From assembly GCA_009923445.1 (NCBI GenBank), contig RFTN01000006.1, forward strand, positions 1 through 45,831: a DNA stretch of 45,831 nucleotides. Reading direction: 5' to 3'. Position numbers and translations under genes: made by a program. This stretch comes from a bacterium. GTDB lineage: Bacteria > Patescibacteriota > Saccharimonadia > Saccharimonadales > SZUA-47. Below, one piece after another: positions 1 to 45,831 of this stretch. Within the stretch, counting starts at the first letter, position 1. Every line of letters begins with the position of its first letter. Below the pieces are notes generated by a model that worked only from the letters and a program-made list of their open reading frames with translations, did not search any database and was not told the origin of the DNA.

Positions 1-446
1 TCTGACAATGCAGGAGCGGGTGCTAGAGCGGGTAATGGTAGAGATGAAGACACTGGTGACATATAGAATGGTGCAGGTGTTGGAGAAGGAACTGGTGCAA
101 TGTTTTGAATATTAACTGGACTAGGGCTAGGGGCGAAGTTAACCAGACTGGGGTAAGGGTCAAATTTAATCGCGCTACCAACAAGTGCAGGTGCAGGCAT
201 GGACGTAGATGGAGAAGGAACTGGTGCAGTATTTTGAATATTAACTGGACTAGGGCTAGGGGCGGGACTTGGGTTTAGTTGACTTATAAACTTTGACAAA
301 TTGAGGCAAGAAGGTCCAGGGCATGGAGCAGGTGCTGGTGTAGGTGTAGGTGTAGTTGTGTCCTGAGGTTTGTTCATAAAAAAGTATACTCCTATTGAGG
401 ACACGATCAGTATTACTATAGCAACTATAATGATTACCGCATCCAT
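1..446 (-). CDS. Partial (3'-truncated) Pro/Ser-rich membrane-anchored protein, not in ORF track
   Basis: ATG at 446 (minus) opens MDAVIIIVAIVILIVSSIGVYFFMNKPQDTTTPTPTPAPAPC... with no stop to the window edge. N-terminal hydrophobic helix followed by a duplicated PSPSPVNIQN(T/I)APVPSP segment. Confidence 0.75.
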   Translation of the reverse strand, partial: MDAVIIIVAIVILIVSSIGVYFFMNKPQDTTTPTPTPAPAPCPGPSCLNLSKFISQLNPSPAPSPSPVNIQNTAPVPSPSTSMPAPALVGSAIKFDPYPSLVNFAPSPSPVNIQNIAPVPSPTPAPFYMSPVSSSLPLPALAPAPALS

Positions 447-504
447 TAGCACTTAATATTGCTTAAAAAAAAAGGAATTACAAATTGCATAATCGTATTC
501 TAAA

Positions 505-2013
505 ATGTACTTAAGTAAAAGAGGCTATGTTATTCCTAAATGCAAAATTACACAAAATGACCTTGACCAATTAAAAAAGACGCTACAAGGTCGACCGATT
601 GTTGACGACAAGTTCAATACACGCGCGTGTACTTTCCCATTATACATAGAAACACGAAATAAGTTGTATATACCTAAGATGTATGGTATAGAAAGGTTTG
701 GGTATCCAGATTTGCAATTAGGCAATTTCACCCCCGTTCCATGGGAATCTCCGAATGCGGAGTTTGTAGGGCATCTTCAGGAAATTCAGGAAATATCAAG
801 TAGAGCACTTCTAGACGCCTTGTACACAAAAGGAGGTGGTATATTGTCACTTGGAACAGGACTTGGAAAGACTGTTACTGCATTGTACGTGTTGTCAAAA
901 TTGCGCACAAAGACGCTTGTTATTGTGAACAAAATACCGTTGATGAAACAATGGGAATCCGAAATTAAACAATTCCTTCCAGGGACATCCATTGGATTCC
1001 TACAAGGTTCTAAAAATGTATCAGTACACGGCGCCGATATTGTCATTGGAATGCTTCAAAGCCTTGCCAAAGTCGATTACCCAAGCGAGCTCTTTAGCGA
1101 TTTTGGATGCCTAGTTGTAGATGAGACCCACAACATTGCAAGTCGTGTTTTCTCACAAGTGTTGCTAAAGGTGTGTTGCAAATACACCATTGGCCTCACT
1201 GCAACACCTCAACGAAGCGACGGCTGCGAGTATGTCTTTAAGTGGTTCCTGGGGGACATTGTCTTTAAGAGTAAGCTTGAAAGATCAGGTTTGTCGCCTA
1301 TATTGCGAATGACCAAGCTCAATAGCACTGAGTATCGAGAAATTACTACAGTCAATCGTTTGACGGGAAAGACCACCATTCAGTTCACAAGTATGCTCAC
1401 CGAACTAGTAGACATGACCTCTCGTAACTTGTTTATTGTATACACAATCAAACAATTGATGTTAGAAGACCGCAAAGTGCTTGTCCTTAGTGACCGCCGA
1501 GACCATCTTAAGAGACTTTCCAATTTACTAAAGGGTGACAAAGACGTCCACTTTACATTTGGATTTTTTATAGGACAAATGAAACTTATCGACCTTGAAG
1601 CCACCAAACGATGTGATGTAATATTGGCTACATACTCTGCCTTTAGCGAAGGTGTTTCCGTTAAAGACTTGAACACACTATTACTCGTGACTCCTAAAAA
1701 GTACGTTGGACATCTTCCTAAAAATACTAAAAACGAGTCTGGAAAAATGGAACAAATTGTTGGACGCATTTTTCGCAAAGACCATACGGACATCGCACCC
1801 ATGATCGTCGACCTCTTTGACAATTTTTCTGTCTATAAATCTCAAGCCAATGGCCGCCGCCACTTTTACAAAACACACTTTAATTCAATTCGCATAGAAA
1901 CAGTCGCTGTCGACCTAGATACATTTGACCGCAATAAAACTGTGGACGGACACGTCGTGGACGCCGATGTAGACGATGTGAACACAGGACATGTTCTGGA
2001 GTTTATTGATTAA
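505..2013 (+). CDS. Superfamily 2 DEAD/H helicase, NCLDV A18-like
   Basis: Walker A GTGLGKT, DETH box, motif III TAT, motif VI QIVGRIFR. Confidence 0.88.
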   Translation: MYLSKRGYVIPKCKITQNDLDQLKKTLQGRPIVDDKFNTRACTFPLYIETRNKLYIPKMYGIERFGYPDLQLGNFTPVPWESPNAEFVGHLQEIQEISSRALLDALYTKGGGILSLGTGLGKTVTALYVLSKLRTKTLVIVNKIPLMKQWESEIKQFLPGTSIGFLQGSKNVSVHGADIVIGMLQSLAKVDYPSELFSDFGCLVVDETHNIASRVFSQVLLKVCCKYTIGLTATPQRSDGCEYVFKWFLGDIVFKSKLERSGLSPILRMTKLNSTEYREITTVNRLTGKTTIQFTSMLTELVDMTSRNLFIVYTIKQLMLEDRKVLVLSDRRDHLKRLSNLLKGDKDVHFTFGFFIGQMKLIDLEATKRCDVILATYSAFSEGVSVKDLNTLLLVTPKKYVGHLPKNTKNESGKMEQIVGRIFRKDHTDIAPMIVDLFDNFSVYKSQANGRRHFYKTHFNSIRIETVAVDLDTFDRNKTVDGHVVDADVDDVNTGHVLEFID

Positions 2014-2776
2014 CTTGACCAAAGTTTGCAGCATCCACTTCATCTACACCCGACACAACTGTCATATCTACTTTGCGTACTGGATAACAAGAGCTAGATT
2101 CCTCCGGTAGTGGTGATGCTTCGGTAATTGTCTTGACATTAGGAGACACCACTATCTTGTCACCTTGAGGTGTAGAAACAACTGCAGGAGAAATGACCAC
2201 AGAAGGATTAATTACGGCGGTTCCTGAAGGTGTATTGACAACTGTGGGTGTGATCACAATTGCATTGTCTTTTTGCTCTACCGAGTTAACAACGGGGGTA
2301 TTGTTCACCATACCATTGATATTTTGCATAGCACCTTGAACAGCATCATTGACACTTGGTGCTATGACGACATTCGGGACGACAGCAGTATTGTCCATGC
2401 CTTCAAGATATTCAGCTCCCACTACATTATCCATGAACTCTGGCTTGGCATCCTTGAAAATCTCGTCCCTAACATTGTCCATAAACTCAAATGCACCTCT
2501 TTCATTAAGCAAATTGATAGTAATCATAAAGGCTAATGAAATCATAAGTGAAGTGCTTGGACTGAATTGAGCGGTCCATAAAATCAATGAAAAAACAAAC
2601 AATTTAAAATACACGTTATCAAACAAAACAAGGATTTTGGCAGGCAAAGCAGGAGCAATTCTTGCTGCGTACAAGATCAACAACAAATTAACAAACCCCC
2701 TTACCAACTTTGGCTTCCTGTAAATTTTCTCCAAGATGTCGTTGGCTGCTTTATCGAATTTTTGAACAACCTCCAT
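2003..2776 (-). CDS. Hypothetical multi-pass membrane protein (paralogue of 12113-12805)
   Basis: N-terminal hydrophobic helices with a LYAARIAP..P...LFDNVYFKL motif, and a Val/Pro-rich C-terminal tail. Confidence 0.7.
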   Translation of the reverse strand: MEVVQKFDKAANDILEKIYRKPKLVRGFVNLLLILYAARIAPALPAKILVLFDNVYFKLFVFSLILWTAQFSPSTSLMISLAFMITINLLNERGAFEFMDNVRDEIFKDAKPEFMDNVVGAEYLEGMDNTAVVPNVVIAPSVNDAVQGAMQNINGMVNNTPVVNSVEQKDNAIVITPTVVNTPSGTAVINPSVVISPAVVSTPQGDKIVVSPNVKTITEASPLPEESSSCYPVRKVDMTVVSGVDEVDAANFGQVNQ

Positions 2777-2825
2777 ATTTTATTATTATTTAATAAAATA
2801 TTTATTTACACAATCACATTTATTT

Positions 2826-3896
2826 TTAGTATCGTTTCGTAGCCTTGCGCGTAGACTTTCTCTTGGCACTGGTCTTACGAGTAGACTTGCGTGTAGACTT
2901 TCTCTTGGCACTGGTCTTACGCGTAGACTTGCGTGTAGACTTTCTCTTGGCACTGGTCTTACGAGTAGACTTGCGTTTAGTAGACTTGCGTGTAGACTTT
3001 CTCTTGGTACTGGTTTTACGAGTGGACTTGCGTTTAGTAGACTTGCGTTTCTTTGATGTTGAACGGGAACTGCGCGTATTTGAGATCTTACGTTTGGTGG
3101 AACGGCGTTTGGAGCTGCTCTTACGTTTGGTGGAACGGCGTTTGGAGCTAGTCTTACGTTTGGTCGAACGGCGTTTGGAGGTGCTCTTACGTTTGGTGGA
3201 ACGGCGTTTGGAGCTAGTCTTACGTTTGGTCGAACGGCGTTTGGAGGTGCTCTTACGTTTGGTTGAACGGCGTTTGGAGCTGCTCTTACGTTTGGTGGAA
3301 GGGCGTTTAGAGCTCTTGCGTTTTGTGGAACGGCGTTTAGAGCTGCTCTTACGTTTGGTGGAACGGCGTTTGGAGCTGCTCTTACGTTTGGTGGAACGGC
3401 GTTTGGAGCTCTTGCGTTTGGTGGAACGGCGTTTAGAGCTGCTCTTACGGTAAACCCGTTTCTTGGGTGGAGTGTAGGGTTCAATAGTATCCAAGAAAGT
3501 GGCCTGAAGCGTGGGTAGTGCAGAAGGTTCTTTTGTTGCAGAAGATTCTGGTGGCGCAGAAGGCGCAGAAGATTCTGGTGGCGCAGAAGGCGCAGAAGAT
3601 TCTGGTGGCGCAGAAGGCGCAGAAGATTCTGTTGGCGCGGAAGGTTCAGGGTCTTCTGACTTTACAATTGCTGATGAGGATGCAGTAGTGGGTATTGGAA
3701 AGGGTTCCGTAGAATTAAAGAATTCATCCCAAAAATTATTGTCTTCTTGTAGAGTATCTTCTTGAGGATCCAAGAAGACATCGTCATTAGAGTTGCGTCT
3801 TGATTGTTGAGGACCTTCAAAAGCACTATCAGTACGAGTCAAGGTGGTTGTAGGCTCTGTAATGTCCGAGAATACCGGGGAAGGAATGTAAGACAT
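2826..3896 (-). CDS. Lys/Arg/Ser-rich histone H1/protamine-like basic protein with acidic N-terminus
   Basis: ATG start; acidic N-terminal region, SAPSAPPES repeats, then ~200 aa of KRRSTKRKSSS and KRKSTRKTSA repeats. Confidence 0.72.
   Translation of the reverse strand: MSYIPSPVFSDITEPTTTLTRTDSAFEGPQQSRRNSNDDVFLDPQEDTLQEDNNFWDEFFNSTEPFPIPTTASSSAIVKSEDPEPSAPTESSAPSAPPESSAPSAPPESSAPSAPPESSATKEPSALPTLQATFLDTIEPYTPPKKRVYRKSSSKRRSTKRKSSKRRSTKRKSSSKRRSTKRKSSSKRRSTKRKSSKRPSTKRKSSSKRRSTKRKSTSKRRSTKRKTSSKRRSTKRKSTSKRRSTKRKTSSKRRSTKRKSSSKRRSTKRKISNTRSSRSTSKKRKSTKRKSTRKTSTKRKSTRKSTKRKSTRKTSAKRKSTRKSTRKTSAKRKSTRKSTRKTSAKRKSTRKATKRY
2845..3450. repeat. Coding tandem repeats (~33 bp unit, e.g. ttacgtttggtggaacggcgtttggagctgctc) encoding the basic tail
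   Basis: Near-identical tandem copies visible directly. Confidence 0.9.
3538..3645. repeat. 27 bp coding tandem repeat (gcagaagattctggtggcgcagaaggc)
   Basis: About 3-4 tandem copies encoding SAPSAPPES on the minus strand. Confidence 0.85.
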
Positions 3897-3964
3897 CTTT
3901 TTTATTATAATCTACCGCTATAATTTAAAAAAAAGTAATTAACAAATTAATTTAGATAGTGTTA

Positions 3965-4585
3965 ATGACAAGTAGTTTAATGACAGGTCTTGAAAAGTGT
4001 CTTGAAAGCTATGTACCTGAGCACACTGTTAGAAATGCGACAGTAAATAAATTCAAAAAGCTTATTACTGACACTTTAAGTGAGCACCCAGTTTACACTG
4101 GCTATAAGCTTAGTGAAGACAACATTTTAAAACTGGCATTAAATCTTGAAAGAGGTGTATTTAATTATGCCTTACGTGGGTACTGTAAAAAGAAAGTCAA
4201 TGATACATGGAATGACCAATTTAAACGGTTGTACATGAATCGGCTTGTGTGTATTTTTGGAAACCTCAACCCAAATAGTTATATTAAGAACGTACTTCTC
4301 CTAAAAAGACTTCTTGATGGTGAAATCGATGAATTTGAGCTGTGTAATCTTGATCCTGGGAACATGTTTCCTGAACGTCACCAAGCTGCCATAGCCAAGT
4401 ACAAGGCGGACAGTGAAGCTATCAAACCAATCAACCTCGATGACATTCCAGACGGCATTCTCAAGTGTAACAAATGCAAAAGTTACAAGACAGAGTATGT
4501 AGAACTACAAACAAGGAGCCCTGATGAACCCACTTCTAAATTCTGTTACTGCCACAAGTGCGGATTTCGTTGGAAGTTCTGTTAG
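3965..4585 (+). CDS. TFIIS: Transcription elongation factor TFIIS
   Basis: C-terminal zinc ribbon CNKC...QTRSPDEP...CHKCGFRWK; central domain typical of NCLDV TFIIS. The start codon is uncertain. Confidence 0.93.
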   Translation: MTSSLMTGLEKCLESYVPEHTVRNATVNKFKKLITDTLSEHPVYTGYKLSEDNILKLALNLERGVFNYALRGYCKKKVNDTWNDQFKRLYMNRLVCIFGNLNPNSYIKNVLLLKRLLDGEIDEFELCNLDPGNMFPERHQAAIAKYKADSEAIKPINLDDIPDGILKCNKCKSYKTEYVELQTRSPDEPTSKFCYCHKCGFRWKFC

Positions 4586-4609
4586 CTCGAAATTCTCTAC
4601 AATCAACGA

Positions 4610-4617
4610 AAAATTGA
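4610..4617 (+). promoter_or_regulatory. Mimivirus-type early promoter AAAATTGA
   Basis: Exact octamer ~30 nt upstream of ATG 4647. Confidence 0.65.
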
Positions 4618-4646
4618 AATTGAGCCGTGCACAACACGTTTTCAAG

Positions 4647-5006
4647 ATGACCGACGCTCACCAACAACAAATTGCCAACTTGATTCAACAGAAACGTACT
4701 TTGTATAGACGTATGAACAGTCCCAAGGTTGACCTTATAGATAAAGACACCCACTTTACTATTCACATGGAAGTCCCAGGCGTTGACACATCTAATATTG
4801 AAGTTCAAATAATAGATGAACAAATTATATTAGTGACATTGAGAAAACCAGCTCCTGAGATCGATGAAAAAGCTGTGTACAGAGAGTGTAAATACGGTAA
4901 TATTACACGCCGTATTAAACTTCCAAGCAAAGTAATGTCCACTTGTCCGGTCCTAAACGTATCAAACGGCATGTTAGTATTGAACTTTTCAAAAGTTGAA
5001 CAATAA
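4647..5006 (+). CDS. Small heat-shock protein (Hsp20/alpha-crystallin domain)
   Basis: PKVDLID...IHMEVPGV...REcKYGNITRRIKLP...NGMLVL. The first ATG after the promoter is at 4647. Confidence 0.88.
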   Translation: MTDAHQQQIANLIQQKRTLYRRMNSPKVDLIDKDTHFTIHMEVPGVDTSNIEVQIIDEQIILVTLRKPAPEIDEKAVYRECKYGNITRRIKLPSKVMSTCPVLNVSNGMLVLNFSKVEQ

Positions 5007-5049
5007 AGTTTCTTTCAAGTTCAATTTAAAGAAATTGAAAATATTGTAA

Positions 5050-6561
5050 ATGTACACATTTAAGGAGATGTATACAGGTTATTGGACACCAGGCAGCACT
5101 TACAATCGTGGGGACATTGTGTATTGTACGAGTGGGTATTACGTATGTGTACTCAATCATGTGTCGGACAATTTGACATTCCCAAATCCTGAGGACATAC
5201 ACTGGATTGCACTATCACCAGATATATTTACCAACCCTATATTCTGTACATCGGGTTCTTTGATAGAATCTTCAAGACATTTTGGCCCAAGTCTCACAAG
5301 GGAACCGGTCTTAACTCAAAGTGAACCAATTTTGACGACAATCCCGCTTACGGCTTCAAAACAAAAGTCTAAACTTAAGCGCAAGCTTGAGGACATTGAA
5401 AGCCAAATTGACTCCCACAAAAAGCGAAGTCGTGTGGAAGCAGATGTTTCTGATTTGCGCGATCAACTTCTTCTTTTGAAACTCGACATTCCTACAAAAG
5501 CATATATTCTTGAAAAACACGACAATGCAAAAAAGGCCGGTAACAGTGACTACAGCAAAACCATTACTTGGCTAAAAACAGTTGCCAAATTGCCCTTCAA
5601 CAAGCACAAGCGCTTCCCCGTGACAGCTGAAAGTGACCCTAATGAGCTTACCGAATTTTTTGATGATGTCAAGGCAAAATTGGACAAACACATCCTTGGA
5701 CTTGAACCGGTGAAGCAAGAGATCCTACAATTTTTGGCAAGAAAAATAACTAATCCCAACGGCAAAGGACATGTTCTTGCTCTTTGCGGTCAAAAAGGTG
5801 TTGGTAAGACCAAGATCATTCGAAGCCTTGCTGAAGCACTACAACTTCCATTTTATCAAATCAACTTTGGAGGTCTCAACGATGTCAACGTCCTCACTGG
5901 ACACTCGGAAACATACGTTGGGTCAAAGCCAGGAAAAATCGCAGACATCTTGTGCCATGCCGGATATATGAACCCTATCATGTATCTCGACGAAATTGAC
6001 AAAATGAGCGAGTCCAAAAGTCAAGAGCTCAACGGCATCCTTACTCACCTTCTCGATGAAGAACAAAACGACAAGTTCCAAGACAATTACTTGGGAAATG
6101 TCACTTTAAATTTGTCTAAAGTATTCTTTGTTATCGCATTTAATGACATCACTAAAGTAGATGAAATTGTTTCAGACAGGATGACTACAATTTATGTCAG
6201 CCCACCTTCATTTGATGAAAAATTACAAATCGCCAAAACAAAGGTGATCCCCGAAATCGTGAGCTCAGTCAACATGCAACGCAACGTGTGTATTCCAGAT
6301 GATGTCATCCGACATGTGATGTCCTACACATTAGATGATCCAGGTGTAAGGCAACTAAAGAAAAACATTGAAAAAGTAATCTACAAACTTAACTATGATA
6401 CACTTGTATGCGGAAACAACCTACCCAACGGACTGACCCTAGAACAAACATCCTCACGTCGATCACGTACAAAAACTACTGTAATTGTAAGCCAAGACTA
6501 TGTGGACAGGGTGATATCGAAAAAGGAAACTGATACAAGTTATTTATCAATGTACACCTAA
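5050..6561 (+). CDS. Lon-type AAA+ ATPase lacking the protease domain, with N-terminal CBM5/12-like module
   Basis: GLEPVKQEIL, Walker A GQKGVGKT, GHSETYVGSKPGKI, Walker B YLDEIDK, FQDNY, PGVRQL. N-terminus WTPGSTYNRGDIVYC..GYYVCVLNHVS...P....W. Confidence 0.85.
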   Translation: MYTFKEMYTGYWTPGSTYNRGDIVYCTSGYYVCVLNHVSDNLTFPNPEDIHWIALSPDIFTNPIFCTSGSLIESSRHFGPSLTREPVLTQSEPILTTIPLTASKQKSKLKRKLEDIESQIDSHKKRSRVEADVSDLRDQLLLLKLDIPTKAYILEKHDNAKKAGNSDYSKTITWLKTVAKLPFNKHKRFPVTAESDPNELTEFFDDVKAKLDKHILGLEPVKQEILQFLARKITNPNGKGHVLALCGQKGVGKTKIIRSLAEALQLPFYQINFGGLNDVNVLTGHSETYVGSKPGKIADILCHAGYMNPIMYLDEIDKMSESKSQELNGILTHLLDEEQNDKFQDNYLGNVTLNLSKVFFVIAFNDITKVDEIVSDRMTTIYVSPPSFDEKLQIAKTKVIPEIVSSVNMQRNVCIPDDVIRHVMSYTLDDPGVRQLKKNIEKVIYKLNYDTLVCGNNLPNGLTLEQTSSRRSRTKTTVIVSQDYVDRVISKKETDTSYLSMYT

Positions 6562-6616
6562 CGACAAACAAAAAGAATACCCAAGGTTGTCCTTTTTTGA
6601 CTCAGCCCCGTATACA

Positions 6617-6937
6617 CTAAAATACAAAGAACAATGCTATGAAAACAAAAAGAATTCCTATATAAAAGTATCGGTTGTCCTTTTGAACAATATGACTCAA
6701 GTGGTCTACTAGATTGCGTCCGTCTTGTGGATTCAACAAGTCCCCAAGAAATCCCAAAATAGCATCAGAAAAGCTTTTAAAAAATATGTGAACGGGCCCT
6801 TTTGATTCACCATTTTCACTACTAGCTTGTGATTGTGAGCCTTTAAGGAACACATTTGAAATGACATAACTTTTGGGTTGCTGTAGAATATTTCGTGTTT
6901 CCTCGTAAGGCTTGTACTCGGCAAAGGTATTTTCCAT
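6617..6937 (-). CDS. Hypothetical protein with C-terminal transmembrane helix
   Basis: ATG-started ORF ending in KDNRYFYIGILFVFIALFFVF. Confidence 0.65.
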   Translation of the reverse strand: MENTFAEYKPYEETRNILQQPKSYVISNVFLKGSQSQASSENGESKGPVHIFFKSFSDAILGFLGDLLNPQDGRNLVDHLSHIVQKDNRYFYIGILFVFIALFFVF

Positions 6938-6942
6938 TACTT

Positions 6943-7473
6943 TTACTCAGAAATTTCGCTTAAATTAATAGGATTCTCAAACAATGGTAATTTCAGGAAT
7001 GGTTTACTGTGGACATTAGGAATCAAACTTTGAAGGTTTGCAAGTTTTTGACGCGTGTCTCTTAAATTTGTCTGGATCTTTAGCAAAATGATGTCCATTT
7101 GTGTACTAATGTTTGGATCATTCTGATATGTAAATTTAAGGTTTTCTATGCCCATTTTTGCATGTTCAAGTTCACTTAAAAGGATACTTAGTGATTCACA
7201 AGACTTGAAAAATGTTTCGCTTTCATTATTTGTGGGTGCAAGGTGTTTGCTGTTTAGAAAATGCGTAATGGTATCCAAGGCTTCATTCACGATGCTGTTT
7301 ATTTCAAAAATGGCTTGCTTACGAGAATCTGCAAGCAAAAAACGTTTTAGTGGCTGATACAAGACATCGGACTCCAACGAGATTACGCCATCGTAACTTC
7401 TTGTGATTCTTCCATTTTTCTGTATTTTGCTTATTATCTTGAGATTGATAAGCAATTTGTCCGGCAAGTTCAT
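6943..7473 (-). CDS. Hypothetical helical protein (NCLDV-like conserved hypothetical)
   Basis: ATG ORF fills the gap between neighbours; INLKIISKI...GIENLKFTY pattern. Confidence 0.65.
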   Translation of the reverse strand: MNLPDKLLINLKIISKIQKNGRITRSYDGVISLESDVLYQPLKRFLLADSRKQAIFEINSIVNEALDTITHFLNSKHLAPTNNESETFFKSCESLSILLSELEHAKMGIENLKFTYQNDPNISTQMDIILLKIQTNLRDTRQKLANLQSLIPNVHSKPFLKLPLFENPINLSEISE

Positions 7474-7561
7474 TACATAAGTCTTTGAAAAAAAACAGAC
7501 AAAAACCGCCGCGGTTCACTAGTTTCTTTTTTTTAGGTGTGCTTTGTATGTTGTGCTTGTT

Positions 7562-7978
7562 ATGTCTGGAAGACCGGACTGGGACACGTATTTCATTCAA
7601 TTAGCTGAAGCTGTGAAACAACGATCCCCTGATTTTACCAAAGTCGGTGCAGTAATGGTGTCTCAAAAAGACCACAGAATTATCGCTTGTGGGTACAATG
7701 GACTTCCTCAAGGCATATCAGATGACATAGATTGGAATGACAGAGACCTTGTTCACAGTATGGTCATTCATGCCGAAGCCAATTGTATTTTGTATGCCAA
7801 TAGCAAATTCGAAAATACTACCATGTACATTTCCAAGAGCCCATGTACCAAGTGCATCAAATTGATTGCCGCAGCTCAAATACGCAAAATCGTATACAAA
7901 GAACCTTACAAGGACATTGAGCTCGTCAAACGATTGTGTGATATCTTCAAAATTGAATTAGTTCAATTCTGCAATTAA
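7562..7978 (+). CDS. dCMP deaminase (cytidine/deoxycytidylate deaminase family)
   Basis: RPDWDTYF, KVGAV, GYNG, HAEAN and PCTKC zinc motifs. Confidence 0.92.
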   Translation: MSGRPDWDTYFIQLAEAVKQRSPDFTKVGAVMVSQKDHRIIACGYNGLPQGISDDIDWNDRDLVHSMVIHAEANCILYANSKFENTTMYISKSPCTKCIKLIAAAQIRKIVYKEPYKDIELVKRLCDIFKIELVQFCN

Positions 7979-7995
7979 TTGCATTTAAAGTTTAA

Positions 7996-8003
7996 AAAAT
8001 TGA
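7996..8003 (+). promoter_or_regulatory. Mimivirus-type early promoter AAAATTGA
   Basis: Exact octamer ~30 nt upstream of ATG 8033. Confidence 0.6.
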
Positions 8004-8032
8004 GTTGTACACAAGCAAATAGTTATCTGTCA

Positions 8033-9595
8033 ATGAATCTAGAAACGCAAATTGATCTTCTCAAAAATGAGATTCAGGCAATGATTAATAATGGTGATAA
8101 CACAGATGCAAAAGAGGCCAAGACTGCCACACTGCGAGAACTTACTCATAGATTGCGTTCTGACACGAACGATTGTATGGACGACACTAATGATGACACT
8201 AACGCTGAGGTGGACGCGAACGCTGTGGTTGACACTACAACAGGGGAACGATACCTTGACTTTCTCAGTTACTCTCAAATATATTCCCAATACGATCCTA
8301 AGGATGTGCAAGGTATCTTATTCCTAGACGTGTCTGTACTTACAAAGTATGGGTTGTGTCCATTTATTAAAATTGAGCTGGACCCAAATAATGCCGAAAT
8401 GAATGTATCCAATGCAAATGCTATTCGAAACGAACGACTCAAGTGGCTTGAGAGTCAAGACGACAAAGGTGAATTGTATGGAAATCTTGTAGACACGTTG
8501 GTGCACAAGAAGGGTATAAAGGAAGCCCAAGGTGAACTTGACGCTGTCACTCTTGAGATTCAAGAATTCATAAACACGCACCTTGACCCGGAACACAAGG
8601 TCACCCTTGAGACGGTAGAAACAATGGTATCAGAAGTGGTGTCCAGCAACATCAAAACCAAGAAGATAAAAATGGTATTCAAGAATGTTGTCAAATTGTT
8701 GACAGATCTGTTTCACGAGACTGGTATACCTCTACATGAGTACATCAGTCTTAAATACGACATTCAAATCGTCTTGAATACAAACTGTGACAGCGACAAC
8801 ATTAGCGTCGGCGCAAGTGACAATGATAAATTACGCAGTATTTTTTCAGACAATTTTCTTGAATTGTGCAAACGGTACTCCGACGCGAATGCTCTTGTAC
8901 AACAACGTACTCGCTACGTGAACAATGTATTAAAAAACTTGACAAACGAGTTGTATTTGTACATAACACATCAAAAGAACTTTTACATGACGGCCAAGCC
9001 CAAGTCCGTGAGCCAAGAAGGGAAGTACTTTAAGCGCTGGGTGCTACTTACAGACGATGAACGCCAAGATCGTTTTTCCAGTTTTGCTAATTATTATATT
9101 GAAAAGTACATGGTGCAAGAAGGTATTCTCGACACAAGTAGACGCGAGGCAACAGTAAAAAGTTTGACCGATTTGCTTGTAGAAGGATATACTTCCAAGA
9201 GACTGATGTACAAACATTTGAACTACACGCCCAAAAAAGGAATGATTGAGGGCATCAAAATACTGAAGTACAATCGTGACACTCACACATTTTGGCTCAA
9301 GTACGGTGAACTTCCACAAGGCTCTGAAGATAGATCCAAAAAGAAGAGCTCAACAAAAAGTATATTTTCCAAGGAAACCGAAAAGGTCATCAATGAGGCA
9401 GTCTTGTATTACGTCATAAAGAATAATGGAACGGCAAGTGATACAAAGCTGTTTATTGAGCATATCAAAAACAAACTTAAAATAAAGAAAATATCTTCTG
9501 GTGATAAAGCCAAGCTATTACAAAAATACACAGACATCAGTTCGGTTGTTTTGGAGTCCAAAAAAGACTCTAGTACTTTGCAACACGTAGTGTAA
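8033..9595 (+). CDS. Hypothetical protein (coiled-coil N-terminus)
   Basis: Long ORF, first ATG at 8033; no catalytic motif recognised. Confidence 0.75.
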   Translation: MNLETQIDLLKNEIQAMINNGDNTDAKEAKTATLRELTHRLRSDTNDCMDDTNDDTNAEVDANAVVDTTTGERYLDFLSYSQIYSQYDPKDVQGILFLDVSVLTKYGLCPFIKIELDPNNAEMNVSNANAIRNERLKWLESQDDKGELYGNLVDTLVHKKGIKEAQGELDAVTLEIQEFINTHLDPEHKVTLETVETMVSEVVSSNIKTKKIKMVFKNVVKLLTDLFHETGIPLHEYISLKYDIQIVLNTNCDSDNISVGASDNDKLRSIFSDNFLELCKRYSDANALVQQRTRYVNNVLKNLTNELYLYITHQKNFYMTAKPKSVSQEGKYFKRWVLLTDDERQDRFSSFANYYIEKYMVQEGILDTSRREATVKSLTDLLVEGYTSKRLMYKHLNYTPKKGMIEGIKILKYNRDTHTFWLKYGELPQGSEDRSKKKSSTKSIFSKETEKVINEAVLYYVIKNNGTASDTKLFIEHIKNKLKIKKISSGDKAKLLQKYTDISSVVLESKKDSSTLQHVV

Positions 9596-9605
9596 CACGC
9601 ACTTT

Positions 9606-9669
9606 GACACTTCGACACTTCGACACTTCGACACTTCGACACTTCGACACTTCGACACTTCGACACTTC
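9606..9669. repeat. Perfect intergenic tandem repeat (GACACTTC)x8
   Basis: Eight exact 8-mer copies counted. Confidence 0.97.
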
Positions 9670-9706
9670 GTTTGTATGCAATAAAAGTAATCAGGGTTCC
9701 TTGTAA

Positions 9707-11146
9707 ATGGGTGGATTGTATTTTGCCATTTACAATGACATTGGTTTTAATGCCGATTTTGTCACTTATTTTATGAAAATGAAATCGCGTGGACAAGATG
9801 ACACATCATTTGAAACGGACACATCTCCTTGCATTAATCAAGTAAACTACAATCAAGCGCTAATGTGTTTAAGCAAACGTGAGATCCAAAACTACAAACA
9901 AATCAATTACACATATGGATACCATCATACCAAGATTAACGATACATCAGACAACTACGTACAGCCATTTAGTGACCCCAAATTACACAAGGTACAAAAG
10001 TACCCAGAACTCCGCACACGACCAATACGAAAGTTGTTGTGTAATGGATCCGTATACAATTACACAGATTTAGTTCAGTCGGCTAATTTGACGGAGCGTG
10101 ACCTCGACACAACATCGGATGTGGAAATCATCTTGCCGTTGTATATACAATATGGTCTAGAGAAAACATTACAGATGATCAAAGGAGATTATAGCTTTGT
10201 GCTTACTGAAAACACGGGAACATTTGACACAAAAAAGACCAATGTATATGTTGCAAGAGACCCCATGGGAATGCGTAGCTTGTACATGGTTTCTAGCACA
10301 GACCCCAAACGGTTGTTTTACATGTTTGTGAGTGAATTATCATCTGTGCCTGAATTTATCTTGAAGAACACATCAGAATTTACCGTGTCTGAAGTTCCAC
10401 CTGGATCTTATTGGAGTTTCCAAGGGGCCCTTGATAAAGATAGCAAGTCATTGCCATTTTGCAAGTGGTTTAACATGGAATCGGAATTGAAGTATCTAGT
10501 GCCTACACCTGATCAACTATCGAGGTTATACAATGAAATACGTGAAACAACAACTTCTGCCGTGCTAAGAAGATACAACACAGACGTCTCATTTGGCATA
10601 CTCCTCGCAGGGTTTGATAGTTGTATTATCCTCGCTGTATTGCTCAAAAATTACCCTCAATTAGACATTGATCTAATTACCATTGGAGAAACAGATATCC
10701 GCGTTGCTGAAGAATGCGTTGATTACTGTAGACGTATGTATCCAGAATCTCAACTGCGACACCACAAACTATCCGTGGACAAAAAAACACGGTCCGTGCA
10801 AACACGGTCTCCCATGGATTATCTTGTAGAGTATGTCCTTTCACATACAAACATTAAAGTTCTTTTGTCAGGATATTACCTTGATGAACTATTTCAATTG
10901 GAAATTCCGCCAACCCTAAACTATGATGAAATGTATAATGGCATCGAATTTGCGTTTCCCTTTACCGATTTGACGTTTGTTAGTTTAATCAATAGCATCT
11001 CATTAAGCCTCAAATCGCCTCAACGTTATGACTACACCAAAAGCCCCATCGAAAAATATATCATTCGAAAGGCATTTGATATAGACTACAAATATCTCCC
11101 ATATTCTGTCCTGTGGGCACGCTCTAAAACAGCATCATTGCGGTAA
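9707..11146 (+). CDS. Asparagine synthetase B-like protein with degenerate catalytic motifs
   Basis: RGQD, QPF, CNGSVYNY, SDVE, ARDPMGMRSLY, VLLSG..DELF, PFTD, EKYIIRKAF and LP..VLW follow the AsnB layout. Confidence 0.8.
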   Translation: MGGLYFAIYNDIGFNADFVTYFMKMKSRGQDDTSFETDTSPCINQVNYNQALMCLSKREIQNYKQINYTYGYHHTKINDTSDNYVQPFSDPKLHKVQKYPELRTRPIRKLLCNGSVYNYTDLVQSANLTERDLDTTSDVEIILPLYIQYGLEKTLQMIKGDYSFVLTENTGTFDTKKTNVYVARDPMGMRSLYMVSSTDPKRLFYMFVSELSSVPEFILKNTSEFTVSEVPPGSYWSFQGALDKDSKSLPFCKWFNMESELKYLVPTPDQLSRLYNEIRETTTSAVLRRYNTDVSFGILLAGFDSCIILAVLLKNYPQLDIDLITIGETDIRVAEECVDYCRRMYPESQLRHHKLSVDKKTRSVQTRSPMDYLVEYVLSHTNIKVLLSGYYLDELFQLEIPPTLNYDEMYNGIEFAFPFTDLTFVSLINSISLSLKSPQRYDYTKSPIEKYIIRKAFDIDYKYLPYSVLWARSKTASLR

Positions 11147-11179
11147 ACTTGATCAACTTTTTTAAAGACTTAAGTATTA

Positions 11180-12112
11180 ATGGACAAACTAACAGAAATA
11201 CTAAGCCACTTTTTTGTTCCACCAACATTAAAGAAGACAAACAAAAAGACTGAAAATTCAATCACAAATACAACGTTAAATAGCACGTCAAATAGTATGT
11301 CGACCACGTCAAATAGTACGTCAAGTACACCACCTCTAAGCGACAGCGAACACAGCGAGCGCCCCAAAGAGCACAGCGAGCGCCACAGCGACAGCGAGCG
11401 CCACAGCGACAGCGAACACAGCGAGCGCCCCAACGACAGCGAGCGCCACAGCGACAGCGAGCGCCCCAACGACAGCGATAGCGAAGAGGACCAGCCTGTA
11501 TTCACAAAGTATATCTTGAAGGCATCGGAATTGGCCGAATCACGAGTATTTATTGTAGGGAGTGATGCCAAAGAAAATATGAGGACGTTGGGGGATATTC
11601 TTCATAAATTGAGCAATGCAGCGACAGAAAGTACTTTTCAAAAGACAATAAAAGTTTTAAGCAATTCAAAGAACAAATATAGCTATAAAAAAATGCTGCT
11701 GGAGAATCCTTATTTGTATTTTACAGAGTTTACAATACACTCCAAGTTTACAGAAAAGCTAATTACAAAGGAACATAAAAAATGCGTGGTGATTGTAGAT
11801 TTCCAATTGGTACTTGAGGATGCTCAATTGGTAAACAAACTAGACAATTGTGTTGTAATAGTTGTCAATAACTTTAGGGACACGGGTATTCTTGTTGAGA
11901 CATACAAGTCCACCATTGCGAAAAAGATATTGGTTTTCAAACGTGGCAATTTAAAAATGCTACAGCGTCACTTTTACAAAAAAATAGTGTGTCCGCTAAA
12001 TTTGCATTTGAACTTGTTCCCTACATTTGATCAATTCTACAAAGCAATTTCCGACGAGGAGCTAGACATTCGTTTTTTGGTCCTGGTGAACAACCAATTA
12101 AAGTGGAATTAG
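11180..12112 (+). CDS. Hypothetical protein with SERHSD/SERPND low-complexity repeat
   Basis: ATG ORF; cagcga-based repeats at ~11340-11485. Confidence 0.7.
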   Translation: MDKLTEILSHFFVPPTLKKTNKKTENSITNTTLNSTSNSMSTTSNSTSSTPPLSDSEHSERPKEHSERHSDSERHSDSEHSERPNDSERHSDSERPNDSDSEEDQPVFTKYILKASELAESRVFIVGSDAKENMRTLGDILHKLSNAATESTFQKTIKVLSNSKNKYSYKKMLLENPYLYFTEFTIHSKFTEKLITKEHKKCVVIVDFQLVLEDAQLVNKLDNCVVIVVNNFRDTGILVETYKSTIAKKILVFKRGNLKMLQRHFYKKIVCPLNLHLNLFPTFDQFYKAISDEELDIRFLVLVNNQLKWN

Positions 12113-12805
12113 TTACACAGGGGCACTTGCCACAGCTTCTGGATCAGTAAAGTTTTGCCTCCATTCGCCATTTCCATCAGAAGGAGGTTTGCACTTTTCA
12201 GTAACAATGACACCAGCATTGATAAGCAAAGTGGCTACAAGAGGTGCAGTCGTAGGTTCTTCCCATCTTACATTGTAGGGCAAACCCATTGCACGTGCAA
12301 ACTTTTGGAGTACTTCGTTTGCAGTGCCTTTAGTAGAACTTAGCAATTGCTTGTAAGCTTGATTGACAGATTCTTGTAGCTTTAGGGTGTCCCCGCCAAA
12401 CAGTGCAATGAGCTGATCATTTGTCACATTGATACAACTTGGATGAATATGAATATGAGGTTCTATGAGTTTGCTCGTTGCTGTTGGTGTGTATTGAGCT
12501 GTGTAATTTGCATAAGACTCGAGTGCACTTCGACCAGAAAGAACGTTCATCGTAACAACAAAGGCAATAGAGAGAATAATACTTAATTGGAAATCAACTT
12601 GACTAATGTAGAGAATCAATGTAAGTGCAAGCATCTTAAAGTAAGTGTTCTTGAAAAGTCCCTTCATGAAATCCGGGGGATTAGGTGCAATACTAGAAGC
12701 GTACAATGTCAACGTTATTTTTAGAATTGCCATAATGTAAGGATTTGTCATGGCGGGTTGAATAAACTCCTCTGCTCGTTTTGAAAATTCTTTTAACTGT
12801 TCCAT
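12113..12805 (-). CDS. Hypothetical multi-pass membrane protein (paralogue of 2003-2776)
   Basis: LYASSIAPNPP...LFKNTYFKML...IILSIAF matches the N-terminal domain of the 2003-2776 product. Confidence 0.72.
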   Translation of the reverse strand: MEQLKEFSKRAEEFIQPAMTNPYIMAILKITLTLYASSIAPNPPDFMKGLFKNTYFKMLALTLILYISQVDFQLSIILSIAFVVTMNVLSGRSALESYANYTAQYTPTATSKLIEPHIHIHPSCINVTNDQLIALFGGDTLKLQESVNQAYKQLLSSTKGTANEVLQKFARAMGLPYNVRWEEPTTAPLVATLLINAGVIVTEKCKPPSDGNGEWRQNFTDPEAVASAPV

Positions 12806-12913
12806 TGTTGTATTGTAAGTACCAAATAAATTAACTTACGTAAATTTACATACGTTAATTTACCTTTGCAATTTTACGTGTGAATAAGTAAATTTTTTTC
12901 AGAATGTCTTGTA

Positions 12914-13372
12914 ATGGTATTAATGGCCTTGCAAGGTACACGCTCAGTGAAGCGTAAACTGAGTAAGCTCGATTTAGAGTTAGACCGTACGGAATACATA
13001 CCAAGAGAAATCTCATCAACACCACAATTACACGCTAACAGCAAGATCTTATCAGATTACCTTTACTATCCTGACTCTAGATCACCCAACTCCAAGTTTG
13101 ACGAGGAATGCATTGCACGTTATGGCGAACAGACGTGTATACTTTACCAAATTCAACAAGACACATCTAGTGATAAATATGAATTGCGTACCCTGAACAA
13201 TGCAAGTGATCCTATATGTGTTTCAAAAAAGCTGTTTTCTGAATTAATTCCTAGTTTAGTATCTAAAAAGTACACTGTGGTCATAGTTGATTATATTACA
13301 GGTTCTGGCCATGATATTACCGCAGTTCATACAAATGACATAAAATTATTTAATCCAATTATTCTTTTTTAA
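12914..13372 (+). CDS. Small protein resembling a degenerate MutS domain I
   Basis: RYGEQTCILYQ and SLVSKKYTVVIVD align by eye with KYGDRTVVLMQ and SLIDNGYTVVVVE of the downstream MutS7. Confidence 0.55.
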   Translation: MVLMALQGTRSVKRKLSKLDLELDRTEYIPREISSTPQLHANSKILSDYLYYPDSRSPNSKFDEECIARYGEQTCILYQIQQDTSSDKYELRTLNNASDPICVSKKLFSELIPSLVSKKYTVVIVDYITGSGHDITAVHTNDIKLFNPIILF

Positions 13373-13442
13373 CACACGCACATACATCACACACGCGTGT
13401 GTTTATTTAAAACAAACTAAACTACGTAATTAATTGTATGAA

Positions 13443-16217
13443 ATGAGTGCATCTGAAAAGGGGGTAATACAGTATTACTTCAACTTACACAAGGAATATG
13501 CCTCAAAATATGGTGATAGGACGGTGGTGTTGATGCAAATGGGTGCATTTTACGAGATGATGGGTCTTCCAGGAGGGCAATTCGACATTCACAAGGTAGC
13601 AAGTGTAATTAATGTAAATGTAACACGGAGTAATAAAGGGATTCAGGAAGTTTCTCTTAGTAACCCTTATCTTTCTGGATTTCCCCTTGCAAGTTTAAAC
13701 AAGTACACATTGTCACTCATCGACAATGGATACACAGTAGTAGTGGTCGAGCAATCTGATGACAATCCCAAGGCCAGAAAGGTTACTGGAGTTTACTCGC
13801 TTGGAGCAATGCCGCTGGATGTCCTTGACACTAGGAATTGCGTGCTTATGACTGTGATATTTGAACAGGTGATGAGCGTGGTGTGCATAGATGTAGCTAC
13901 AAGTGAAGTAACTGTTTACGAAGTGGAACCAAATCTGGACACTTTAGGTGAGTTGTCAAAGGCACACGACATAACAGAGCTTGTTGTGTTTAGTCGATCA
14001 AACACAGAATCATTTGAAACAGCAATACGCGAATCTATAGATTGCGATTCCATTCACTTCTTAATGGCGAACAATACCGCGGAAAATGTCAATTTTCAAG
14101 ATAGATTTTTTAGACGTGTGTATTCCTGGATCAATTTTGGATTAATCTCACCTGCTGAGTACTTTAACATGGAATATCACCCAACAAGTCTATACAACTG
14201 TGTACTTGCACTTGAATTTCTCGAGAGCCACAATGAACGGTACCTGGTAAATTTGCGTCCGCCTAAGCTAGTACACCAGTCAGATGGAGTGTCCTTGCAG
14301 TTGAATACACTTCACCAGCTTGGCATTTTTGGAGGTCGCAAAAAGACAGATTGTGTATTCAATGTCGTCGATCACACCGTCACTGCTATAGGACGACGTG
14401 AGCTGCGAATGAGGTTGTCTAAACCATTTAAATGCCCCGACGAAATACGCACACGTCTTAATCTATGCGAAGCGTTCGACAAAGATGCGTCTTTTGACTA
14501 TGTAAGAGCCGAATTGTCCAAGACGGTAGATGTGTCTAAACTGCATCGTAAGTTGGCTCTAGGGATTGCAAATATAGGTGACATCCTGTTAATTGCACAA
14601 ACGTATACGCAGGTTATAGATATACTCTCTAAGTTGTCTAATGAAGTTCATGTACAGTTACAAGGGCAATTACAGAAAAACGTACAAACCATTGTGTCAG
14701 AAATACAAACCTTTGTGACACAAATACTAAATGTAATCACGGATGACAAGCATATGCATCCTTTTCATCGAGGTGTGTATCCATACCTTGACAAACTTGC
14801 AAGTGATATCCAGGCTCAATTTGACACACTAACGGGTATACGCAAGGTACTAGAGGATGCCATTGGTCAACCCGATTCAGTAAAACTTGTGTGTACTGAA
14901 TCTGAATACACCTTTACCACGACCAAGATACGAATGGAAATTTTGCGCAAAAAGTTGCCGAAGGAATTCATGGATAAACTACGGATAAAAACTAATTCAA
15001 GTACTGTTAAGATTACTAGCAATGAAATAGAAAGGGTATCAGACACCATCAAAACGTCACGTGCTGTGCTTGACGAATCTGTGCGTCGCGAAACTGGAAC
15101 CCTTGTAGAAAGGCTATACAAAAGTGCAACCCCATTTGCTGATGCAGTTGTAGATACAATAGCATTAATGGACGTTTGTTTGTCAAGTGTTCTGCTCAAG
15201 AGGAAATACAATTACTGTCTACCTCAAATAAGCACGTCAGACAAGGGGTCGGGTATAAGTGTGTCTGGATTAAGACACCCCGTTATCGAGCGTATTTCCA
15301 AGACGATTTATGTACCAGCTGATGTGACATTGGACGAAAATCAGTTTGGGATGATATTGTACGCAATTAACTCCACAGGTAAAAGCAGTTTACTTAGATC
15401 ACTAGGAATCGCTGTGATCCTTGCACAATGCGGCATGTATGTACCCGCATCTGAAATCGTCTTGACCCCTTTTCATACCATCGCGTCCCAGGTAGACATG
15501 CAAGACAATATTATGAAAGGCCAAAGCTCGTTTGTGGCTGAGATGTCCGGTTTGCGCAGGATTGCTGAAGTTGCAGATTCGTATACACTTGTTTTAAGTG
15601 ATGAGCTCACAAAAGGCACAGAACATATTTCTGCAACAAGTATTTTTGCATCAACAGTACTGTTCTTAAAAGACCGGGGAGCAAAATTCCTTTTCACAAC
15701 GCATCTCACAGAAGTCAGTAAATTAGAATGTATTAAAAATTGTCGAGGTCTGCAAATTTGCCATTTAAGCGTGCACATTGACAATGGAAAAATCACTTTT
15801 GAACGCCAACTCCGTGAGGGAGTATGTGATGAACTCTATGGACTTGAAGTGGCCCGTGCGACAGGTGTCAACAAAATGCTTATAGATAAGGCGTTCCAGA
15901 TCCGCAATGGACTAACCCAACGTACTCACAAGCGGGCAAATTCCAGCAAGTATAATGCGAAAAAAATTGTAGAATCATGTGAAATATGCGGACACCGTCC
16001 ACACAATCCCACGCAGAAGGAGCTCGAAACACACCACATCCATTTCCAAAACACGGCAGACACACGAGGCTTTATATCACACTTTCACAAAAATACCTTG
16101 GGAAACTTGGTTGCGTTGTGCCACAAATGTCACTCAGAACTTCATAACGGACAACTTGCAATTCATGGCTACGTTCAAACATCAGATGGAATCAAATTAC
16201 AATGGAATTATGTCTAA
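13443..16217 (+). CDS. mutS7: MutS7-type mismatch repair ATPase with C-terminal HNH endonuclease
   Basis: LMQMGAFYE (domain I), RHPVIE, NSTGKSS, SSFVAEM, DELTKGTE, FTTH, YGLEVA; C-terminal CEIC...ETHHI...NLVALCHKCH. Confidence 0.95.
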   Translation: MSASEKGVIQYYFNLHKEYASKYGDRTVVLMQMGAFYEMMGLPGGQFDIHKVASVINVNVTRSNKGIQEVSLSNPYLSGFPLASLNKYTLSLIDNGYTVVVVEQSDDNPKARKVTGVYSLGAMPLDVLDTRNCVLMTVIFEQVMSVVCIDVATSEVTVYEVEPNLDTLGELSKAHDITELVVFSRSNTESFETAIRESIDCDSIHFLMANNTAENVNFQDRFFRRVYSWINFGLISPAEYFNMEYHPTSLYNCVLALEFLESHNERYLVNLRPPKLVHQSDGVSLQLNTLHQLGIFGGRKKTDCVFNVVDHTVTAIGRRELRMRLSKPFKCPDEIRTRLNLCEAFDKDASFDYVRAELSKTVDVSKLHRKLALGIANIGDILLIAQTYTQVIDILSKLSNEVHVQLQGQLQKNVQTIVSEIQTFVTQILNVITDDKHMHPFHRGVYPYLDKLASDIQAQFDTLTGIRKVLEDAIGQPDSVKLVCTESEYTFTTTKIRMEILRKKLPKEFMDKLRIKTNSSTVKITSNEIERVSDTIKTSRAVLDESVRRETGTLVERLYKSATPFADAVVDTIALMDVCLSSVLLKRKYNYCLPQISTSDKGSGISVSGLRHPVIERISKTIYVPADVTLDENQFGMILYAINSTGKSSLLRSLGIAVILAQCGMYVPASEIVLTPFHTIASQVDMQDNIMKGQSSFVAEMSGLRRIAEVADSYTLVLSDELTKGTEHISATSIFASTVLFLKDRGAKFLFTTHLTEVSKLECIKNCRGLQICHLSVHIDNGKITFERQLREGVCDELYGLEVARATGVNKMLIDKAFQIRNGLTQRTHKRANSSKYNAKKIVESCEICGHRPHNPTQKELETHHIHFQNTADTRGFISHFHKNTLGNLVALCHKCHSELHNGQLAIHGYVQTSDGIKLQWNYV

Positions 16218-16229
16218 ACCCAAATAAAT

Positions 16230-16263
16230 TACACAATTAAGCATACAATTATTTAATTGTGTA
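16230..16263. terminator. Hairpin downstream of MutS7 (possible 3'-end/polyadenylation signal)
   Basis: tacacaattaa (16230-16240) pairs with ttaattgtgta (16253-16263). Confidence 0.5.
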
Positions 16264-16275
16264 TAGTTAAGTAAG

Positions 16276-16602
16276 ATGGACTTTTTTCTTGAGTACGTCT
16301 CCAAGAATATGAGCCCTAAAGAAATTCTAGATCAATGCTTTAAATACAAAACTTTGTGTAAACGTCATAGAAAAAAAGTATGCGAGCTTCTCCTCAAACG
16401 TCATGGATACGTTGTGGACGGATCTTACGATGCCTGCCAAGTTTACTTGATCTTGCATAAAGTGCTAAATGTAAGCTACATCAGAAACATGGATGCAAAG
16501 GATCCACTTAACGTTCAACGAATACTATACATAAAACGAAATATCCCTGAACCGTATAAAACTCAACTGTTACAATTCATTAAAGTCAATCAACTGGAGT
16601 AA
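16276..16602 (+). CDS. Hypothetical protein
   Basis: 108 aa ATG ORF filling an intergenic gap. Confidence 0.6.
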   Translation: MDFFLEYVSKNMSPKEILDQCFKYKTLCKRHRKKVCELLLKRHGYVVDGSYDACQVYLILHKVLNVSYIRNMDAKDPLNVQRILYIKRNIPEPYKTQLLQFIKVNQLE

Positions 16603-16975
16603 TCGAGTCTCGAGTCATTCCTTTTGCTAAGAATACAGCGCACACTGTAAATGTAAACTTTGCCAATATCTTATTAAATGGATCCAAGTCCGTACCTTGT
16701 GTAAAGCCTCTTAACGCATAACTATTGTAAATAAAAAACTCAAACAACACAACCAATAAACCCGTCAAGAATGGTGTAATATCCACATTGACGTCAAATC
16801 GACTGGTAGTTTGAATGTAATCTGCTAATAGATAACTCCCCGTTACAATAACTACTGCAGCAACTATCCGTGTAAGAAATACAGAAGTTACAGGAAACTT
16901 GGTCACGGGATAATAGTATATAATTACTGATTCCAACAACAGCATTGCAATTGCAATAGCAAATGGTGTTGTCAT
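16586..16975 (-). CDS. Small membrane protein (~4 TM)
   Basis: ATG ORF with four hydrophobic segments. Confidence 0.65.
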   Translation of the reverse strand: MTTPFAIAIAMLLLESVIIYYYPVTKFPVTSVFLTRIVAAVVIVTGSYLLADYIQTTSRFDVNVDITPFLTGLLVVLFEFFIYNSYALRGFTQGTDLDPFNKILAKFTFTVCAVFLAKGMTRDSITPVD

Positions 16976-17000
16976 TTAAAATTAACAAAGTAAAAATTGT

Positions 17001-17174
17001 TCACATTTTAAATTGCTGCTTAAATTGTGCTTGTTTGTCCAATTCTATTTGCACCTTTAACTTTGAGAGGGCCTTTTCTATTCCATTTATCTTCATTTTG
17101 AGCTCTTTTATTTGAGATCTCAATTTGGCCGTTTCTACACTGGATTGGGATCCTTTACTTAATTTGCTGCCCAT
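17001..17174 (-). CDS. Small coiled-coil protein with N-myristoylation-like start
   Basis: ATG at 17174 gives MGSKLSKG (MGxxxS) followed by a heptad-like helix. Confidence 0.55.
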   Translation of the reverse strand: MGSKLSKGSQSSVETAKLRSQIKELKMKINGIEKALSKLKVQIELDKQAQFKQQFKM

Positions 17175-17213
17175 ACAATTTGTATCTAAAAGTATTTTTT
17201 TCAATACGATTCA

Positions 17214-19460
17214 CTACCATTTGTGATCCTTGTACAGATCCAAGATCTTGTTTTCAAATTCGTCCACAAACTCTGTGTAATTGCAGACGTGTCCATTCAG
17301 GAACTTTTGTCGAACGTTGTGTTTAAGATTTTGTAGACTAGCCATATTTTTCGCCAAGTAAACCGCCCTATTAACATAGTCGTCGTGCGAAAACGTAACG
17401 AATTCCTGCATCCCCGAGTTTTTCATGAGACTTGTTGTGACATTCTGGGAGTGATAGTGCCTGACATTGTCAAACAGCGTTATGATTGGCACGCCCATCA
17501 ACAAGGCTTCGCAACTAGTCGTCGTACCCGAATAGGGAAATGTATCAAGAGCCACATCCATTTTATTATAGTCCAATAGATGTTCATGGTACGTATCTGA
17601 ATAGTTTAACACGGTGATACGTTGAAGAATAGAGCGGTCTGTGAAACTATCCTCAAACTGTTTTTTTAGTTTAGGAGTCAAAAACTCCTTTGTCTTGATG
17701 ACGAATCTTGCATCAGGTATAGCGGCCAACACACGTTCCCAAATAGAAATGACAAGCTTGTTGATTTTGTTATACCTGTTGAAACACCCAAATGTAATGT
17801 ACCCATTTCTTGTACATGGTTGAACAGCCGCCAGTCCAGGTAAATTATTTATTCCCATACCAGGCGTATAAGCCAAAAAGCAATGTTTCATAAAAACAAG
17901 TCGCTCGGTATAGTACTTTTGCGATTTTTCGCTGTCACAAAACGTGTCTGTGATGCGATAATCCATACTCTTGATGCCCGCAGAATTAGGATACCCACAA
18001 TAACTTATTTGAATGGGTGCAGGCTTCAACACAAAAGTGTCCAATCGGTTGTCTCCTGTATGTGCTGACAAATCAAACAAGACATCAATTTTGTCCGCCT
18101 GGATTTTGGCTTTAAAATCTTCAGGAGACATATTCTTGACCACCGCCCACTTGCATTTTGGGTATGTATCATGTAAACTTACTACCTTTACAGAGTAACA
18201 ATGGACATTGAACAAGTCATAATTGATATGACTCAAAATACTGTTTAGGAAATAACTCACAGGATGACAAATAAAATCGCCTGAAACAAATCCAATGTTG
18301 ACCTTTACACCACGTTGAATGAGATCTGCTTTAGATGTAAACGTGAGGAGCTCCGTTTTAGGTTTGTATTCCGGACAGCCCTTGCGGTAATCAGATATCA
18401 CCACTGGATAAATTTTATTAATGTTCTTGTGCAAATTAGCAATGTACATAGGGTCATCAATCAGATGTGAAATGTAATTTGAATCAAGCAACTTGTTCTG
18501 ATACGCAAGCGACAACCTGGGCTTGTACTTGAGCGCCTTGTTGTAACATTCTATGGCACCAATAAAGTCACACTCATAACATTTTGCCAACCCCATATTC
18601 ATGTTCATGCTTGCTGCAAGCATATCAGAATCCACTGAAATGTGCGCCTTGCTGATATTTTTTATACCACGCTCATAATGATAAATTGCCTTGTCCGTGA
18701 AACGAAGTTCTGTGTACACAACAGCCATCTGGTTGTTTATATCAGGATCATCAGGTAAGATCTTGTGCGCAAGGTCAAAGTAATACAATGCCGTATCGCG
18801 ATCCTGAATGCTGTAATACACACTGCCAATACCGTTAAGGCATTTGACCTTGAACTCCTTTAAGGACTTGCGACTCGCCTTTGGATGAAGGAGCAAAGTG
18901 TCAATCAGTCCAATGGCCATTTTGTAGTGAATAATGCTATCTTCCAATTTATTTGCCCGGTGATACAAGAACCCGTAATTGTATTGCACCTGATAGTCAC
19001 ATGGATCCACCATCACTACTTGTCTTAGGTATCCCAAGTTCTCTTCTACATTTGGATTAAACAATGTAAGATACAAGAATACGATTTTATACAGTTCTTT
19101 GGCATCACTATGAAATGGTTCTAGATTCAACACCTTTCTAAGATGTGCAATCGAAATATACAGTGTATTTTTTTCCTGTGCAGTAAGTCCCTTGCGATCC
19201 ATCTGCAATCCAATGGTACGCACTAGTAGCTCAGCACTAATAAAATACACATGTTTAATGATATCCTTGTGACGTTGTGTAACAAATTGATTTTGATCAT
19301 CAAGGAATTTGATCATTTTGGCAGAACGATTGATGCAATCACGATATTTTGCATGATCAATTGTGCCCTTCTTAGTAAAGTCGTTTTGAGCCTCATTGTA
19401 CAGCTTGTCCAAAACCTTGTATTCTTCGAGCAAAGTTTCAATGCTGTTAACCTCGGACAT
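17214..19460 (-). CDS. TPR-containing GT41 glycosyltransferase, SPINDLY/OGT family
   Basis: N-terminal TPRs; catalytic motifs IGFVSGDFICHPVSYF, DLSAHT..NRL..F..KPAPIQISYCGYP, ITFGCFN..NKI, DVALDTFPYSGTTTSCEALLMGVP. Confidence 0.92.
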   Translation of the reverse strand: MSEVNSIETLLEEYKVLDKLYNEAQNDFTKKGTIDHAKYRDCINRSAKMIKFLDDQNQFVTQRHKDIIKHVYFISAELLVRTIGLQMDRKGLTAQEKNTLYISIAHLRKVLNLEPFHSDAKELYKIVFLYLTLFNPNVEENLGYLRQVVMVDPCDYQVQYNYGFLYHRANKLEDSIIHYKMAIGLIDTLLLHPKASRKSLKEFKVKCLNGIGSVYYSIQDRDTALYYFDLAHKILPDDPDINNQMAVVYTELRFTDKAIYHYERGIKNISKAHISVDSDMLAASMNMNMGLAKCYECDFIGAIECYNKALKYKPRLSLAYQNKLLDSNYISHLIDDPMYIANLHKNINKIYPVVISDYRKGCPEYKPKTELLTFTSKADLIQRGVKVNIGFVSGDFICHPVSYFLNSILSHINYDLFNVHCYSVKVVSLHDTYPKCKWAVVKNMSPEDFKAKIQADKIDVLFDLSAHTGDNRLDTFVLKPAPIQISYCGYPNSAGIKSMDYRITDTFCDSEKSQKYYTERLVFMKHCFLAYTPGMGINNLPGLAAVQPCTRNGYITFGCFNRYNKINKLVISIWERVLAAIPDARFVIKTKEFLTPKLKKQFEDSFTDRSILQRITVLNYSDTYHEHLLDYNKMDVALDTFPYSGTTTSCEALLMGVPIITLFDNVRHYHSQNVTTSLMKNSGMQEFVTFSHDDYVNRAVYLAKNMASLQNLKHNVRQKFLNGHVCNYTEFVDEFENKILDLYKDHKW

Positions 19461-19531
19461 TTAATGTAATCAAATGTAATAAATTGGAAAAACTAACGAA
19501 TGCAGAATTTGATTTTGATTGGTAATAATAA

Positions 19532-19987
19532 ATGTGGGGAAGCTTATTCATATTTACAGGAATGTTAATTTTAGCTGTAGGGTCTTTTTTTGACGGTCAA
19601 AAGCAAGGTCTTATAGAATCAAATGTCAATTCCGATGTAGAAAAAACACAAGGAGAACTTCTCTTTACATTTGGTGCTGTGTTTATATTAATTGGTGTAA
19701 TTATCAATATCACAAGCAAATATGATACCATATTTTTATCTTCAGGAATTGTCTTGCTGACTTTGGGTACCTATTTTGTGGGCAAAATGGAGGCACTTAA
19801 GAAAAACAACAAATCTTTTGAAGTGGAAAAAGTTCGGGGGTATGTCCTCACTGGCTTTGGTATATTCTTTGTCATTGCTGCATACTTTATCAAATTCACT
19901 GGTAAAGGTGCTCCATCACTACCAAAACCACCACAACAGATAACTACAGGTGAGTCCACAGGCGAATCCACGAACGCTGCAGCTTAA
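19532..19987 (+). CDS. Four-TM membrane protein with internal duplication
   Basis: Two similar halves, each a TM, then (D/E)VEK..G.(L/V)L..FG..F, then a TM. Confidence 0.68.
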   Translation: MWGSLFIFTGMLILAVGSFFDGQKQGLIESNVNSDVEKTQGELLFTFGAVFILIGVIINITSKYDTIFLSSGIVLLTLGTYFVGKMEALKKNNKSFEVEKVRGYVLTGFGIFFVIAAYFIKFTGKGAPSLPKPPQQITTGESTGESTNAAA

Positions 19988-20038
19988 AAAGTTAGTTGAA
20001 TTAAATTGAATTTAATTTACAAAGCGCACGTCTCTACA

Positions 20039-21058
20039 ATGCCCGTGTGTGAAAAGGTCCAGCAGCTACTTAAACGTCCCCAGCCTGTTCAAAGAACACC
20101 CGAATGGTACAAGGCGAGGCAGACTATGATAACAGCAAGTGAAGCAGCAAGTTGTTTGTTTAGGTCAGAGCGTGTGTGCAAACCATATGTAGATCTCTTT
20201 GGACTAACTGGATTCAAATACAAGGACTCAGATCCATTAAACCCTTATGAAAAAAAAAGGGACTACATTATCAAAAAGTGCAGTTTGTTTTATGACGAAT
20301 ATGTGTACAAGGACACCGTGCACACCTTGTGGGGCAAGAAATATGAAGATGCCGCATCTAGACTATACTGTCAATTAACAAACAAGAAATTACTTGAATT
20401 TGGGCTTGTTCCACATGGCTCTCTAAGCTGGCTTGCAGCAAGTCCCGATGGTATTACCGAGGACGGTGTAATGCTTGAGATAAAATGTCCTAAAAGCCGT
20501 AAAATTGATGCCGGCTGCATTCCACTCTACTACTGGGTTCAAGTGCAAATACAACTTGAAGTGTGCGACCTCGAACAATGCGACTTTATAGAATGTGAAA
20601 TAAGGGAGTTTGGAGATTTTACAGAGTTTTGTGAAAGCACTGCTGAACACAAAGGCGTGGCCATTCAACTCCCAGACACTGATTCCGATCCAAAATTTTT
20701 GTACCCAAGTCCCGATGTGCGCACAAATACCGAGTATATACACTGGACAATCGTCAACTTGAAAGCTCTTGGCTCCGCCGCAAAAGAGACATACTATACA
20801 ATAACCAAGTACGTTGTCAGAAGCATCCCTCGGAGTCGAGAATGGTTTAATGCCGTGAAAGACGACATCAAAGGGACATTTGACGTGGTACAAAGCCTCC
20901 AAGGAAACCGAGAGGCTTTTTTGGAATTTAAAAATGAAACGAACAATACAACCTCAGAATACATGAATGAACAGGTGCGTGTTGGTAGATCAAAGACCGG
21001 CGTTCCTGCAGGCAACACAAACAAAAATACGGATTTAGGTGTGTGTATGATTGATTAA
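20039..21058 (+). CDS. YqaJ-like viral recombinase / lambda-type exonuclease
   Basis: QRTPEWY..R..MITASE, WGKKYE, ASPDG, EIKCP, YYWVQVQIQLEV. Confidence 0.93.
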   Translation: MPVCEKVQQLLKRPQPVQRTPEWYKARQTMITASEAASCLFRSERVCKPYVDLFGLTGFKYKDSDPLNPYEKKRDYIIKKCSLFYDEYVYKDTVHTLWGKKYEDAASRLYCQLTNKKLLEFGLVPHGSLSWLAASPDGITEDGVMLEIKCPKSRKIDAGCIPLYYWVQVQIQLEVCDLEQCDFIECEIREFGDFTEFCESTAEHKGVAIQLPDTDSDPKFLYPSPDVRTNTEYIHWTIVNLKALGSAAKETYYTITKYVVRSIPRSREWFNAVKDDIKGTFDVVQSLQGNREAFLEFKNETNNTTSEYMNEQVRVGRSKTGVPAGNTNKNTDLGVCMID

Positions 21059-21102
21059 AAAAAGGAATTCAGAAACATTTTTAATTTGTCAAGTAAGTAT
21101 AA

Positions 21103-24036
21103 ATGAACTTGACAGAGTATATCAAGTCAAAGTATCCAGGTATGGTAAAGGACATCTCATCTGATTCTACAGTAGGATTTATATTAAACAAGTCGAGTGT
21201 GGGAGTTCTAGACGGGGACGGTAATATAAAGACGTTAGGAGATATTCATGAAGTAGAAATGTTGCTCAAAAGTGATTTTAAAAAGATTACGGACAAGATA
21301 CCAGTTGTAGAGCCATTAGGAGATACTGATCTCGACACAGTGACACTGAATGCAGAAAAGGTATCACCTGAGATGGCCAAGAAAATTATTAGCTCATTGA
21401 AAATGTCTTTGAAACAGTCAACTAAACCACCGCAAGCTGTTTTTTTGGCATCCGGACAACCGATTGTAGTAGACAGCCAAAATGCAGAACGTGTGCGGGC
21501 ATTGTCTCAAAAATATGATACCTTGAGAAGTTGCGTAGATACTATTGTCTCTCAAAAAGCCCTAATTGTATCAAGAATAAAGGACTACAATCGCAAGATG
21601 GAAGAGTACATTCGCAGCAATGCCGTCAATTACACTTCACTTAAAACCCTTTACATGGGTGTAAAGTCCGAAAATGAAACATTGCGTCGTCAACTGCAAG
21701 AAGTGCAAAACACATTTGTAAATACGCCAATTTACACAGGTACCACCACAGACACCACTACCACAGGCACGGCTGACACAGTTGACAAGCAAAAATTGCT
21801 TGATGCAATCAATACGATTCAAAATGAACTTTTAAGATCACGTGATCTTTTCAAGCAGGCTCAAGTAAAGGCTTTAGCAATGCAAGCCCATTATCAAAAG
21901 TGTGCACAAACTGTGCTTTCACAAAAGGAAGCCATTATCCAGAAGATAAAGGAGTACAATGGAATCTATGCTAATTGGGCAAATGGCCTTCGTTCGGAGC
22001 TCATAGACGTTCAGGCACACCGCAACAAGCTTTTGGCTGAGCTGAAACAGGTCACGGATCTTTTGGAAGCCAGCAAGTCAGCAAATGTGTCTGCATCCGA
22101 ATCCATTCAACTTCGACAAGCACTTTCAGATATTCGAAAACAGTTAACAAAGACGGTTGCAGACAACCTTATTCAGCTTAATATTCGCGACCGTGAAATA
22201 CAAAGGCTAAATGACTTGTCAAATACACAATCAGCAAATTACAATTCCCAAATTGCACGTCTTAAACGTGAGCTCGAATCGGTCAAAGAGTTGCTGTCAA
22301 AAAACGACACAACAGCCGTCCCACAACCCGATTTTGAAAATTGTTATGCAGTAGTCAAGGCTTTTTGTGCTCTAAACAACGTATTTTTCCGTAAACAAGA
22401 AATCATTAAAAAGCTGGACGCAGTAATTAATTCAAACGCGGGTGAATTTAGTGGTCTTTCTGAAACTGTCAAGAATTCTGTGCGCACGCAATTTGAAGCT
22501 GTGAAAACGGGGATTAATCGTCACATTGACTTTCTTGATCTGAAAAAGTACATTACAGATGCTAGGTGCAGACAAAACTTGGAACTGTTTAAAAGCGATA
22601 TCCTTAAGGATCGCGTTCCCAAATCATTTTGTGATGAACTTTTTGCACTACTTAGGTACTGGGATACAAACAAAGTTGAGTACAGAGATCAAGACCGAAT
22701 TCTTACAAATATCTATGAAGACCTTTCTGGAGCGGTGCGTGTATACATTCGTATCAAGCCTTTGTTAGGCCTTGAGCAGCGCAACCGCACAGTGTCAATC
22801 GAGTCTAATGGAGGAATCCAGCAAAAACGCGTAAAGATTACGTGCGGGACACGTGAAGAGAGTTTTGGCGAGTTTTACGGCGTGTTTGATCAGTCATTTA
22901 CAAACAAGGACGTCTACACAGGCATAGAAAATTCAGAGTCCGTTGTGACCGCCCTTGACAATTCAGCTACACACATTGATGTAGATTCCATTGTACAATC
23001 CCAAGATACGGTGAGCCCAGGGTTGTGGAGCACCATACGTCAAGTTGAGGACGGGTATTCGGTGGTTATTTTTGGATATGGTGCAAGTGGCAGTGGCAAG
23101 ACGATGACGCTCTTGGGCAATGGAAAAATACCAGGTCTAATTCATTTTGCAAGGAGCAACCTTCGTGGAGTGCGTTCATTTAAGCTCAAGTATCTTTTTG
23201 AGCAATATTATTCACTCATTAATTTCAACTTTAAAAAGATTACTGGCAAGATCCACACGCTTGTGGGCAAAATTCCTCAATTGGAGCAATTCACCTACGC
23301 AGAAAACAACCAATTTGCAGCTGATCTCAAGTCGGCAATTGATCTAGATGACATCAAAGAATCGGATTTGTTTGGGCTGACAAGGATCACAGACAATTAC
23401 AGAAAACGAAATTTGCGTGTGGCCAAAACGCCTAATAATCCAGAGTCAAGCCGCTCGCATTTGTATATGGTGTTTGAGGTGACGTTTGAGAATGACACGC
23501 GCGGGTACATTACCTTTGTAGACACAGCAGGAAGGGAATCACCAACAGACATATTTAATACGTTTATTGACTCTACAAAGACCACCATTGAATCCGTACT
23601 AGCGCCTAGTGGTGGCGAACAGCTGATTGCAAAACATGCCCGTCCCGAAATTGCGAGCGAGTACACACCCAAAGAAATACTGGGTGTGCTCAAGCAAGGT
23701 GTGTATATAAACGAAACTATTAATCACATGGTGTACTACTTTAACAAGAAAAACTATCGGGAATCACCCATAACAATGCAATCCGATACAGGTGGATACA
23801 CTACTTCCAAATTCTTTGTAGATCCACGTTCAGAACTCCGCAAAGTATCCGAATCCAATAACGCCTTGACCATTCCTATTCTACAATTCCTTGATAACCT
23901 CAGCAATCGCAGTAAAGGTGACGCAAATTACCGCCCAACCAAATTCGTCACCATCATTGCCCTCCGCCAAGAACTCAAATACTGCGATCAAACATTTGAA
24001 TCCATGCAATTTGCACAATCAATTAAAAGCACCTAA
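21103..24036 (+). CDS. Kinesin with C-terminal motor domain and long coiled-coil (kinesin-14-like topology)
   Basis: GAVRVYIRIKP, DGYSVVIFGYGASGSGKT (P-loop), NPESSRSH (switch I), FVDTAGRE (switch II variant), INETI, terminal TFESMQFA. Confidence 0.9.
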   Translation: MNLTEYIKSKYPGMVKDISSDSTVGFILNKSSVGVLDGDGNIKTLGDIHEVEMLLKSDFKKITDKIPVVEPLGDTDLDTVTLNAEKVSPEMAKKIISSLKMSLKQSTKPPQAVFLASGQPIVVDSQNAERVRALSQKYDTLRSCVDTIVSQKALIVSRIKDYNRKMEEYIRSNAVNYTSLKTLYMGVKSENETLRRQLQEVQNTFVNTPIYTGTTTDTTTTGTADTVDKQKLLDAINTIQNELLRSRDLFKQAQVKALAMQAHYQKCAQTVLSQKEAIIQKIKEYNGIYANWANGLRSELIDVQAHRNKLLAELKQVTDLLEASKSANVSASESIQLRQALSDIRKQLTKTVADNLIQLNIRDREIQRLNDLSNTQSANYNSQIARLKRELESVKELLSKNDTTAVPQPDFENCYAVVKAFCALNNVFFRKQEIIKKLDAVINSNAGEFSGLSETVKNSVRTQFEAVKTGINRHIDFLDLKKYITDARCRQNLELFKSDILKDRVPKSFCDELFALLRYWDTNKVEYRDQDRILTNIYEDLSGAVRVYIRIKPLLGLEQRNRTVSIESNGGIQQKRVKITCGTREESFGEFYGVFDQSFTNKDVYTGIENSESVVTALDNSATHIDVDSIVQSQDTVSPGLWSTIRQVEDGYSVVIFGYGASGSGKTMTLLGNGKIPGLIHFARSNLRGVRSFKLKYLFEQYYSLINFNFKKITGKIHTLVGKIPQLEQFTYAENNQFAADLKSAIDLDDIKESDLFGLTRITDNYRKRNLRVAKTPNNPESSRSHLYMVFEVTFENDTRGYITFVDTAGRESPTDIFNTFIDSTKTTIESVLAPSGGEQLIAKHARPEIASEYTPKEILGVLKQGVYINETINHMVYYFNKKNYRESPITMQSDTGGYTTSKFFVDPRSELRKVSESNNALTIPILQFLDNLSNRSKGDANYRPTKFVTIIALRQELKYCDQTFESMQFAQSIKST

Positions 24037-24054
24037 AGGGTGTGTGTACAACGT

Positions 24055-24107
24055 CATTTTTGTACATACTGTGTACACACAGTTTACATAGTATATGTAC
24101 AAAAATG
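24055..24107. terminator. Nested hairpin between convergent genes
   Basis: catttttgtacata (24055-24068) pairs with tatgtacaaaaatg (24094-24107); inner ctgtgt/acacag stem. Confidence 0.65.
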
Positions 24108-24121
24108 GTTCTATTATGGTT

Positions 24122-24724
24122 TTATCGACGCGTTACTTTTGCTGTTTGATGTGGAGATACCAAATGGGTGTACTGTGTGGGAGGGGATATAGGACGCGGT
24201 GGTGCAGGTGAATGTGCTTGAGACACAGTTGGAGGGGACATAGGACGCGGTGGTGCAGGTGAATGTGCTTGAGACACAGTTGGAGGGGATATAGGACGCG
24301 GTGGTGCAGGTTGAGACACAGTTGGAGGGGACATAGGCCGTGCCAGAGGTGTGGGCGTGTGTGTGTCCATAGGTGTGGCCGTGTGTGCGGGAGCAGGTGC
24401 TGAGGCTGCTTTGGCATTGATGATCTTTATTTGTGTGCGTAGTTCTGAATTTAATTTATGCCATTGCAATAGTTCATTGCGCACGCGTTCGGCTTCTCGA
24501 TAGGCGTGGTCATCATACATCATAAACCACTGGTAGAATTCTGAATAGTCCTTAAACCTGGCTTTAAATCGAGGATCATTTTTTTTTCCCATGTAAAATG
24601 TGTTTAGATAGATGTTTTGAGGCGTTTCAAAGTTTTCATTTGTGGAATCCTTTTGAAAAAACAAAAAGTACACAAAAATTGCAAGTATGCCGTATAAAAT
24701 AAGATCTGAATCTTTCATGGCCAT
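24122..24724 (-). CDS. Membrane-anchored protein with Pro-rich repeated C-terminus
   Basis: ATG at 24724, N-terminal TM helix followed by ENF; tandem PAPPRP(I/M)SPPTVSQAHS repeats at ~24180-24340. Confidence 0.7.
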   Translation of the reverse strand: MAMKDSDLILYGILAIFVYFLFFQKDSTNENFETPQNIYLNTFYMGKKNDPRFKARFKDYSEFYQWFMMYDDHAYREAERVRNELLQWHKLNSELRTQIKIINAKAASAPAPAHTATPMDTHTPTPLARPMSPPTVSQPAPPRPISPPTVSQAHSPAPPRPMSPPTVSQAHSPAPPRPISPPTQYTHLVSPHQTAKVTRR

Positions 24725-24771
24725 TTGTTGTATAAAACTAATAAGCAAAAAGTTTTTCCTTAATGCGATAT

Positions 24772-25962
24772 CTAGAAAGCCACAGTGAGGACGCCATTTT
24801 GTATTTGTACAATTGTGTAACATACTCCATAAATGAATATAGACATTGGGGGATTGTCCGGGGTCATATTTAAATTCAATGTAACATCGGTGAAGCGTTC
24901 GGGATTAAAATGTCCAGTAGGTTGATTGTCTTCTGGGCGGATGCTGAAAGGAATACAATATATGTATTTAGAAGGCACTGTTTTGTGTATTGCGTAAGGA
25001 ACAACTGATCTGAAGTAGAACTCGGGCAAGTTGTCAAATCGTCTTGAGCCATCAAGAAGAAGTGTAGCGGACTTGATGGGAGCGCGGTTGTCGGACGATC
25101 TAGAATACACAAAGTAATTGTTGTTTTCTATATTACCTGTTTCGACACACGCAAACACAATCTCCTTTGTTGGCTTTGTAAATTTAAGAGCCGTATTAAA
25201 AAGAGGTTGATTAGCAGGGATGGATTCGTTGCCTTGAAAGTGTATTTGCTCAATCAAATACGTGTGAGTATTCTGTTGGTAATCAGAGATAATTTGGTCG
25301 TCTAAGAATATGTACTCGGCAAGCATTTGACTTCCGGAAACCTCGACCCGATCAGGTTCATCTCCGTCATAATTCACCAGTTCAGAAAAGTCTCTAAAAT
25401 ACATATTCAATTTGACTTGTTGTTGGTACATGGCCAAAAGAGGAAGTGCAAGTGTGTAATTTTTTGTGAACCAGAACTCAATGGGGATGATTAGGTCAGT
25501 TTCTTGGGTGGCATTGCGCTGATTTGATACATATGTGTCGGACTTTAAGGTCATCAAATTTCGCCCGCTTACAGGAGCACTTTCTGTCAAATCAGAGTAC
25601 ATGTCAAGGAATTGAGGGTAACAGTAGTCTACAACAACACCTCCTATTTCAAGTTCAATTGGCTTGCTAAATAGAGCGCGACCAATATTGTCTGTCCAAC
25701 ATGCATAAGACCCTCCATTCTGTGTAAGCATGGGAAGCTTTACACATAGATACAATTTGGACAACAAATGACCGTACTTTTCAATCTTGCAGCTCGTAGC
25801 CTTTCCAAAGTTGACATTGTCATTTAGAGGCAATACAATCGTTTCCGCAGCAAAATTCATTGATCGATAATAGTTGTATTTGAAAACGCTTATCTGTGGG
25901 TTTTCTGATATGTACATGTCTTTGTCTCCTTTAGCCTGGAGTTGAATGATTCCTGGAGGCAT
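24772..25962 (-). CDS. mcp: NCLDV major capsid protein family (divergent paralogue)
   Basis: MPPGIIQLQAKG..D.YI..NPQISVFK..Y.R..NFA.E, IPIEFWF, LALPLLA, EYIFLD, YLIEQ, PEDNQPTGHFN..RF. Confidence 0.92.
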   Translation of the reverse strand: MPPGIIQLQAKGDKDMYISENPQISVFKYNYYRSMNFAAETIVLPLNDNVNFGKATSCKIEKYGHLLSKLYLCVKLPMLTQNGGSYACWTDNIGRALFSKPIELEIGGVVVDYCYPQFLDMYSDLTESAPVSGRNLMTLKSDTYVSNQRNATQETDLIIPIEFWFTKNYTLALPLLAMYQQQVKLNMYFRDFSELVNYDGDEPDRVEVSGSQMLAEYIFLDDQIISDYQQNTHTYLIEQIHFQGNESIPANQPLFNTALKFTKPTKEIVFACVETGNIENNNYFVYSRSSDNRAPIKSATLLLDGSRRFDNLPEFYFRSVVPYAIHKTVPSKYIYCIPFSIRPEDNQPTGHFNPERFTDVTLNLNMTPDNPPMSIFIYGVCYTIVQIQNGVLTVAF

Positions 25963-26042
25963 ACTTACATTCAAGTACTAATTTAAATTTCACCTGTTAC
26001 CGTACCCGAGCTAGCGTACGAGTTACGACACCACTTGGAGTA

Positions 26043-27824
26043 CTATAGTTCTCTATTCATTATGTCATTCAACAATTTTAACTTGGATTTAATTTCATCG
26101 TCGGTCGTGGAAAGTGTATTAATAGTTTCTGTAACAGCGACTGTGCAATTGTAGGAGAGTAAAAAGTGGCTGCATTTAAGAATATCTTGTGAGCAGCCTT
26201 TTTGAATACTTTTGATGCCTTCTATAAGTTTAGCTGCCTTGCGTGTGGCTGGACTATCTTGAAGTTTATTGAGAGCGAACAAAGCACGATTAATGTATTT
26301 TTCCTTATGTATCTTTTGCATCAAATCTGATACATTTTCAATAAATGAATCAACATAGTCAACTGAAGTTAGCTCTATTCCGTTGTTCTTGCACGTTTGT
26401 TGGTTAACGACAACATCTAGGAACGCGCCACGGGTATAATATGTCTCGGATCCATAGTAATTGACCATACTAATGTATGTATTATATACATTCAGTTTAT
26501 CATGGTCCATGTATCGTTTGAAAAAGGTGGCAAAGTTATCAAGTAATCGTTTGTAATCACTATATTTTCGCAAAAAGTTCATTAAATTGTGTGCTGTGTC
26601 TAAATACGAACTGAACTTGCAGTTTGTCTCGATGTAGTTAAGTAGAAGTAAGCTCAAACTGTCGGAATAGCTTCCCACAAATTTAATGTTTTTTAGTAGT
26701 TTCATCAGTGCAAAGACGTGTTGGATGTGTGCATTTGACGCACGTGTGTACTGTAATGTTATGGAGCCGCAAGTGATGGGATTGGAGTAGATAACATCAT
26801 TTTCTGAGGGCGAAAATACAAACGTTCCTTGAAGTTTGATGAAACTTAGTCCATATAAATTGGTATCAAATAGAGTATCCGAGGTTTCATAAGGTCCAAA
26901 GATTGTTTGTAGATTAGTTTCAAAGCATTTAATCACGTTTGAGATGACTTTGTAGTTGCCGTACAACGTGATATCATAATCCGAATCAAGTTTTGTTGAA
27001 CCGACGCTTACCGCATTTATAGAATTGGTTTCTTGTATATTAAGCCGTGAGAGGGCACTAGTTTGGTTTTTGCTTGGTTGTGATGCAAGTGAGCAGACCG
27101 AGATAGAAATGTCAACACACACTTTGCGGAGGTACCAAAACAGGCACTTGCACACGAGCGAAAGCTCCTTAAACACGGTGACAAACTTGGTCGAGGACAA
27201 GCCATCTTGTGCAATGAATTGTTTGATCAGCTCGGTGTTGTCGGAAAACATTCCTAACAAGGTGATTGCCGATGACCTATGTCGTTCAAGGTATCGCTTG
27301 GCTTCGATGACTGACATACGTGTAATGGTTTCCCATACAAACGGTTTGTCTGTTGACATGACTTTGTATTCGTCGTTTTTGGAGGTCAACAAACCATATT
27401 TAGTAAAGAAGTTAAGTGCAATGTTCATGATGTGGCTAGTAGACACTATCTCGTAAGTGCCTTTTTCAAAAATGTACACACGACGTCTATTGACACCGGT
27501 CACACTGTCATTTTGTAAGTCTTTTTTAAGACGTTTTGTGAAATCGTTGAAATTACGGACAATATCTGATGATCCGCACTGTAATTCATACCAGTCAAAG
27601 TTCGAAACAGTGAATTCTAAAAAGGCTTCAAGATCTTTGACCAATGTGTAATCTACTTTGGACATACTTGAAGTGGACGACTTCGTGTCGTCACTAGTGG
27701 CAATGGACAAGGTTGAAAGTCTCATACCTACTGATGACCTGGGTCCCGCGGCAGACAGAGGAGACAGCAAGTCTGTGTGTATTTGACTTGGCCTTAGTGA
27801 TTCAATAGAACTGGTCTGCTCCAT
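26043..27824 (-). CDS. Hypothetical protein with putative Pol-beta-fold nucleotidyltransferase motif
   Basis: SVGSTKLDSDYDITL (GS...DxD) followed by FDTNLY. First ATG at 27824. Confidence 0.6.
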   Translation of the reverse strand: MEQTSSIESLRPSQIHTDLLSPLSAAGPRSSVGMRLSTLSIATSDDTKSSTSSMSKVDYTLVKDLEAFLEFTVSNFDWYELQCGSSDIVRNFNDFTKRLKKDLQNDSVTGVNRRRVYIFEKGTYEIVSTSHIMNIALNFFTKYGLLTSKNDEYKVMSTDKPFVWETITRMSVIEAKRYLERHRSSAITLLGMFSDNTELIKQFIAQDGLSSTKFVTVFKELSLVCKCLFWYLRKVCVDISISVCSLASQPSKNQTSALSRLNIQETNSINAVSVGSTKLDSDYDITLYGNYKVISNVIKCFETNLQTIFGPYETSDTLFDTNLYGLSFIKLQGTFVFSPSENDVIYSNPITCGSITLQYTRASNAHIQHVFALMKLLKNIKFVGSYSDSLSLLLLNYIETNCKFSSYLDTAHNLMNFLRKYSDYKRLLDNFATFFKRYMDHDKLNVYNTYISMVNYYGSETYYTRGAFLDVVVNQQTCKNNGIELTSVDYVDSFIENVSDLMQKIHKEKYINRALFALNKLQDSPATRKAAKLIEGIKSIQKGCSQDILKCSHFLLSYNCTVAVTETINTLSTTDDEIKSKLKLLNDIMNREL

Positions 27825-28007
27825 AATTACCAGTACCACACAAAAAATGTTTGGTATTTTGTCAGTCAATGTAATTATGATTTATTTATTTGTTAATTTT
27901 TTCTTGAAATGGGGGCAGGCAAAAAAGTAATAAAAAAGTAATAAAACCTCAGACGAGAGTGTCGTGACCCCGCCTAAAAGAAATCGGAAAAAACGGGAAA
28001 CCATCAA

Positions 28008-28227
28008 TGGTCTCAAGGGAATTTGCGCAGAAAATGCAAAAAGAGACCAGAAAAAGGGTAGTTTCACGCCTACCCGCGCTCTTCACGCCTAAAATGGTTT
28101 GAACCCGCCATCCCGCCTAAAATAGGAAAGTCCGTAGGGTAAAAGTGTTGTGTAACGTTTTCAGATCAAGGTCCGAAAAAGGGCGGGAATGGCGGAGTCA
28201 AACCATACAAGGAGCGGATGGCGTGAA
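28008..28227. other. GC-richer non-coding element with inverted repeats
   Basis: tggtctc/gagacca stem (28008-28049); atggtttgaacccgccatcccgcc pairs imperfectly with ggcgggaatggcggagtcaaaccat, flanked by ttcacgcc/ggcgtgaa. Confidence 0.55.
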
Positions 28228-28413
28228 CTCATATCATCCTTACATGATTATGGTTTAAAACATATGTTTTCTAAAATTTCAGGTGAGACCATGAACGAAG
28301 TGAAATGAGACGAGGAAAACCGAAAATCGGGGATTGTACAATTGTCCAAACGATATCTTCGTCACGTATAAGCTTCCCTCTATTAAATGTCTTCAGGAGG
28401 GAAATCAAGAGGT

Positions 28414-29085
28414 GCAAGACCACCCATTTACAGCGTCCCTCCTTTCCCTCCTCAAATGTCAGCTTAGTCGATTTTTTTTCGATTAAGAGAAGAAAAGGAC
28501 ACTCCGCAAACCATCTTAAACCACAATCGAGACCACGATGCAATAGAGAATAGAGTGAAATGGGAGACCATCATTCCCAGCTAAAATATCCTTTTTTGTA
28601 AGCAAGACCACCCATTAAGAGCATCCCTCCTTTCCCATCTCAAACGGATATTTTACTACAAAATTTTGAATAAGAAGTTACAAATGAACGCTCATCAAAC
28701 CATCTTAAACCACAATCTAGACCACGGCGCCATCGAGAATAGAGTGAAATGGGAGACCATCATCCCTCCTTTCCCAGCTCAAACGGATATTTTACTACAA
28801 TTTTTTGAACAAGAAGTTACAAATGAACGCTCATCAAACCATCTTAAACCACAATCCAGACCACGATGCAAGAGAATGATGTGAAATGGGAGACCACCAT
28901 TCCCCCCTAAAATGGCCTATTTTGTAAGCAAGACCACCCATCCCTCCTTTCCCAGCTCAAACGGATATTTTACTACAATGTTTTGTACAAGAAGTTACAA
29001 ATGAACTTTCTTCAAAACATCTTAAACGACAATCCAGACCAATATGCAAGAGAATGATGTGAAATGGGAGACCACCATTCCCGGT
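28414..29085. repeat. Four imperfect ~140-190 bp direct repeats
   Basis: tccctcctttccc at 28436, 28624, 28763, 28941; gtgaaatgggagacca at 28555, 28744, 28881, 29059. Confidence 0.9.
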
Positions 29086-29125
29086 TAATTTTTTAAGCAA
29101 GTCGTTGCAACAAGTACTAGTATGT

Positions 29126-29360
29126 GCAAGACCACCCATTTAAAACAACACTTGTAAGCAAGACCACCTGTTTAAAACAACACTTGAACGCACTTGTAAG
29201 CAAGACCACCCATTGTAAGCAATACCACCTGTTTAAAACAACACTTGAACGCACTTGTAAGCAAGACCACCAATTGCAACAAGTTGCCACATAGCTGCTG
29301 CAACAAGTAAGCAAGTGTGTAGTGTGCAAGACCACCCATTTAAAACAACACTTGGACGCA
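29126..29360. repeat. Cluster of short modular repeats (GCAAGACCACC and TTTAAAACAACACTTG)
   Basis: GCAAGACCACC at 29126, 29158, 29200, 29261, 29326 (variant at 29219); TTTAAAACAACACTTG four times. Confidence 0.9.
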
Positions 29361-29489
29361 CTTGTTGCCACATAGCAAGTACGCAAGTGCGTAATGGTGC
29401 CATTTAAGAACGCACTTGAAAGCAATACACAACAGGCACTAAAAAACTGATTTTTGGACAAATTTGGTCACAAAAACCCTATAAGAGAA

Positions 29490-30431
29490 ATGAGAAAGCA
29501 ATTGATGACTACATGTTTACGATCGCATTACACGAATGAGTTTGTAATTGATATGAAAGATGCGTGTTACTTAATAGGACAATTTAGTAGTGTTCATGAG
29601 TATGTAGAGTCACAATACGTAGAGAATGTAGGATACAAAATAGAAAATGGTAGACTAATGTTAAATGTACAGACATTTATAGAGCTGTGTATTGAGAGTA
29701 ACAATCAAGAATCCAAGAAATTCGTAGGATTATTTGTGCAAAACAAACAAGAAACGTATCAAGAATACGAAAAAACTGGTAACATATACATACTAAGAGT
29801 CGAATCGGGTGGCCCATTAAAGATTGGCCGGTCCAAAAATGTCAGTAAACGTGTAGGAAGTTTACAATGTGGGCATCATGAGAAGATTGAAGTACTATAT
29901 GTTTTTTCAACAAGCAATGATGTCTTGCTCGAGCGTATTATTCATGTTGTCCTTGAGAAATACAGGTGCAATTCAGGTCGCGAGTTCTTCAACTGCAATT
30001 TTACTTTCGCCAAAAATGCTTTGATGTTCATAGGAAATGCATTTGAAACATTAATGTCCAGTTTACAAGATATTACACTCGATGAAATATTCGTCAAATT
30101 CAAATTGAAATTTGAAGAACACAAAATGGACTTGGAAGTAAACAACAGTTTGATGGACGTTACGGGAACTGATGAACAAAGCGATTTCGATAAGTGGCTC
30201 CGAAAAAATATCGTAGTAAATCAGAACGCTGTACTGAACTTGACCGATATTTGTAAAGGATATTTGGGTAAAAAAGCACCTTCAAGAATAGCTTCAAAAT
30301 ACAAAACATAGGTTGAAGAATACATTTCTCTTTATTTTCCAGGAATCAATCCCAAGTACACTGATTCAACTTATTGCAAAGTAAAGTTTAAAGGGTGGGC
30401 TGGCTTATCTATTAAAAGAAATGCTATTTAA
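29490..30431 (+). pseudogene. T5orf172/GIY-YIG-like protein with D5-like C-terminal domain interrupted by in-frame TAG (30309-30311)
   Basis: GNIYIL...LKIGRSKNVSKRVGSLQCG...LERIIH..L..YR...REFF. The frame continues 39 codons past the TAG with homology to the D5 C-terminus. It could be a truncated CDS, a readthrough CDS or a sequencing error. Confidence 0.7.
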
Positions 30432-30436
30432 AAGTA

Positions 30437-30444
30437 AAAATTGA
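30437..30444 (+). promoter_or_regulatory. Mimivirus-type early promoter AAAATTGA
   Basis: Exact octamer just upstream of D5 ATG 30460. Confidence 0.6.
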
Positions 30445-30459
30445 TAAACTTCAGTAAGG

Positions 30460-33291
30460 ATGTATACACGCAAGAGCATTGCCTTGAGGGATAAAGACGA
30501 ATCGCAAATTGTGTGTAATGAAGCGATTACAAAGTACTTCCTATTAGACAGTTACACGGAGTTCAGAAGGCTTATAGAGGACACTGAAAGCCCGTGTTTT
30601 TATGAATTTATTGGCTCTGACTCTCCGGTCAAAATGTTCATGGACATTGAAATATACAAATCTAAGCACTTGGACATGTTTAATGATCACAAAACCCTTA
30701 TTACAAGTATTGTCCAGTCTCTTCGAGTTGGACTTGCCGACATGAGCATTGAAACAAGTGTTGTTGTATTAGAGTCTCACAACGACACCAAACGCAGCTA
30801 TCACGTCATTTGTAATGGAGTGCGTAATGGAAAGATCGTTGCATTCCGGAACGCCAAGGCGCTCAAGACATGGATTACGTCGGTTTTTGGAGACCTTGTG
30901 CAACAAAAGATCGTTGATACAGCTGTTTATCGTGAGGGTCTTTTTAGAACGTACCTCAGCAGCAAACAGCATGAGTTTCGCCCGTTGGTGGCGAGTGATA
31001 TATCCGACTCATTTGATTTCTTAGATACTTTTGTGTGCCATTTCCACCTCACCTCACCGGATACTTATGAAATTGTAGAACTGGAAACTGTTACTCAACC
31101 CATAGAAATAGTCACAGAACATGACCAACAACGTGTATATGCTGAGCTTGATGCTTCAGACAAATCCGTTATTTCTCATTTCCTAAGACTTCATTATGCC
31201 ATCCGCCCAACTGACATTCGGGAGTTTCGAGTTGATACGCAATTGAATTGTATCATTATTAGTTTGCACGAGAAATTTTGTTACAATGTTCAAAGGGAGC
31301 ACCGTAGTAACCACCAATACATAGTTATAGACACGTATAGCTCTAAACAAAAGTGCCATGATACCGACTGTAGCAATTTCAAGTACACAGAGATAAAACT
31401 AGACAAATACCCACCAGACCTTTCTCAAATAGTGTTGAAATGCCTGCGTGTCAATCGAATAGAACAAGAGCTTATCCAAAAGGCCAAAGAGGATTGCAAA
31501 GACTACATAAATGAAAATTTTGACAATATTCAAGACATTACATTTGACAAAAACGAGCTTGTGTTTCGCGGAGATGCGACAACGGAAAGTCTAATGCGTG
31601 TAAATGGGAAATGCCCTCAGTGCAACCTTGAGCACCAAATTACAGGTGGTGGATACTGTATACGGTGCCGTGTGTGTAACAGTGTCTTTCCACGAAACCA
31701 GCTAATTCCAGTGGATGCCCGGTTTAAAGAAATACAGTCCTTCTGGAATAACTACACAAATTTGATCAATCATGGGACGGTCAACTACAATGTCACTGTC
31801 AACTACAACTCGGTGGTAGATGATACAGAGCAATTTGATTGTGATGTCAATTTAGAAGAGGACATTCTTAAAAACACACCTATAACAAAGTTATTTAATC
31901 AAATCCTTGATGGACACAAGATTACCAAGATTGGTGAACTGCTCAAGCGTCTTGAAGTGGATTTTCGGTATGCAAATGGGAATTGGTACTACTTTAACGG
32001 AAGTATATGGAAACATGACAATGAAACACTTGAATTTCGGAAAAAGATCGTAAAAATAACGAATATGACGCACACGATAAAGTCGTACTACGAATCAAGA
32101 CGAGGTGAACACAATGCCAAGTTGGTAAAAAGTGTCAAGGGTCTTGCTAACAAGTTCCATCGGCCCGGTTTTCAAGATGAAATTGTCAAGGGTGCCAAGA
32201 TGTATTTTCATGACGAATCGTTCTTAAAAAATCTGAATCGAAAAAAACACCTGGTACCATTTACAAATGGCGTGTTTGATTTGCTTGAACGCAAATTTCG
32301 AAAAACGCGCAAGGATGACTACGTTCTCCTCACAACAGAGTACGCATATGACGAACGTGCACGTAATCCCGGTGTATACGAATTTCTTGAACAGATCTTG
32401 CCTAATGCAGGTGTAAGAGACTTTGTATTAAAGAAGTTATCAGATTGTTTAAATGGTGATATACCAAACACGTATTTTTTAATGTTTATCGGCGACTCGG
32501 GTGCCAATGGCAAAAGTCAACTGCTTAATCTAGCAAAAGCGTGTTTTGGAGAGCTAGGGGAAAAGGTGGAAGTAACACTACTTACACGTAAGAGGAACAA
32601 TGCAAACGAAGCAAATAGCGAAAAGGTCAAATTGATGCACAAACGATTTGCATTTTTAAGTGAACCTGAAGATGGAGAAAAGATTAATATTGGTCTTCTT
32701 AAGGAACTCACTGGCTCGGAGGAAATCGTGGCCCGTGGACTTTACCAAGAACCGGTATCTTTTGTCATGGAAGCAAAGTTGTTCCTTGCATGTAACGAGC
32801 TTCCTGAAATCAAAGGCGAGGACACTGCTTTGTGGCGCAGAATTCGTGTTGTGGATTTCCCATCACGGTTTGTAGACAATCCTCAAAGGCCGGGTGAGTA
32901 CAAGATTGATAGAGACATCCCGTCAAAAATAAGAGAAAATATCTCATGGAGACAAACATTTATGAATATTCTTATTGACTACTACCACAAAGACGTCCCA
33001 GAACCTGAATCAGTTAGAATCACCACAAACGAATACCGCGAAGTAAACAATGACTTTTACAATTGGTTGTCAGAGAATGTCGTTGAATGTCCAGATTCTG
33101 CACTAAGACTCAAGGACGTTTGTGAAACGTACTTGATGAAAACCAAGATAGTGTCAAGAGAATCCACAAAATACAAAAAGGAGATTCAAAGATACATTAA
33201 AGAAAAGTACCCGCATCTAAAATGGGAATACCAAGATACCAGCATTAATGGAGATAAATTTAAAGGATGGGCTAAACTAAAACTCCGTTGA
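30460..33291 (+). CDS. D5: D5-like primase-helicase (AEP/PrimPol primase, Zn domains, SF3 helicase)
   Basis: FMDIE, SYHVI, DTAVY...FRT..SSK (primase); FTNGVFDL; Walker A GANGKS; SEPE, LKELTG, ACNELP, WRRIRVVDFPSRF. Confidence 0.95.
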   Translation: MYTRKSIALRDKDESQIVCNEAITKYFLLDSYTEFRRLIEDTESPCFYEFIGSDSPVKMFMDIEIYKSKHLDMFNDHKTLITSIVQSLRVGLADMSIETSVVVLESHNDTKRSYHVICNGVRNGKIVAFRNAKALKTWITSVFGDLVQQKIVDTAVYREGLFRTYLSSKQHEFRPLVASDISDSFDFLDTFVCHFHLTSPDTYEIVELETVTQPIEIVTEHDQQRVYAELDASDKSVISHFLRLHYAIRPTDIREFRVDTQLNCIIISLHEKFCYNVQREHRSNHQYIVIDTYSSKQKCHDTDCSNFKYTEIKLDKYPPDLSQIVLKCLRVNRIEQELIQKAKEDCKDYINENFDNIQDITFDKNELVFRGDATTESLMRVNGKCPQCNLEHQITGGGYCIRCRVCNSVFPRNQLIPVDARFKEIQSFWNNYTNLINHGTVNYNVTVNYNSVVDDTEQFDCDVNLEEDILKNTPITKLFNQILDGHKITKIGELLKRLEVDFRYANGNWYYFNGSIWKHDNETLEFRKKIVKITNMTHTIKSYYESRRGEHNAKLVKSVKGLANKFHRPGFQDEIVKGAKMYFHDESFLKNLNRKKHLVPFTNGVFDLLERKFRKTRKDDYVLLTTEYAYDERARNPGVYEFLEQILPNAGVRDFVLKKLSDCLNGDIPNTYFLMFIGDSGANGKSQLLNLAKACFGELGEKVEVTLLTRKRNNANEANSEKVKLMHKRFAFLSEPEDGEKINIGLLKELTGSEEIVARGLYQEPVSFVMEAKLFLACNELPEIKGEDTALWRRIRVVDFPSRFVDNPQRPGEYKIDRDIPSKIRENISWRQTFMNILIDYYHKDVPEPESVRITTNEYREVNNDFYNWLSENVVECPDSALRLKDVCETYLMKTKIVSRESTKYKKEIQRYIKEKYPHLKWEYQDTSINGDKFKGWAKLKLR

Positions 33292-33312
33292 GGAATTTTA
33301 CTTGTCGTCGAG

Positions 33313-33582
33313 TCAGCAATCAAAATGTGAATGCGATTCTCGCGAATACAATTCCTCTACAAAGTCCCTACCAGATTTTGTAAGCTTCCCCCGACCAAGA
33401 TCATCGAGCACAAACTCGCCTTCGTTGTCAGAATACCAAAGAATTAATAGACAATTGTAGCGGGTGTCGTATGTGTATACAACAGTAATACCATACGTTT
33501 CACCTTTGCATTTGGCTTGCCCTGTTTTAACAGCATTGCTTAAGATATCCATTTCTGTGTAAATCCGAAATGGAACTCCCAT
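33313..33582 (-). CDS. Hypothetical protein
   Basis: 89 aa ATG ORF in an intergenic gap. Confidence 0.5.
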   Translation of the reverse strand: MGVPFRIYTEMDILSNAVKTGQAKCKGETYGITVVYTYDTRYNCLLILWYSDNEGEFVLDDLGRGKLTKSGRDFVEELYSRESHSHFDC

Positions 33583-33683
33583 TAACTTACATTACATTTA
33601 CATAATTTTTTCAGGGTTTACATTTACGTAATTTTCAGGATTTACGTTTACACAATTTTCATGGTTTACGTACACGATCTACA

Positions 33684-34430
33684 TTATATAAATTTTTTTG
33701 ATCGCTTTCTTTGTTGTCGAAGTCCGTAATTAGGCAGTTTTAGTTTTTTCTTGAGTTCGTCTCGGAAATCTGTATTAAAAGAAAAGTGTGGTGCAAATGA
33801 ATGTTTTGCGTAACCTATGGCATCTTTTACAGCATTCAAGTCAGATTCAGAGTATGTAAACTCGAACATCCTGTCGAGGTTGTTGTCGGTGTAGTAATTG
33901 TATTGAAATTGCAGATTGTCTACAACTACTTCTTTTAGTTCAGTTGGAGACGCTGTAGCTGGTTCTGTAGTTGTAGTAGTAGTTTCAGAGTCAGTTTGTG
34001 TGGACACAGTTTGAGTTTGGGTGGAACGTCTTTCGATTTCAGATGTCAGATTTTGAATTCGTTCGGCATTTATTAGGATTACAGATTCTTGGTTTACAAC
34101 TGAATCGGTTAAGACTTGGTTTAGTTGTTTTAATTGTTCAACTGTGTTGTCAACTAGTTTTACAGGCATCGCACGAAGAATGTATAGTACATTGGTATGG
34201 TTTTGTTTTGTAGACCATATCCAGCCACTTTTCACTACTTCAGTTACGGACAGGATTTCGGCATTCCAACGGTCGTCAAGCTCACTTGTATTGAAAACTA
34301 AATCTGAATTCACATTCACGTTATCAAAAAAGGTTTTCATTTCTAAAAGCACTTGATCCTTAGTGAGTACTGCATTTGAGAGAACGTACTCATGTTTGCC
34401 TGTTGGAGCAACAACAATAACAAATGCCAT
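33684..34430 (-). CDS. Hypothetical protein with coiled-coil and Thr-rich linker
   Basis: 248 aa ATG ORF with a basic C-terminus. Confidence 0.7.
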   Translation of the reverse strand: MAFVIVVAPTGKHEYVLSNAVLTKDQVLLEMKTFFDNVNVNSDLVFNTSELDDRWNAEILSVTEVVKSGWIWSTKQNHTNVLYILRAMPVKLVDNTVEQLKQLNQVLTDSVVNQESVILINAERIQNLTSEIERRSTQTQTVSTQTDSETTTTTTEPATASPTELKEVVVDNLQFQYNYYTDNNLDRMFEFTYSESDLNAVKDAIGYAKHSFAPHFSFNTDFRDELKKKLKLPNYGLRQQRKRSKKFI

Positions 34431-34521
34431 TGTACGTTTTATAAAGGTACATTTGAAAAAGAATTTATGGGATACCCGCAGTCACGCAAAATTTTATTTA
34501 TTTGTTAATTTTATAACATAA

Positions 34522-37500
34522 ATGTCTGGTTTCAACGAGAATGCCATCGTGTACGAGTCGCAGGTGGTCATTAACGGGACATCGGCATCCAGTTCGAGCA
34601 CTGGAGGGCTCATCGTGAGCGGAGGATTGTCGACACGTGATACGTTTGTTAGCGGACATGTGTCGGTGAATCAAGTGAATATCACGCCTAATTTAAATGA
34701 CATTATTTACGAAAAGCAAGCCATCTTATCAAATAGCGTAACGACGTGGACGGACGTAAGCGGATTCCTCTTTGACAACACCATTGCAACCGCGTTCAAG
34801 GCCCATGTTACAGTGAATGTATCTACAGCTGATCCTAAGACGGCTATGTGGGAATTGAACGGTGTGTACCTGAGCAGTGGGTGGACTTTGACATCACGGT
34901 TTACAGGAGACTTGACAGGGGTCAACTTTGCGTTAACGTCTGCAGGTCAAGTTCAATACACAAACACGAACAGCTCTGGTACTACAACAATTAGATACCG
35001 TGCGACGACCAATGCTCCAGCGGGAACAAATCCCCTTAGTTACACAGGAACGGTGCTCCTGAATACGTCTGGGAATTATATTCCCAACAACCTGGTGTAT
35101 GCCAACACGGTTGATACATTGGCCACGACGGATATTACCTACACTTCAGACAAATTTGCAGTAGGAGGCAATTCAGTTGTTGTTATAGATAACGGTAGTA
35201 CATACACTGACGTGTCAAGAGGCGGTGCACTCACGGTAATGGGTGACACGAGTATAGCCAAGACACTTGTAGTCGGTCAGTCTGTAGGTGTTGGAGTGAC
35301 GAGCCCAAGTTACTCTCTGGATGTTTCTGGCGACATCCACTTTACGGGAGAGTTGTATCGCAACGGCGTCCCATTTGTGAGTAGCTTGTGGGGTGCAAAC
35401 GGAAATGATATCTATTACACACGTGGCAGTCTTGGTATCAACACTACCTCTCCGGCTTACACATTAGACGTGGTGGGAACAGCAAGAATCACAGATACCC
35501 TTACCACTGGATCTGTTCTTGCTGGTACTGTAAAAAGCACAGCTGCTACATTGGGCTCAGTCACAGCTACACAGGCGAATTTCACGACATTGTCTGCAGG
35601 AAGTGTCTATGTGACAGGTGACCTCAATGTCCTCTCAAGTGTCAATACAATCAACATGACAGTTGCAAACATGGTCGACACTAACTTGACCGTGTCAAAT
35701 ATCGTTGTTACAGACACGTTGACTGGTGGTTCCTTTGCGGTGTCCAATGCAAATGTATCCCAGTTGTCCACCGGGTCATTAACCTCTCTAAATGCAACTG
35801 TCGGAAGCATAACTAGCACTTCAGTGTCCATTGGCACTCTTTCAGCAATGACTGTAACGTCTGGCAATATAGCTGTTGGAAATGCTACATTATCCAACTT
35901 TGCAGCCGCAAATTTAACATCAGGAAATGTGACTATTACAAACGCAACAGGAACAAATTTAGTAGTAACTGGAAACTTGTCAGCTGGCAATGTATATTCT
36001 ACCGGTATTACTTCAACCAATGTCACAATTACCAATTTGACGTCTGCAAATGTGATCTCCACAAACGCGACAATGACAAACATAAATGTACTGGGCAATA
36101 TGAACGTACCCAATTTGGCCTCAACGAACCTGTCAAGTAGCTCACTCCTCACAACAACCGCCACTATCGGTACCGCGGTATTTGTAAACAGCACACTCAA
36201 CAACATGCAAGCAACAAATGTTACAACAACAAGTCTCTTAACAACAAGTTTGGTGTCTGGTGACATTTCAAGCACAACCGCTACCTCGACAAACATCGTC
36301 TTCACATTTGCTTCAGGAGGAAACTTGTACGTAACGGATGTATCATCCGGGTCCGTGAGCACCACGAATATGACTTCTGGTACATTCGCTGTAAGCAATG
36401 TTACAAGCACGAATATGCAATTCACCAATGCTACTGGAACAAACGTCAATGTAAGCACAGCTACAGCGGGAAGCATTGTCGCCAATACAAGCGTGTCCAC
36501 AGGATCATTTTCTACACGTGATGGCCAATTTACTAATGCAACAGCAACTACAATGATTGTATCGGGAAGTATAACTACTGGCAGTATTGTGGCTACAGGA
36601 AGTGCTACCACAGTTAGTATTACCGCGTCGACCGGTAATTACACAAACGTGACAACTACAAATTTAGTAACAAGCACTGCATCCCTTGGAACACTTGTAG
36701 GAACGGCACTGACAACAGGAACTATTACTGCAACAAATTCTACAGTGACGAATTTAATGTCTACGGCCATTACCTCGGGAAGCATATTTGTTTCTGGTAA
36801 TATTTCTGCAGCCAGTGCATACATCACCACAAGCTTGTCAGCAACAAATGTGTCAACTACTAATGTGTCCTCTACAAACGCCATAGTGACAAATGCAACA
36901 GCTACAAATATCGTTGCAACAAACATTTCTACTGGAACAATCGTGTCCACGAGTGTGTCGACGGCAAATGTGGTGTCTACTAATGCTACTCTTGGTCAAA
37001 TGCAGTTCACGACTGCCACAGGAAATGGACTTGTTTTGTCCACGGGCTTGTCTACAGGCACATTGTTGGCTACAAGTGTAACGGCTGCCAATATCGCTGT
37101 AAACGGAGCAACAGTGTCCAATTTAACAGTTACGAATGTGACAGCATCTAATCTTACATCTACAGGAATTACATCAGGGACTATTCGTGTTACAACTTTA
37201 CTTAGTTCAGCAAATGTCATTGCAACCAATGTTACCTCCACCAATGCCGTTGTCACAACAGGGAGCATTGGAACGCTTGTTAGTACAAATGTGACATCAC
37301 AAAATGTGTCTACACTTAATTTCACATCTGGTAGTGCAAATATCCTTAATGCCACAATGTCCAATGCCACTGTTACAAATATGACCTCAACAAATGTGAA
37401 TGTATCTAATGGTATTACATCCGGTGTGTTATTTGCGACATCGGGTACCTTTAGCACGGTGACTACAACTCAACTTACTGCTACAAACATCACCGCAACA

Positions 37501-40500
37501 AACATCAGTCTTTCTGGAAGCATCCAAACAACCACGGTCACATCCACAAACGCGACAACTGTAAATCTTCAATCCACAAACGCGTCAATTGGCTCGCTGA
37601 CTGTGTCCACGGCATTGGCAGCAACCGGAAATAGCAACACATTGGGAAATATTTTCACAACAGGAGGGAATGTGGGTGTTGCAACAACCAGTCCAAGTTT
37701 CACTCTTGATGTGTCTGGATCAGCACGCTTTAGCGTAGGATTTACCACAGGAACCCTTGCAGCCAATACATCCGTATCAACAGGTTCCCTTGCAACAGGA
37801 ACTTTGACAAGTGGTAATGCACTGATTACATCGATGTCAGTGTCTACATTAAATGCTTCAACAGTGACCACTGGATCTCTTGTCGCCACAAACGTAACAA
37901 CTGGAAGTATGACAGCATCCAATGTCATTGCAAGTAACATCACAAGTGCCACATTGAACTTGACTACTGGTATGACAGCAGGCTCACTTCAGGTTGCAAA
38001 CTTGACAAGCACTGGAAATCTTCAAGCTACACAAGCAACCGTTACAAACGCTATTGTAAGCACTTTTAGCGCAAGCACGCTTGTCATCACGGGCTCAATG
38101 ACCGTTGGATCAAATTTGTCTTCAAATGTCATTTCAGCTGGAAGTATTTCAACGCCAAGTGCAACGACGACGAATCTGATCATTACTAATGCAACAACGT
38201 CTCAAATTGTAGCGACAAATATCACTTCCAGTACTTTGGTGTCAACAAATGTGTCTACATCTAATGTTACAACTACCAATGCCACGGCAACGAATCTTGT
38301 ATTCACAAATGCCACAGGAGCAACATTGACATTGACAACAGGCTTGACAGCAGGCACGGTTTCAGCAATTGCTTCTATTTCTACAGGCGCGTTGTCGGCG
38401 ACAACAAGCACTATTTCGAATATCAATTTCATAAATGCCACTGGTGGAAGCATTGTTCTTTCTGGAAGTATTACTGCGGGGTCATTTGTTGCAACCAATG
38501 TAACTTCAACAAACGTCAGCGCTACGAATGTAACATCAACAAATGCAGTGATTACAAATGCAACGGCTACCAATTTGAACTTGACGACGGGCCTTACAAC
38601 AGCGACGTTATCTGCTACAAACAGCACACTTACGAACGTCATTGCGTCTAATGCCACATTCACAAATGCATTGTTTACGAATGCCACAGGGACGAATTTG
38701 GTCTTAACAAATTTGACATCAAGCAATTTGACGGCTACAAACATCTCAACAGGATCCCTAAATGCTACTAATGCAACGGTGCCCAATGTTGTTTTTACAA
38801 ATGTAAGTGCGGGTGCTTTGAACATCTCTTCGAGCTTGACAGTGTCAAGCGTGTCAACGGGAAGTTTGACTGCTACAAATCATACTTCTACAAACGTCTT
38901 AGTATCAAACATTACCACAAACAACTTGCAAGTCACAAGTACCTTGACAGTGCCTACGTTGTTGGCTTCTACACGTATTACAACAAGCAATGTGTCCACG
39001 TCTTCAGCAACTATTGGTAATGTAGTTGTTACCAACGTGACCGCTGGAACTCTAGTAGCGACGACAGGTGTGACTGCAGGAGTGTTGTTTTCTACTCTTG
39101 GTTCATTTTCGACGGTTACTTCTACATTGTTATCGGCTACTACATTGACGGGCGGAAACATTAGTTTATCTGGTAATTTGGTGGTTGCGGGCACACTTAC
39201 TACGGTCAATGTGACTACTACAAATTTGCTTGACACAAATGTCTCTGCTGGATCGATGCGCGTCACATCGTCGCTTAGTGCGCTTGGAAACAGCAATACA
39301 ATTGGCAGCATTTTCACGACTGGTGGTAATGTGGGCATTGGTACCACGAGCCCCGCCTATAGACTCGATGTCTCAGGTACTGCACGATTCGCCACAGGGC
39401 TTACGACAGGTACACTTGCAGCAAATACAAGCGTGTCATCGGCCAATGTAGCGGCAAACGCGGGTACATTTGGAAGTATTCTGGCTACGAATGTGTCTGC
39501 AAGCACATTAAATGTGACGAATGTGACTACAGGATCGATCCTAGCTACAACGGGTGTGTCCACGGGAACACTTACAGCTACAAACGTCACAGCAACAGGC
39601 GTCACAGCAAGCAATGTACTTGTGACCAATGCCCTTACTGCAGGTAACATTGTGGCTACTACGAGCACTTCTACGGGCAATTTAGCAGCTGGAAATTTGA
39701 CCGTAGGTAGCATTCGAGCTACAACAAGTGTCACAGCAGCAACATTACTAGCAACAACTGGGGTAACAGCAGGCGCATTGAATGTTACATCAACGTTTAC
39801 AGCTCCTTCTGCAATTTTCTCCAATGCTACTGTGACATCCCTGTTTGTCACTAATATTACATCTGCTGGTATTTTTACAACATCCGGTACACTTGGTTCC
39901 GTTACCTCTACAAATGTGACCACTTCGACAATGTTGTCAACCAATGCAACGACAACCAATTTGCAATTTACGGCTGCAACGGGAAGCAATTTGGTGATGA
40001 CAAATGTGACTACAGGTACGCTTAGTGCGACGACGAGTGTCAGTGCTGCCAATGTTGCAGGAGCAAACACAACTACGACTAATCTAGTATTTACCAATGC
40101 AACAGGAACAACATTGACGCTTACTACACTTTCTGCAGGAACGCTAGTGGCCACAACAAGTGTTAGCACAGGCGCGCTTACGGCATCACAAGCCACGATT
40201 GGAAATGTACAAGTTACGGGTGGAGTGACAACTGGATCGATTACGTCGACCACGGCAACAGTGACGTCTTTAGTTGCGTCTACGAATGTGTCCTCAAACA
40301 ATGTGACAGCCACCAATGTCACAAGCACCAACTTAAATGTGACCAATGTGACAAGCACCAATGTGTATGCTACAAATGTGACGTCAAGCACGCTATTGGC
40401 CACGACAAGTGTGAGTACGGCCAATCTTCTTGCCACCAATGCGACATTCCAGAACGTGATTGCAACCAATTTGACGGGATCGAATATTGTAGCAACATCA

Positions 40501-43500
40501 GGTTTTACAACAGGTACGTTACTTGCGTCTACAAGCGTGTCAACCGGAGCTTTCTCGAGCACATCAGCGACGGTAACCAATGCAGTGTTTTCGTCCGGCG
40601 GAACCATTGGTACATTGAATGCCACCGCGATGACGGTTGGAAACATCAACTTTACGGGAACTTTGTCCCAAAACGGTGCGCCATATGTGTCTTCGCAATG
40701 GACGACGGGCAGTGCAGGCAATCTCACATACACTGCAGGAAATGTGGGTATCAATACGACCAATCCACAATTCACGTTGGATGTCAATGGATCGGCGCGT
40801 ATTTCGTCAGGTATTACGGTGAGCAACTTGAACTTTACAGGAAGTTTGTATCAAAATGGTGTTCCATACAGTGCTACGTCACAATGGAGCGACGTGACGG
40901 GTGGCATTGCATACACTGCAGGGAATGTAGGTATTGGAACATCGAGCCCTAGTTACACACTGGATGTGTCTGGAGGCGCCCGTGTGACGGGAAATATAAC
41001 TGCAAGCAACATCGCGTTGCAAAGTTACATCAACAGCTATGGAAACATGGTTTTTAGCACATCAAACAGCACAGCTGTGACGACAAATGTGCGTACAATG
41101 GCAAATCGAATGCGCACGAGCCGAGCCAATGCAACAGCAGCGGTTTCAACATGGACTACACGAGCCAATCCTAGTCCTTTTGATCCATATTTCACATGTG
41201 TCACATGGTCTCCTGAATTGGGGCTTTTTGTTGCATCCGCCGTTAATGGTACTGGACAAGACATTATTTACTCATCAAATGGTGTAAACTGGACTGGTGT
41301 AAATACAAGTGGTGTCAATTTGGACAGAGTTGTTTGGGCAGCTGAGTTGGGTCTTTTTGTTATTGTAGGAAGCATGGGAATAGGAATGACATCTTCCACG
41401 GGTACTACATACACAACTGTTAGCATACCGTCACAAAATTGGGCTGGTATAACATGGAGTCCAGAGTTGTCCCTTCTTGTAGCTGTGGCCAATTCCGGAA
41501 CAGGCAATCGTGTGATGACATCCCCAGACGGTACCACGTGGACGACACAAAGAAGTGCTGCAGACAACTCTTGGTATGGAGTTACATGGAGTCCAGAATT
41601 GGGGATATTTGTGGCTGTGGCGGGTTCAGGTACAGGCAATCGTGTCATGACATCTCCAGATGGTATTAATTGGACTACACAAACAAGCGCAGCAGACAAC
41701 ATATGGAACAGTGTAGTGTGGTCAAGTGAGCTTGCTCTTTTTGTTGCAGTGGGTAGTTCTGGAACAGGTAATCGCGTGATGACCAGTCCAGACGGTATTA
41801 CGTGGACGACACGTACGAGCGCTGCAGATAATAGTTGGTATTGGGTCACTTGGAGTCCTGAACTGTCACTGTTCGTAGCTGTGGCAACTTCAGGCACAGG
41901 CAATGGTGTAATGACCAGTTCGGACGCAATAACATGGACCACACGTGCAAGTGCAGTAGACAATCAATGGAGAAGTGTGTGCTGGAGTCCTGAGCTGTCC
42001 ATCTTTGTTGCTGTTTCATATTCAGGAACGGGCAATCGGGTGATGACCTCTCGAATCGCATTGCCCTCGAGCAAGTCTGTGCCATTGGTGTCTCCTGCAT
42101 ATCTTACAGTCACCGATGGCAATTTGAACTTGGCGGGTAATTTGACCGTTGGCACGCTTGTGCTTACAACGGGACTTACAGTGAGTTCATTGGCTGTGAC
42201 ATCCTCGTTGAGTACGGGTACAATGAATGCAACGAATGCTACTGTAACCAATGCTGTGGTGACAAACGTTTCAGCTGGCAATATTGTTATTGGTACGGGA
42301 GCGACGCTAGGAAACGTCCTTGCCACGACAAGTGTGAGCACGGCCAATTTGGCAGCCAGCACAATTACCTCAGCCAATTTACTTGGAACATCCTTGACGG
42401 CAGGTACACTTGTAAGTACAAATGCCACCCTTGCAAATGTGACTACGACGAATTTAGTGGCGACTGTTATTACAGGAGGTACATTAAACTTGTCAGGAAA
42501 CCTGACGGTGTCAGGCACACTTACCATTACAAATTTGACCACAACCAACTTGGTAGACACAAATTTGTCCGTGGGAACGATGTATGTGAGCTCTGGATTG
42601 ACAGTGGTAGGATCATCCAATACAATAGGCAATATCTTTTTCACTGGAGGTAATATTGGTATCAATACAACAAGCCCTGCGTACACATTGGATGTTTCGG
42701 GAACGGGAGCATTTACAAATGTACTTGCGACAAATGTGAGTGCAAGTAACGCAACAGTGACAAATATGCTGGCAACGAATGTCACATTGTCGAATTTAAG
42801 CTTGTCCAATTTCACAGTTGGTTCGTTTGTTGGAACAAATATCAGCACATCTAGTTTGACATCTACAAATGCAACAACTTCAAATGTACAGGCGACTAGC
42901 GTTACAGCAACCAATTTACTAGTTACTACTGGTTTTACATCTGGGGCACTTGCAGTGACAGGGACATTGACTGCGGGATCCATTGTGTCTACGAGCGGTA
43001 CATTTACAAATGTGACAACGGACAGTCTGTTTGCAAATTCAGTTACAACTGGTAATGTGGTTGCTACAAACGTCACCAGTACAAATTTACAAGCTACGGA
43101 AACAAGCATCGGAAGTGCATTGTTGACAGGAATGACGGCAACCAATCTGACGGTGACCACAGGCTTTACAGCTGGCACAGTGCTTGTAAACAGCATTACG
43201 TCAAGCAATGGACAGTTCACAAATGTTACCATAGCAAATGTTCTTGCAACTAACGTGAGCTCTACGAATATCGTTGTTTCGGGTAATATGACGACAGGAC
43301 TCCTTACAGTCACATCTGCATTGTCTACGGGTTCAATTGTGGGAGCAAACGCCCAATTTACTACTTCGACAGTGACAAATTTGACCCTTACAAATATGAC
43401 GGCAAGTTCCTTAGTAACCAACTCTGCGACACTTACGGGAATTAACAGCACTACGGGTACACTTGGCAATGTACTTTTTACAAACGCTACGGGAACATCA

Positions 43501-45831
43501 CTGGTCACGTCTGATGCGACAATTGGCAATGTGTATCTTCTAAATATCACAGCAGGTGCATTGTACTCCTCCACAGGTACATTCACAAATGTGACTGCGA
43601 CAAACATTGTGTCTACAACAGGTACATTTGGTACACTACTTGCAACCAATGTGACAGGATCAAACGGCTTGTTTACAAATGCAACCTTGAGTAATTTCTT
43701 AATGAACAATGTGACAGTAGGATCTGCATTGGTTTTAGCAACAGGTCTAACGGCAGCAAACGTGAATATTACAGGAGGCTTGTACCAGAATGGTGCACTT
43801 GTTTTCACCGGATGGACTGCGAATACTGCAGGAAATGTGTGGTATACAGGTGGCAATGTGGGTATTCGCACAACTGCACCGCAATTTGCATTGGACGTGT
43901 CGGGTGGCGCACGCATCACGGGTGGTCTCACAGTGGGCAATCTCAATTACACAGGGACGCTGACGGTGAATGGTGTGGCTGTATCGGGATCTCCATTTGC
44001 TACAGTAACAGGAGGCATTGCTTACACAAGTGGTAATGTGGGTATTGGAACGACCAGTCCAAGTGTTACGTTAGATGTGTCTGGAGGTGTGCGTGTGACA
44101 GGAAATATAACTGCAGGCAATCTCGTTGTGCAAAACTACATCAATACTTATGGAAACATGGTCTATAGTACGTCCAATAGCACAGCGGTTACTACAAATA
44201 TGCGAACACTTGCTAATAGAATGCGTACAAGTCGTGCCAATGCGGCTGCTACGGTATCACAGTGGCAAACACGCAGCAACGCCATAGACAACAATTGGAC
44301 GGGGATCGCTTGGAGTCCAGAATTGGGGTTGCTTGTGGCTGTGTCTAATACAGGCACTGGTAATCGTGTGATGACTTCACCTGATGGAATAAATTGGACG
44401 ACTCGTGTCAGCGCGGTAGACAACGATTGGAGTAGCGTAGTATGGGCAGCTGAATTGTCATTGTTTGTTGCAGTGTCCTCGACTGGTACAGGAAATCGTG
44501 TAATGACCAGTCCAGATGGTATTACGTGGACTACTCGTGCAAGTGCTGTGGACAATAATTGGACTAGTGTGACATGGTCTAGTGACTTGTCGCTTTTCGT
44601 GGCAGTATCTTCTACAGGTACAGGAAACGGTGTGATGACCAGTCCGGACGGTATTACGTGGACAACTAGAGCAAGTGCGGCAAACAATTCATGGAACACA
44701 GTGACGTGGAGTCCGGAATTGTCCCTTTTCGTGGCGGTGTCGACGAGCGGCGCTGGTAATAGAGTGATGACCAGTCCCGATGGTTTTGTGTGGACTACAC
44801 GTGCAAGTGCGGTAGACAATTCATGGAACAGTGTAGTGTGGTCAGGTGAACTTGGCATTTTTGTGGCGGTGTCTTCTGGAGGCACTGGCAACAATGTGAT
44901 GACATCGAGTGAAGGTATTACATGGACTACACGTGCAAGTGCAGCAAACAACTCGTGGAACAGTGTAGTGTGGTCTAATGAACTTTCCATGTTCGTGGCT
45001 GTTTCATCTACCGGTACGGGCAATTGTGTGATGACCTCGAGTGACGGTGTCACGTGGACAACCCGTGCAAGCGCTGCGGACAATGGATGGCAAAGCGTAG
45101 CGTGGGTCCCAGAGTTGTCAAGGTTTGTTGCGGTGTCGAGCACGGGTACAGGTACGCGTGTCATGACTTCGCAGATTGCGCTTCCAGCAAGCAAATCGAC
45201 ATTGTTGGTATCACCTGCGTACTTGACGGCAACAGACGGAACATTGAATCTAACGGGCACACTCAATGTCACGACGATGTCGGCTGCAAATTTGAGTGCA
45301 ACGAATGTTACGGTGTCATCGCTGTCTGCTGTAACCATTACCTCAAGCAACATCCTGGCTACTAATGCGACCATTACGAACTTGCTATTTACGAATTTAA
45401 CAACAAGTAACTTGACATTAACAAGTTTAACTGCTGCAAATTTAATTATCACAAACAATATCAACAGTTACGGAAACGTGGTGAATTCTACGACCAACAG
45501 TACGGCGATTTCTACAAATGTTCGTGTGCTCTCTAACCGCATCCGCACAAGTCGGGCTAATGTGGCCTCCGCGGTAAGCACATGGACTACGCGCGCCAGT
45601 GCAGTGGATAACAGTTGGAATTCCGTTGTGTGGAGTCCGGAATTATCCCTTTTTGTAGCAGTGTCCTCTGGCGGAACAGGCAATAATGTGATGACCAGTC
45701 CTGATGGAATTACGTGGACGACACGTGCAAGTGCTGCAAACAACAATTGGGCCGAAATGGCGTGGGCTCCAGAATTGTCCATTTTCGTGGCAGTATCTAC
45801 CAGCGGTGCAGGCAATCGTGTGATGACCAGT
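34522..45831 (+). CDS. Giant (at least 3770 aa, 3'-truncated) Thr/Ser/Asn-rich fibre/adhesin-like protein with beta-propeller modules
   Basis: ATG 34522 (MSGFNENAIVYESQ...) stays in frame to the last codon. The ORF track lists no stop-terminated ORF in this frame. Contains nine G(N/S)(V/I/L)G(I/V)xTxxPx(Y/F)xLDVxG-like motifs, TNVT/TNAT-type repeats and WSPELxLFVAV...GNRVMTSPDGITW repeats. Confidence 0.92.
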   Translation, partial: MSGFNENAIVYESQVVINGTSASSSSTGGLIVSGGLSTRDTFVSGHVSVNQVNITPNLNDIIYEKQAILSNSVTTWTDVSGFLFDNTIATAFKAHVTVNVSTADPKTAMWELNGVYLSSGWTLTSRFTGDLTGVNFALTSAGQVQYTNTNSSGTTTIRYRATTNAPAGTNPLSYTGTVLLNTSGNYIPNNLVYANTVDTLATTDITYTSDKFAVGGNSVVVIDNGSTYTDVSRGGALTVMGDTSIAKTLVVGQSVGVGVTSPSYSLDVSGDIHFTGELYRNGVPFVSSLWGANGNDIYYTRGSLGINTTSPAYTLDVVGTARITDTLTTGSVLAGTVKSTAATLGSVTATQANFTTLSAGSVYVTGDLNVLSSVNTINMTVANMVDTNLTVSNIVVTDTLTGGSFAVSNANVSQLSTGSLTSLNATVGSITSTSVSIGTLSAMTVTSGNIAVGNATLSNFAAANLTSGNVTITNATGTNLVVTGNLSAGNVYSTGITSTNVTITNLTSANVISTNATMTNINVLGNMNVPNLASTNLSSSSLLTTTATIGTAVFVNSTLNNMQATNVTTTSLLTTSLVSGDISSTTATSTNIVFTFASGGNLYVTDVSSGSVSTTNMTSGTFAVSNVTSTNMQFTNATGTNVNVSTATAGSIVANTSVSTGSFSTRDGQFTNATATTMIVSGSITTGSIVATGSATTVSITASTGNYTNVTTTNLVTSTASLGTLVGTALTTGTITATNSTVTNLMSTAITSGSIFVSGNISAASAYITTSLSATNVSTTNVSSTNAIVTNATATNIVATNISTGTIVSTSVSTANVVSTNATLGQMQFTTATGNGLVLSTGLSTGTLLATSVTAANIAVNGATVSNLTVTNVTASNLTSTGITSGTIRVTTLLSSANVIATNVTSTNAVVTTGSIGTLVSTNVTSQNVSTLNFTSGSANILNATMSNATVTNMTSTNVNVSNGITSGVLFATSGTFSTVTTTQLTATNITATNISLSGSIQTTTVTSTNATTVNLQSTNASIGSLTVSTALAATGNSNTLGNIFTTGGNVGVATTSPSFTLDVSGSARFSVGFTTGTLAANTSVSTGSLATGTLTSGNALITSMSVSTLNASTVTTGSLVATNVTTGSMTASNVIASNITSATLNLTTGMTAGSLQVANLTSTGNLQATQATVTNAIVSTFSASTLVITGSMTVGSNLSSNVISAGSISTPSATTTNLIITNATTSQIVATNITSSTLVSTNVSTSNVTTTNATATNLVFTNATGATLTLTTGLTAGTVSAIASISTGALSATTSTISNINFINATGGSIVLSGSITAGSFVATNVTSTNVSATNVTSTNAVITNATATNLNLTTGLTTATLSATNSTLTNVIASNATFTNALFTNATGTNLVLTNLTSSNLTATNISTGSLNATNATVPNVVFTNVSAGALNISSSLTVSSVSTGSLTATNHTSTNVLVSNITTNNLQVTSTLTVPTLLASTRITTSNVSTSSATIGNVVVTNVTAGTLVATTGVTAGVLFSTLGSFSTVTSTLLSATTLTGGNISLSGNLVVAGTLTTVNVTTTNLLDTNVSAGSMRVTSSLSALGNSNTIGSIFTTGGNVGIGTTSPAYRLDVSGTARFATGLTTGTLAANTSVSSANVAANAGTFGSILATNVSASTLNVTNVTTGSILATTGVSTGTLTATNVTATGVTASNVLVTNALTAGNIVATTSTSTGNLAAGNLTVGSIRATTSVTAATLLATTGVTAGALNVTSTFTAPSAIFSNATVTSLFVTNITSAGIFTTSGTLGSVTSTNVTTSTMLSTNATTTNLQFTAATGSNLVMTNVTTGTLSATTSVSAANVAGANTTTTNLVFTNATGTTLTLTTLSAGTLVATTSVSTGALTASQATIGNVQVTGGVTTGSITSTTATVTSLVASTNVSSNNVTATNVTSTNLNVTNVTSTNVYATNVTSSTLLATTSVSTANLLATNATFQNVIATNLTGSNIVATSGFTTGTLLASTSVSTGAFSSTSATVTNAVFSSGGTIGTLNATAMTVGNINFTGTLSQNGAPYVSSQWTTGSAGNLTYTAGNVGINTTNPQFTLDVNGSARISSGITVSNLNFTGSLYQNGVPYSATSQWSDVTGGIAYTAGNVGIGTSSPSYTLDVSGGARVTGNITASNIALQSYINSYGNMVFSTSNSTAVTTNVRTMANRMRTSRANATAAVSTWTTRANPSPFDPYFTCVTWSPELGLFVASAVNGTGQDIIYSSNGVNWTGVNTSGVNLDRVVWAAELGLFVIVGSMGIGMTSSTGTTYTTVSIPSQNWAGITWSPELSLLVAVANSGTGNRVMTSPDGTTWTTQRSAADNSWYGVTWSPELGIFVAVAGSGTGNRVMTSPDGINWTTQTSAADNIWNSVVWSSELALFVAVGSSGTGNRVMTSPDGITWTTRTSAADNSWYWVTWSPELSLFVAVATSGTGNGVMTSSDAITWTTRASAVDNQWRSVCWSPELSIFVAVSYSGTGNRVMTSRIALPSSKSVPLVSPAYLTVTDGNLNLAGNLTVGTLVLTTGLTVSSLAVTSSLSTGTMNATNATVTNAVVTNVSAGNIVIGTGATLGNVLATTSVSTANLAASTITSANLLGTSLTAGTLVSTNATLANVTTTNLVATVITGGTLNLSGNLTVSGTLTITNLTTTNLVDTNLSVGTMYVSSGLTVVGSSNTIGNIFFTGGNIGINTTSPAYTLDVSGTGAFTNVLATNVSASNATVTNMLATNVTLSNLSLSNFTVGSFVGTNISTSSLTSTNATTSNVQATSVTATNLLVTTGFTSGALAVTGTLTAGSIVSTSGTFTNVTTDSLFANSVTTGNVVATNVTSTNLQATETSIGSALLTGMTATNLTVTTGFTAGTVLVNSITSSNGQFTNVTIANVLATNVSSTNIVVSGNMTTGLLTVTSALSTGSIVGANAQFTTSTVTNLTLTNMTASSLVTNSATLTGINSTTGTLGNVLFTNATGTSLVTSDATIGNVYLLNITAGALYSSTGTFTNVTATNIVSTTGTFGTLLATNVTGSNGLFTNATLSNFLMNNVTVGSALVLATGLTAANVNITGGLYQNGALVFTGWTANTAGNVWYTGGNVGIRTTAPQFALDVSGGARITGGLTVGNLNYTGTLTVNGVAVSGSPFATVTGGIAYTSGNVGIGTTSPSVTLDVSGGVRVTGNITAGNLVVQNYINTYGNMVYSTSNSTAVTTNMRTLANRMRTSRANAAATVSQWQTRSNAIDNNWTGIAWSPELGLLVAVSNTGTGNRVMTSPDGINWTTRVSAVDNDWSSVVWAAELSLFVAVSSTGTGNRVMTSPDGITWTTRASAVDNNWTSVTWSSDLSLFVAVSSTGTGNGVMTSPDGITWTTRASAANNSWNTVTWSPELSLFVAVSTSGAGNRVMTSPDGFVWTTRASAVDNSWNSVVWSGELGIFVAVSSGGTGNNVMTSSEGITWTTRASAANNSWNSVVWSNELSMFVAVSSTGTGNCVMTSSDGVTWTTRASAADNGWQSVAWVPELSRFVAVSSTGTGTRVMTSQIALPASKSTLLVSPAYLTATDGTLNLTGTLNVTTMSAANLSATNVTVSSLSAVTITSSNILATNATITNLLFTNLTTSNLTLTSLTAANLIITNNINSYGNVVNSTTNSTAISTNVRVLSNRIRTSRANVASAVSTWTTRASAVDNSWNSVVWSPELSLFVAVSSGGTGNNVMTSPDGITWTTRASAANNNWAEMAWAPELSIFVAVSTSGAGNRVMTS
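41152..42060 (+). repeat. Propeller module 1: seven ~44 aa WSPEL/SPDG repeats
   Basis: Seven copies counted; the first two are divergent. Confidence 0.85.
44263..45180 (+). repeat. Propeller module 2: seven 44 aa (132 bp) WSPEL/SPDG repeats
   Basis: Seven copies counted. Confidence 0.88.
45583..45831 (+). repeat. Propeller module 3 (truncated by window end)
   Basis: Same leader peptide and two repeat copies before the edge. Confidence 0.8.

Follow-up and report, generated by a model that had tools for sequence, protein, structure and literature searches.

The locus described here raises a question in two parts: what a glycosyltransferase of family 41 (GT41) does in the genome that encodes it, and whether its substrate is a very large, fiber-like protein encoded 15 kb away. 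"The window" refers to the whole 45,831-nucleotide contig that was analyzed, which belongs to a 1.8-Mb assembly of 177 contigs (completeness 98.97) that is filed under prokaryotes. Genes for the NCLDV hallmarks MCP, MutS7, D5 primase-helicase and TFIIS lie on both sides of the GT41 gene and bear out an earlier reading, made from the sequence only, in which the enzyme was called viral. The contig is that of a freshwater giant virus (NCLDV), placed by binning in an assembly of mixed origin labeled "prokaryote", and its MutS7 and asparagine synthase genes suggest that the virus is Imitervirales-like. A search of sequencing runs listed two DNA runs, from lake or freshwater metagenomes, that may be the source, and no RNA run. 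Within the window, the early promoter word of the mimivirus type, AAAATTGA, shows no enrichment (9 occurrences, with 6.0 +/- 2.6 expected).

Domain organization and family of the GT41 enzyme

The GT41 gene (17214..19460, minus strand) is an intact open reading frame (ORF) whose translation runs for 748 aa from ATG to stop. Residues 1-330 (18471..19460, minus strand) form an all-helical, TPR-like superhelix: 15 helices within residues 7-329 make up roughly seven hairpins in an AlphaFold2 model of the protein (pLDDT 92.8), and the Pfam families TPR_2 (45.5 bits, cut-off 27) and TPR_1 (37.9 bits, cut-off 27.8) match the ORF. Residues 380-748 (17217..18323, minus strand) constitute a GT-B catalytic domain, as delineated by sequence comparison with solved GT41 structures. 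Membership in the family is established by Pfam Glyco_transf_41 (PF13844), which matches in two stretches (E 2.5e-37, 128.8 bits against a cut-off of 25) and was also returned by a whole-genome family search. The intervening domain typical of OGT is missing; Pfam profile positions from about 230 to 367 are unmatched, and residues 389-523 of human OGT (hOGT), 135 in number, are opposite only 23 query residues.

The closest solved relative is Arabidopsis SPINDLY (AtSPY, 7y4i), which aligns with query residues 206-744 at E 9.2e-78. When the full-length protein is compared with PDB sequences by phmmer, AtSPY (265 bits) is followed by the Thermobaculum terrenum "OGT" (TtOGT, 194), hOGT (105), XcOGT (80) and HMW1C (22), and the catalytic domain alone yields the same order (250, 194, 96 and 82 bits, and 21 for HMW1C/NGT). 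Comparison of folds by Foldseek agrees, with AtSPY chains occupying ranks 1-8 (E 4.8e-41 to 1.0e-38, TMq 0.68-0.72), TtOGT rank 9 and hOGT the ranks from 10 onward (about 1e-27). A fold search of BFVD returned generic GT-B matches (best E 2.9e-8, TMq 0.33), among them a Hyperionvirus protein named SPINDLY at rank 38, and no close named viral relative. Sequence, fold and diagnostic residues place the viral GT41 with the SPINDLY (SPY) type rather than the OGT or HMW1C type. Like members of the SPY-like clan, it resembles SPY more closely than OGT/SEC or HMW1C whether sequences or folds are compared, and it departs from the OGT/SEC clan in that the intervening domain is absent and the sugar gate is Tyr643 rather than Cys. 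The earlier description of an intact TPR+GT41 enzyme with SPINDLY-like motifs was, on these grounds, accurate.

Diagnostic residues

Residues were placed by means of sequence alignments onto the AtSPY data reported in PMC9715652 and PMC10027727. AtSPY (7Y4I, 8DTF-8DTI), a nucleocytoplasmic protein O-fucosyltransferase, likewise joins a TPR superhelix to a GT-B domain without an intervening domain, and is about 26% identical to the viral enzyme over the structural alignment, although viral residues 1-200 have no sequence match to SPY. AtSPY is the product of a plant gene, whereas its viral counterpart is a predicted enzyme encoded by a virus. The catalytic-domain residues that could be mapped are D395, H399, K565, H627, Y643, T646-T648, E651 and K589. 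Retained between AtSPY and the virus are the essential lysine (K665, viral K565), H495 (H399), T747/T748 (T646/T647), H728 (H627), E752 (E651) and L439 (L325), so that the two enzymes share the essential Lys, the His, the Thr cluster, the base-stacking His, the guanine-binding Lys and the sugar-gating Tyr. Of the residues that AtSPY requires for catalysis (K665, H495, S496, Y744 and T748), all but S496 are kept (as K565, H399, Y643 and T647). In place of AtSPY S496, which touches both fucose and the acceptor and whose mutation lowers activity (PMC9715652), the viral enzyme has P400, as do TtOGT and hOGT, and N662 of AtSPY is replaced by Arg (R562).

The three positions that separate the clans are K689/A731/Y744 in SPY-like enzymes and L866/R904/C917 in the OGT clan (PMC10027727). 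The viral triad, K589/D630/Y643, is of the SPY type at two positions, and D630 is neither the Ala of SPY nor the Arg of OGT; an "intermediate" GT41 group with mixed triad patterns has been described (PMC10027727). TtOGT (5DJS), a bacterial SPY-like GT41 and the second-best match overall (Foldseek TMt 0.86), has the C-H-P motif and the sugar-gate Tyr in common with the viral enzyme but carries Ile, Leu and Thr at the positions of the guanine-binding Lys, the base-stacking His and A731, where the viral Lys, His and Asp agree with plant SPY at two of the three. The mapped key residues are invariant in 25 orthologs, and H627, K565, K589 and Y643 are invariant across 46 more diverse sequences.

Within the superhelix, four Asn-ladder positions of AtSPY (numbered as in PMC9715652) are kept in the viral enzyme: N333 (N209), N367 (N243), N402 (N288) and N436 (N322). 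Three substrate contacts have changed, namely two ladder asparagines (N334 to G210 and N368 to Q244) and R408 (to C294), while N300 and the substrate-selecting K231 and D266 fall outside the aligned part. AtSPY has eleven TPRs, compared with the seven or so hairpins of the viral protein. P400, D630, R562, the fewer TPR hairpins and the three changed contacts weigh against the functional reading proposed below.

Distribution and conservation

An alignment-based scan of viral contigs revealed 73 GT41 loci, where a single-protein scan had found none; 65 of these are orthologous and eight paralogous. There are 662 homologs at E <= 1e-10, and the best 120 of the 662 are all 65-85% identical, on contigs of up to 506 kb. 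Two further SPY-like paralogs, neither with an HMW1C match at E <= 0.01, are encoded elsewhere in the bin, together on a second viral contig. Flanking the gene in the window are a MutS7-type mismatch repair gene (13434..16217, plus strand; Pfam MutS_V, MutS_III and MutS_I) and a YqaJ-type exonuclease gene (20006..21058, plus strand; Pfam YqaJ, E 6.3e-16). Of the 65 orthologous loci, 62 have YqaJ no more than 10 kb from GT41 and 39 have MutS7 nearby; MutS7-GT41-YqaJ is a conserved block.

The GT41 gene is also the slowest to change of those compared, with a median identity of 66% as against 52 for an MCP copy, 51 for D5, 50 each for YqaJ and AAA, 39 for a kinesin-like gene, 36 for AsnS and 33 for MutS7. 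In paired loci it is better conserved than MutS7 in 37 of 37, than YqaJ in 62 of 62 and than the MCP copy in 17 of 17. Upstream of the gene, beginning 38 nt before its ATG, is a degenerate copy (CGTTA-N8-AATTTA; 19480..19498, minus strand) of an element whose strict form, CGTTAAAAA-N3-6-AATTTAAAAC, occurs 23 times when both strands of the 65 orthologous loci (1.16 Mb) are searched. All 23 occurrences are directly upstream of GT41 and on its strand, and of 48 non-redundant upstream regions, 32 contain a relaxed form, usually about 45 nt ahead of the ATG. The element is conserved and specific to the GT41 gene.

Proposed function, donor and sugar supply

The reading proposed here, which seems to us about equally likely to hold or to fail, is that the product of this freshwater giant-virus gene is an active GT41 of the SPINDLY type, which O-glycosylates Ser/Thr in the cytoplasm with a fucose-size GDP-sugar as donor and has many conserved targets. 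The Asn-lined helical lumen of the TPR domain would grip the backbone of an extended, unfolded peptide, and the GT-B domain would move one sugar from a nucleotide sugar onto a Ser/Thr hydroxyl, probably in the infected cell's cytoplasm or its viral factory. Cytoplasmic, ER-independent protein glycosylation had been suggested previously and is the natural reading of a TPR+GT41 enzyme that resembles SPY. A similar autonomy characterizes chloroviruses and mimiviruses, whose virus-encoded glycosylation proceeds independently of the ER in the cytoplasm or viral factory.

Since K589, which binds guanine, and Y643, which gates the sugar, have both been retained, the donor is likely to be a fucose-sized sugar linked to GDP rather than UDP-GlcNAc, although D630 and R562 mean that it could be another GDP-sugar or something else. 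TtOGT, with its CHP motif and Tyr, had no O-GlcNAc activity in vitro according to PMC9715652, and a close fold is therefore no proof of a known activity. Rather than the variable fiber in particular, the targets would be various conserved proteins of the host, the viral factory or both that have disordered segments rich in Ser/Thr, since the gene evolves more slowly than each neighbor compared, the MCP copy included, and SPY and OGT are many-substrate enzymes. By this analogy, we infer many substrates from high conservation.

Chloroviruses encode genes of the GDP-fucose pathway (GMD and GMER). Comparably, GDP-mannose 4,6-dehydratase (GMD) and a GDP-fucose-synthase-like (Fcl-like) gene are present on an NCLDV contig of the same bin, and a 288.8-kb viral contig contains GT41, GMD and a fiber homolog together. 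The D5 primase of the former contig is only 54% identical to that of the window, and so this contig probably derives from a second virus in the bin; these genes are weak candidates for the sugar supply of the GT41.

Architecture of the fiber-like protein

The fiber-like ORF (34522..45831, plus strand) is open for 3770 codons and its 3' end is beyond the contig, and so the protein comprises at least 3770 aa. It is composed of 21% Thr, 13.7% Ser (Ser+Thr 35%) and 10.3% Asn, and a simple calculation, as distinct from a signal-peptide predictor, places no hydrophobic stretch in its first 50 residues (top 12-residue Kyte-Doolittle mean 0.98). An N-terminal domain (residues 1-330; 34522..35511, plus strand), delimited by tblastn within the assembly and by alignment, has paralogs on five other contigs of the bin and homologs at 21 viral loci, and no sequence match in Pfam, PHROG or PDB. 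One homolog (2469 aa, N-domain 52% identical) ends in a Peptidase_S74 chaperone domain, as do phage tail fibers and tailspikes that use this intramolecular chaperone; the C-terminus of the window ORF is off the contig.

Following the N-domain are period-5 Thr/Ser/Asn-rich tracts with the consensus T-N-[VLAI]-T-x (35512..40671, plus strand), recognized by Asn autocorrelation (0.33-0.45 at lag 5, 0.24-0.36 at lag 10) and sequon density and interrupted by GNVGIxTTxP...LDVxG motifs. A first repeat module (40882..42201, plus strand), identified from internal repeats in the translation and marked by motifs such as WSPELxLFVAV and MTSPDGxxWT, is 66% identical by tblastn to a second, and has only a weak MotY_N match in Pfam and no PDB sequence match. 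Between the two is another period-5 tract (residues 2571-3130; 42232..43911, plus strand), evident from its periodicity and its 32 sequons, and, according to tblastn self-matches, 43996..45831 (plus strand) contains the second module together with the beginning of a third that is truncated where the contig stops. The modules may be beta-propeller-like.

In their five-residue period and in the succession of Asn and a hydrophobic residue, the tracts are reminiscent of pentapeptide-repeat beta-helices, but the Pfam Pentapeptide models PF00805 and PF13599 are unmatched (E 5.7 and 7.7, 7.1 bits each against cut-offs of 20.2 and 38). Pieces of the fiber gave best E values of 0.035 and 0.092 against PDB sequences, only families of unknown function among PHROGs, and only insignificant matches in Pfam at E up to 10; AlphaFold2, run on residues 331-730 without an alignment, reached a pLDDT of only 44.8, too low to give a fold. 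The regularity of the pattern nevertheless suggests a folded beta structure.

Relationship between the enzyme and the fiber

It could be that the enzyme O-glycosylates the Thr/Ser-rich fiber in the cytoplasm before it folds and trimerizes, generating an ER-independent virion glycan coat, a possibility that we consider unlikely but of some weight. SPY acts on poly-Ser/Thr stretches in unstructured regions, and giant viruses glycosylate their own fibers and capsids with their own enzymes, as PMC9715652 and the pair PMC9614988 and PMC4691112, respectively, relate; yet the period-5 tracts suggest folded beta structure, not the disordered segments that SPY favors. The genomic co-occurrence that the sequence-only reading had anticipated was found: 13 of the 21 fiber N-domain loci share a contig or MAG name, the basis on which co-occurrence was judged, with a GT41, five of them on the same contig, and the one searchable viral record with a GT41 ortholog also contains fiber N-domain repeats. 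Such co-occurrence, judged on these two gene families alone, is expected of any two genes common throughout one clade.

Adjacency is rarer. At one locus, GT41 is preceded on its own strand, at a distance of about 830 bp, by a 1463-aa fiber homolog, but this is the only clear case within +/-10 kb among the 73 loci (four more have weak partial matches), and the genes are about 16, 46, 49 and 211 kb apart on four shared contigs. Moreover, GT41 (median 66% identity) is far more conserved than the fiber N-domain (48-54% in the 18 closest loci), which fits an enzyme of broad substrate range better than a fiber-specific one. A specific tie of the GT41 to the fiber is thus not supported so far, and the same holds for the hypothetical link drawn earlier between the two, which had also leaned on sequons that the period-5 repeat explains; SPY-type enzymes modify Ser/Thr, not Asn.

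Alternative activities and origin

Automatic annotation names such proteins "protein O-GlcNAc transferase" or [quoted passage not shown], and a true O-GlcNAc transferase using UDP-GlcNAc would share with human and Drosophila OGT the TPR and GT-B plan and the His-Pro pair of the N-terminal catalytic lobe, which the virus has as H399-P400, unlike AtSPY. This activity is improbable, however, given that Tyr643 stands at the position of hOGT Cys917, where a Tyr clashes with the N-acetyl group (PMC9715652 and PMC10027727), that Lys589 replaces Leu866 and no Arg is found at the R904 position, and that the OGT intervening domain is missing and hOGT falls well behind SPY in both bit score and fold rank. 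SPY itself was once misnamed in the same way (PMC10027727).

The fiber contains 175 N-x(not P)-S/T sequons, or 4.64 per 100 aa, five times the 0.92 of the 24 other window ORFs pooled (91 in 9885 aa); 106 of them are within 35512..40671, at a density of 5.9-6.6 per 100 aa. The protein of at least 3770 aa, rich in Ser/Thr and sequons, had been noted before, and the eight sequons counted then in the 64 codons at 35881-36072 are exactly eight. In 2000 shuffles within 100-aa windows of the fiber, 136.2 +/- 8.6 sequons were expected and the maximum was 166; because no shuffle reached 175 (z 4.5), the excess is real, but it is only 1.3-fold. Motifs without any glycosylation meaning deviate as much ([ST]N, z +4.3; [ST]xxN, z +5.4; N[ST], z -9.1). 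Of the two sequon forms, N-x-T is enriched (132 against 83 expected, z 6.6) and N-x-S is not (43 against 53). The sequon takes the form N-hydrophobic-S/T in 143 of 175 cases, and the distance from one sequon to the next is a multiple of five in 88 of 174 cases. Ser/Thr is about as frequent three residues before Asn (57%) as two residues after it (54%); in a five-residue repeat, both positions are in the same register. The excess arises from that repeat (T-N-hydrophobic-T-x) in a Thr/Ser/Asn-rich protein.

HMW1C/NGT enzymes (3Q3E, 8J30), distant relatives within GT41, N-glycosylate a large beta-helical adhesin in the cytoplasm at N-x-S/T before export; to our knowledge, they have no TPR domain. 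A counterpart that N-glycosylates the Asn of the fiber sequons in the cytoplasm would be in keeping with the elevated sequon density, the surplus of N-x-T and the adhesin precedent (in part PMC9715652), but is most improbable. The earlier sequon argument needs an HMW1C-type enzyme, and the viral protein has a TPR domain, SPY-type residues and a marginal similarity to HMW1C/NGT (E 4e-4 and 22 bits at full length, E 1.1e-3 to 1.3e-3 and 21 bits for the catalytic domain, set against 265 bits for SPY), with no HMW1C/NGT among the Foldseek matches listed, which extend with gaps to rank 50; the repeat-bound form and spacing of the sequons and the unenriched N-x-S point the same way.

That the GT41 is a contaminating or mis-binned bacterial gene, as the prokaryote filing, the bacterial-looking contigs of the assembly (e.g., C58), the labels "[bacterium]" or "[Proteobacteria bacterium]" on some homologs and the abundance of SPY-like GT41 enzymes in bacteria might imply, can be counted refuted unless the contig is chimeric, given the NCLDV genes and YqaJ nuclease around it on the same 45.8-kb contig and the relatives with the same neighbors at 73 loci of a viral contig collection.

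Implications

SPY-type O-fucosylation of nuclear and cytoplasmic proteins has been recognized only recently, and to date plants, algae and protists are the organisms for which it is described, as a system of cellular regulation. A 2022 review on the glycans of giant viruses (PMC9614988) contains none of the terms GT41, TPR, OGT, tetratricopeptide and "family 41". The literature searched contained nothing pairing "giant virus" with GT41 or SPINDLY and no analysis of viral GT41 enzymes, the sole match being a CAZy family list in a virome preprint.

The most far-reaching version of these ideas, a long shot, is that a clade of freshwater giant viruses possesses its own nucleocytoplasmic O-fucosylation system, with one or two conserved SPY-type transferases (the ortholog described here and a group of paralogs 37-41% identical), GDP-fucose synthesis in some members and a dedicated upstream control element, and coats the Thr-rich period-5 tracts of the fiber with O-linked deoxyhexose before folding. 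If true, this would amount to an O-linked analog of the HMW1C-adhesin system that needs no ER, and to the first viral use of SPY chemistry. Independently of that scenario, a SPY-type enzyme is a conserved gene of a large giant-virus group, and the fact that it changes more slowly than each neighbor compared suggests that these viruses depend on rewriting protein glycosylation, whether of host proteins, their own, or both. The viral GT41 thereby widens the set of virus-encoded glycosylation tools beyond the current review literature and provides a concrete enzyme for expression and assay.

Giant-virus origin of the contig

The assembly that contains the window is filed as a prokaryote genome (1.8 Mb in 177 contigs, completeness 98.97, contamination 3.51). 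The window is the whole of contig C123 (45,831 bp), which is giant-virus DNA and carries a suite of NCLDV genes. Among these are genes for a major capsid protein with Capsid_N and Capsid_NCLDV domains (24772–25974), a MutS7-type protein (13434–16217) and a D5-type primase-helicase (30460–33291), accompanied by TFIIS, asparagine synthase, a YqaJ nuclease and a kinesin-like ORF of 977 aa (21103–24036, forward strand), whose kinesin motor domain scores 46.1 bits (cut-off 29.3). The bin mixes bacterial-looking contigs, such as C58 with its Wzt ABC transporter, WsaF and DUF2142 genes, with NCLDV contigs. These NCLDV contigs probably derive from at least two related viruses, since capsid genes are present on two contigs and the D5 primase of contig C3 differs from that of the window (54% identical). 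Adjoining the C3 primase is an ORF for a TnpB/Cas12f-like transposon nuclease (L096; 18330–19262, reverse strand) with OrfB_IS605 and Cas12f1-like TNB domains.

Family and fold of the GT41 enzyme

The intact, SPINDLY-like TPR+GT41 ORF noticed in the sequence-only reading is borne out as 748 open codons at 17214–19460 on the reverse strand, with Arabidopsis SPINDLY (AtSPY) as its best match. Pfam assigns it a Glyco_transf_41 domain (E 2.5e-37) and TPR families above cut-offs. Compared by sequence with solved structures, the full-length protein scores 265 bits against AtSPY (E 9.2e-78), 194 against Thermobaculum OGT (TtOGT), 105 against human OGT (hOGT), 80 against Xanthomonas OGT (XcOGT) and 22 against the Asn-modifying HMW1C/NGT relatives (E 4e-4); the ranking is unchanged for the catalytic domain by itself (250, 194, 96, 82 and 21 bits, respectively).

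From an alignment of 46 relatives, AlphaFold2 produced a model (pLDDT 92.8, pTM 0.82) with 15 helices over residues 7–329 and a two-lobed alpha/beta domain after them. When the model is searched against the PDB with Foldseek, AtSPY chains occupy ranks 1–8 (E 4.8e-41 to 1.0e-38, TMq 0.68–0.72), followed by TtOGT at rank 9, hOGT from rank 10 (about 1e-27) and XcOGT at rank 45; the matches listed, which extend with gaps to rank 50, include no HMW1C chain. Unlike hOGT, the viral enzyme lacks the OGT intervening domain, such that 135 hOGT residues face 23 viral residues.

Diagnostic residues and predicted donor

Similar comparisons can be drawn at individual positions, mapped through sequence alignments onto residues described in two SPY structure papers (PMC9715652, PMC10027727). 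The essential lysine K665 of AtSPY corresponds to viral K565, and the required histidine H495 to H399. Also retained are the paired threonines that contact sugar and nucleotide (T747 and T748; viral T646 and T647), the base-stacking H728 (H627), the ribose-binding E752 (E651) and L439 (L325), which is H498 in hOGT. At the three positions that carry the clan signature, the guanine-binding K689 and the sugar-gating Y744 are kept as K589 and Y643, and A731 is replaced by D630; the viral combination K589/D630/Y643 thus differs from the L866/R904/C917 of the OGT clan. Two further positions are substituted: N662, which binds pyrophosphate, is R562, and S496, which contacts fucose and the acceptor, is P400, a residue shared with TtOGT and hOGT rather than with AtSPY. 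Of the Asn ladder, four positions are kept (N209, N243, N288 and N322); three substrate contacts, two of them ladder asparagines, are altered (N334 to G210, N368 to Q244 and R408 to C294). The diagnostic residues are invariant in 25 orthologues, and H627, K565, K589 and Y643 remain so across 46 wider sequences.

Because key residues are kept, notably the guanine-binding lysine and the tyrosine that excludes GlcNAc, the viral enzyme is classed as a GT41 member of the SPY type, and its donor is predicted to be a GDP-linked, fucose-sized sugar.

Spread, conservation and a shared upstream element

The GT41 family is very large, with 32,411 representatives at E ≤ 0.001 in an exhaustive search of representatives. 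A word-seeded search returned 662 proteins at E ≤ 1e-10, of which the best 120 are all 65–85% identical over 95–100% of their length and lie on contigs that reach 506 kb. Relatives of the enzyme are encoded at 73 loci of a viral contig collection, of which 65 carry orthologues (53–70% identity) and eight carry members of a paralogue group (37–40%). The assembly to which the window belongs contains three GT41 genes: the window's own, one for a TPR form of 717 aa (41% identical) and one for a form of 551 aa (29–30%) without TPR matches or an equivalent of His399. Both paralogues (L007 and L008) match AtSPY best and reside on contig C156, which looks viral in its UvdE, PIF1 helicase, ligase, metacaspase and GT32 genes. 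The GT32-type glycosyltransferases on C156 number two, and the contig also carries a GH130-like ORF, a gametolysin-type M11 peptidase and a VWD-domain protein.

Neighbors recur around the 65 orthologues, at counts that are lower bounds owing to flanks often cut by contig ends: YqaJ at 62 loci, MutS7 at 39, the kinesin-like ORF at 37 and an MCP copy at 18. The median identity of GT41 (66%) exceeds that of the MCP copy (52%), D5 (51%), YqaJ and AAA (50% each), the kinesin-like ORF (39%), AsnS (36%) and MutS7 (33%). When genes of one locus are paired, GT41 has the higher identity in 37/37 cases against MutS7, 62/62 against YqaJ and 17/17 against the MCP copy.

Upstream regions of the orthologues have in common a bipartite AT-rich element. 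Both strands of the orthologous loci (L011–L075; 1.16 Mb) together contain 23 copies of its strict form, CGTTAAAAA-N3-6-AATTTAAAAC, each of them directly upstream of GT41 and on its strand, which makes the element gene-specific. In a relaxed form the element recurs in 32 of 48 non-redundant upstream regions, usually some 45 nt ahead of the ATG. The window's copy, of the relaxed form, occupies 19480–19498 on the reverse strand and starts, at 19498, 38 nt before the ATG.

Architecture of the giant fibre

The giant fibre ORF recognized in the sequence-only reading is likewise present, with 3770 open codons on the forward strand (34522–45831) that are cut by the contig end. Its composition is dominated by Thr (21%), Ser (13.7%), Val (10.6%) and Asn (10.3%). 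As judged from the translation and self-matches, an N-terminal domain (residues 1–330), shared with paralogues that lie on five further contigs in the bin, is accompanied by long Thr/Ser/Asn tracts, eight GNVGIxTTxP motifs and nine LDVxG motifs, and we infer that its three repeat modules are propeller-like. All four tracts follow a strict five-residue period with the consensus T-N-[VLAI]-T-x (Asn autocorrelation 0.33–0.45 at lag 5 and 0.24–0.36 at lag 10), and they do not match the Pfam pentapeptide models. A single-sequence structure prediction of a fibre piece reached a pLDDT of 44.8. In a 2469-aa homologue whose N-domain is 52% identical, the C-terminus is formed by a Peptidase_S74 intramolecular chaperone domain, an indication of a trimeric protein of the tail-fibre kind.

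Antisense to the fibre gene (35607–45830, reverse strand) run many long ORFs, of up to 660 aa, which are most likely empty frames that result from the repetitive, stop-poor composition. Further fibre-like pieces, with propeller-like modules 54–71% identical and repeat tracts, are found on six short contigs of the bin (C108, C109, C151, C177, C53 and C100). The family may be multi-copy, or the repeats may have broken the assembly, and one of the short contigs may continue the window's ORF.

Relationship between the enzyme and the fibre

The sequence-only reading had proposed that the GT41 enzyme may glycosylate the fibre, citing the fibre's density of sequons. Its count of eight sequons in the 64 codons at 35881–36072 is correct, and the density does exceed composition-shuffled controls: the fibre contains 175 sequons against 136.2 ± 8.6 from composition alone, and 0/2000 local shuffles gave as many as 175. 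The five-residue repeat explains this excess. The middle residue is hydrophobic in 143/175 sequons, successive spacings are multiples of five in 88/174, and Ser/Thr is about as common at the third position before the Asn (57%) as at the second position behind it (54%), these positions being in the same register of the repeat. N-x-S shows no enrichment, with 43 counted where 53 are expected, and unrelated patterns deviate from shuffles just as strongly. With the excess accounted for in this way, and with an enzyme that is not of the Asn-modifying type, the sequon argument for a tie between the two proteins falls away.

Genomic co-occurrence was also found, with 13 of 21 viral fibre N-domain loci sharing a contig or MAG name with the GT41 list, five of them on the same contig; N-domain repeats are likewise present in the sole searchable viral record that contains a GT41 orthologue. 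Such co-occurrence would be expected in any case of two genes that are both widespread in a single clade. The two are seldom close neighbours: among 73 loci, examined within ±10 kb of GT41, one (L055) carries a fibre homologue of 1463 aa, on the same strand and about 830 bp upstream, and four others have weak partial fibre matches. On four shared contigs the two genes are about 16, 46, 49 and 211 kb apart, compared with 15 kb in the window. Overall, a connection of GT41 with the sequon-rich fibre is a weakly supported hypothesis, and an O-linked version of it has an outside chance of being right.

A candidate substrate and a possible sugar supply

Elsewhere in the window, a 356-aa ORF (P0287; 2826–3896, reverse strand) is 37% Ser+Thr, and its C-terminal half consists of strongly basic repeats (for example SSKRRSTKRK) that look protamine- or SR-like and are probably disordered. 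The protein has no Pfam match and would make a typical substrate for an enzyme that modifies Ser/Thr.

The NCLDV-like contig C3 encodes a GDP-mannose 4,6-dehydratase (GMD; 407 bits, just below the 415-bit equivalog cut-off) and, about 1.5 kb away, a GDP-fucose-synthase-like protein (163 bits, cut-off 500). An Fcl-like gene adjoins GMD in two of six viral GMD loci. At one of the six (L103), GMD shares a 288.8-kb contig with an orthologue of GT41 (L022) and a homologue of the fibre (L115). These genes are a lead towards a viral supply of GDP-fucose for GT41 rather than proof of one.

Place among known enzymes

In the literature searched, no paper was found that joins giant viruses with GT41 or SPINDLY, Nucleocytoviricota with O-GlcNAc transferase, or mimivirus with GT41. 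One preprint mentions both GT41 and NCLDV, and names GT41 in a list of the CAZy families of a virome; in a 2022 review of giant-virus glycans (PMC9614988), a term search for GT41, TPR, OGT, tetratricopeptide and 'family 41' returned zero hits for each. Automatic annotations already name the homologues SPINDLY-family or O-GlcNAc transferases. The gene is a real and intact viral SPY-type GT41, strongly conserved and widespread, and constitutes a new viral addition to a known kind of enzyme.

Follow-up and report, generated by a model that had tools for sequence, protein, structure and literature searches.

Beside the D5-type primase-helicase of a giant-virus contig, we observe a non-coding repeat tract (approximately 27997–29450) that we assign, at somewhat less than an even chance, as this virus's copy of a D5-linked non-coding module, the most likely role of which would be that of a docking site for winged-helix domains and hence of a replication origin. 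Related viruses keep a long non-coding tract of inverted repeats and iterons beside D5, as emerged from the comparison of synteny that the preliminary description of this DNA had proposed. These sequence comparisons show that the link between tract and D5 is not a local accident. We infer that the module would bind protein and may have a role in replication, and an origin role for the tract in the window is plausible.

The repeat tract and its source

The 45,831-nt contig, the whole of which we analyzed and refer to as the window, is giant-virus DNA that was mis-binned into a Saccharibacteria MAG. The bin measures 1.8 Mb, with a virus-like portion of ~360 kb. An assignment of 12 contigs with similar tetranucleotide use to one virus is doubtful because the bin holds two full-length D5 genes that are 54% identical, which suggests that more than one virus is present. 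With two D5 genes in the bin, any statement that the tract has no other copy applies to the bin and not to one viral genome; the viral genome in the bin is also incomplete, which limits the single-copy statement to the DNA of the bin. The tract has no copy in 20 relatives of the bin's bacterial genome, an absence that is uninformative given that the contig is viral.

The gap between the flanking genes (27825–29489, 1665 bp) is the sole one in the contig of at least 600 bp that lacks an ORF of at least 90 aa, so the tract is indeed the only long non-coding one, as originally described. The coordinates first proposed for it (28414–29450) cover the direct array and leave out an inverted-repeat part to its left (Table 1). 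A motif search recovered the 11-mer GCAAGACCACC in the eight exact copies reported earlier, all on the plus strand (28414, 28602, 28928, 29126, 29158, 29200, 29261 and 29326), and a further copy at 29219 that differs from it at one position. With up to one mismatch allowed, the window contains 10 matches where 0.71 are expected, and 0 of 100 shuffles reach 10. The four imperfect repeats that grade into short modules were likewise found as described, with units of 159–198 bp followed by modules that extend to 29362.

Table 1. Positions in the window of the parts of the tract and of the adjoining genes
Feature	Positions	Strand	Remarks
Leftward flanking gene	26043–27824	−	Transcribed away from the tract; ORF lists
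A+T-rich stretch	27850–27915		Sole tract stretch with at least 80% A+T (40-nt window scan)
Palindromic part	27997–28292		Left of the direct arrays; repeat search
Long direct unit U1	28414–28601	+	188 bp
Long direct unit U2	28602–28760	+	159 bp
Long direct unit U3	28761–28927	+	167 bp
Long direct unit U4	28928–29125	+	198 bp
Short shuffled modules	29126–29362	+	Consensus TTGTAAGCAAGACCACCCATTTAAAACAACACTTG; periods of 32 and 61 nt
Diverged gene-proximal copy of the short module	29398–29450	+	CCATTTAAGAACGCACTTGAAAGCAATACACAAC, then AAAACTGA at 29443–29450
T5orf172/MUG113 gene (GIY-YIG-like)	29490–30311	+	Domain continues in frame to ~30425; Pfam
D5-type primase-helicase	30460–33291	+	UL52-like primase motif, D5_N, DUF5906/SF3 helicase; Pfam

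The long units share a mean column identity of 76% and contain the invariant blocks CCCTCCTTTCCC, CATCTTAAAC and GTGAAATGGGAGACCA. Three of the four begin with the 11-mer box, and each holds two to three additional AGACCA cores. The units are direct and one-stranded, with no inverted repeat inside them and no conserved RNA structure (−7.4 kcal/mol). In the short modules, six boxes (29126, 29158, 29200, 29219 with its one mismatch, 29261 and 29326) follow one another at spacings of 32, 42, 19, 42 and 65 nt. The AGACCA core occurs 18 times on the plus strand of the tract and once on the minus strand, compared with 8 and 14 times, respectively, in the rest of the window. The longer form AGACCAT is present on the plus strand at 28286, 28565 and 28754 and on the minus strand at 28007, with 7 occurrences in the remaining 44 kb; the majority of the boxes in the window read AGACCAC.

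In the palindromic part, outer arms of 18 nt (28007–28024 and 28275–28292) hold AGACCAT in opposite orientations. They enclose an imperfect inverted repeat (28077–28114 and 28186–28223) with 38-nt arms that are 71% complementary and lie 71 nt apart. Predicted folding at 28055–28240 gives z scores of −5.3 on the plus strand and −5.5 on the minus strand, with 0 of 200 shuffles equally stable. This inverted repeat is weak and not visibly built of iterons, and the strict scan that catches the palindromes of relatives misses it. The A+T-rich stretch lies ahead of the leftward gene, ~500 bp from the first 11-mer box, and the 40-nt scan of the tract found no stretch of this composition that adjoins the boxes.

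Two public DNA runs of lake samples, from two studies, contain all pieces of the tract with 0 differences. The contigs of both runs break within the repeats, so that for the order and copy number of the units we rely on the original assembly. At one junction piece, the depth is ~3x (X1) and 2.3x (X2) that of the flanks, a hint that long units have been collapsed in the assembly. No public RNA run is listed as containing the tract. Tandem repeats, both coding and non-coding, are frequent across these contigs.

The preliminary description had proposed searching for the 11-mer elsewhere, and within the 1.8-Mb bin it is confined to the tract. An nhmmer profile of the long unit recovers the four tract copies at E 1e-50 to 2e-54, and its best match in the remainder of the bin has E 0.31; a profile of the box finds nine tract copies and, elsewhere in the bin, nothing better than E 0.89. 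A blastn search with the tract also returned no further copy in the bin. A dispersed, MITE-like element, named at the outset as an identity that would count against the proposal, is ruled out by this single locus in the bin. We likewise rejected membership in a dispersed family, the paired TTGAACGCAC boxes of which are spaced by 21 bp and which is found on contigs C94, C100, C102, C112 and C156, has only a 12-mer in common with the tract and yields a profile that hits the tract only at E 5.6. The long-unit pattern has 0 matches in IMG/VR, and a 15-mer query has at least 130 matches, mostly single and at chance level.

Descent from a known gene, the other such identity, finds no counterpart in the tract, where seven short ORFs match no Pfam family at E ≤1; the two domain pieces match none at that threshold either. 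Positions 27500–29800 contain no Rfam match at E ≤1 and no tRNA, and scans for bacterial-type promoters and terminators did no better in the tract than in shuffles. The GC-skew signal proposed for an origin did not appear, as there is no turn at the tract on this 46-kb contig, which is too short to show one reliably.

Flanking genes and a predicted winged-helix domain in common

The gene to the left of the tract matches no Pfam family and no PDB sequence. The look-alikes of its product in a language-model search are PAP/OAS1-type clusters (atlas score 0.91), which offers only a lead that it may be a poly(A) polymerase-type nucleotidyltransferase. To the right, the T5orf172 gene is recognized by Pfam as MUG113 (6.8e-14) and T5orf172 (6.3e-9). 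Translation and tblastn read-through place an in-frame TAG (30309–30311) in this gene that cuts its C-terminal winged-helix domain, and the stop codon is confirmed in two runs.

As first noted, the tract lies upstream of two genes with a common C-terminal domain: those of the T5orf172 and D5 proteins are 44% identical over 43 aa (E 9e-7). In the AlphaFold model of D5 (pLDDT 88.5), the tail domain spans residues ~863–942 (33046–33285). Its best structural matches are the RFX DNA-binding domain (Z 6.2), the P4 domain 1ka8 (Z 5.1) and the tail of the ASFV PrimPol (Z 5.1), so that at modest Z scores we take the D5/T5orf172 tail to be a predicted winged helix like those of RFX, the P4 origin-binding domain and the ASFV C962R tail. 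The earlier proposal that this domain binds DNA gains from the predicted fold (Z 5–6) and loses from the fact that the domain is a promiscuous module of Bro/T5orf172 proteins. It matches 171 proteins at E ≤1e-3, among 46 of which that were scanned 12 are D5-type and 21 T5orf172-type, and it is widespread in Bro-N/MSV199/T5orf172 proteins. The available portions of PMC10516667 liken the C962R tail domain to the P4 origin-binding domain and Rfx1, implicate it in unwinding and in the geometry of the ATP site, and call direct DNA binding unclear.

The 392-bp gap 3' of the window D5 lacks an inverted repeat; it contains an ORF of 89 aa and a 24-nt repeat. D5 proteins that are 81% (P0152) and 69% (P0153) identical to that of the window exist, the latter encoded on a 35.5-kb contig, and an identical D5 is found on a contig of 61.9 kb. 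The best match in IMG/VR and metagenome contigs is 58% identical. Neither P0153 as a query nor a genome-contig search gave a closer relative of the locus. In their source annotation, the relatives are labeled "P4 family phage/plasmid primase-like".

Non-coding tracts at the D5 loci of related viruses

Our comparative set comprised 59 IMG/VR D5 loci that fall into 43 lineages, 39 of which have at least 1 kb of 3' flank. In 18 lineages, a non-coding gap of at least 400 bp begins no more than 36 nt past the D5 stop codon, and in 5 more such a gap begins within 1 kb. Gaps of this length lie 3' of 18 of 41 D5 ORFs compared with 7 of 134 other ORFs of at least 300 aa (odds ratio 14; Fisher 2e-8, a value that overstates independence, as the lineages are kin). 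At 5' ends in the same loci, they occur at 2 of 37 D5 ORFs and 20 of 131 other ORFs. Directly past D5, such a gap is missing in about 40% of lineages, and the second D5 of the bin (C3) is among these.

The gaps of the relatives contain long inverted repeats made of 9–12-bp iterons, followed by direct arrays with periods of 21–32 nt or 100–210 nt. In L177, each arm has six GTTACCT units, and in L190 the arms are 83 nt long and match at 98.8%. The centers between the arms of the relatives are A+T-rich. Palindromic regions of at least 140 bp number 13 in 60 kb of D5 3' zones and 8 in 524 kb elsewhere, in a scan that undercounts them (it misses L190, for example). Those at D5 span 140–590 bp, and the ordinary palindromes that are common across the loci span 28–64 bp.

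A short box, found without recourse to the window, is shared by these gaps and reads (G)AGACCATAA. Across 24 lineages, GACCATA is present in 12 (0.8 expected), AGACCAT in 13 (1.9 expected) and GAGACCA in 9 (0.3 expected), and GACCAT is missing from the gaps of 9. The density of AGACCAT is 1.39 per kb in the gaps, compared with 0.06 and 0.12 per kb in other non-coding and in coding DNA, respectively, and the corresponding counts of AGACCATAA are 15, 0 and 3. The 34 kb of other non-coding DNA in the loci contain 2 copies of AGACCAT in all. The full AGACCATAA is not present in the window tract, which has AGACCAT in both orientations (3 on the plus strand and 1 on the minus strand) and, at over 400 bp of non-coding DNA, adjoins a T5orf172 gene with the winged-helix domain (T5orf172-WH). 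Among 13 relatives' loci from a first comparison, none contains AAGACCACC.

In 12 of 43 lineages, D5 is followed within 5 kb by a T5orf172-WH gene in either orientation; no lineage has one upstream. The order in L199 is D5, tract and T5orf172, and in the L147 group it is D5, a 158-aa ORF, T5orf172, inverted repeat and 21-nt array. In the window, the order is tract, T5orf172 and D5, so that one gene separates the tract from D5, which begins ~1 kb downstream of it; in relatives, the tract usually lies on the other, 3' side of D5. The proposal of a D5-associated iteron locus thus holds in that the linkage recurs among relatives and the box is common to both; it fits less well in that the window tract is 5' of the T5orf172-D5 pair.

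Possible roles of the D5-linked module

We envision a module in which arrays of short putative protein-binding boxes follow an inverted repeat, with a sequence that varies by lineage around a constant (G)AGACCA(T/C) box. Its usual place is right after the D5 stop codon, often with an adjoining T5orf172 gene that carries a copy of the D5-type winged helix. In the window, these three parts stand in the permuted order module, T5orf172 and D5, and the box would have multiplied into direct repeats on one strand. The winged-helix domains of the D5 hexamer, the T5orf172 protein or both would dock on the boxes and thereby load the primase-helicase, which would make the module a replication origin beside the gene of its own initiator, as in phage P4 and iteron plasmids. 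Features shared with iteron origins are the repeated short box in non-coding DNA and the linkage to D5 that relatives keep. A broader version, which we consider doubtful if still worth stating, is that the module may be the internal origin of a large mimivirus-like clade, with the D5 tail reading the box, the T5orf172-WH paralogue as helper or competitor and the window as a rearranged, box-amplified variant.

The tract could instead control transcription, a rather unlikely reading in our estimate, in which the inverted repeats would be oversized palindromic terminators and the arrays tandemly amplified promoter or upstream elements, here for T5orf172. Transcripts of Mimiviridae end at hairpin-forming palindromes, according to the portion of PMC4402537 available, small palindromes (28–64 nt) are common throughout the loci, and the relatives' inverted repeat lies directly past the D5 stop. 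That hairpin rule covers all genes, whereas the long gaps and the large iteron-built palindromes are concentrated at D5 (18/41 vs 7/134, and 13 in 60 kb vs 8 in 524 kb), and the AGACCAT(AA) box is nearly absent from other non-coding DNA. In the window itself, both flanking genes begin at the tract, which is thus a terminator for neither, and we rejected a Mimiviridae-type terminator on this ground. In keeping with a promoter, the array has the orientation of the downstream gene and stops 40–90 nt short of its ATG, and the module closest to the gene is a diverged copy, which a duplicated promoter segment would explain. Its AAAACTGA, 47 nt before the ATG at 29490, is a one-mismatch variant of AAAATTGA, which also occurs at 30437–30444 ahead of D5 (30460) and is an early-promoter motif in the available text of PMC5294985 and of preprint 10.1101/2022.07.28.501842. 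The short modules contain the promoter-type motif of the group, ATTTAAAA, which fits a transcriptional role equally well; among the 318 genes of the virus-like contigs, 58 have ATTTAAA[AG], with a peak 20–50 nt before the ATG, and TTGAACGCACTT is common to the array and to elements 34–86 nt upstream of other genes, co-oriented at 9 of 11 loci. Against a promoter stand the stop codon that cuts the very gene to be driven and the failure of the TTGAACGCAC module profile to recognize the tract.

We regard it as improbable that a selfish T5orf172 homing endonuclease left the tract as a by-product or has it as its target (a landing site, repair scars or recognition sites). The presence of T5orf172-WH beside D5 and the gap in 12 of 43 lineages, its varying position relative to D5 and the decay of the window copy would all fit, as would the statement, in the available part of PMC11296320, that helicases of entomopoxviruses and of their polinton-like viruses appear tied to homing endonucleases. 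However, lineages among the 18 with a gap right behind D5, for example L177, L181, L183, L190, L192, L219, L220, L222, L230 and L232, have no T5orf172 match in their sequenced loci, and ordered iteron palindromes with a conserved central box resemble selected binding sites and not scars. Functionless expansion by slippage or unequal crossing-over under relaxed selection is more improbable still; it would account for the abundance of tandem repeats in these contigs, the broken T5orf172 gene, the depth that hints at variable or collapsed copy number and the want of counterparts in relatives for the unit sequences of the window. It accords poorly with a box that is exact in eight of nine copies between flanks diverged to 54% mean column identity, with invariant blocks that persist within 76%-identical long units, and with a position, architecture and box that recur in many lineages. 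We give equally little credence to another cis-acting site, for packaging or concatemer resolution, or to a source of non-coding RNA. Such a site could well contain inverted repeats and one-strand arrays, and the strong folding at 28055–28240 would suit either; no packaging gene is linked, no Rfam match was found in the window tract or, at gathering score, in seven relatives' loci, the long units have no conserved structure, and the folding is equally strong on both strands, as for a palindrome at the DNA level.

The module that we favor has partial parallels in known systems. In phage P4, the ori and crr iterons are bound by the C-terminal winged-helix origin-binding domain of the gp-alpha primase-helicase (PDB 1ka8). 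Like that protein, the primase/SF3-type helicase of the window ends in a predicted winged helix (rmsd 3.1 over 69 residues to 1ka8, at the Z of 5.1 given above), and short boxes recur near the putative initiator gene. Unlike P4, the window derives from a eukaryotic giant virus, the domains are only ~14% identical, and the boxes differ between lineages and, in relatives, form large palindromes. The hrs of baculoviruses are thought to bind a viral factor and act as enhancers, origins or both, and hr-like arrays are known in nudiviruses, ascoviruses and WSSV. The module resembles them as a non-coding repeat array with palindromic cores in a large DNA virus. Whereas hrs are dispersed, with several per genome, the window unit is single-copy in the bin, the module is tied to D5, and the window array is direct and not palindromic. 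A baculovirus-type hr was rejected, as there is no second copy in the bin and the units have no palindrome core.

Comparable proposals exist for other large viruses. In the portion of PMC11296320 available, polinton-like viruses associated with entomopoxviruses are described with inverted repeats next to their primase-helicase gene that are proposed as the origin recognized by it, and cis-acting sites are proposed to select for clustering with their cognate proteins; those are terminal repeats of small elements, which serve also for integration, whereas the module here is internal and built of iterons. Vaccinia origins were mapped near the genome ends by deep sequencing, according to the accessible text of PMC7695187, which leaves the question open for other topologies and describes the start of replication in Marseilleviridae as not known. 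In contrast to the terminal concatemer-junction origins of vaccinia, ours would be a defined internal, D5-linked element, and in contrast to the origin guesses for Marseilleviridae, which are skew breakpoints, it has a defined sequence. The corresponding part of PMC5871332 reports no bacterial-type skew peak in BsV. ASFV C962R and mpox E5 have a tail in the same position at the end of the primase-helicase, with a winged-helix fold (Z 5.1 over 118 residues), and the available portions of PMC10516667 describe no linked iteron tract for C962R. Full-text keyword searches, confined to open-access papers and bioRxiv, found no description of a D5-linked module.

The start of replication is not known for giant viruses other than poxviruses, and the D5-linked module provides a directly testable candidate. 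Even a transcriptional or selfish module would be a conserved feature that has gone unrecorded in these genomes; if the origin reading is true, it would be the first sequence-defined giant-virus origin outside the termini of poxviruses.

Viral origin of the contig and anatomy of its repeat tract

The window constitutes the entire contig C123 (45.8 kb) of a bin of 177 contigs and 1.8 Mb, in which the G+C content of the contigs ranges from 28 to 69%. Its genes include an NCLDV major capsid protein paralogue, MutS, a kinesin-like protein, a glycosyltransferase and a D5-type primase-helicase (D5), whose start codon is preceded at 23 nt by AAAATTGA, the Mimiviridae early-promoter word. This gene set and the promoter word identify the window as DNA of a mimivirus-like giant virus, mis-binned or present as a contaminant in a Saccharibacteria bin; its order-level placement is one that we infer. 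By tetranucleotide use, 11 more contigs of the bin (314 kb) correlate with the window at r ≥ 0.9, and about 360 kb of the bin is virus-like. A second full-length D5 gene, on contig C3, encodes a protein only 54% identical to that of the window and has close relatives of its own elsewhere (one protein 89% identical), so that more than one virus of this kind is probably present in the bin, perhaps two related giant viruses. No repeat module follows the C3 gene.

The repeat tract lies between divergently transcribed genes, with a 593-aa gene on its left and a T5orf172/MUG113 gene, followed by D5, on its right (see table). It is the only ORF-free gap of at least 600 bp in the contig, in agreement with the preliminary description, and the 11-mer reported there recurs with exactly the counts, positions and strand claimed, far above chance. 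The region then singled out does cover the repeat array and omits the nested inverted repeat to its left. Within the tract the heptamer-like core AGACCA occurs 18 times on the forward strand and once on the reverse, with A and C making up 36% and 25% of the array strand. All pieces of the tract are present in two public DNA runs from two studies (X1 and X2) with zero differences, and the sequence is therefore real. The contigs of these runs end inside the repeats, which, together with the elevated depth where long units 3 and 4 meet, indicates that the number of long units in the contig may be underestimated and that the true array may contain more.

Coordinates of the tract, its flanking genes and other features of the bin and of related loci
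Feature	Position	Strand	Remarks
593-aa gene	26043-27824	-	
Non-coding gap	27825-29489		
Nested inverted repeat	27997-28292		left of long units; fold much more stable than that of shuffled sequence, on either strand
AGACCAT	28007	-	
AGACCAT	28286, 28565, 28754	+	
Four long direct units	28414-29125	+	average 76% identity, with invariant blocks
Piece across junction of long units 3/4	28898-28979		depth ~3x (X1) and 2.3x (X2) of flanks
Short modules, consensus TTGTAAGCAAGACCACCCATTTAAAACAACACTTG	up to 29362	+	after long units
Diverged short-module copy	29398-29431	+	just before promoter-like core AAAACTGA and ATG at 29490
T5orf172/MUG113 gene	29490-30425	+	
In-frame TAG	30309-30311	+	inside winged-helix domain, which continues in frame to ~30425
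ATTTAAA[AG], example	30426-30433		
D5 gene	30460-33291	+	
Second D5 gene	C3:31989-34835		
TTTCCTATAGA/TTGAACGCAC modules	C94:13499-13765; C100:9099-9605; C102:6067-6142; C112:24815-25215; C156:11554-11637 and 33804-34234		
Gene just upstream of D5 in a relative	L147:4786-5856		

The repeats form a single locus, with no second copy in the 1.8-Mb bin, which is what we take as the genome here; dispersal throughout it is thus not what we find. The tract matches no known protein family and no known RNA, and we rejected both a relic of a known gene and a known RNA as its identity.

For the 593-aa protein, neither Pfam nor PDB gives a sequence match; a language-model comparison likens it to poly(A) polymerase-type nucleotidyltransferases (score 0.91, a lead only), and it may be a viral poly(A) polymerase. 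Upstream of the 318 genes on 12 virus-like contigs, ATTTAAA[AG] is found in 58 cases, peaking 20-50 nt before the ATG, and AAAA[AT]TGA in 30, peaking at 30-40 nt; the two look like positional promoter-type motifs. In a separate family of non-coding modules, TTTCCTATAGA precedes two or three TTGAACGCAC boxes set exactly 21 bp apart. Many of these modules are part of 120-213-bp tandem units, and most lie 34-86 nt ahead of a gene in the same orientation. Paired TTGAACGCAC boxes occur at 6 virus-like loci, compared with 1 match in 1.45 Mb of other contigs, and the box forms 21-nt arrays in another giant-virus MAG (GVMAG-S-3300013132-246, loci L166/L167). The modules of this family probably serve as promoter or regulator sites. 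Two copies of the 15-mer GTAAGCAAGACCACC, ~1320 nt apart, are present in several small, unrelated viral contigs of IMG/VR (L025/L026, L038/L039, L043/L044 and L086/L087), where they probably belong to a repeated gene from a different group of viruses.

Non-coding gaps and a common box at D5 genes of relatives

The first few relatives, with D5 proteins 50-58% identical to that of the window, have no tract upstream of D5 and carry repeat-rich non-coding DNA downstream of it. An alignment query of IMG/VR yielded 59 D5 loci, merged at ≥ 90% nucleotide identity into 43 lineages, of which 39 extend for at least 1 kb on the 3′ side of D5; gaps were defined as at least 400 bp without an ORF of at least 70 aa. 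Such a gap starts no more than 36 nt after the D5 stop codon in 18 of the 43 lineages and within 1 kb in 5 others, with three cases only on the 5′ side. It follows 18 of 41 D5 ORFs versus 7 of 134 other ORFs of at least 300 aa in the same loci (odds ratio 14; Fisher 2e-8, a p-value that overstates independence because the lineages are related), a contrast made conservative by some control ORFs that border the same gaps from the far side.

These gaps share a common build, in which a long inverted repeat near the stop codon has an A+T-rich centre between arms made of runs of a 9-12-bp unit that differs by lineage: six GTTACCT units per arm at locus L177, GGTTACCCC units at L190 and TGTTCTACG units at L009. 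Direct arrays often come after it, repeating every 21-32 nt (8-16 copies) or every 100-210 nt (2-3 copies). Palindromic regions of at least 140 bp number 13 in 60 kb of D5 3′ zones versus 8 in the other 524 kb, by a scan that undercounts, and 4 of the latter fall within gaps situated a few kb farther on, downstream of D5. Neither Rfam families (7 loci) nor tRNAs (18 loci) explain the gaps. Lineages that lack a gap immediately after D5 often have one of ~0.4-2 kb farther on, as at L198, L201, L203, L206, L207, L208 and L212, where it lies 2.2-5.4 kb downstream of D5. Several of these gaps sit right before a T5orf172 gene with a winged-helix domain, and they may be displaced copies of the D5-linked module. 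Directly after its D5 the window has a gap of 392 bp only, with an 89-aa ORF and a small 24-nt repeat inside.

An unbiased 7-mer count over the gaps of 24 relatives, with the window excluded and expectations drawn from segments of matching size within these loci, ranked GACCATA (12 of 24 lineages; 0.8 expected), AGACCAT (13; 1.9), GAGACCA (9; 0.3) and ACCATAA (15; 3.8) at the top. The density of AGACCAT is 1.39 per kb in the gaps, compared with 0.06 in other non-coding DNA and 0.12 in coding DNA, and the 9-mer AGACCATAA occurs 15 times in gaps, 0 times in other non-coding DNA and 3 times in coding DNA. At L177 and L190 the box occupies the centre of each arm; GACCAT is absent from the gaps of 9 of the 24 relatives. 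The window tract contains four copies of AGACCAT, with 7 in the remaining 44 kb, and the pair at 28007/28286 flanks the inner inverted repeat, which is weak. The core of the 11-mer is the variant AGACCAC, and the window lacks the complete 9-mer.

The winged-helix domain and gene order

The claim that D5 and its neighbor share a C-terminal domain holds, as the domain formed by the last ~80 residues of D5 also occurs in the T5orf172 protein, where the in-frame TAG that interrupts it is present in the contigs of both public runs. An AlphaFold model of the D5 domain (40 aligned sequences, pLDDT 88.5) is a predicted winged helix whose best fold matches, all with modest Z-scores, are the RFX DNA-binding domain (Z 6.2), the phage P4 origin-binding domain and the ASFV primase-helicase tail (Z 5.1 each). 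The ASFV structure paper likens that tail to the RFX and P4 domains and calls direct DNA binding unclear (PMC10516667). A search of 1.84 billion representative proteins identified 171 relatives of the domain at E ≤ 1e-3. We scanned the 46 of the top 150 that exceed ~200 residues and found 12 D5-type helicases, 21 T5orf172/MUG113 proteins, many of which also carry Bro-N or MSV199, and 13 with other families or none. One T5orf172/MUG113 protein (P0001, 737 aa) has six D5-type domains in tandem and would be well suited to reading DNA boxes arranged in tandem.

In 12 of the 43 lineages a T5orf172 gene with this domain is located no more than 5 kb downstream of D5, and in none is it upstream; six more lineages have an extra ORF with the winged helix only within the same distance. 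The gap adjoins the T5orf172 gene at either end: the order is D5, tract, T5orf172 at L199 and D5, 158-aa ORF, T5orf172, inverted repeat, 21-nt array in the L147 group. In the window, where the order is inverted repeat, array, T5orf172, D5, the same three parts occur and the inverted repeat likewise precedes the array on the D5 strand, whereas the non-coding part and T5orf172 are on the opposite side of D5. In the 58%-identity relatives (L147, also L010-L013, L146 and L148), D5 is immediately preceded by a gene for a highly basic protein, rich in K, S and R and made of 19- and 10-residue repeats, the copy number of which varies among near-identical contigs (346-365 aa).

Possible roles of the tract

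The simplest account of these sequence comparisons is that the tract would be a rearranged version, in the window, of a cis-acting module linked to D5 throughout the clade. Fast turnover of iteron sequences, with conservation of a central box and of linkage to one gene, is what would be expected if binding sites co-evolve with a sequence-specific protein and the site stays beside the gene for its cognate protein. In phage P4 the site adjoins the gene of its user protein, as the D5-linked module would. A like arrangement is proposed for polinton-like viruses of entomopoxviruses in PMC11296320. On these features and precedents we tentatively rank first, as a possibility short of even odds, a putative replication origin or helicase-loading site. 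Origins have been mapped for vaccinia only and are otherwise an open question according to PMC7695187, and PMC5871332 reports no skew peak for BsV. Keyword searches of open-access full text found no description of a D5-linked repeat module and no paper with GAACGCAC together with Mimiviridae.

The main rival is a transcription-control region, a reading consistent with the ending of Mimiviridae transcripts at palindromes (PMC4402537), with the ATTTAAA[AG] word inside the short modules of the window and with the co-orientation of the array and the gene that follows, but one that leaves unexplained why the long gaps, the box and the large palindromes of iterons cluster at D5. A selfish-endonuclease origin, neutral expansion of the repeats or some other cis site are possible at lower odds. 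A role of the tract as an origin or helicase-loading site and one in transcription need not exclude each other.

Follow-up and report, generated by a model that had tools for sequence, protein, structure and literature searches.

Directly before a D5-type primase-helicase gene lies a gene for a putative T5orf172-type nuclease, whose C-terminal domain resembles that of the helicase and is interrupted by an in-frame TAG. The locus raises the questions of whether this TAG is real and acts as a stop, where the shared domain comes from, and what kind of gene would come to end in this way. The DNA analyzed (45,831 nucleotides, referred to here as the window) makes up contig C123 in full, one of 177 contigs in a bin of 1.8 Mb. 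Judging by its encoded genes, which include those of an NCLDV major capsid protein, TFIIS, MutS, asparagine synthase, a YqaJ recombinase, and the D5-type primase-helicase, the contig is giant-virus DNA. The features on which the argument depends are these:

27870..29453, + strand: non-coding, repeat-rich DNA of about 1.6 kb with iteron-like direct repeats, directly upstream of the nuclease gene
29490..30308, + strand: T5orf172/MUG113 gene, open part, 273 codons from ATG 29490
nuclease residues about 1-86, + strand: MSV199-like α/β N-terminal domain
nuclease residues 99-178 (nt 29784-30023), + strand: T5orf172 core
30183..30413, + strand: predicted winged-helix module resembling the D5 tail, interrupted by the TAG; residues 232-308 of the read-through protein
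30309..30311, + strand: in-frame TAG; residue 274, module residue 45, between predicted helices 3 and 4
30312..30431, + strand: in-frame remainder, 39 sense codons (30312-30428) and TAA (30429-30431), encoding predicted helix 4 and the β-hairpin wing
30460..33291, + strand: D5-type primase-helicase gene, 943 aa, intact, with a Herpes_UL52 primase motif, D5_N, and DUF5906 (Pfam)
33049..33288, + strand: D5 C-terminal tail, residues 864-943, homologue of the nuclease module

The nuclease frame has alternative starts, namely TTG 29454 and the ATG 29505 chosen by the gene caller, which gives a product of 268 aa (P0003). After the core, the protein continues with a helical linker and then the first half of the winged helix, up to the TAG. 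In the read-through protein (P0001), Pfam assigns residues 111-190 to MUG113 (PF13455; E 8e-14, 52.4 bits against a cut-off of 22.3) and to T5orf172 (PF10544; E 8e-9, 36.4 bits against a cut-off of 20), both above the curated cut-off. The TAA of the nuclease frame is separated from the start of D5, directly downstream, by 28 nt, and this gene is the sole member of its family in the 1.8-Mb bin.

A genuine stop within the nuclease frame

The initial annotation of this DNA described a frame that remains open past the TAG, a TAG opposite a glutamate of D5, and a contig in which TAG is not globally recoded. Each element of that observation was confirmed; its interpretation is supported only in part. 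The 39 sense codons do run to the TAA at 30429-30431, and the X that stands for the TAG in the read-through protein is paired with a Glu of D5, encoded by GAG at 33181-33183. Of the 36 long ATG-ORFs in the window, 10 terminate in TAG, 20 in TAA, and 6 in TGA. One window ORF ends in TAG followed immediately by TGA.

The TAG is genuine at the consensus level. In two public runs, each from a different study (2018 lake water, word depth 13.6; 2019 freshwater, word depth 67.5), the Logan contigs have zero differences from the window over positions 29400-30900 (1501 bases); both contigs start near 29325, inside the upstream array. Such agreement makes a random sequencing error very unlikely. It should be noted that contigs represent only the consensus, so that a minority sense allele would be hidden, and that each of the two runs is marked as a possible source of the assembly, which leaves at most one of them independent. 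These two points are what could be said for an assembly or sequencing artefact, or for the chance assembly of a minority allele. Against them stands the identity of the contigs of both runs at every base of the interval, at both depths, and we consider this explanation the most improbable of those discussed here.

Another explanation is leaky termination or programmed readthrough of the TAG, by which some full-length protein with an intact winged helix would still be made. The downstream frame, open and conserved as it is, agrees with such a mechanism. However, none of the three signs of recoding that were looked for (genome-wide use of TAG as a sense codon, a suppressor tRNA, and a stimulatory downstream structure) was found. 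Besides the 10 ORFs in which TAG is an ordinary stop, there is no tRNA with a CUA anticodon in the bin and no tRNA of any kind in the window, and the RNA 3′ of the TAG folds no better than its shuffled versions (z -0.50, with 51 of 200 shuffles as good). The homologues do have a sense codon at this place: the TAG column is sense in 29 of 29 aligned homologues, none of which is a close orthologue (E in 11, Q in 7, A and D in 3 each, and R, Y, V, L, and K once each). A G following the stop codon favors efficient termination in eukaryotic contexts, and the base after this TAG is a G. For these reasons, we regard readthrough as very improbable. Among the three causes suggested in the initial annotation, a nonsense mutation is the best reading, whereas a sequencing error is opposed by the agreeing contigs and programmed readthrough by the missing tRNA and the ordinary folding of the RNA.

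Close orthologues were sought by a word-based search, which recovered only the protein itself in its truncated form of 268 aa; in IMG/VR, no relative of the whole nuclease protein was found, and hence no sense-codon allele for comparison or dating. Apart from the TAG, no further defect was seen in the nuclease gene. The class-conserved columns of the module alignment (A2) are retained in the window at 13 of 15 positions before the TAG and at 14 of 15 after it, and the post-TAG piece includes the Gly-Trp pair typical of the family (G302 nearly invariant, W303 invariant). As the 39 codons downstream are still family-like, the mutation is probably recent. The post-TAG piece contains no ATG and hence is not separately expressible.

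A C-terminal module common to the nuclease family and D5

The sharing of a domain between the two neighbors, proposed in the initial annotation, is significant. When the read-through protein, with X in place of the TAG, is compared with D5 by BLASTP, a single alignment results that extends across the TAG, pairing residues 243-321 with 864-943, with 31 of 80 positions identical (39%), one gap, and an E of 1e-14. A module HMM, built from alignment A2 (27 rows, including the window's own row), matches the piece before the TAG with an E of 2e-12 and the 39-residue piece after the TAG, on its own, with an E of 3e-9. The same HMM matches the D5 tails in 47 of 50 D5 loci.

The further claim that the domain is a copy of the neighboring D5 C-terminus did not withstand comparison with relatives. 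The module is a family-wide feature; that of the window is 38-39% identical to its own D5 tail, 40-41% identical to other modules of the family, and 52% identical to the D5 tail of a different lineage, locus L041 (E 4e-25). Since the window module is nearer to the D5 tail of that lineage and to other members of the family than to its own D5, it was not copied from the adjacent gene. In the window, no conversion tract was found between the nuclease and its D5, which are 38-39% identical as proteins in this region.

The family itself is large. An exhaustive phmmer search with the read-through protein as the query against 1.84 billion representatives gave 487 matches at E<=1e-3 and 166 at E<=1e-10. 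Among the 150 matches listed, about 41 have a best stretch that leads from the T5orf172 core over the TAG (residue 274) as far as query residue 304 or further, and many of the listed matches cover the T5orf172 core only, ending near query residue 200-220. The window protein and 29 of these phmmer matches make up a family alignment of 30 rows, in which Pfam detects MUG113 in 30/30, T5orf172 in 29/30, Bro-N in 10/30, and MSV199 in 8/30. The order of domains is Bro-N or MSV199, then MUG113/T5orf172, then one to three C-terminal modules; no Pfam model covers the C-terminal module in any of the 30 rows, and no homologue in this alignment stops at the TAG position of the window. A profile search of a larger protein collection returned 127 clusters at E<=1e-20, named only “prophage antirepressor-like protein” or “hypothetical.” Judged by sequence comparison, then, the module is a family-wide feature of a large metagenomic family and is blank in Pfam. 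In our opinion, the lack of Pfam coverage and the uninformative protein names are good reasons to give the module a family model of its own.

The residues invariant in the family (K111, G113, R121, E148, H152, E165, F167, S190, and W303) are all retained in the window. General knowledge of GIY-YIG enzymes suggests which of those in the core may be catalytic, as does, by analogy, the E180A design used for a related nuclease (PMC8263062, excerpt).

At the level of sequence, the module stands alone. Pox_D5 (PF03288) had no match at E<=10 in three modules tested, nor anywhere in the bin; the module by itself gave only noise against Pfam and PHROGs (e.g., an MCM6_C winged helix at E 0.05); and a profile of the 27 modules found nothing below E 0.2 among PDB sequences.

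Structure prediction is more informative. For the module alone, AlphaFold2 (with the 27-row alignment) predicts a fold with a pLDDT of 92.2 and the order H-β-H-H-H-β-β, so that the winged-helix domain supposed in the initial annotation is predicted with high confidence for the nuclease module. The predicted topology can be described as a helix, a β-hairpin, three helices, and a β-hairpin. The full-length model (pLDDT 87.7) has three folded parts, a long joining helix, and a floppy stretch at residues 220-229. A Foldseek search with the module gave the DNA-binding domains of RFX5 (E 0.02) and RFX1 (E 0.065) as best matches. VIA-align returned Z-scores of 6.2 for RFX5, 5.8 for RFX1, 5.3 for ASFV C962R 832-913, 4.4 for the phage P4 origin-binding domain, 3.1 for NrS-1 618-718, and 3.0 for MPXV E5 695-785, which are modest values, of a size (3-6) that the tool rates as common for small folds. 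Four of these VIA-align matches are C-terminal domains of primase-helicases. With the full-length model as the query, Foldseek found Slx1 and the GIY-YIG N-domain of UvrC at E 0.35-1.2, and nothing at E<=0.001.

A winged helix at the end of a D5-type enzyme has been described before. Residues 833-910 of ASFV C962R form a Tail domain, a winged helix like P4's origin-binding domain (OBD) and like Rfx1, which contributes to unwinding and whose direct binding to DNA the authors leave undecided (PMC10516667, excerpt). In the nuclease of the window, the TAG falls between predicted helices 3 and 4, and the truncated product, deprived of helix 4 and the wing, would thus be unable to form this fold.

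The family at the D5 locus of related viruses

The first line of evidence on the kind of gene involved is its position in relatives. We scanned 50 IMG/VR loci, in which D5 is 49-63% identical to that of the window, with the HMMs of the T5orf172 core and the module. In 21 of these 50 loci, a family gene or a fragment of one lies 0.3-4.3 kb downstream of the D5 stop codon; when D5 is clustered at 90% identity, 13 of 33 clusters are positive, 9 with full genes and 4 with fragments only. The relatives are thus polymorphic for presence and absence at the D5 locus, with the qualification that several negative clusters have short flanks. The family gene is in tandem or convergent orientation to D5. 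Upstream of D5, the flanks contain no more than a module fragment (locus L046) and a weak T5orf172 match (E 4e-7), the latter within a Bro-N protein of a single cluster.

A point against the reading proposed below is that the window's own gene is placed upstream of D5, whereas the relatives have theirs downstream.

When the search was started from the nuclease, D5 was found within 6 kb in 16 of the 19 loci that encode the core and the module in one ORF; of the three remaining loci, two lie at the end of a contig. Among 7 module-less relatives, no D5 was found in this position (0/7). The D5-side and nuclease-side sets share contigs and are not independent samples. Control loci around MutS gave 0 family matches in 131,951 bases, a weak and poorly matched control, as the viruses at these loci are only 26-29% identical. 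Despite this poor outside control, the contrasts within the samples are strong. Truncated or fragmentary copies recur (loci L028, L038/L010, L040, L051, and L056).

One candidate was set aside. A Bro-N/T5orf172 protein of 478 aa, encoded upstream of D5 in locus L008, seemed by eye to have two D5-like modules; its best relevant BLASTP match had an E of 0.085.

The second line of evidence is that the module of the neighboring gene and the D5 tail are exchanged. In locus L009, D5 is followed by a Bro-N/T5orf172 gene, and the last 47 residues of both proteins are identical. The 3′ ends of the two genes share a stretch of about 150 nt with 100% DNA identity, which stops precisely at the two stop codons; identity is much lower upstream of this tract, and the sequences are unrelated downstream of it. 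Identity with edges as sharp as these marks a gene-conversion tract. When 19 neighbor modules were each compared with about 47 D5 tails, the tail of the same virus came first in 11 cases (7 of 12 clusters), and the 3′ half of a module is often the part more like the local D5 tail.

A quick maximum-likelihood tree of 74 modules and 83 columns, which includes about one locus per cluster and a few extra, is weakly resolved, having only these 83 columns. In this tree, the D5 tails do not form one clade and are not separated from the nuclease modules; its starred branches require the label to change at least 6 times, and in three starred pairs a D5 tail groups with the module next to it. Thus, the family genes of relatives repeatedly swap their module with the D5 tail by gene conversion. 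Recombination or co-conversion tracts in the flanking gene were found in relatives and not in the window.

Taken together, we consider it probable that the gene of the window is a recently truncated member of a homing-endonuclease-like, selfish-looking family. It is one of many modular giant-virus proteins that are composed of a Bro-N or MSV199 DNA-binding domain, a putative T5orf172 nuclease core, and one to three predicted winged helices homologous to the D5 tail. Its counterparts in relatives resemble free-standing selfish genes of the homing-endonuclease type, parked at D5; they are present in some lineages and missing or fragmentary in others, and they exchange their module with the D5 tail. 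In the window, the TAG would end translation between helices 3 and 4 of the only winged helix, giving a product of about 268-273 aa that keeps the N-domain and the nuclease core and loses the last helix and the wing. With the loss of helix 4 and the wing, the DNA-targeting domain is probably lost, and truncation of this kind would be a stage of the degeneration expected for selfish genes.

It is rather unlikely, in our estimate, that the truncated protein is instead the working form, in which the MSV199-like domain and the T5orf172 core act without a winged helix, as a nuclease or as a domesticated regulator, the TAG being a tolerated or even a selected change rather than decay. Many T5orf172 relatives are naturally module-less, so that a truncated protein may still work: matches to the core only are common among those listed, and the search of related loci gave 7 module-less relatives. 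Moreover, the invariant core residues of the window protein are intact, its N-domain and core are confidently predicted, and a phage satellite is reported to use a domesticated endonuclease as a regulator (PMC8096241, excerpt). However, the remaining 43 residues of the module would be an unfolded stub, no homologue in the alignment ends there, and the 14 of 15 conserved columns kept downstream fit a recent event rather than an old, adapted form.

If the gene is a recently truncated member of a selfish family, the stop codon itself would be ordinary selfish-gene decay, and the family context of a shared and exchanged domain is of greater importance. An enzyme essential for replication and a presumably mobile nuclease, encoded side by side in most of the lineages sampled, share one domain of DNA-binding type and keep exchanging it. 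This offers a handle on how homing-type nucleases acquire targeting domains, on what makes T5orf172 genes accompany D5-like helicases in giant viruses, and on where the D5 helicase might load, with the flanking arrays as candidate sites.

Flanking repeats and comparison with known systems

The non-coding DNA upstream of the nuclease gene bears on the last of these points. The repeat GCAAGACCACC occurs there at 8 exact sites and one site with 1 mismatch, from 28414 to 29336, all on the + strand. At <=1 mismatch, it is found 10 times in the window, 9 of them within the array, compared with 0.71 expected by chance window-wide, and the exact repeat was found nowhere else in the 1.8-Mb bin. The array also has repeat families of 61, 85, and 144 nt. 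Rfam gave no match at E<=0.1 for positions 27500-30600. The window iteron is absent from 70 other loci, and at least 130 stretches in IMG/VR contain the window 15-mer in one or two copies each, which we take as chance. About a dozen related lineages have tandem non-coding arrays close by on the downstream side of D5 or of the nuclease gene, whether the nuclease is present or not. The array of the window may belong to the nuclease/D5 system.

A tentative possibility, which we regard as doubtful, is that in intact members of the family the shared winged helix provides the nuclease and D5 with the same DNA address, i.e., the iteron-like arrays, and that the nuclease would cut or nick where D5 loads. 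This extends to intact members the suggestion of the initial annotation that the common domain could direct both proteins to the same DNA sites. The predicted structural neighbors of the module include the origin-binding domain of the P4 primase-helicase, a bin-unique array lies directly upstream of the gene pair, related lineages have arrays too, and gene conversion keeps neighbor modules matched to the local D5 tail. The iteron-dependent cutting of an origin by ICP1 Odn would be a precedent by analogy (PMC8263062, excerpt). Several observations argue the other way. The authors of the C962R study call direct DNA binding by the Tail unclear (PMC10516667, excerpt); a nuclease with the specificity of its own helicase would endanger its own genome; the array sequences differ among lineages, with the window 15-mer only scattered in IMG/VR; and the module of the window is broken and is 38-39% identical to the local D5 tail.

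Unlikelier still is the full proposal that the shared winged helix is a sequence-specific iteron binder, that the D5-flanking arrays are its sites and a replication origin, and that the nuclease cuts or nicks there. The proposed origin would lie beside its initiator, an arrangement known from P4 and from the staphylococcal islands. If nuclease and helicase had the same address at an origin adjacent to D5, this would account for the adjacency of the genes, the matching of modules, and the arrays. If true, it would also explain how the nuclease homes to the D5 locus, would give the nuclease a role in mixed infections, either as a weapon or as an accessory to replication, and would mean that the D5 locus marks a giant-virus replication origin; to our knowledge, no replication origin has yet been mapped for this group of giant viruses.

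Among known systems, the free-standing homing genes of the seg and mob types in T-even phages lie beside essential genes, are patchy in distribution, leave sharp tracts of identity in the flanking gene, and frequently decay. The family described here resembles them in all these respects, with a nuclease gene beside a conserved essential gene, patchy presence, identity tracts, and decay. We know of no T-even homing enzyme that has a domain in common with the protein encoded by its flanking target gene.

Domain shuffling among Bro-N, KilA-N, MSV199, and T5orf172 proteins was reportedly the subject of a 2002 paper in Genome Biology. A role as homing endonuclease genes has been proposed for T5orf172 genes, and it is published that in nucleocytoviruses they are associated with D5-like helicases (PMC11296320, excerpt); a table row in another study groups PF10544, PF10553, PF02498, and PF03288 (PMC8715426, excerpt). 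In the literature passages covered, we found neither a winged-helix tail common to T5orf172 proteins and D5 nor gene conversion between them. The window gene and its relatives share with the T5orf172/MUG113 proteins (members of the GIY-YIG superfamily and proposed homing genes of phages and entomopoxviruses) the Pfam domains, the modular Bro-N/MSV199 N-domains, the occurrence of multiple truncated copies, and the association with D5-like helicases. They differ in the predicted C-terminal winged helix common to them and the D5 tail and in the gene conversion seen among the relatives.

The Tail of ASFV C962R and the OBD of P4 gp-α (PDB 1ka8) are similar to the module in being a predicted winged helix at the extreme C-terminus of a D5-type primase-helicase. 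That these two and the RFX domains are among the best structural matches of the module repeats the same pair of comparisons made by the authors of the C962R study (PMC10516667, excerpt). They have no detectable sequence similarity to the module, and their Z-scores of 5.3 and 4.4 are modest.

The nearest functional parallel may be Odn (Gp88) of phage ICP1, a T5orf172 nuclease with a DNA-binding domain that shares 42% identity with the origin-binding domain of a replication initiator, and which cuts that origin only when iterons are present (PMC8263062, excerpt). In both cases a T5orf172 nuclease is combined with a DNA-binding-type domain of a replication protein, here 39-52% identical to D5 tails, and the likeness is an architectural analogy only. 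The domain of Odn is N-terminal, of RepA_N type, and derived from the rival PLE satellite, whose origin Odn destroys. In the system described here, the domain is a predicted C-terminal winged helix, and the putative partner is not a rival element but the helicase of the very same virus, whose gene starts only 28 nt beyond that of the nuclease.

Repeats upstream of the nuclease gene and beside D5

Upstream of the nuclease gene, the window contains a nested set of direct repeats:
27870-29453, 1.6 kb, non-coding: 61-, 85- and 144-nt repeat families together with GCAAGACCACC

The GCAAGACCACC motif occurs here at eight exact sites and at one site with a single mismatch, all on the same strand, and within the 1.8-Mb bin its exact form is confined to this region. 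No match to the repeat region was found in Rfam. The breakpoints of both public (Logan) contigs that match window positions 29400-30900 fall inside it. The region is, in our opinion, a candidate protein-binding array or origin.

Related viruses carry non-coding tandem arrays at the D5 locus, several of which are built from TTTTGACA-like units; such arrays are also present in lineages that have no nuclease gene.

Non-coding tandem arrays by compared locus, each a short way downstream of either D5 or the nuclease gene next to it
L013, 11168-11492
L016, 9230-9580
L020, 8083-8381
L025, 10310-10706
L038, 9552-9952
L051, 9233-9638
L059, 9734-10380

Probable viral DNA in cellular genome records and the neighbours of D5

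The window (contig C123 of the bin, 1-45831) is giant-virus DNA, with capsid, D5, MutS and TFIIS genes, and contig C3 of the same bin carries a second D5 gene, different from that of the window. Thus, it appears that two or more contigs of giant-virus origin have been mis-binned into the bacterial genome record.

On contig C3 (compared locus L003), the second D5 has no T5orf172 gene next to it. Its near downstream neighbour is a 327-aa ORF (2249-3232 of L003, minus strand), the C-terminal end of which has a CxxC...CxxC pattern; it looks like a TnpB/OrfB-type transposon protein. At another compared locus, L009, a decayed copy of the 5' end of the neighbouring Bro-N/T5orf172 gene is located immediately 3' of the D5 stop codon (3511-3741 versus 3905-4132, 77-84% identity). 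The arrangement resembles a junction between two nuclease genes in tandem that has become fused to D5.

A predicted protein of 815 aa (P0253), the source organism of which is given as the chytrid Quaeritorhiza haematococci, combines T5orf172/MUG113 and D5_N in one chain, and the same assembly is the source of several T5orf172 family members. This suggests that giant-virus DNA has integrated there, or else that the two neighbouring genes were merged in the gene model.

Other open reading frames of the window

The dCMP deaminase ORF (7562-7978) and a 538-codon ORF (7979-9595) share a frame, with one TAA between them, and may represent either a pair of neighbouring genes or another case of an interrupted gene. 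Nothing in Pfam matches the downstream ORF. A single frame stays open for 3770 codons or more (34522-45831) and extends past the contig end; Pfam gave nothing convincing for it, only MotY_N at E 8e-7. Finally, in a 977-aa ORF (21103-24036), a long, coiled-coil-like N-terminal part is followed by a kinesin motor, matched by Pfam Kinesin at E 4e-12; such a gene is uncommon in a virus.

Follow-up and report, generated by a model that had tools for sequence, protein, structure and literature searches.

The locus analyzed here raises the question of what protein is encoded by a single reading frame of 11.3 kb that runs off the end of a contig, and in whose genome it resides. Our analysis indicates that the frame probably represents the 5' portion, no shorter than 3770 aa, of a giant-virus structural gene for a homotrimeric adhesive fiber resembling phage tail fibers and mosaic adhesive trimer (MAT) fibers; we infer its location on the virion, its ligand and its C-terminus.

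An open frame at the end of the contig

The window is the whole stretch of DNA that was analyzed, 45,831 nucleotides, and represents an entire contig (C123) of an assembly with 177 contigs and 1.8 Mb. Positions 34522..45831 of the forward strand form a single frame that starts with ATG, comprises 3770 stop-free codons and is open at its 3' end, where it stops at 45831 because the contig ends there. The chance of 3770 stop-free codons, computed from the base composition of the gene itself, was ~1e-93. A sequence-only reading had noticed this frame as one missed by the open reading frame track, and its observation is confirmed; the track probably missed it because frames of this type are listed only when open ends are allowed. 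Two public runs (X1 and X2), each belonging to a different study and either of which may itself be the source sample of the assembly, have contigs that cover positions 33000-41136 and 41109-44904 with zero differences. Single contigs in both runs reach from upstream of 33000 to 41136 and thereby connect the D5 primase-helicase region with the initial 6.6 kb of the fiber gene. A further run (X3) contained only small pieces of the region, and the public runs listed with this sequence included no RNA runs. Extension of the contig toward the C-terminus was partly successful: the X1 and X2 contigs continue beyond 45818 into one further propeller blade, but none of the 177 assembly contigs overlapped exactly with the contig end, the last 40 nt of which are unique. 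Contig C108 may lie downstream of the fiber contig.

The two long pieces from X1 and X2 overlap by only 28 nt (41109-41136), and the same 28 nt are identical in a paralog on contig C109, so the join at this point is without independent bridging. A swap between paralogs may have occurred here, in which case the 3770-aa chain would be a composite of two sister genes, with its 5' 6.6 kb and 3' 4.7 kb taken from two paralogous fiber genes of one genome and joined at a conserved leader. The contigs of both runs break at precisely this position, and the assembly contains at least five further fragments of the fiber family. Against a composite, word depths were similar on both sides of the join (67.5 versus 82.5 in X1, 10.5 versus 9.3 in X2), although paralogs from the same genome would look alike by this measure, and every 25-mer of the gene occurs in it only once. 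We consider a composite unlikely; both partners would be in-frame genes of the same architecture, and the anatomy described below therefore holds either way.

Joints, shafts and propellers

The features of the fiber gene and its neighbor, all on the forward strand, are listed below with the evidence for each.

30460..33291, +, D5-type primase-helicase gene (context), physically linked to the fiber gene (Pfam D5_N, DUF5906 and UL52; single contigs of X1 and X2)
34522..35031, +, conserved N-terminal domain, aa 1-170, with a predicted β-sandwich core at aa 55-168; proposed capsid-proximal anchor and start of the trimer (relatives, AF2, fold match, trimer interface)
35272..35481, +, joint doublet 1, aa 255-268 and 304-317, with an NFTGxLYxNG spacer (motif, predicted inter-chain contacts, PHROG)
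35554..37641, +, shaft 1, aa 345-1040, pentapeptide period (autocorrelation, consensus, phmmer)
37660..37722, +, joint 3 (motif pattern)
37744..39306, +, shaft 2, aa 1075-1595, period 5 (autocorrelation)
39319..39381, +, joint 4 (motif pattern)
39394..40701, +, shaft 3, aa 1625-2060, period 5 (autocorrelation)
40732..40977, +, joint doublet 2, aa 2075-2088 and 2136-2149 (motif; PHROG, E 3.9e-11; PDB 8ojn, E 0.024)
41029..41130, +, leader 1, aa 2170-2203, which includes the 28-nt identity with C109 and has low pLDDT as a monomer (pattern)
41131..42054, +, predicted propeller 1, seven 44-aa blades (blade pattern, AF2, fold searches)
42055..42078, +, IALPSSKS tail 1 (pattern)
42109..42621, +, shaft 4, aa 2530-2700 (autocorrelation)
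42643..42705, +, joint 7 (motif pattern)
42709..43791, +, shaft 5, aa 2730-3090, period 5 (autocorrelation)
43846..44088, +, joint doublet 3, aa 3113-3126 and 3173-3186 (motif pattern)
44140..44241, +, leader 2, aa 3207-3240 (pattern)
44242..45174, +, predicted propeller 2, seven 44-aa blades, 68% identical to module 1 (blade pattern)
45175..45198, +, IALPASKS tail 2 (pattern)
45460..45561, +, leader 3, aa 3647-3680, with no joint doublet before it (pattern)
45562..45831, +, predicted propeller 3, blades 1-2, truncated; a third blade lies in the X1 and X2 contigs (blade pattern)

A loose pattern for GNVGIGTTSP-type joints identified exactly nine copies (nt 35272, 35419, 37660, 39319, 40732, 40915, 42643, 43846 and 44026), each within ~10 nt of the position originally reported; these are the nine copies of the capping-loop motif V-G-x-G/N-x-x-x-P-x-x-x-L. 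The joints matched phage tail-fiber PHROG families (E 3.9e-11 and 3.3e-8), and joint doublet 2 aligned to both capping loops of the trimeric fiber Bd3182 (PDB 8ojn; whole-sequence E 0.024), in agreement with the initial view of a fiber-type protein.

The shafts had been described as T/S/N-rich and β-rich. The protein is indeed rich in these residues (T 21%, S 13.7% and N 10.3%, together with V 10.6%), but the shafts are more than this and follow a strict 5-residue period, with autocorrelation of 0.35-0.44 at lag 5 and 0.28-0.35 at lag 10 and a T-N-[VALI]-[TS]-x pentapeptide as the consensus around N. A phmmer comparison of shaft sequence matched designed β-solenoids (4yfo, E 1.4e-5; 5dra, E 5e-5); no Pfam pentapeptide model (PF00805 and relatives) matched the shafts at E <= 0.1. 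Because lags 15 and 20 were similar in strength, the period is equally compatible with a triangular trimeric helix and a four-sided helix of a single chain.

As a separate observation, the protein contains 175 N-x-S/T sequons compared with 132 +/- 8.7 in shuffles, and a GT41 gene is present in the window and also beside the L012 homolog. This is only suggestive of N-glycosylation of the fiber, and the repeat consensus would by itself generate such sequons.

Analysis of the remaining sequence revealed 16 WSPEL-type blades at an exact 44-aa spacing, arranged as 7 + 7 + 2 with the last set truncated by the contig end, and accompanied by three conserved leaders and two IALPxSKS tails. The earlier count of at least three propeller modules, the two complete ones ending in IALPxSKS, was thus upheld. 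The AF2 model of propeller 1 had a pLDDT of 81.6, a pTM of 0.82 and ~28 strands, and 7-bladed propellers topped both fold searches (Z up to 32.7); the module is predicted to fold as a 7-bladed β-propeller, as first proposed. The proposal of cassette duplication was correct in that the modules are internal duplicates, but they are old rather than recent as judged from their divergence: the cassettes share 67-74% DNA identity, and blade compared with blade ~70%. A recent duplication or collapsed-repeat artifact was rejected on the same cassette identities and on the absence of any repeated 25-mer.

Searches with the propeller identified 18,392 representative clusters of relatives at E <= 1e-3, including 4,077 at E <= 1e-30, with members in Bacteroidota T9SS surface proteins, phages (jumbo phages among them) and giant viruses. 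By our own count, 27 of the 120 longer relatives listed carried S74 and 11 carried a T9SS sorting domain. The nearest relatives include Bacteroidota proteins (57% identity); among viral proteins, the best structural matches were to an S74 protein from an uncultured phage (58% identity) and a Hokovirus collagen-repeat protein (44% identity). No Pfam, NCBIfam or PHROG family matched the propeller of this protein. Pfam on the whole protein gave a weak MotY_N match over the leader only, with no stretch passing on its own; separate pieces gave nothing for the N-terminal domain, shaft or propeller, and six pieces gave no match in NCBIfam. As leads only, a protein-atlas feature search with the propeller gave a best score of 0.82 and a 0.79 match to an EPTP / DUF6242_C phage cluster.

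The EPTP / EAR propeller (PF03736), which is annotated in T9SS surface proteins of Bacteroidota, also consists of seven blades of ~44 residues. Two bacterial homologs, P0042 and P0177 (E ~1e-293 and ~1e-269 to the module), pass the EPTP gathering score over the same repeats (79.7 and 127.1 bits), whereas this protein and its two modules fell short of the gathering score and gave no EPTP match at E <= 0.1. The blade signatures also differ, with W-S-P-E-L here compared with F/Y-G-N-G-L in bacterial EPTP-type blades; among the best 150 representatives, a crude pattern assigned 87 to the WSPEL type and 47 to the YGNG type.

The placement of propellers on an S74-type trimer parallels the phage K1F endosialidase, in which three β-propellers sit on a trimer and the propeller cap precedes a triple β-helix and the S74 chaperone. 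The same trimeric fiber could thus carry propellers that act as surface-polysaccharide depolymerases, as in the K1F cap. The wide fold search ranked the enzyme virginiamycin B lyase first (Z 32.7, rmsd 2.3, 282 aligned), and depolymerase tailspikes have C-terminal domains similar to the N-terminal domain described here; however, the fold matches within one Z unit are tied and mostly non-enzymes. A profile of the seven propeller modules matched no solved structure by sequence, enzymes included (best E 0.94). The endosialidase also differs from the propeller described here, which has seven blades and no Asp-boxes: the pattern S-x-D-x-G-x-T-W had 0 matches in the protein, its blades instead having S-P-D-G-I-T-W, which is one residue shorter, and neither the whole protein nor its pieces had a BNR match in Pfam. 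Finally, the blades are near-identical (~70% DNA identity), with W, SPDG and TW at the same positions in every blade, which would be typical of multivalent lectin propellers and not of single asymmetric active sites. We regard an enzymatic function as improbable and favor binding modules.

The N-terminal domain and the giant-virus carrier

Most of 47 shorter relatives (444-2000 aa) share the N-terminal domain at 46-55% identity and 97-100% query cover, and 35 of the 47 end in a Peptidase_S74 chaperone. Among longer proteins there were seven matches, and only P0002 (2469 aa) covered the whole query, with 52% identity over 96% of aa 1-340; it carries Peptidase_S74, as does L011 (993 aa), which also has the N-terminal domain. 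Within the assembly, the paralog fragment C177 ends in Peptidase_S74 (E 3.2e-15), but on C108 and C109 the sister genes terminate in another domain, of the non-S74 type, which is ~150 aa long with FDIxHP. The S74 C-terminus suggested by the initial interpretation is common among relatives, but in this assembly it is one of two types in use. Pfam detected no Peptidase_S74 in the available 3770 aa, whole or in pieces, a sequence that stops with the contig short of the C-terminus. No Pfam, NCBIfam or PHROG family matched the N-terminal domain, and a protein-atlas feature search gave unnamed phage clusters as leads only (best score 0.94). The β-sandwich core was modeled by AF2 with a pLDDT of 75-85, and its best fold matches were β-sandwich domains of phage tailspikes and tail fibers (Z 8.1-10.2). 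In four other proteins from the assembly this domain lies C-terminally, which fits a role in distal binding or trimerization as much as one in anchoring.

Three copies of aa 1-330 were modeled as an intertwined homotrimer with an ipSAE of 0.89, compared with 0.00 for the best of three controls, in line with the trimeric fibers to which the sequence-only reading had compared the joints. Runs agreed in at least 96% of contacts, partner pLDDT was at least 83, and the tightest predicted inter-chain contacts were located at aa 250-323, in joint doublet 1; the same region as a monomer had a pLDDT of only 55.5. In a calibration based on two copies, not three, with the tool's own alignments, 20 of 30 solved pairs reached the ipSAE mark, as did 1 of 23 single chains, and the result obtained here may partly reflect memory of solved S74 and tail-fiber trimers. 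The first 330 residues are thus predicted to be homotrimeric.

The capsid location is our proposal, and homologous propellers occur on bacterial cell-surface proteins with T9SS signals; the protein could alternatively be produced inside the infected cell for display or release, with clumping of cells, binding of bacteria or coating of the viral factory as possible roles. We consider such a non-virion role quite unlikely. There was no hydrophobic, signal-peptide-like stretch in the first 30 residues, and the conserved N-terminus, variable distal part and S74 end in relatives follow the pattern of phage virion fibers. In addition, adhesins of this type, in which genomic islands of giant viruses are enriched, are discussed as surface adhesion proteins in passages of PMC13620141.

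The other genes of the contig identify the carrier. These include nucleocytoviricota hallmark genes, namely a major capsid protein (Pfam Capsid_NCLDV and Capsid_N, E 2e-29 and 4e-32), D5_N primase-helicase, TFIIS and MutS (domains I, III and V), together with AsnS, GT41 and YqaJ. The GC3 of the fiber gene was 0.400 compared with 0.39-0.45 in ten other contig genes, its extra GC being located in codon position 2. When the N-terminal domain was used as a single-protein query, 18 candidate stretches yielded two viral_contigs loci that carry the domain, both on GVMAG-named contigs and one with GT41 and YqaJ as neighbors; the domain is also present in a protein labeled Mimivirus AB-566-O17. The carrier of the fiber gene is a freshwater giant virus of eukaryotes (NCLDV, with a mimivirus-like gene set) and not a phage or bacterium; in this respect the initial interpretation changes, and as a whole it is partly supported. 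Bacterial or phage DNA misjoined to a giant-virus contig is extremely improbable: the closeness of Bacteroidota propellers and the bacterial origin reported for such adhesins in passages of PMC13620141 would allow it, but the single contigs spanning the D5 region and the gene in two runs, the uniform GC3 and the giant-virus loci with common neighbors all argue against it.

A proposed fiber and its relatives

In the fiber that we propose, the three chains would associate from the very N-terminus, as the trimer model predicts, and the conserved β-sandwich would be the invariant particle-proximal end that docks the fiber on the capsid. The chains would continue as long β-helical shafts of T-N-hydrophobic-T/S-x pentapeptides, either as one intertwined triple helix or as three separate solenoids, interrupted by GNVGIGTTSPxYTLDVSG capping-loop motifs typical of S74-type trimeric β-helices. 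At three or more nodes each chain would leave the axis via a leader, fold as the modeled 7-bladed propeller and return via the IALPxSKS tail, presumably placing three propellers at each node. These propellers, homologous to those of Bacteroidota T9SS surface proteins and phage S74 fibers, would serve as multivalent binding modules, most likely lectin-like, for a ligand on the eukaryotic host surface. By analogy with relatives, the missing C-terminus is probably either a self-cleaving Peptidase_S74 trimerization chaperone or the ~150-aa FDIxHP domain. The fiber would measure an estimated ~60-200 nm depending on shaft type, by our own arithmetic scaled from the Bd3182 model length in passages of PMC10769870; the upper value of about 0.2 micrometers corresponds to an intertwined triangular helix and the lower value of about 60 nm to three four-sided solenoids.

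That source describes, in the parts concerned, the MAT fibers of Bdellovibrio bacteriovorus and their capping-loop motif. Like the proposed fiber, Bd3182 (PDB 8OJN) has a long intertwined trimeric β-helical fiber, the capping-loop motif and a conserved β-rich N-terminal domain, the trimer of the protein described here being a model and the N-terminal likeness being one of general description (conserved, β-rich). Both families have S74 and non-S74 C-terminal types and mosaic, swappable modules. MAT fibers, however, are bacterial, have a signal peptide, comprise ~600-1150 aa and bear one binding domain at the tip, whereas the present fiber is viral, is without a signal peptide, comprises at least 3770 aa and has predicted propellers inside the fiber at several nodes. 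Phage S74 tail fibers and tailspikes (K1F endosialidase, T5 pb1) have a trimeric β-helix stalk like the one proposed here, with the same loop motif, the S74 end seen in relatives and tailspike β-sandwich domains resembling the N-terminal domain; the present fiber differs in its giant-virus carrier, its several propeller nodes in series and its several times greater length. This is probably, as judged from sequence, a variant of the known trimeric S74-type fibers, distinguished by its giant-virus carrier and serial internal propeller nodes.

Long fibers on giant-virus capsids are known from Mimivirus, whose capsid fibrils are thought to mediate adhesion and uptake and consist of a GMC-type oxidoreductase and others. 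The proposed fiber would be similar in form, but its protein is unrelated, with no GMC-type oxidoreductase-like Pfam family found in it. Phage- or bacterium-like S74 fiber genes in NCLDV genomes have been described before as 'chaperone of endosialidase' genes, in giant-virus genomic islands, where they were read as surface adhesion proteins of bacterial origin (passages of PMC13620141), and in the terminal repeats of Budvirus (passages of PMC10960955); the main-text passages concerned describe no architecture, propellers or proteins of this size. Among the top-ranked literature matches, none linked 'mosaic adhesive trimer' with giant viruses, none linked EPTP with phage, tail fiber or giant virus, and nothing relevant was found on giant-virus capsid fibrils with a β-propeller.

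A broader scenario, which we hold only tentatively as a whole, is that freshwater protists have giant viruses whose genomes contain 'mosaic' fiber genes of bacterial or phage origin, arranged in tandem. The capsid fibers would be 0.1-0.2 micrometers long with nine or more lectin-like propellers each, three per node and up to 21 sites per node, and this high-avidity coat would grip host glycans, or mimic a bacterial surface and so lead to engulfment by a phagotrophic host. Shaft, joint, propeller and tip cassettes shuffled among paralogs, bacteria and phages would set host range. If true, internal propeller nodes on a trimeric fiber would be an arrangement so far undescribed for any virus.

To our knowledge, host recognition and entry are not known for most giant viruses, and almost nothing is known of receptor-binding proteins in uncultured mimivirus-like viruses. 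The fiber gene is a concrete candidate for this role, and its proposed anchor domain may serve as a family marker for finding fiber genes in giant-virus MAGs. Fibers of this kind are common in metagenomes and none is known to have been studied; we found no curated model (Pfam, NCBIfam, PHROG) that recognizes the viral form of the 44-aa-blade propeller, and no ligand for it, and solving a single propeller together with its ligand would allow thousands of proteins to be annotated in one step. In its protein architecture, the locus also exemplifies the movement of adhesin genes that has been reported among bacteria, phages and giant viruses.

An open-ended gene on a giant-virus contig

The plus strand from 34522 to 45831 held a single ATG-initiated frame of 3770 codons without a stop, an event with a probability of ~1e-93 given the gene's own base composition. 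Contig C123 is one of 177 in a 1.8-Mb assembly, and because the window is the entire contig, the frame was cut by the contig end. The sequence-only reading had described one open frame missed by the ORF track; the frame was borne out, and its absence from ORF lists that drop open-ended frames most likely explains the label 'unannotated'. The landmarks it had picked out were also recovered: nine joints of GNVGIGTTSP type, each within ~10 nt of where it had been placed; three conserved leaders, starting at aa 2170, 3207 and 3647; two IALPxSKS tails, on the two complete propeller modules; and at least three such modules, seen as 16 blades spaced at exactly 44 residues and arranged 7 + 7 + 2.

The 34 kb upstream of the fibre gene encoded an NCLDV major capsid protein (Capsid_N + Capsid_NCLDV), a D5-type primase-helicase, MutS with domains I, III and V, TFIIS, asparagine synthase, a GT41/TPR glycosyltransferase, a YqaJ recombinase and a kinesin-motor-domain protein, a set that we take to be typical of mimivirus-like viruses (Imitervirales). 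GC3 of the fibre gene was 0.400 compared with 0.39-0.45 in ten other genes of the contig, and its higher overall GC arose at codon position 2 (T/S/A/G-rich protein). Individual contigs in two public sequencing runs from two studies connected the region upstream of 33000 with 41136; since the source sample could be either of them, no more than one counts as independent. The N-terminal domain was encoded at two viral_contigs loci, both on GVMAG-named contigs, and at one of them the GT41 and YqaJ genes known from the window stood beside the fibre homologue. The best viral structural match of this domain was a protein labelled Mimivirus AB-566-O17 (37% identity). Base composition, linking contigs, GVMAG loci and this match thus place the fibre gene in the genome of a giant virus rather than that of a phage.

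Other ORFs of the window and one related locus
17214-19460, minus strand: GT41 (O-GlcNAc-transferase-like) TPR glycosyltransferase
L012 (viral_contigs locus) 5343-7619, plus strand: GT41 (O-GlcNAc-transferase-like) TPR glycosyltransferase
21103-24036, plus strand: 977-aa ORF with a kinesin motor domain (Pfam Kinesin, E 4.3e-12), on the giant-virus contig
26043-27869, minus strand: 608-aa ORF beside the capsid gene, no Pfam match
33684-34430, minus strand: 248-aa ORF just upstream of the fibre gene, no Pfam match
35607-45830, minus strand: twelve ORFs of 103-660 aa inside the fibre gene, probably shadow frames from biased codon usage and not genes

The GT41 and YqaJ pair was conserved, and in L012 it lay directly downstream of the fibre homologue. 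This pair, the 175 N-x-S/T sequons of the fibre protein and its S/T-rich shafts raise the question of fibre glycosylation.

N-terminal domain, joints and shafts

A search with aa 1-253 (E <= 1e-5) returned 47 relatives of 444-2000 aa, most with 46-55% identity across 97-100% of the query; Peptidase_S74 was present in 35. P0002, a very long protein (2469 aa) with an S74 end, shared 52% identity across 96% of aa 1-340. The two viral_contigs loci encoded a complete 993-aa relative with S74 (L011) and a 1403-aa relative with an end other than S74 (L012). Phage virion fibres have a conserved N-terminus, which is the attachment end, and are variable elsewhere; by analogy, the N-terminus would be the attachment end here too.

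In the monomer model only the core (aa 55-168) was confidently folded, as an eight-stranded beta-sandwich. Its top solved matches were beta-sandwich domains of phage tailspikes, tail fibres and one baseplate protein (Z 10.2, 9.8, 9.5 and 8.1; rmsd 3.0-4.2 over 101-108 residues), with scores of ~Z 5 by rank 8. Four further proteins of the assembly (1236-1488 aa, 31-38% identity) ended in the same domain, so anchoring is not its sole possible role. A Pfam search of these four gave no significant domain except one marginal match. The C69 protein among them contained four tblastn matches to the domain.

C-terminal copies of the beta-sandwich domain in the assembly
L007 1868-2500, minus strand
L008 4301-4930, plus strand
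L009 7010-7639, plus strand
L010 4709-5338, plus strand

Three copies of aa 1-330 were modelled with an alignment of four relatives. The predicted trimer reached an ipSAE of 0.89 in three runs, while three controls gave 0.00 at best; the runs had contact agreement of at least 96% and partner pLDDT of at least 83. Residues 8-58 and 186-330, disordered in the monomer, formed the interface, and the closest contacts fell in the joint doublet (aa 250-323). In calibration, performed with two copies only, 20 of the 30 solved pairs attained this mark, as did 1 of the 23 single chains; the predictor may have remembered solved S74 fibres. The modelled homotrimer is consistent with relatives that end in S74; the Peptidase_S74 domain secures productive trimerisation (PMC10769870 and its references).

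Joints of the fibre protein
aa 1051, 1604 and 2712: single joints, mid-shaft, preceded by a '...LGNIFTTGGNVG' run
aa 255/304, 2075/2136 and 3113/3173: joint doublets with an 'NFTGxLYQNG...W' spacer between, doublets 2 and 3 being directly followed by a propeller leader

The doublet region matched PHROG tail-fibre families (E 3.9e-11 and 3.3e-8) and aligned with both capping loops of PDB 8ojn (whole-sequence E 0.024). The joints are therefore the known capping-loop motif, in keeping with the fibre-type repeats proposed for them. The 8OJN structure is that of Bdellovibrio Bd3182, which belongs to the 'mosaic adhesive trimer' (MAT) family; in this structure an intertwined trimeric beta-helix has its edges capped by the loops, whose published consensus was found in other S74 proteins too (PMC10769870).

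A 5-residue period was detected in all five shafts. Lag-5 autocorrelation was 0.18-0.35 for hydrophobic residues and 0.27-0.44 for Asn, lowest in the short shaft 4, with echoes at lag 10 in every shaft and, in the longer shafts, also at lags 15 and 20. The consensus T-N-[VALI]-[TS]-x fits what we take to be the pentapeptide-repeat consensus, and shaft 1 matched designed beta-solenoids (E 1.4e-5 to 6e-3) that presumably derive from pentapeptide repeats. A Pfam search of the fibre protein reached no pentapeptide model. One matched design, 4YFO, is tabulated as a de novo solenoid (PMC5748646). The period would fit both a four-sided single-chain solenoid and a three-sided intertwined helix. Separate solenoids would make a fibre of ~60 nm; scaled from the 550-Å Bd3182 model (PMC10769870), it would measure ~200 nm.

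Propeller modules

Seven propeller modules of the assembly were 47-68% identical to module 1. Modelled with the seven-module alignment, module 1 gave ~28 strands (pLDDT 81.6, pTM 0.82), with its leader (first 32 residues) and tail unordered in the monomer. Foldseek and a wide VIA search both returned 7-bladed propellers from many unrelated families, which confirmed, at the level of the model, the 7-bladed fold proposed from sequence. Matches included virginiamycin B lyase (Z 32.7, rmsd 2.3, 282 aligned), WD40 proteins and YncE, with Ycf48 in the Foldseek search; neither search singled out a specific propeller family.

Sequence relatives of the module filled 18,392 representative clusters at E <= 1e-3 (4,077 at E <= 1e-30), in proteins of up to 7024 aa. 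Among the 120 relatives listed (642-2000 aa), S74 occurred in 27, a T9SS sorting domain in 11 and a precomputed EPTP match in about 40, and the named ones were Bacteroidota proteins. Two Bacteroidota homologues, P0042 and P0177, passed Pfam EPTP (79.7 and 127.1 bits) over the same repeats that match the viral module; the viral module itself did not pass. Viral blades carry W-S-P-E-L, in contrast to F/Y-G-N-G-L in bacterial blades. By crude patterns, the best 150 of the 18,392 representatives comprised 87 of WSPEL type, 47 of YGNG type, 1 mixed and 15 neither; fibre marks (a joint or S74-like motif) were found in 24/87 compared with 4/47. Serial propellers were common, with at least 8 blades in 77 of these 150 by similar patterns, and there are complete proteins ordered joint-propeller-joint-propeller-joint-S74, P0067 being one. 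Only 8 of 50,697 phage records contained the module, 6 of them genomes of 244-385 kb, and one phage match was annotated as tail fibre. The best BFVD matches were an uncultured-phage S74 protein (58% identity) and a Hokovirus collagen-repeat protein (44%).

Sister genes, gene history and fibre architecture

Fibre-family genes on other contigs of the assembly
C108: N-terminal domain, shafts and propeller; at least 2760 aa, open-ended
C108 9094-8100, minus strand: last blade, IALPASKS tail, joint, ~150-aa FDIxHP end domain, stop
C109: three propellers, SBBP-type propeller region, joint, ~150-aa end domain; D5-like gene after
C109 3356-5500, minus strand, and C151 2-901, plus strand: second propeller type (Pfam SBBP, E 7e-11 and 2.7e-11)
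C151: SBBP repeats, shaft, joints, propellers
C177: shaft, joints, S74
C53 and C100: further fragments

In the sister genes, SBBP propellers share a chain with 44-aa-blade propellers. On C108 a second fibre gene begins closely after the stop of the first, which shows a tandem arrangement of fibre genes. By its fit, C108 may come after C123, beyond the missing blades. Contigs of both public runs continued the fibre gene past 45818 with a new blade in frame, repeating there 64 nt of the previous blade (a 132-nt step back, one blade). Such 64-nt identities between blades account for the end of C123 (45598-45831 and beyond).

An assembly chimera had been named as a way in which the gene could be wrong, and one weak point emerged: at 41109-41136 the public contigs break, coinciding with 28 nt of the module 1 leader identical to a leader on C109 (around 7682). 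A swap between two sister genes is possible at this leader and would alter length, while preserving frame, architecture and anatomy. Modules 1 and 2, joints and leaders included, shared 66.8% DNA identity over 1159 nt, blades shared 67-80%, and no 25-mer was repeated within the fibre gene. These identities mark the cassettes as old duplicates or as copies acquired separately; the proposed cassette duplication stood for internal duplicates, not recent ones. Recent copies or collapsed repeats were ruled out by the same values.

S74 'chaperone of endosialidase' genes in giant-virus genomic islands have been treated as adhesins of inferred bacterial origin (PMC13620141), one such gene lies in the Budvirus terminal repeats (PMC10960955) and PelV-1 has tail-fibre-like genes (PMC12338748). 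The literature searches found no description of this fibre architecture, of the propeller family or of internal propeller nodes on a fibre; supplements of these papers may list such genes.

We conclude that 34522-45831 is the 5' part of a very long, predicted homotrimeric fibre gene of phage-tail-fibre/MAT type in a giant virus. For the proposed multivalent host-attachment fibre, the fibre type, trimer model and propellers agree, and multivalent binding is suggested by analogy with symmetric lectin propellers. Along its length the fibre would have at least three nodes, each bearing three 7-bladed propellers. Each of the near-identical blades, with its conserved Trp and SPDG, would be a putative binding site, and many such sites would confer high avidity for a repetitive host-surface ligand.
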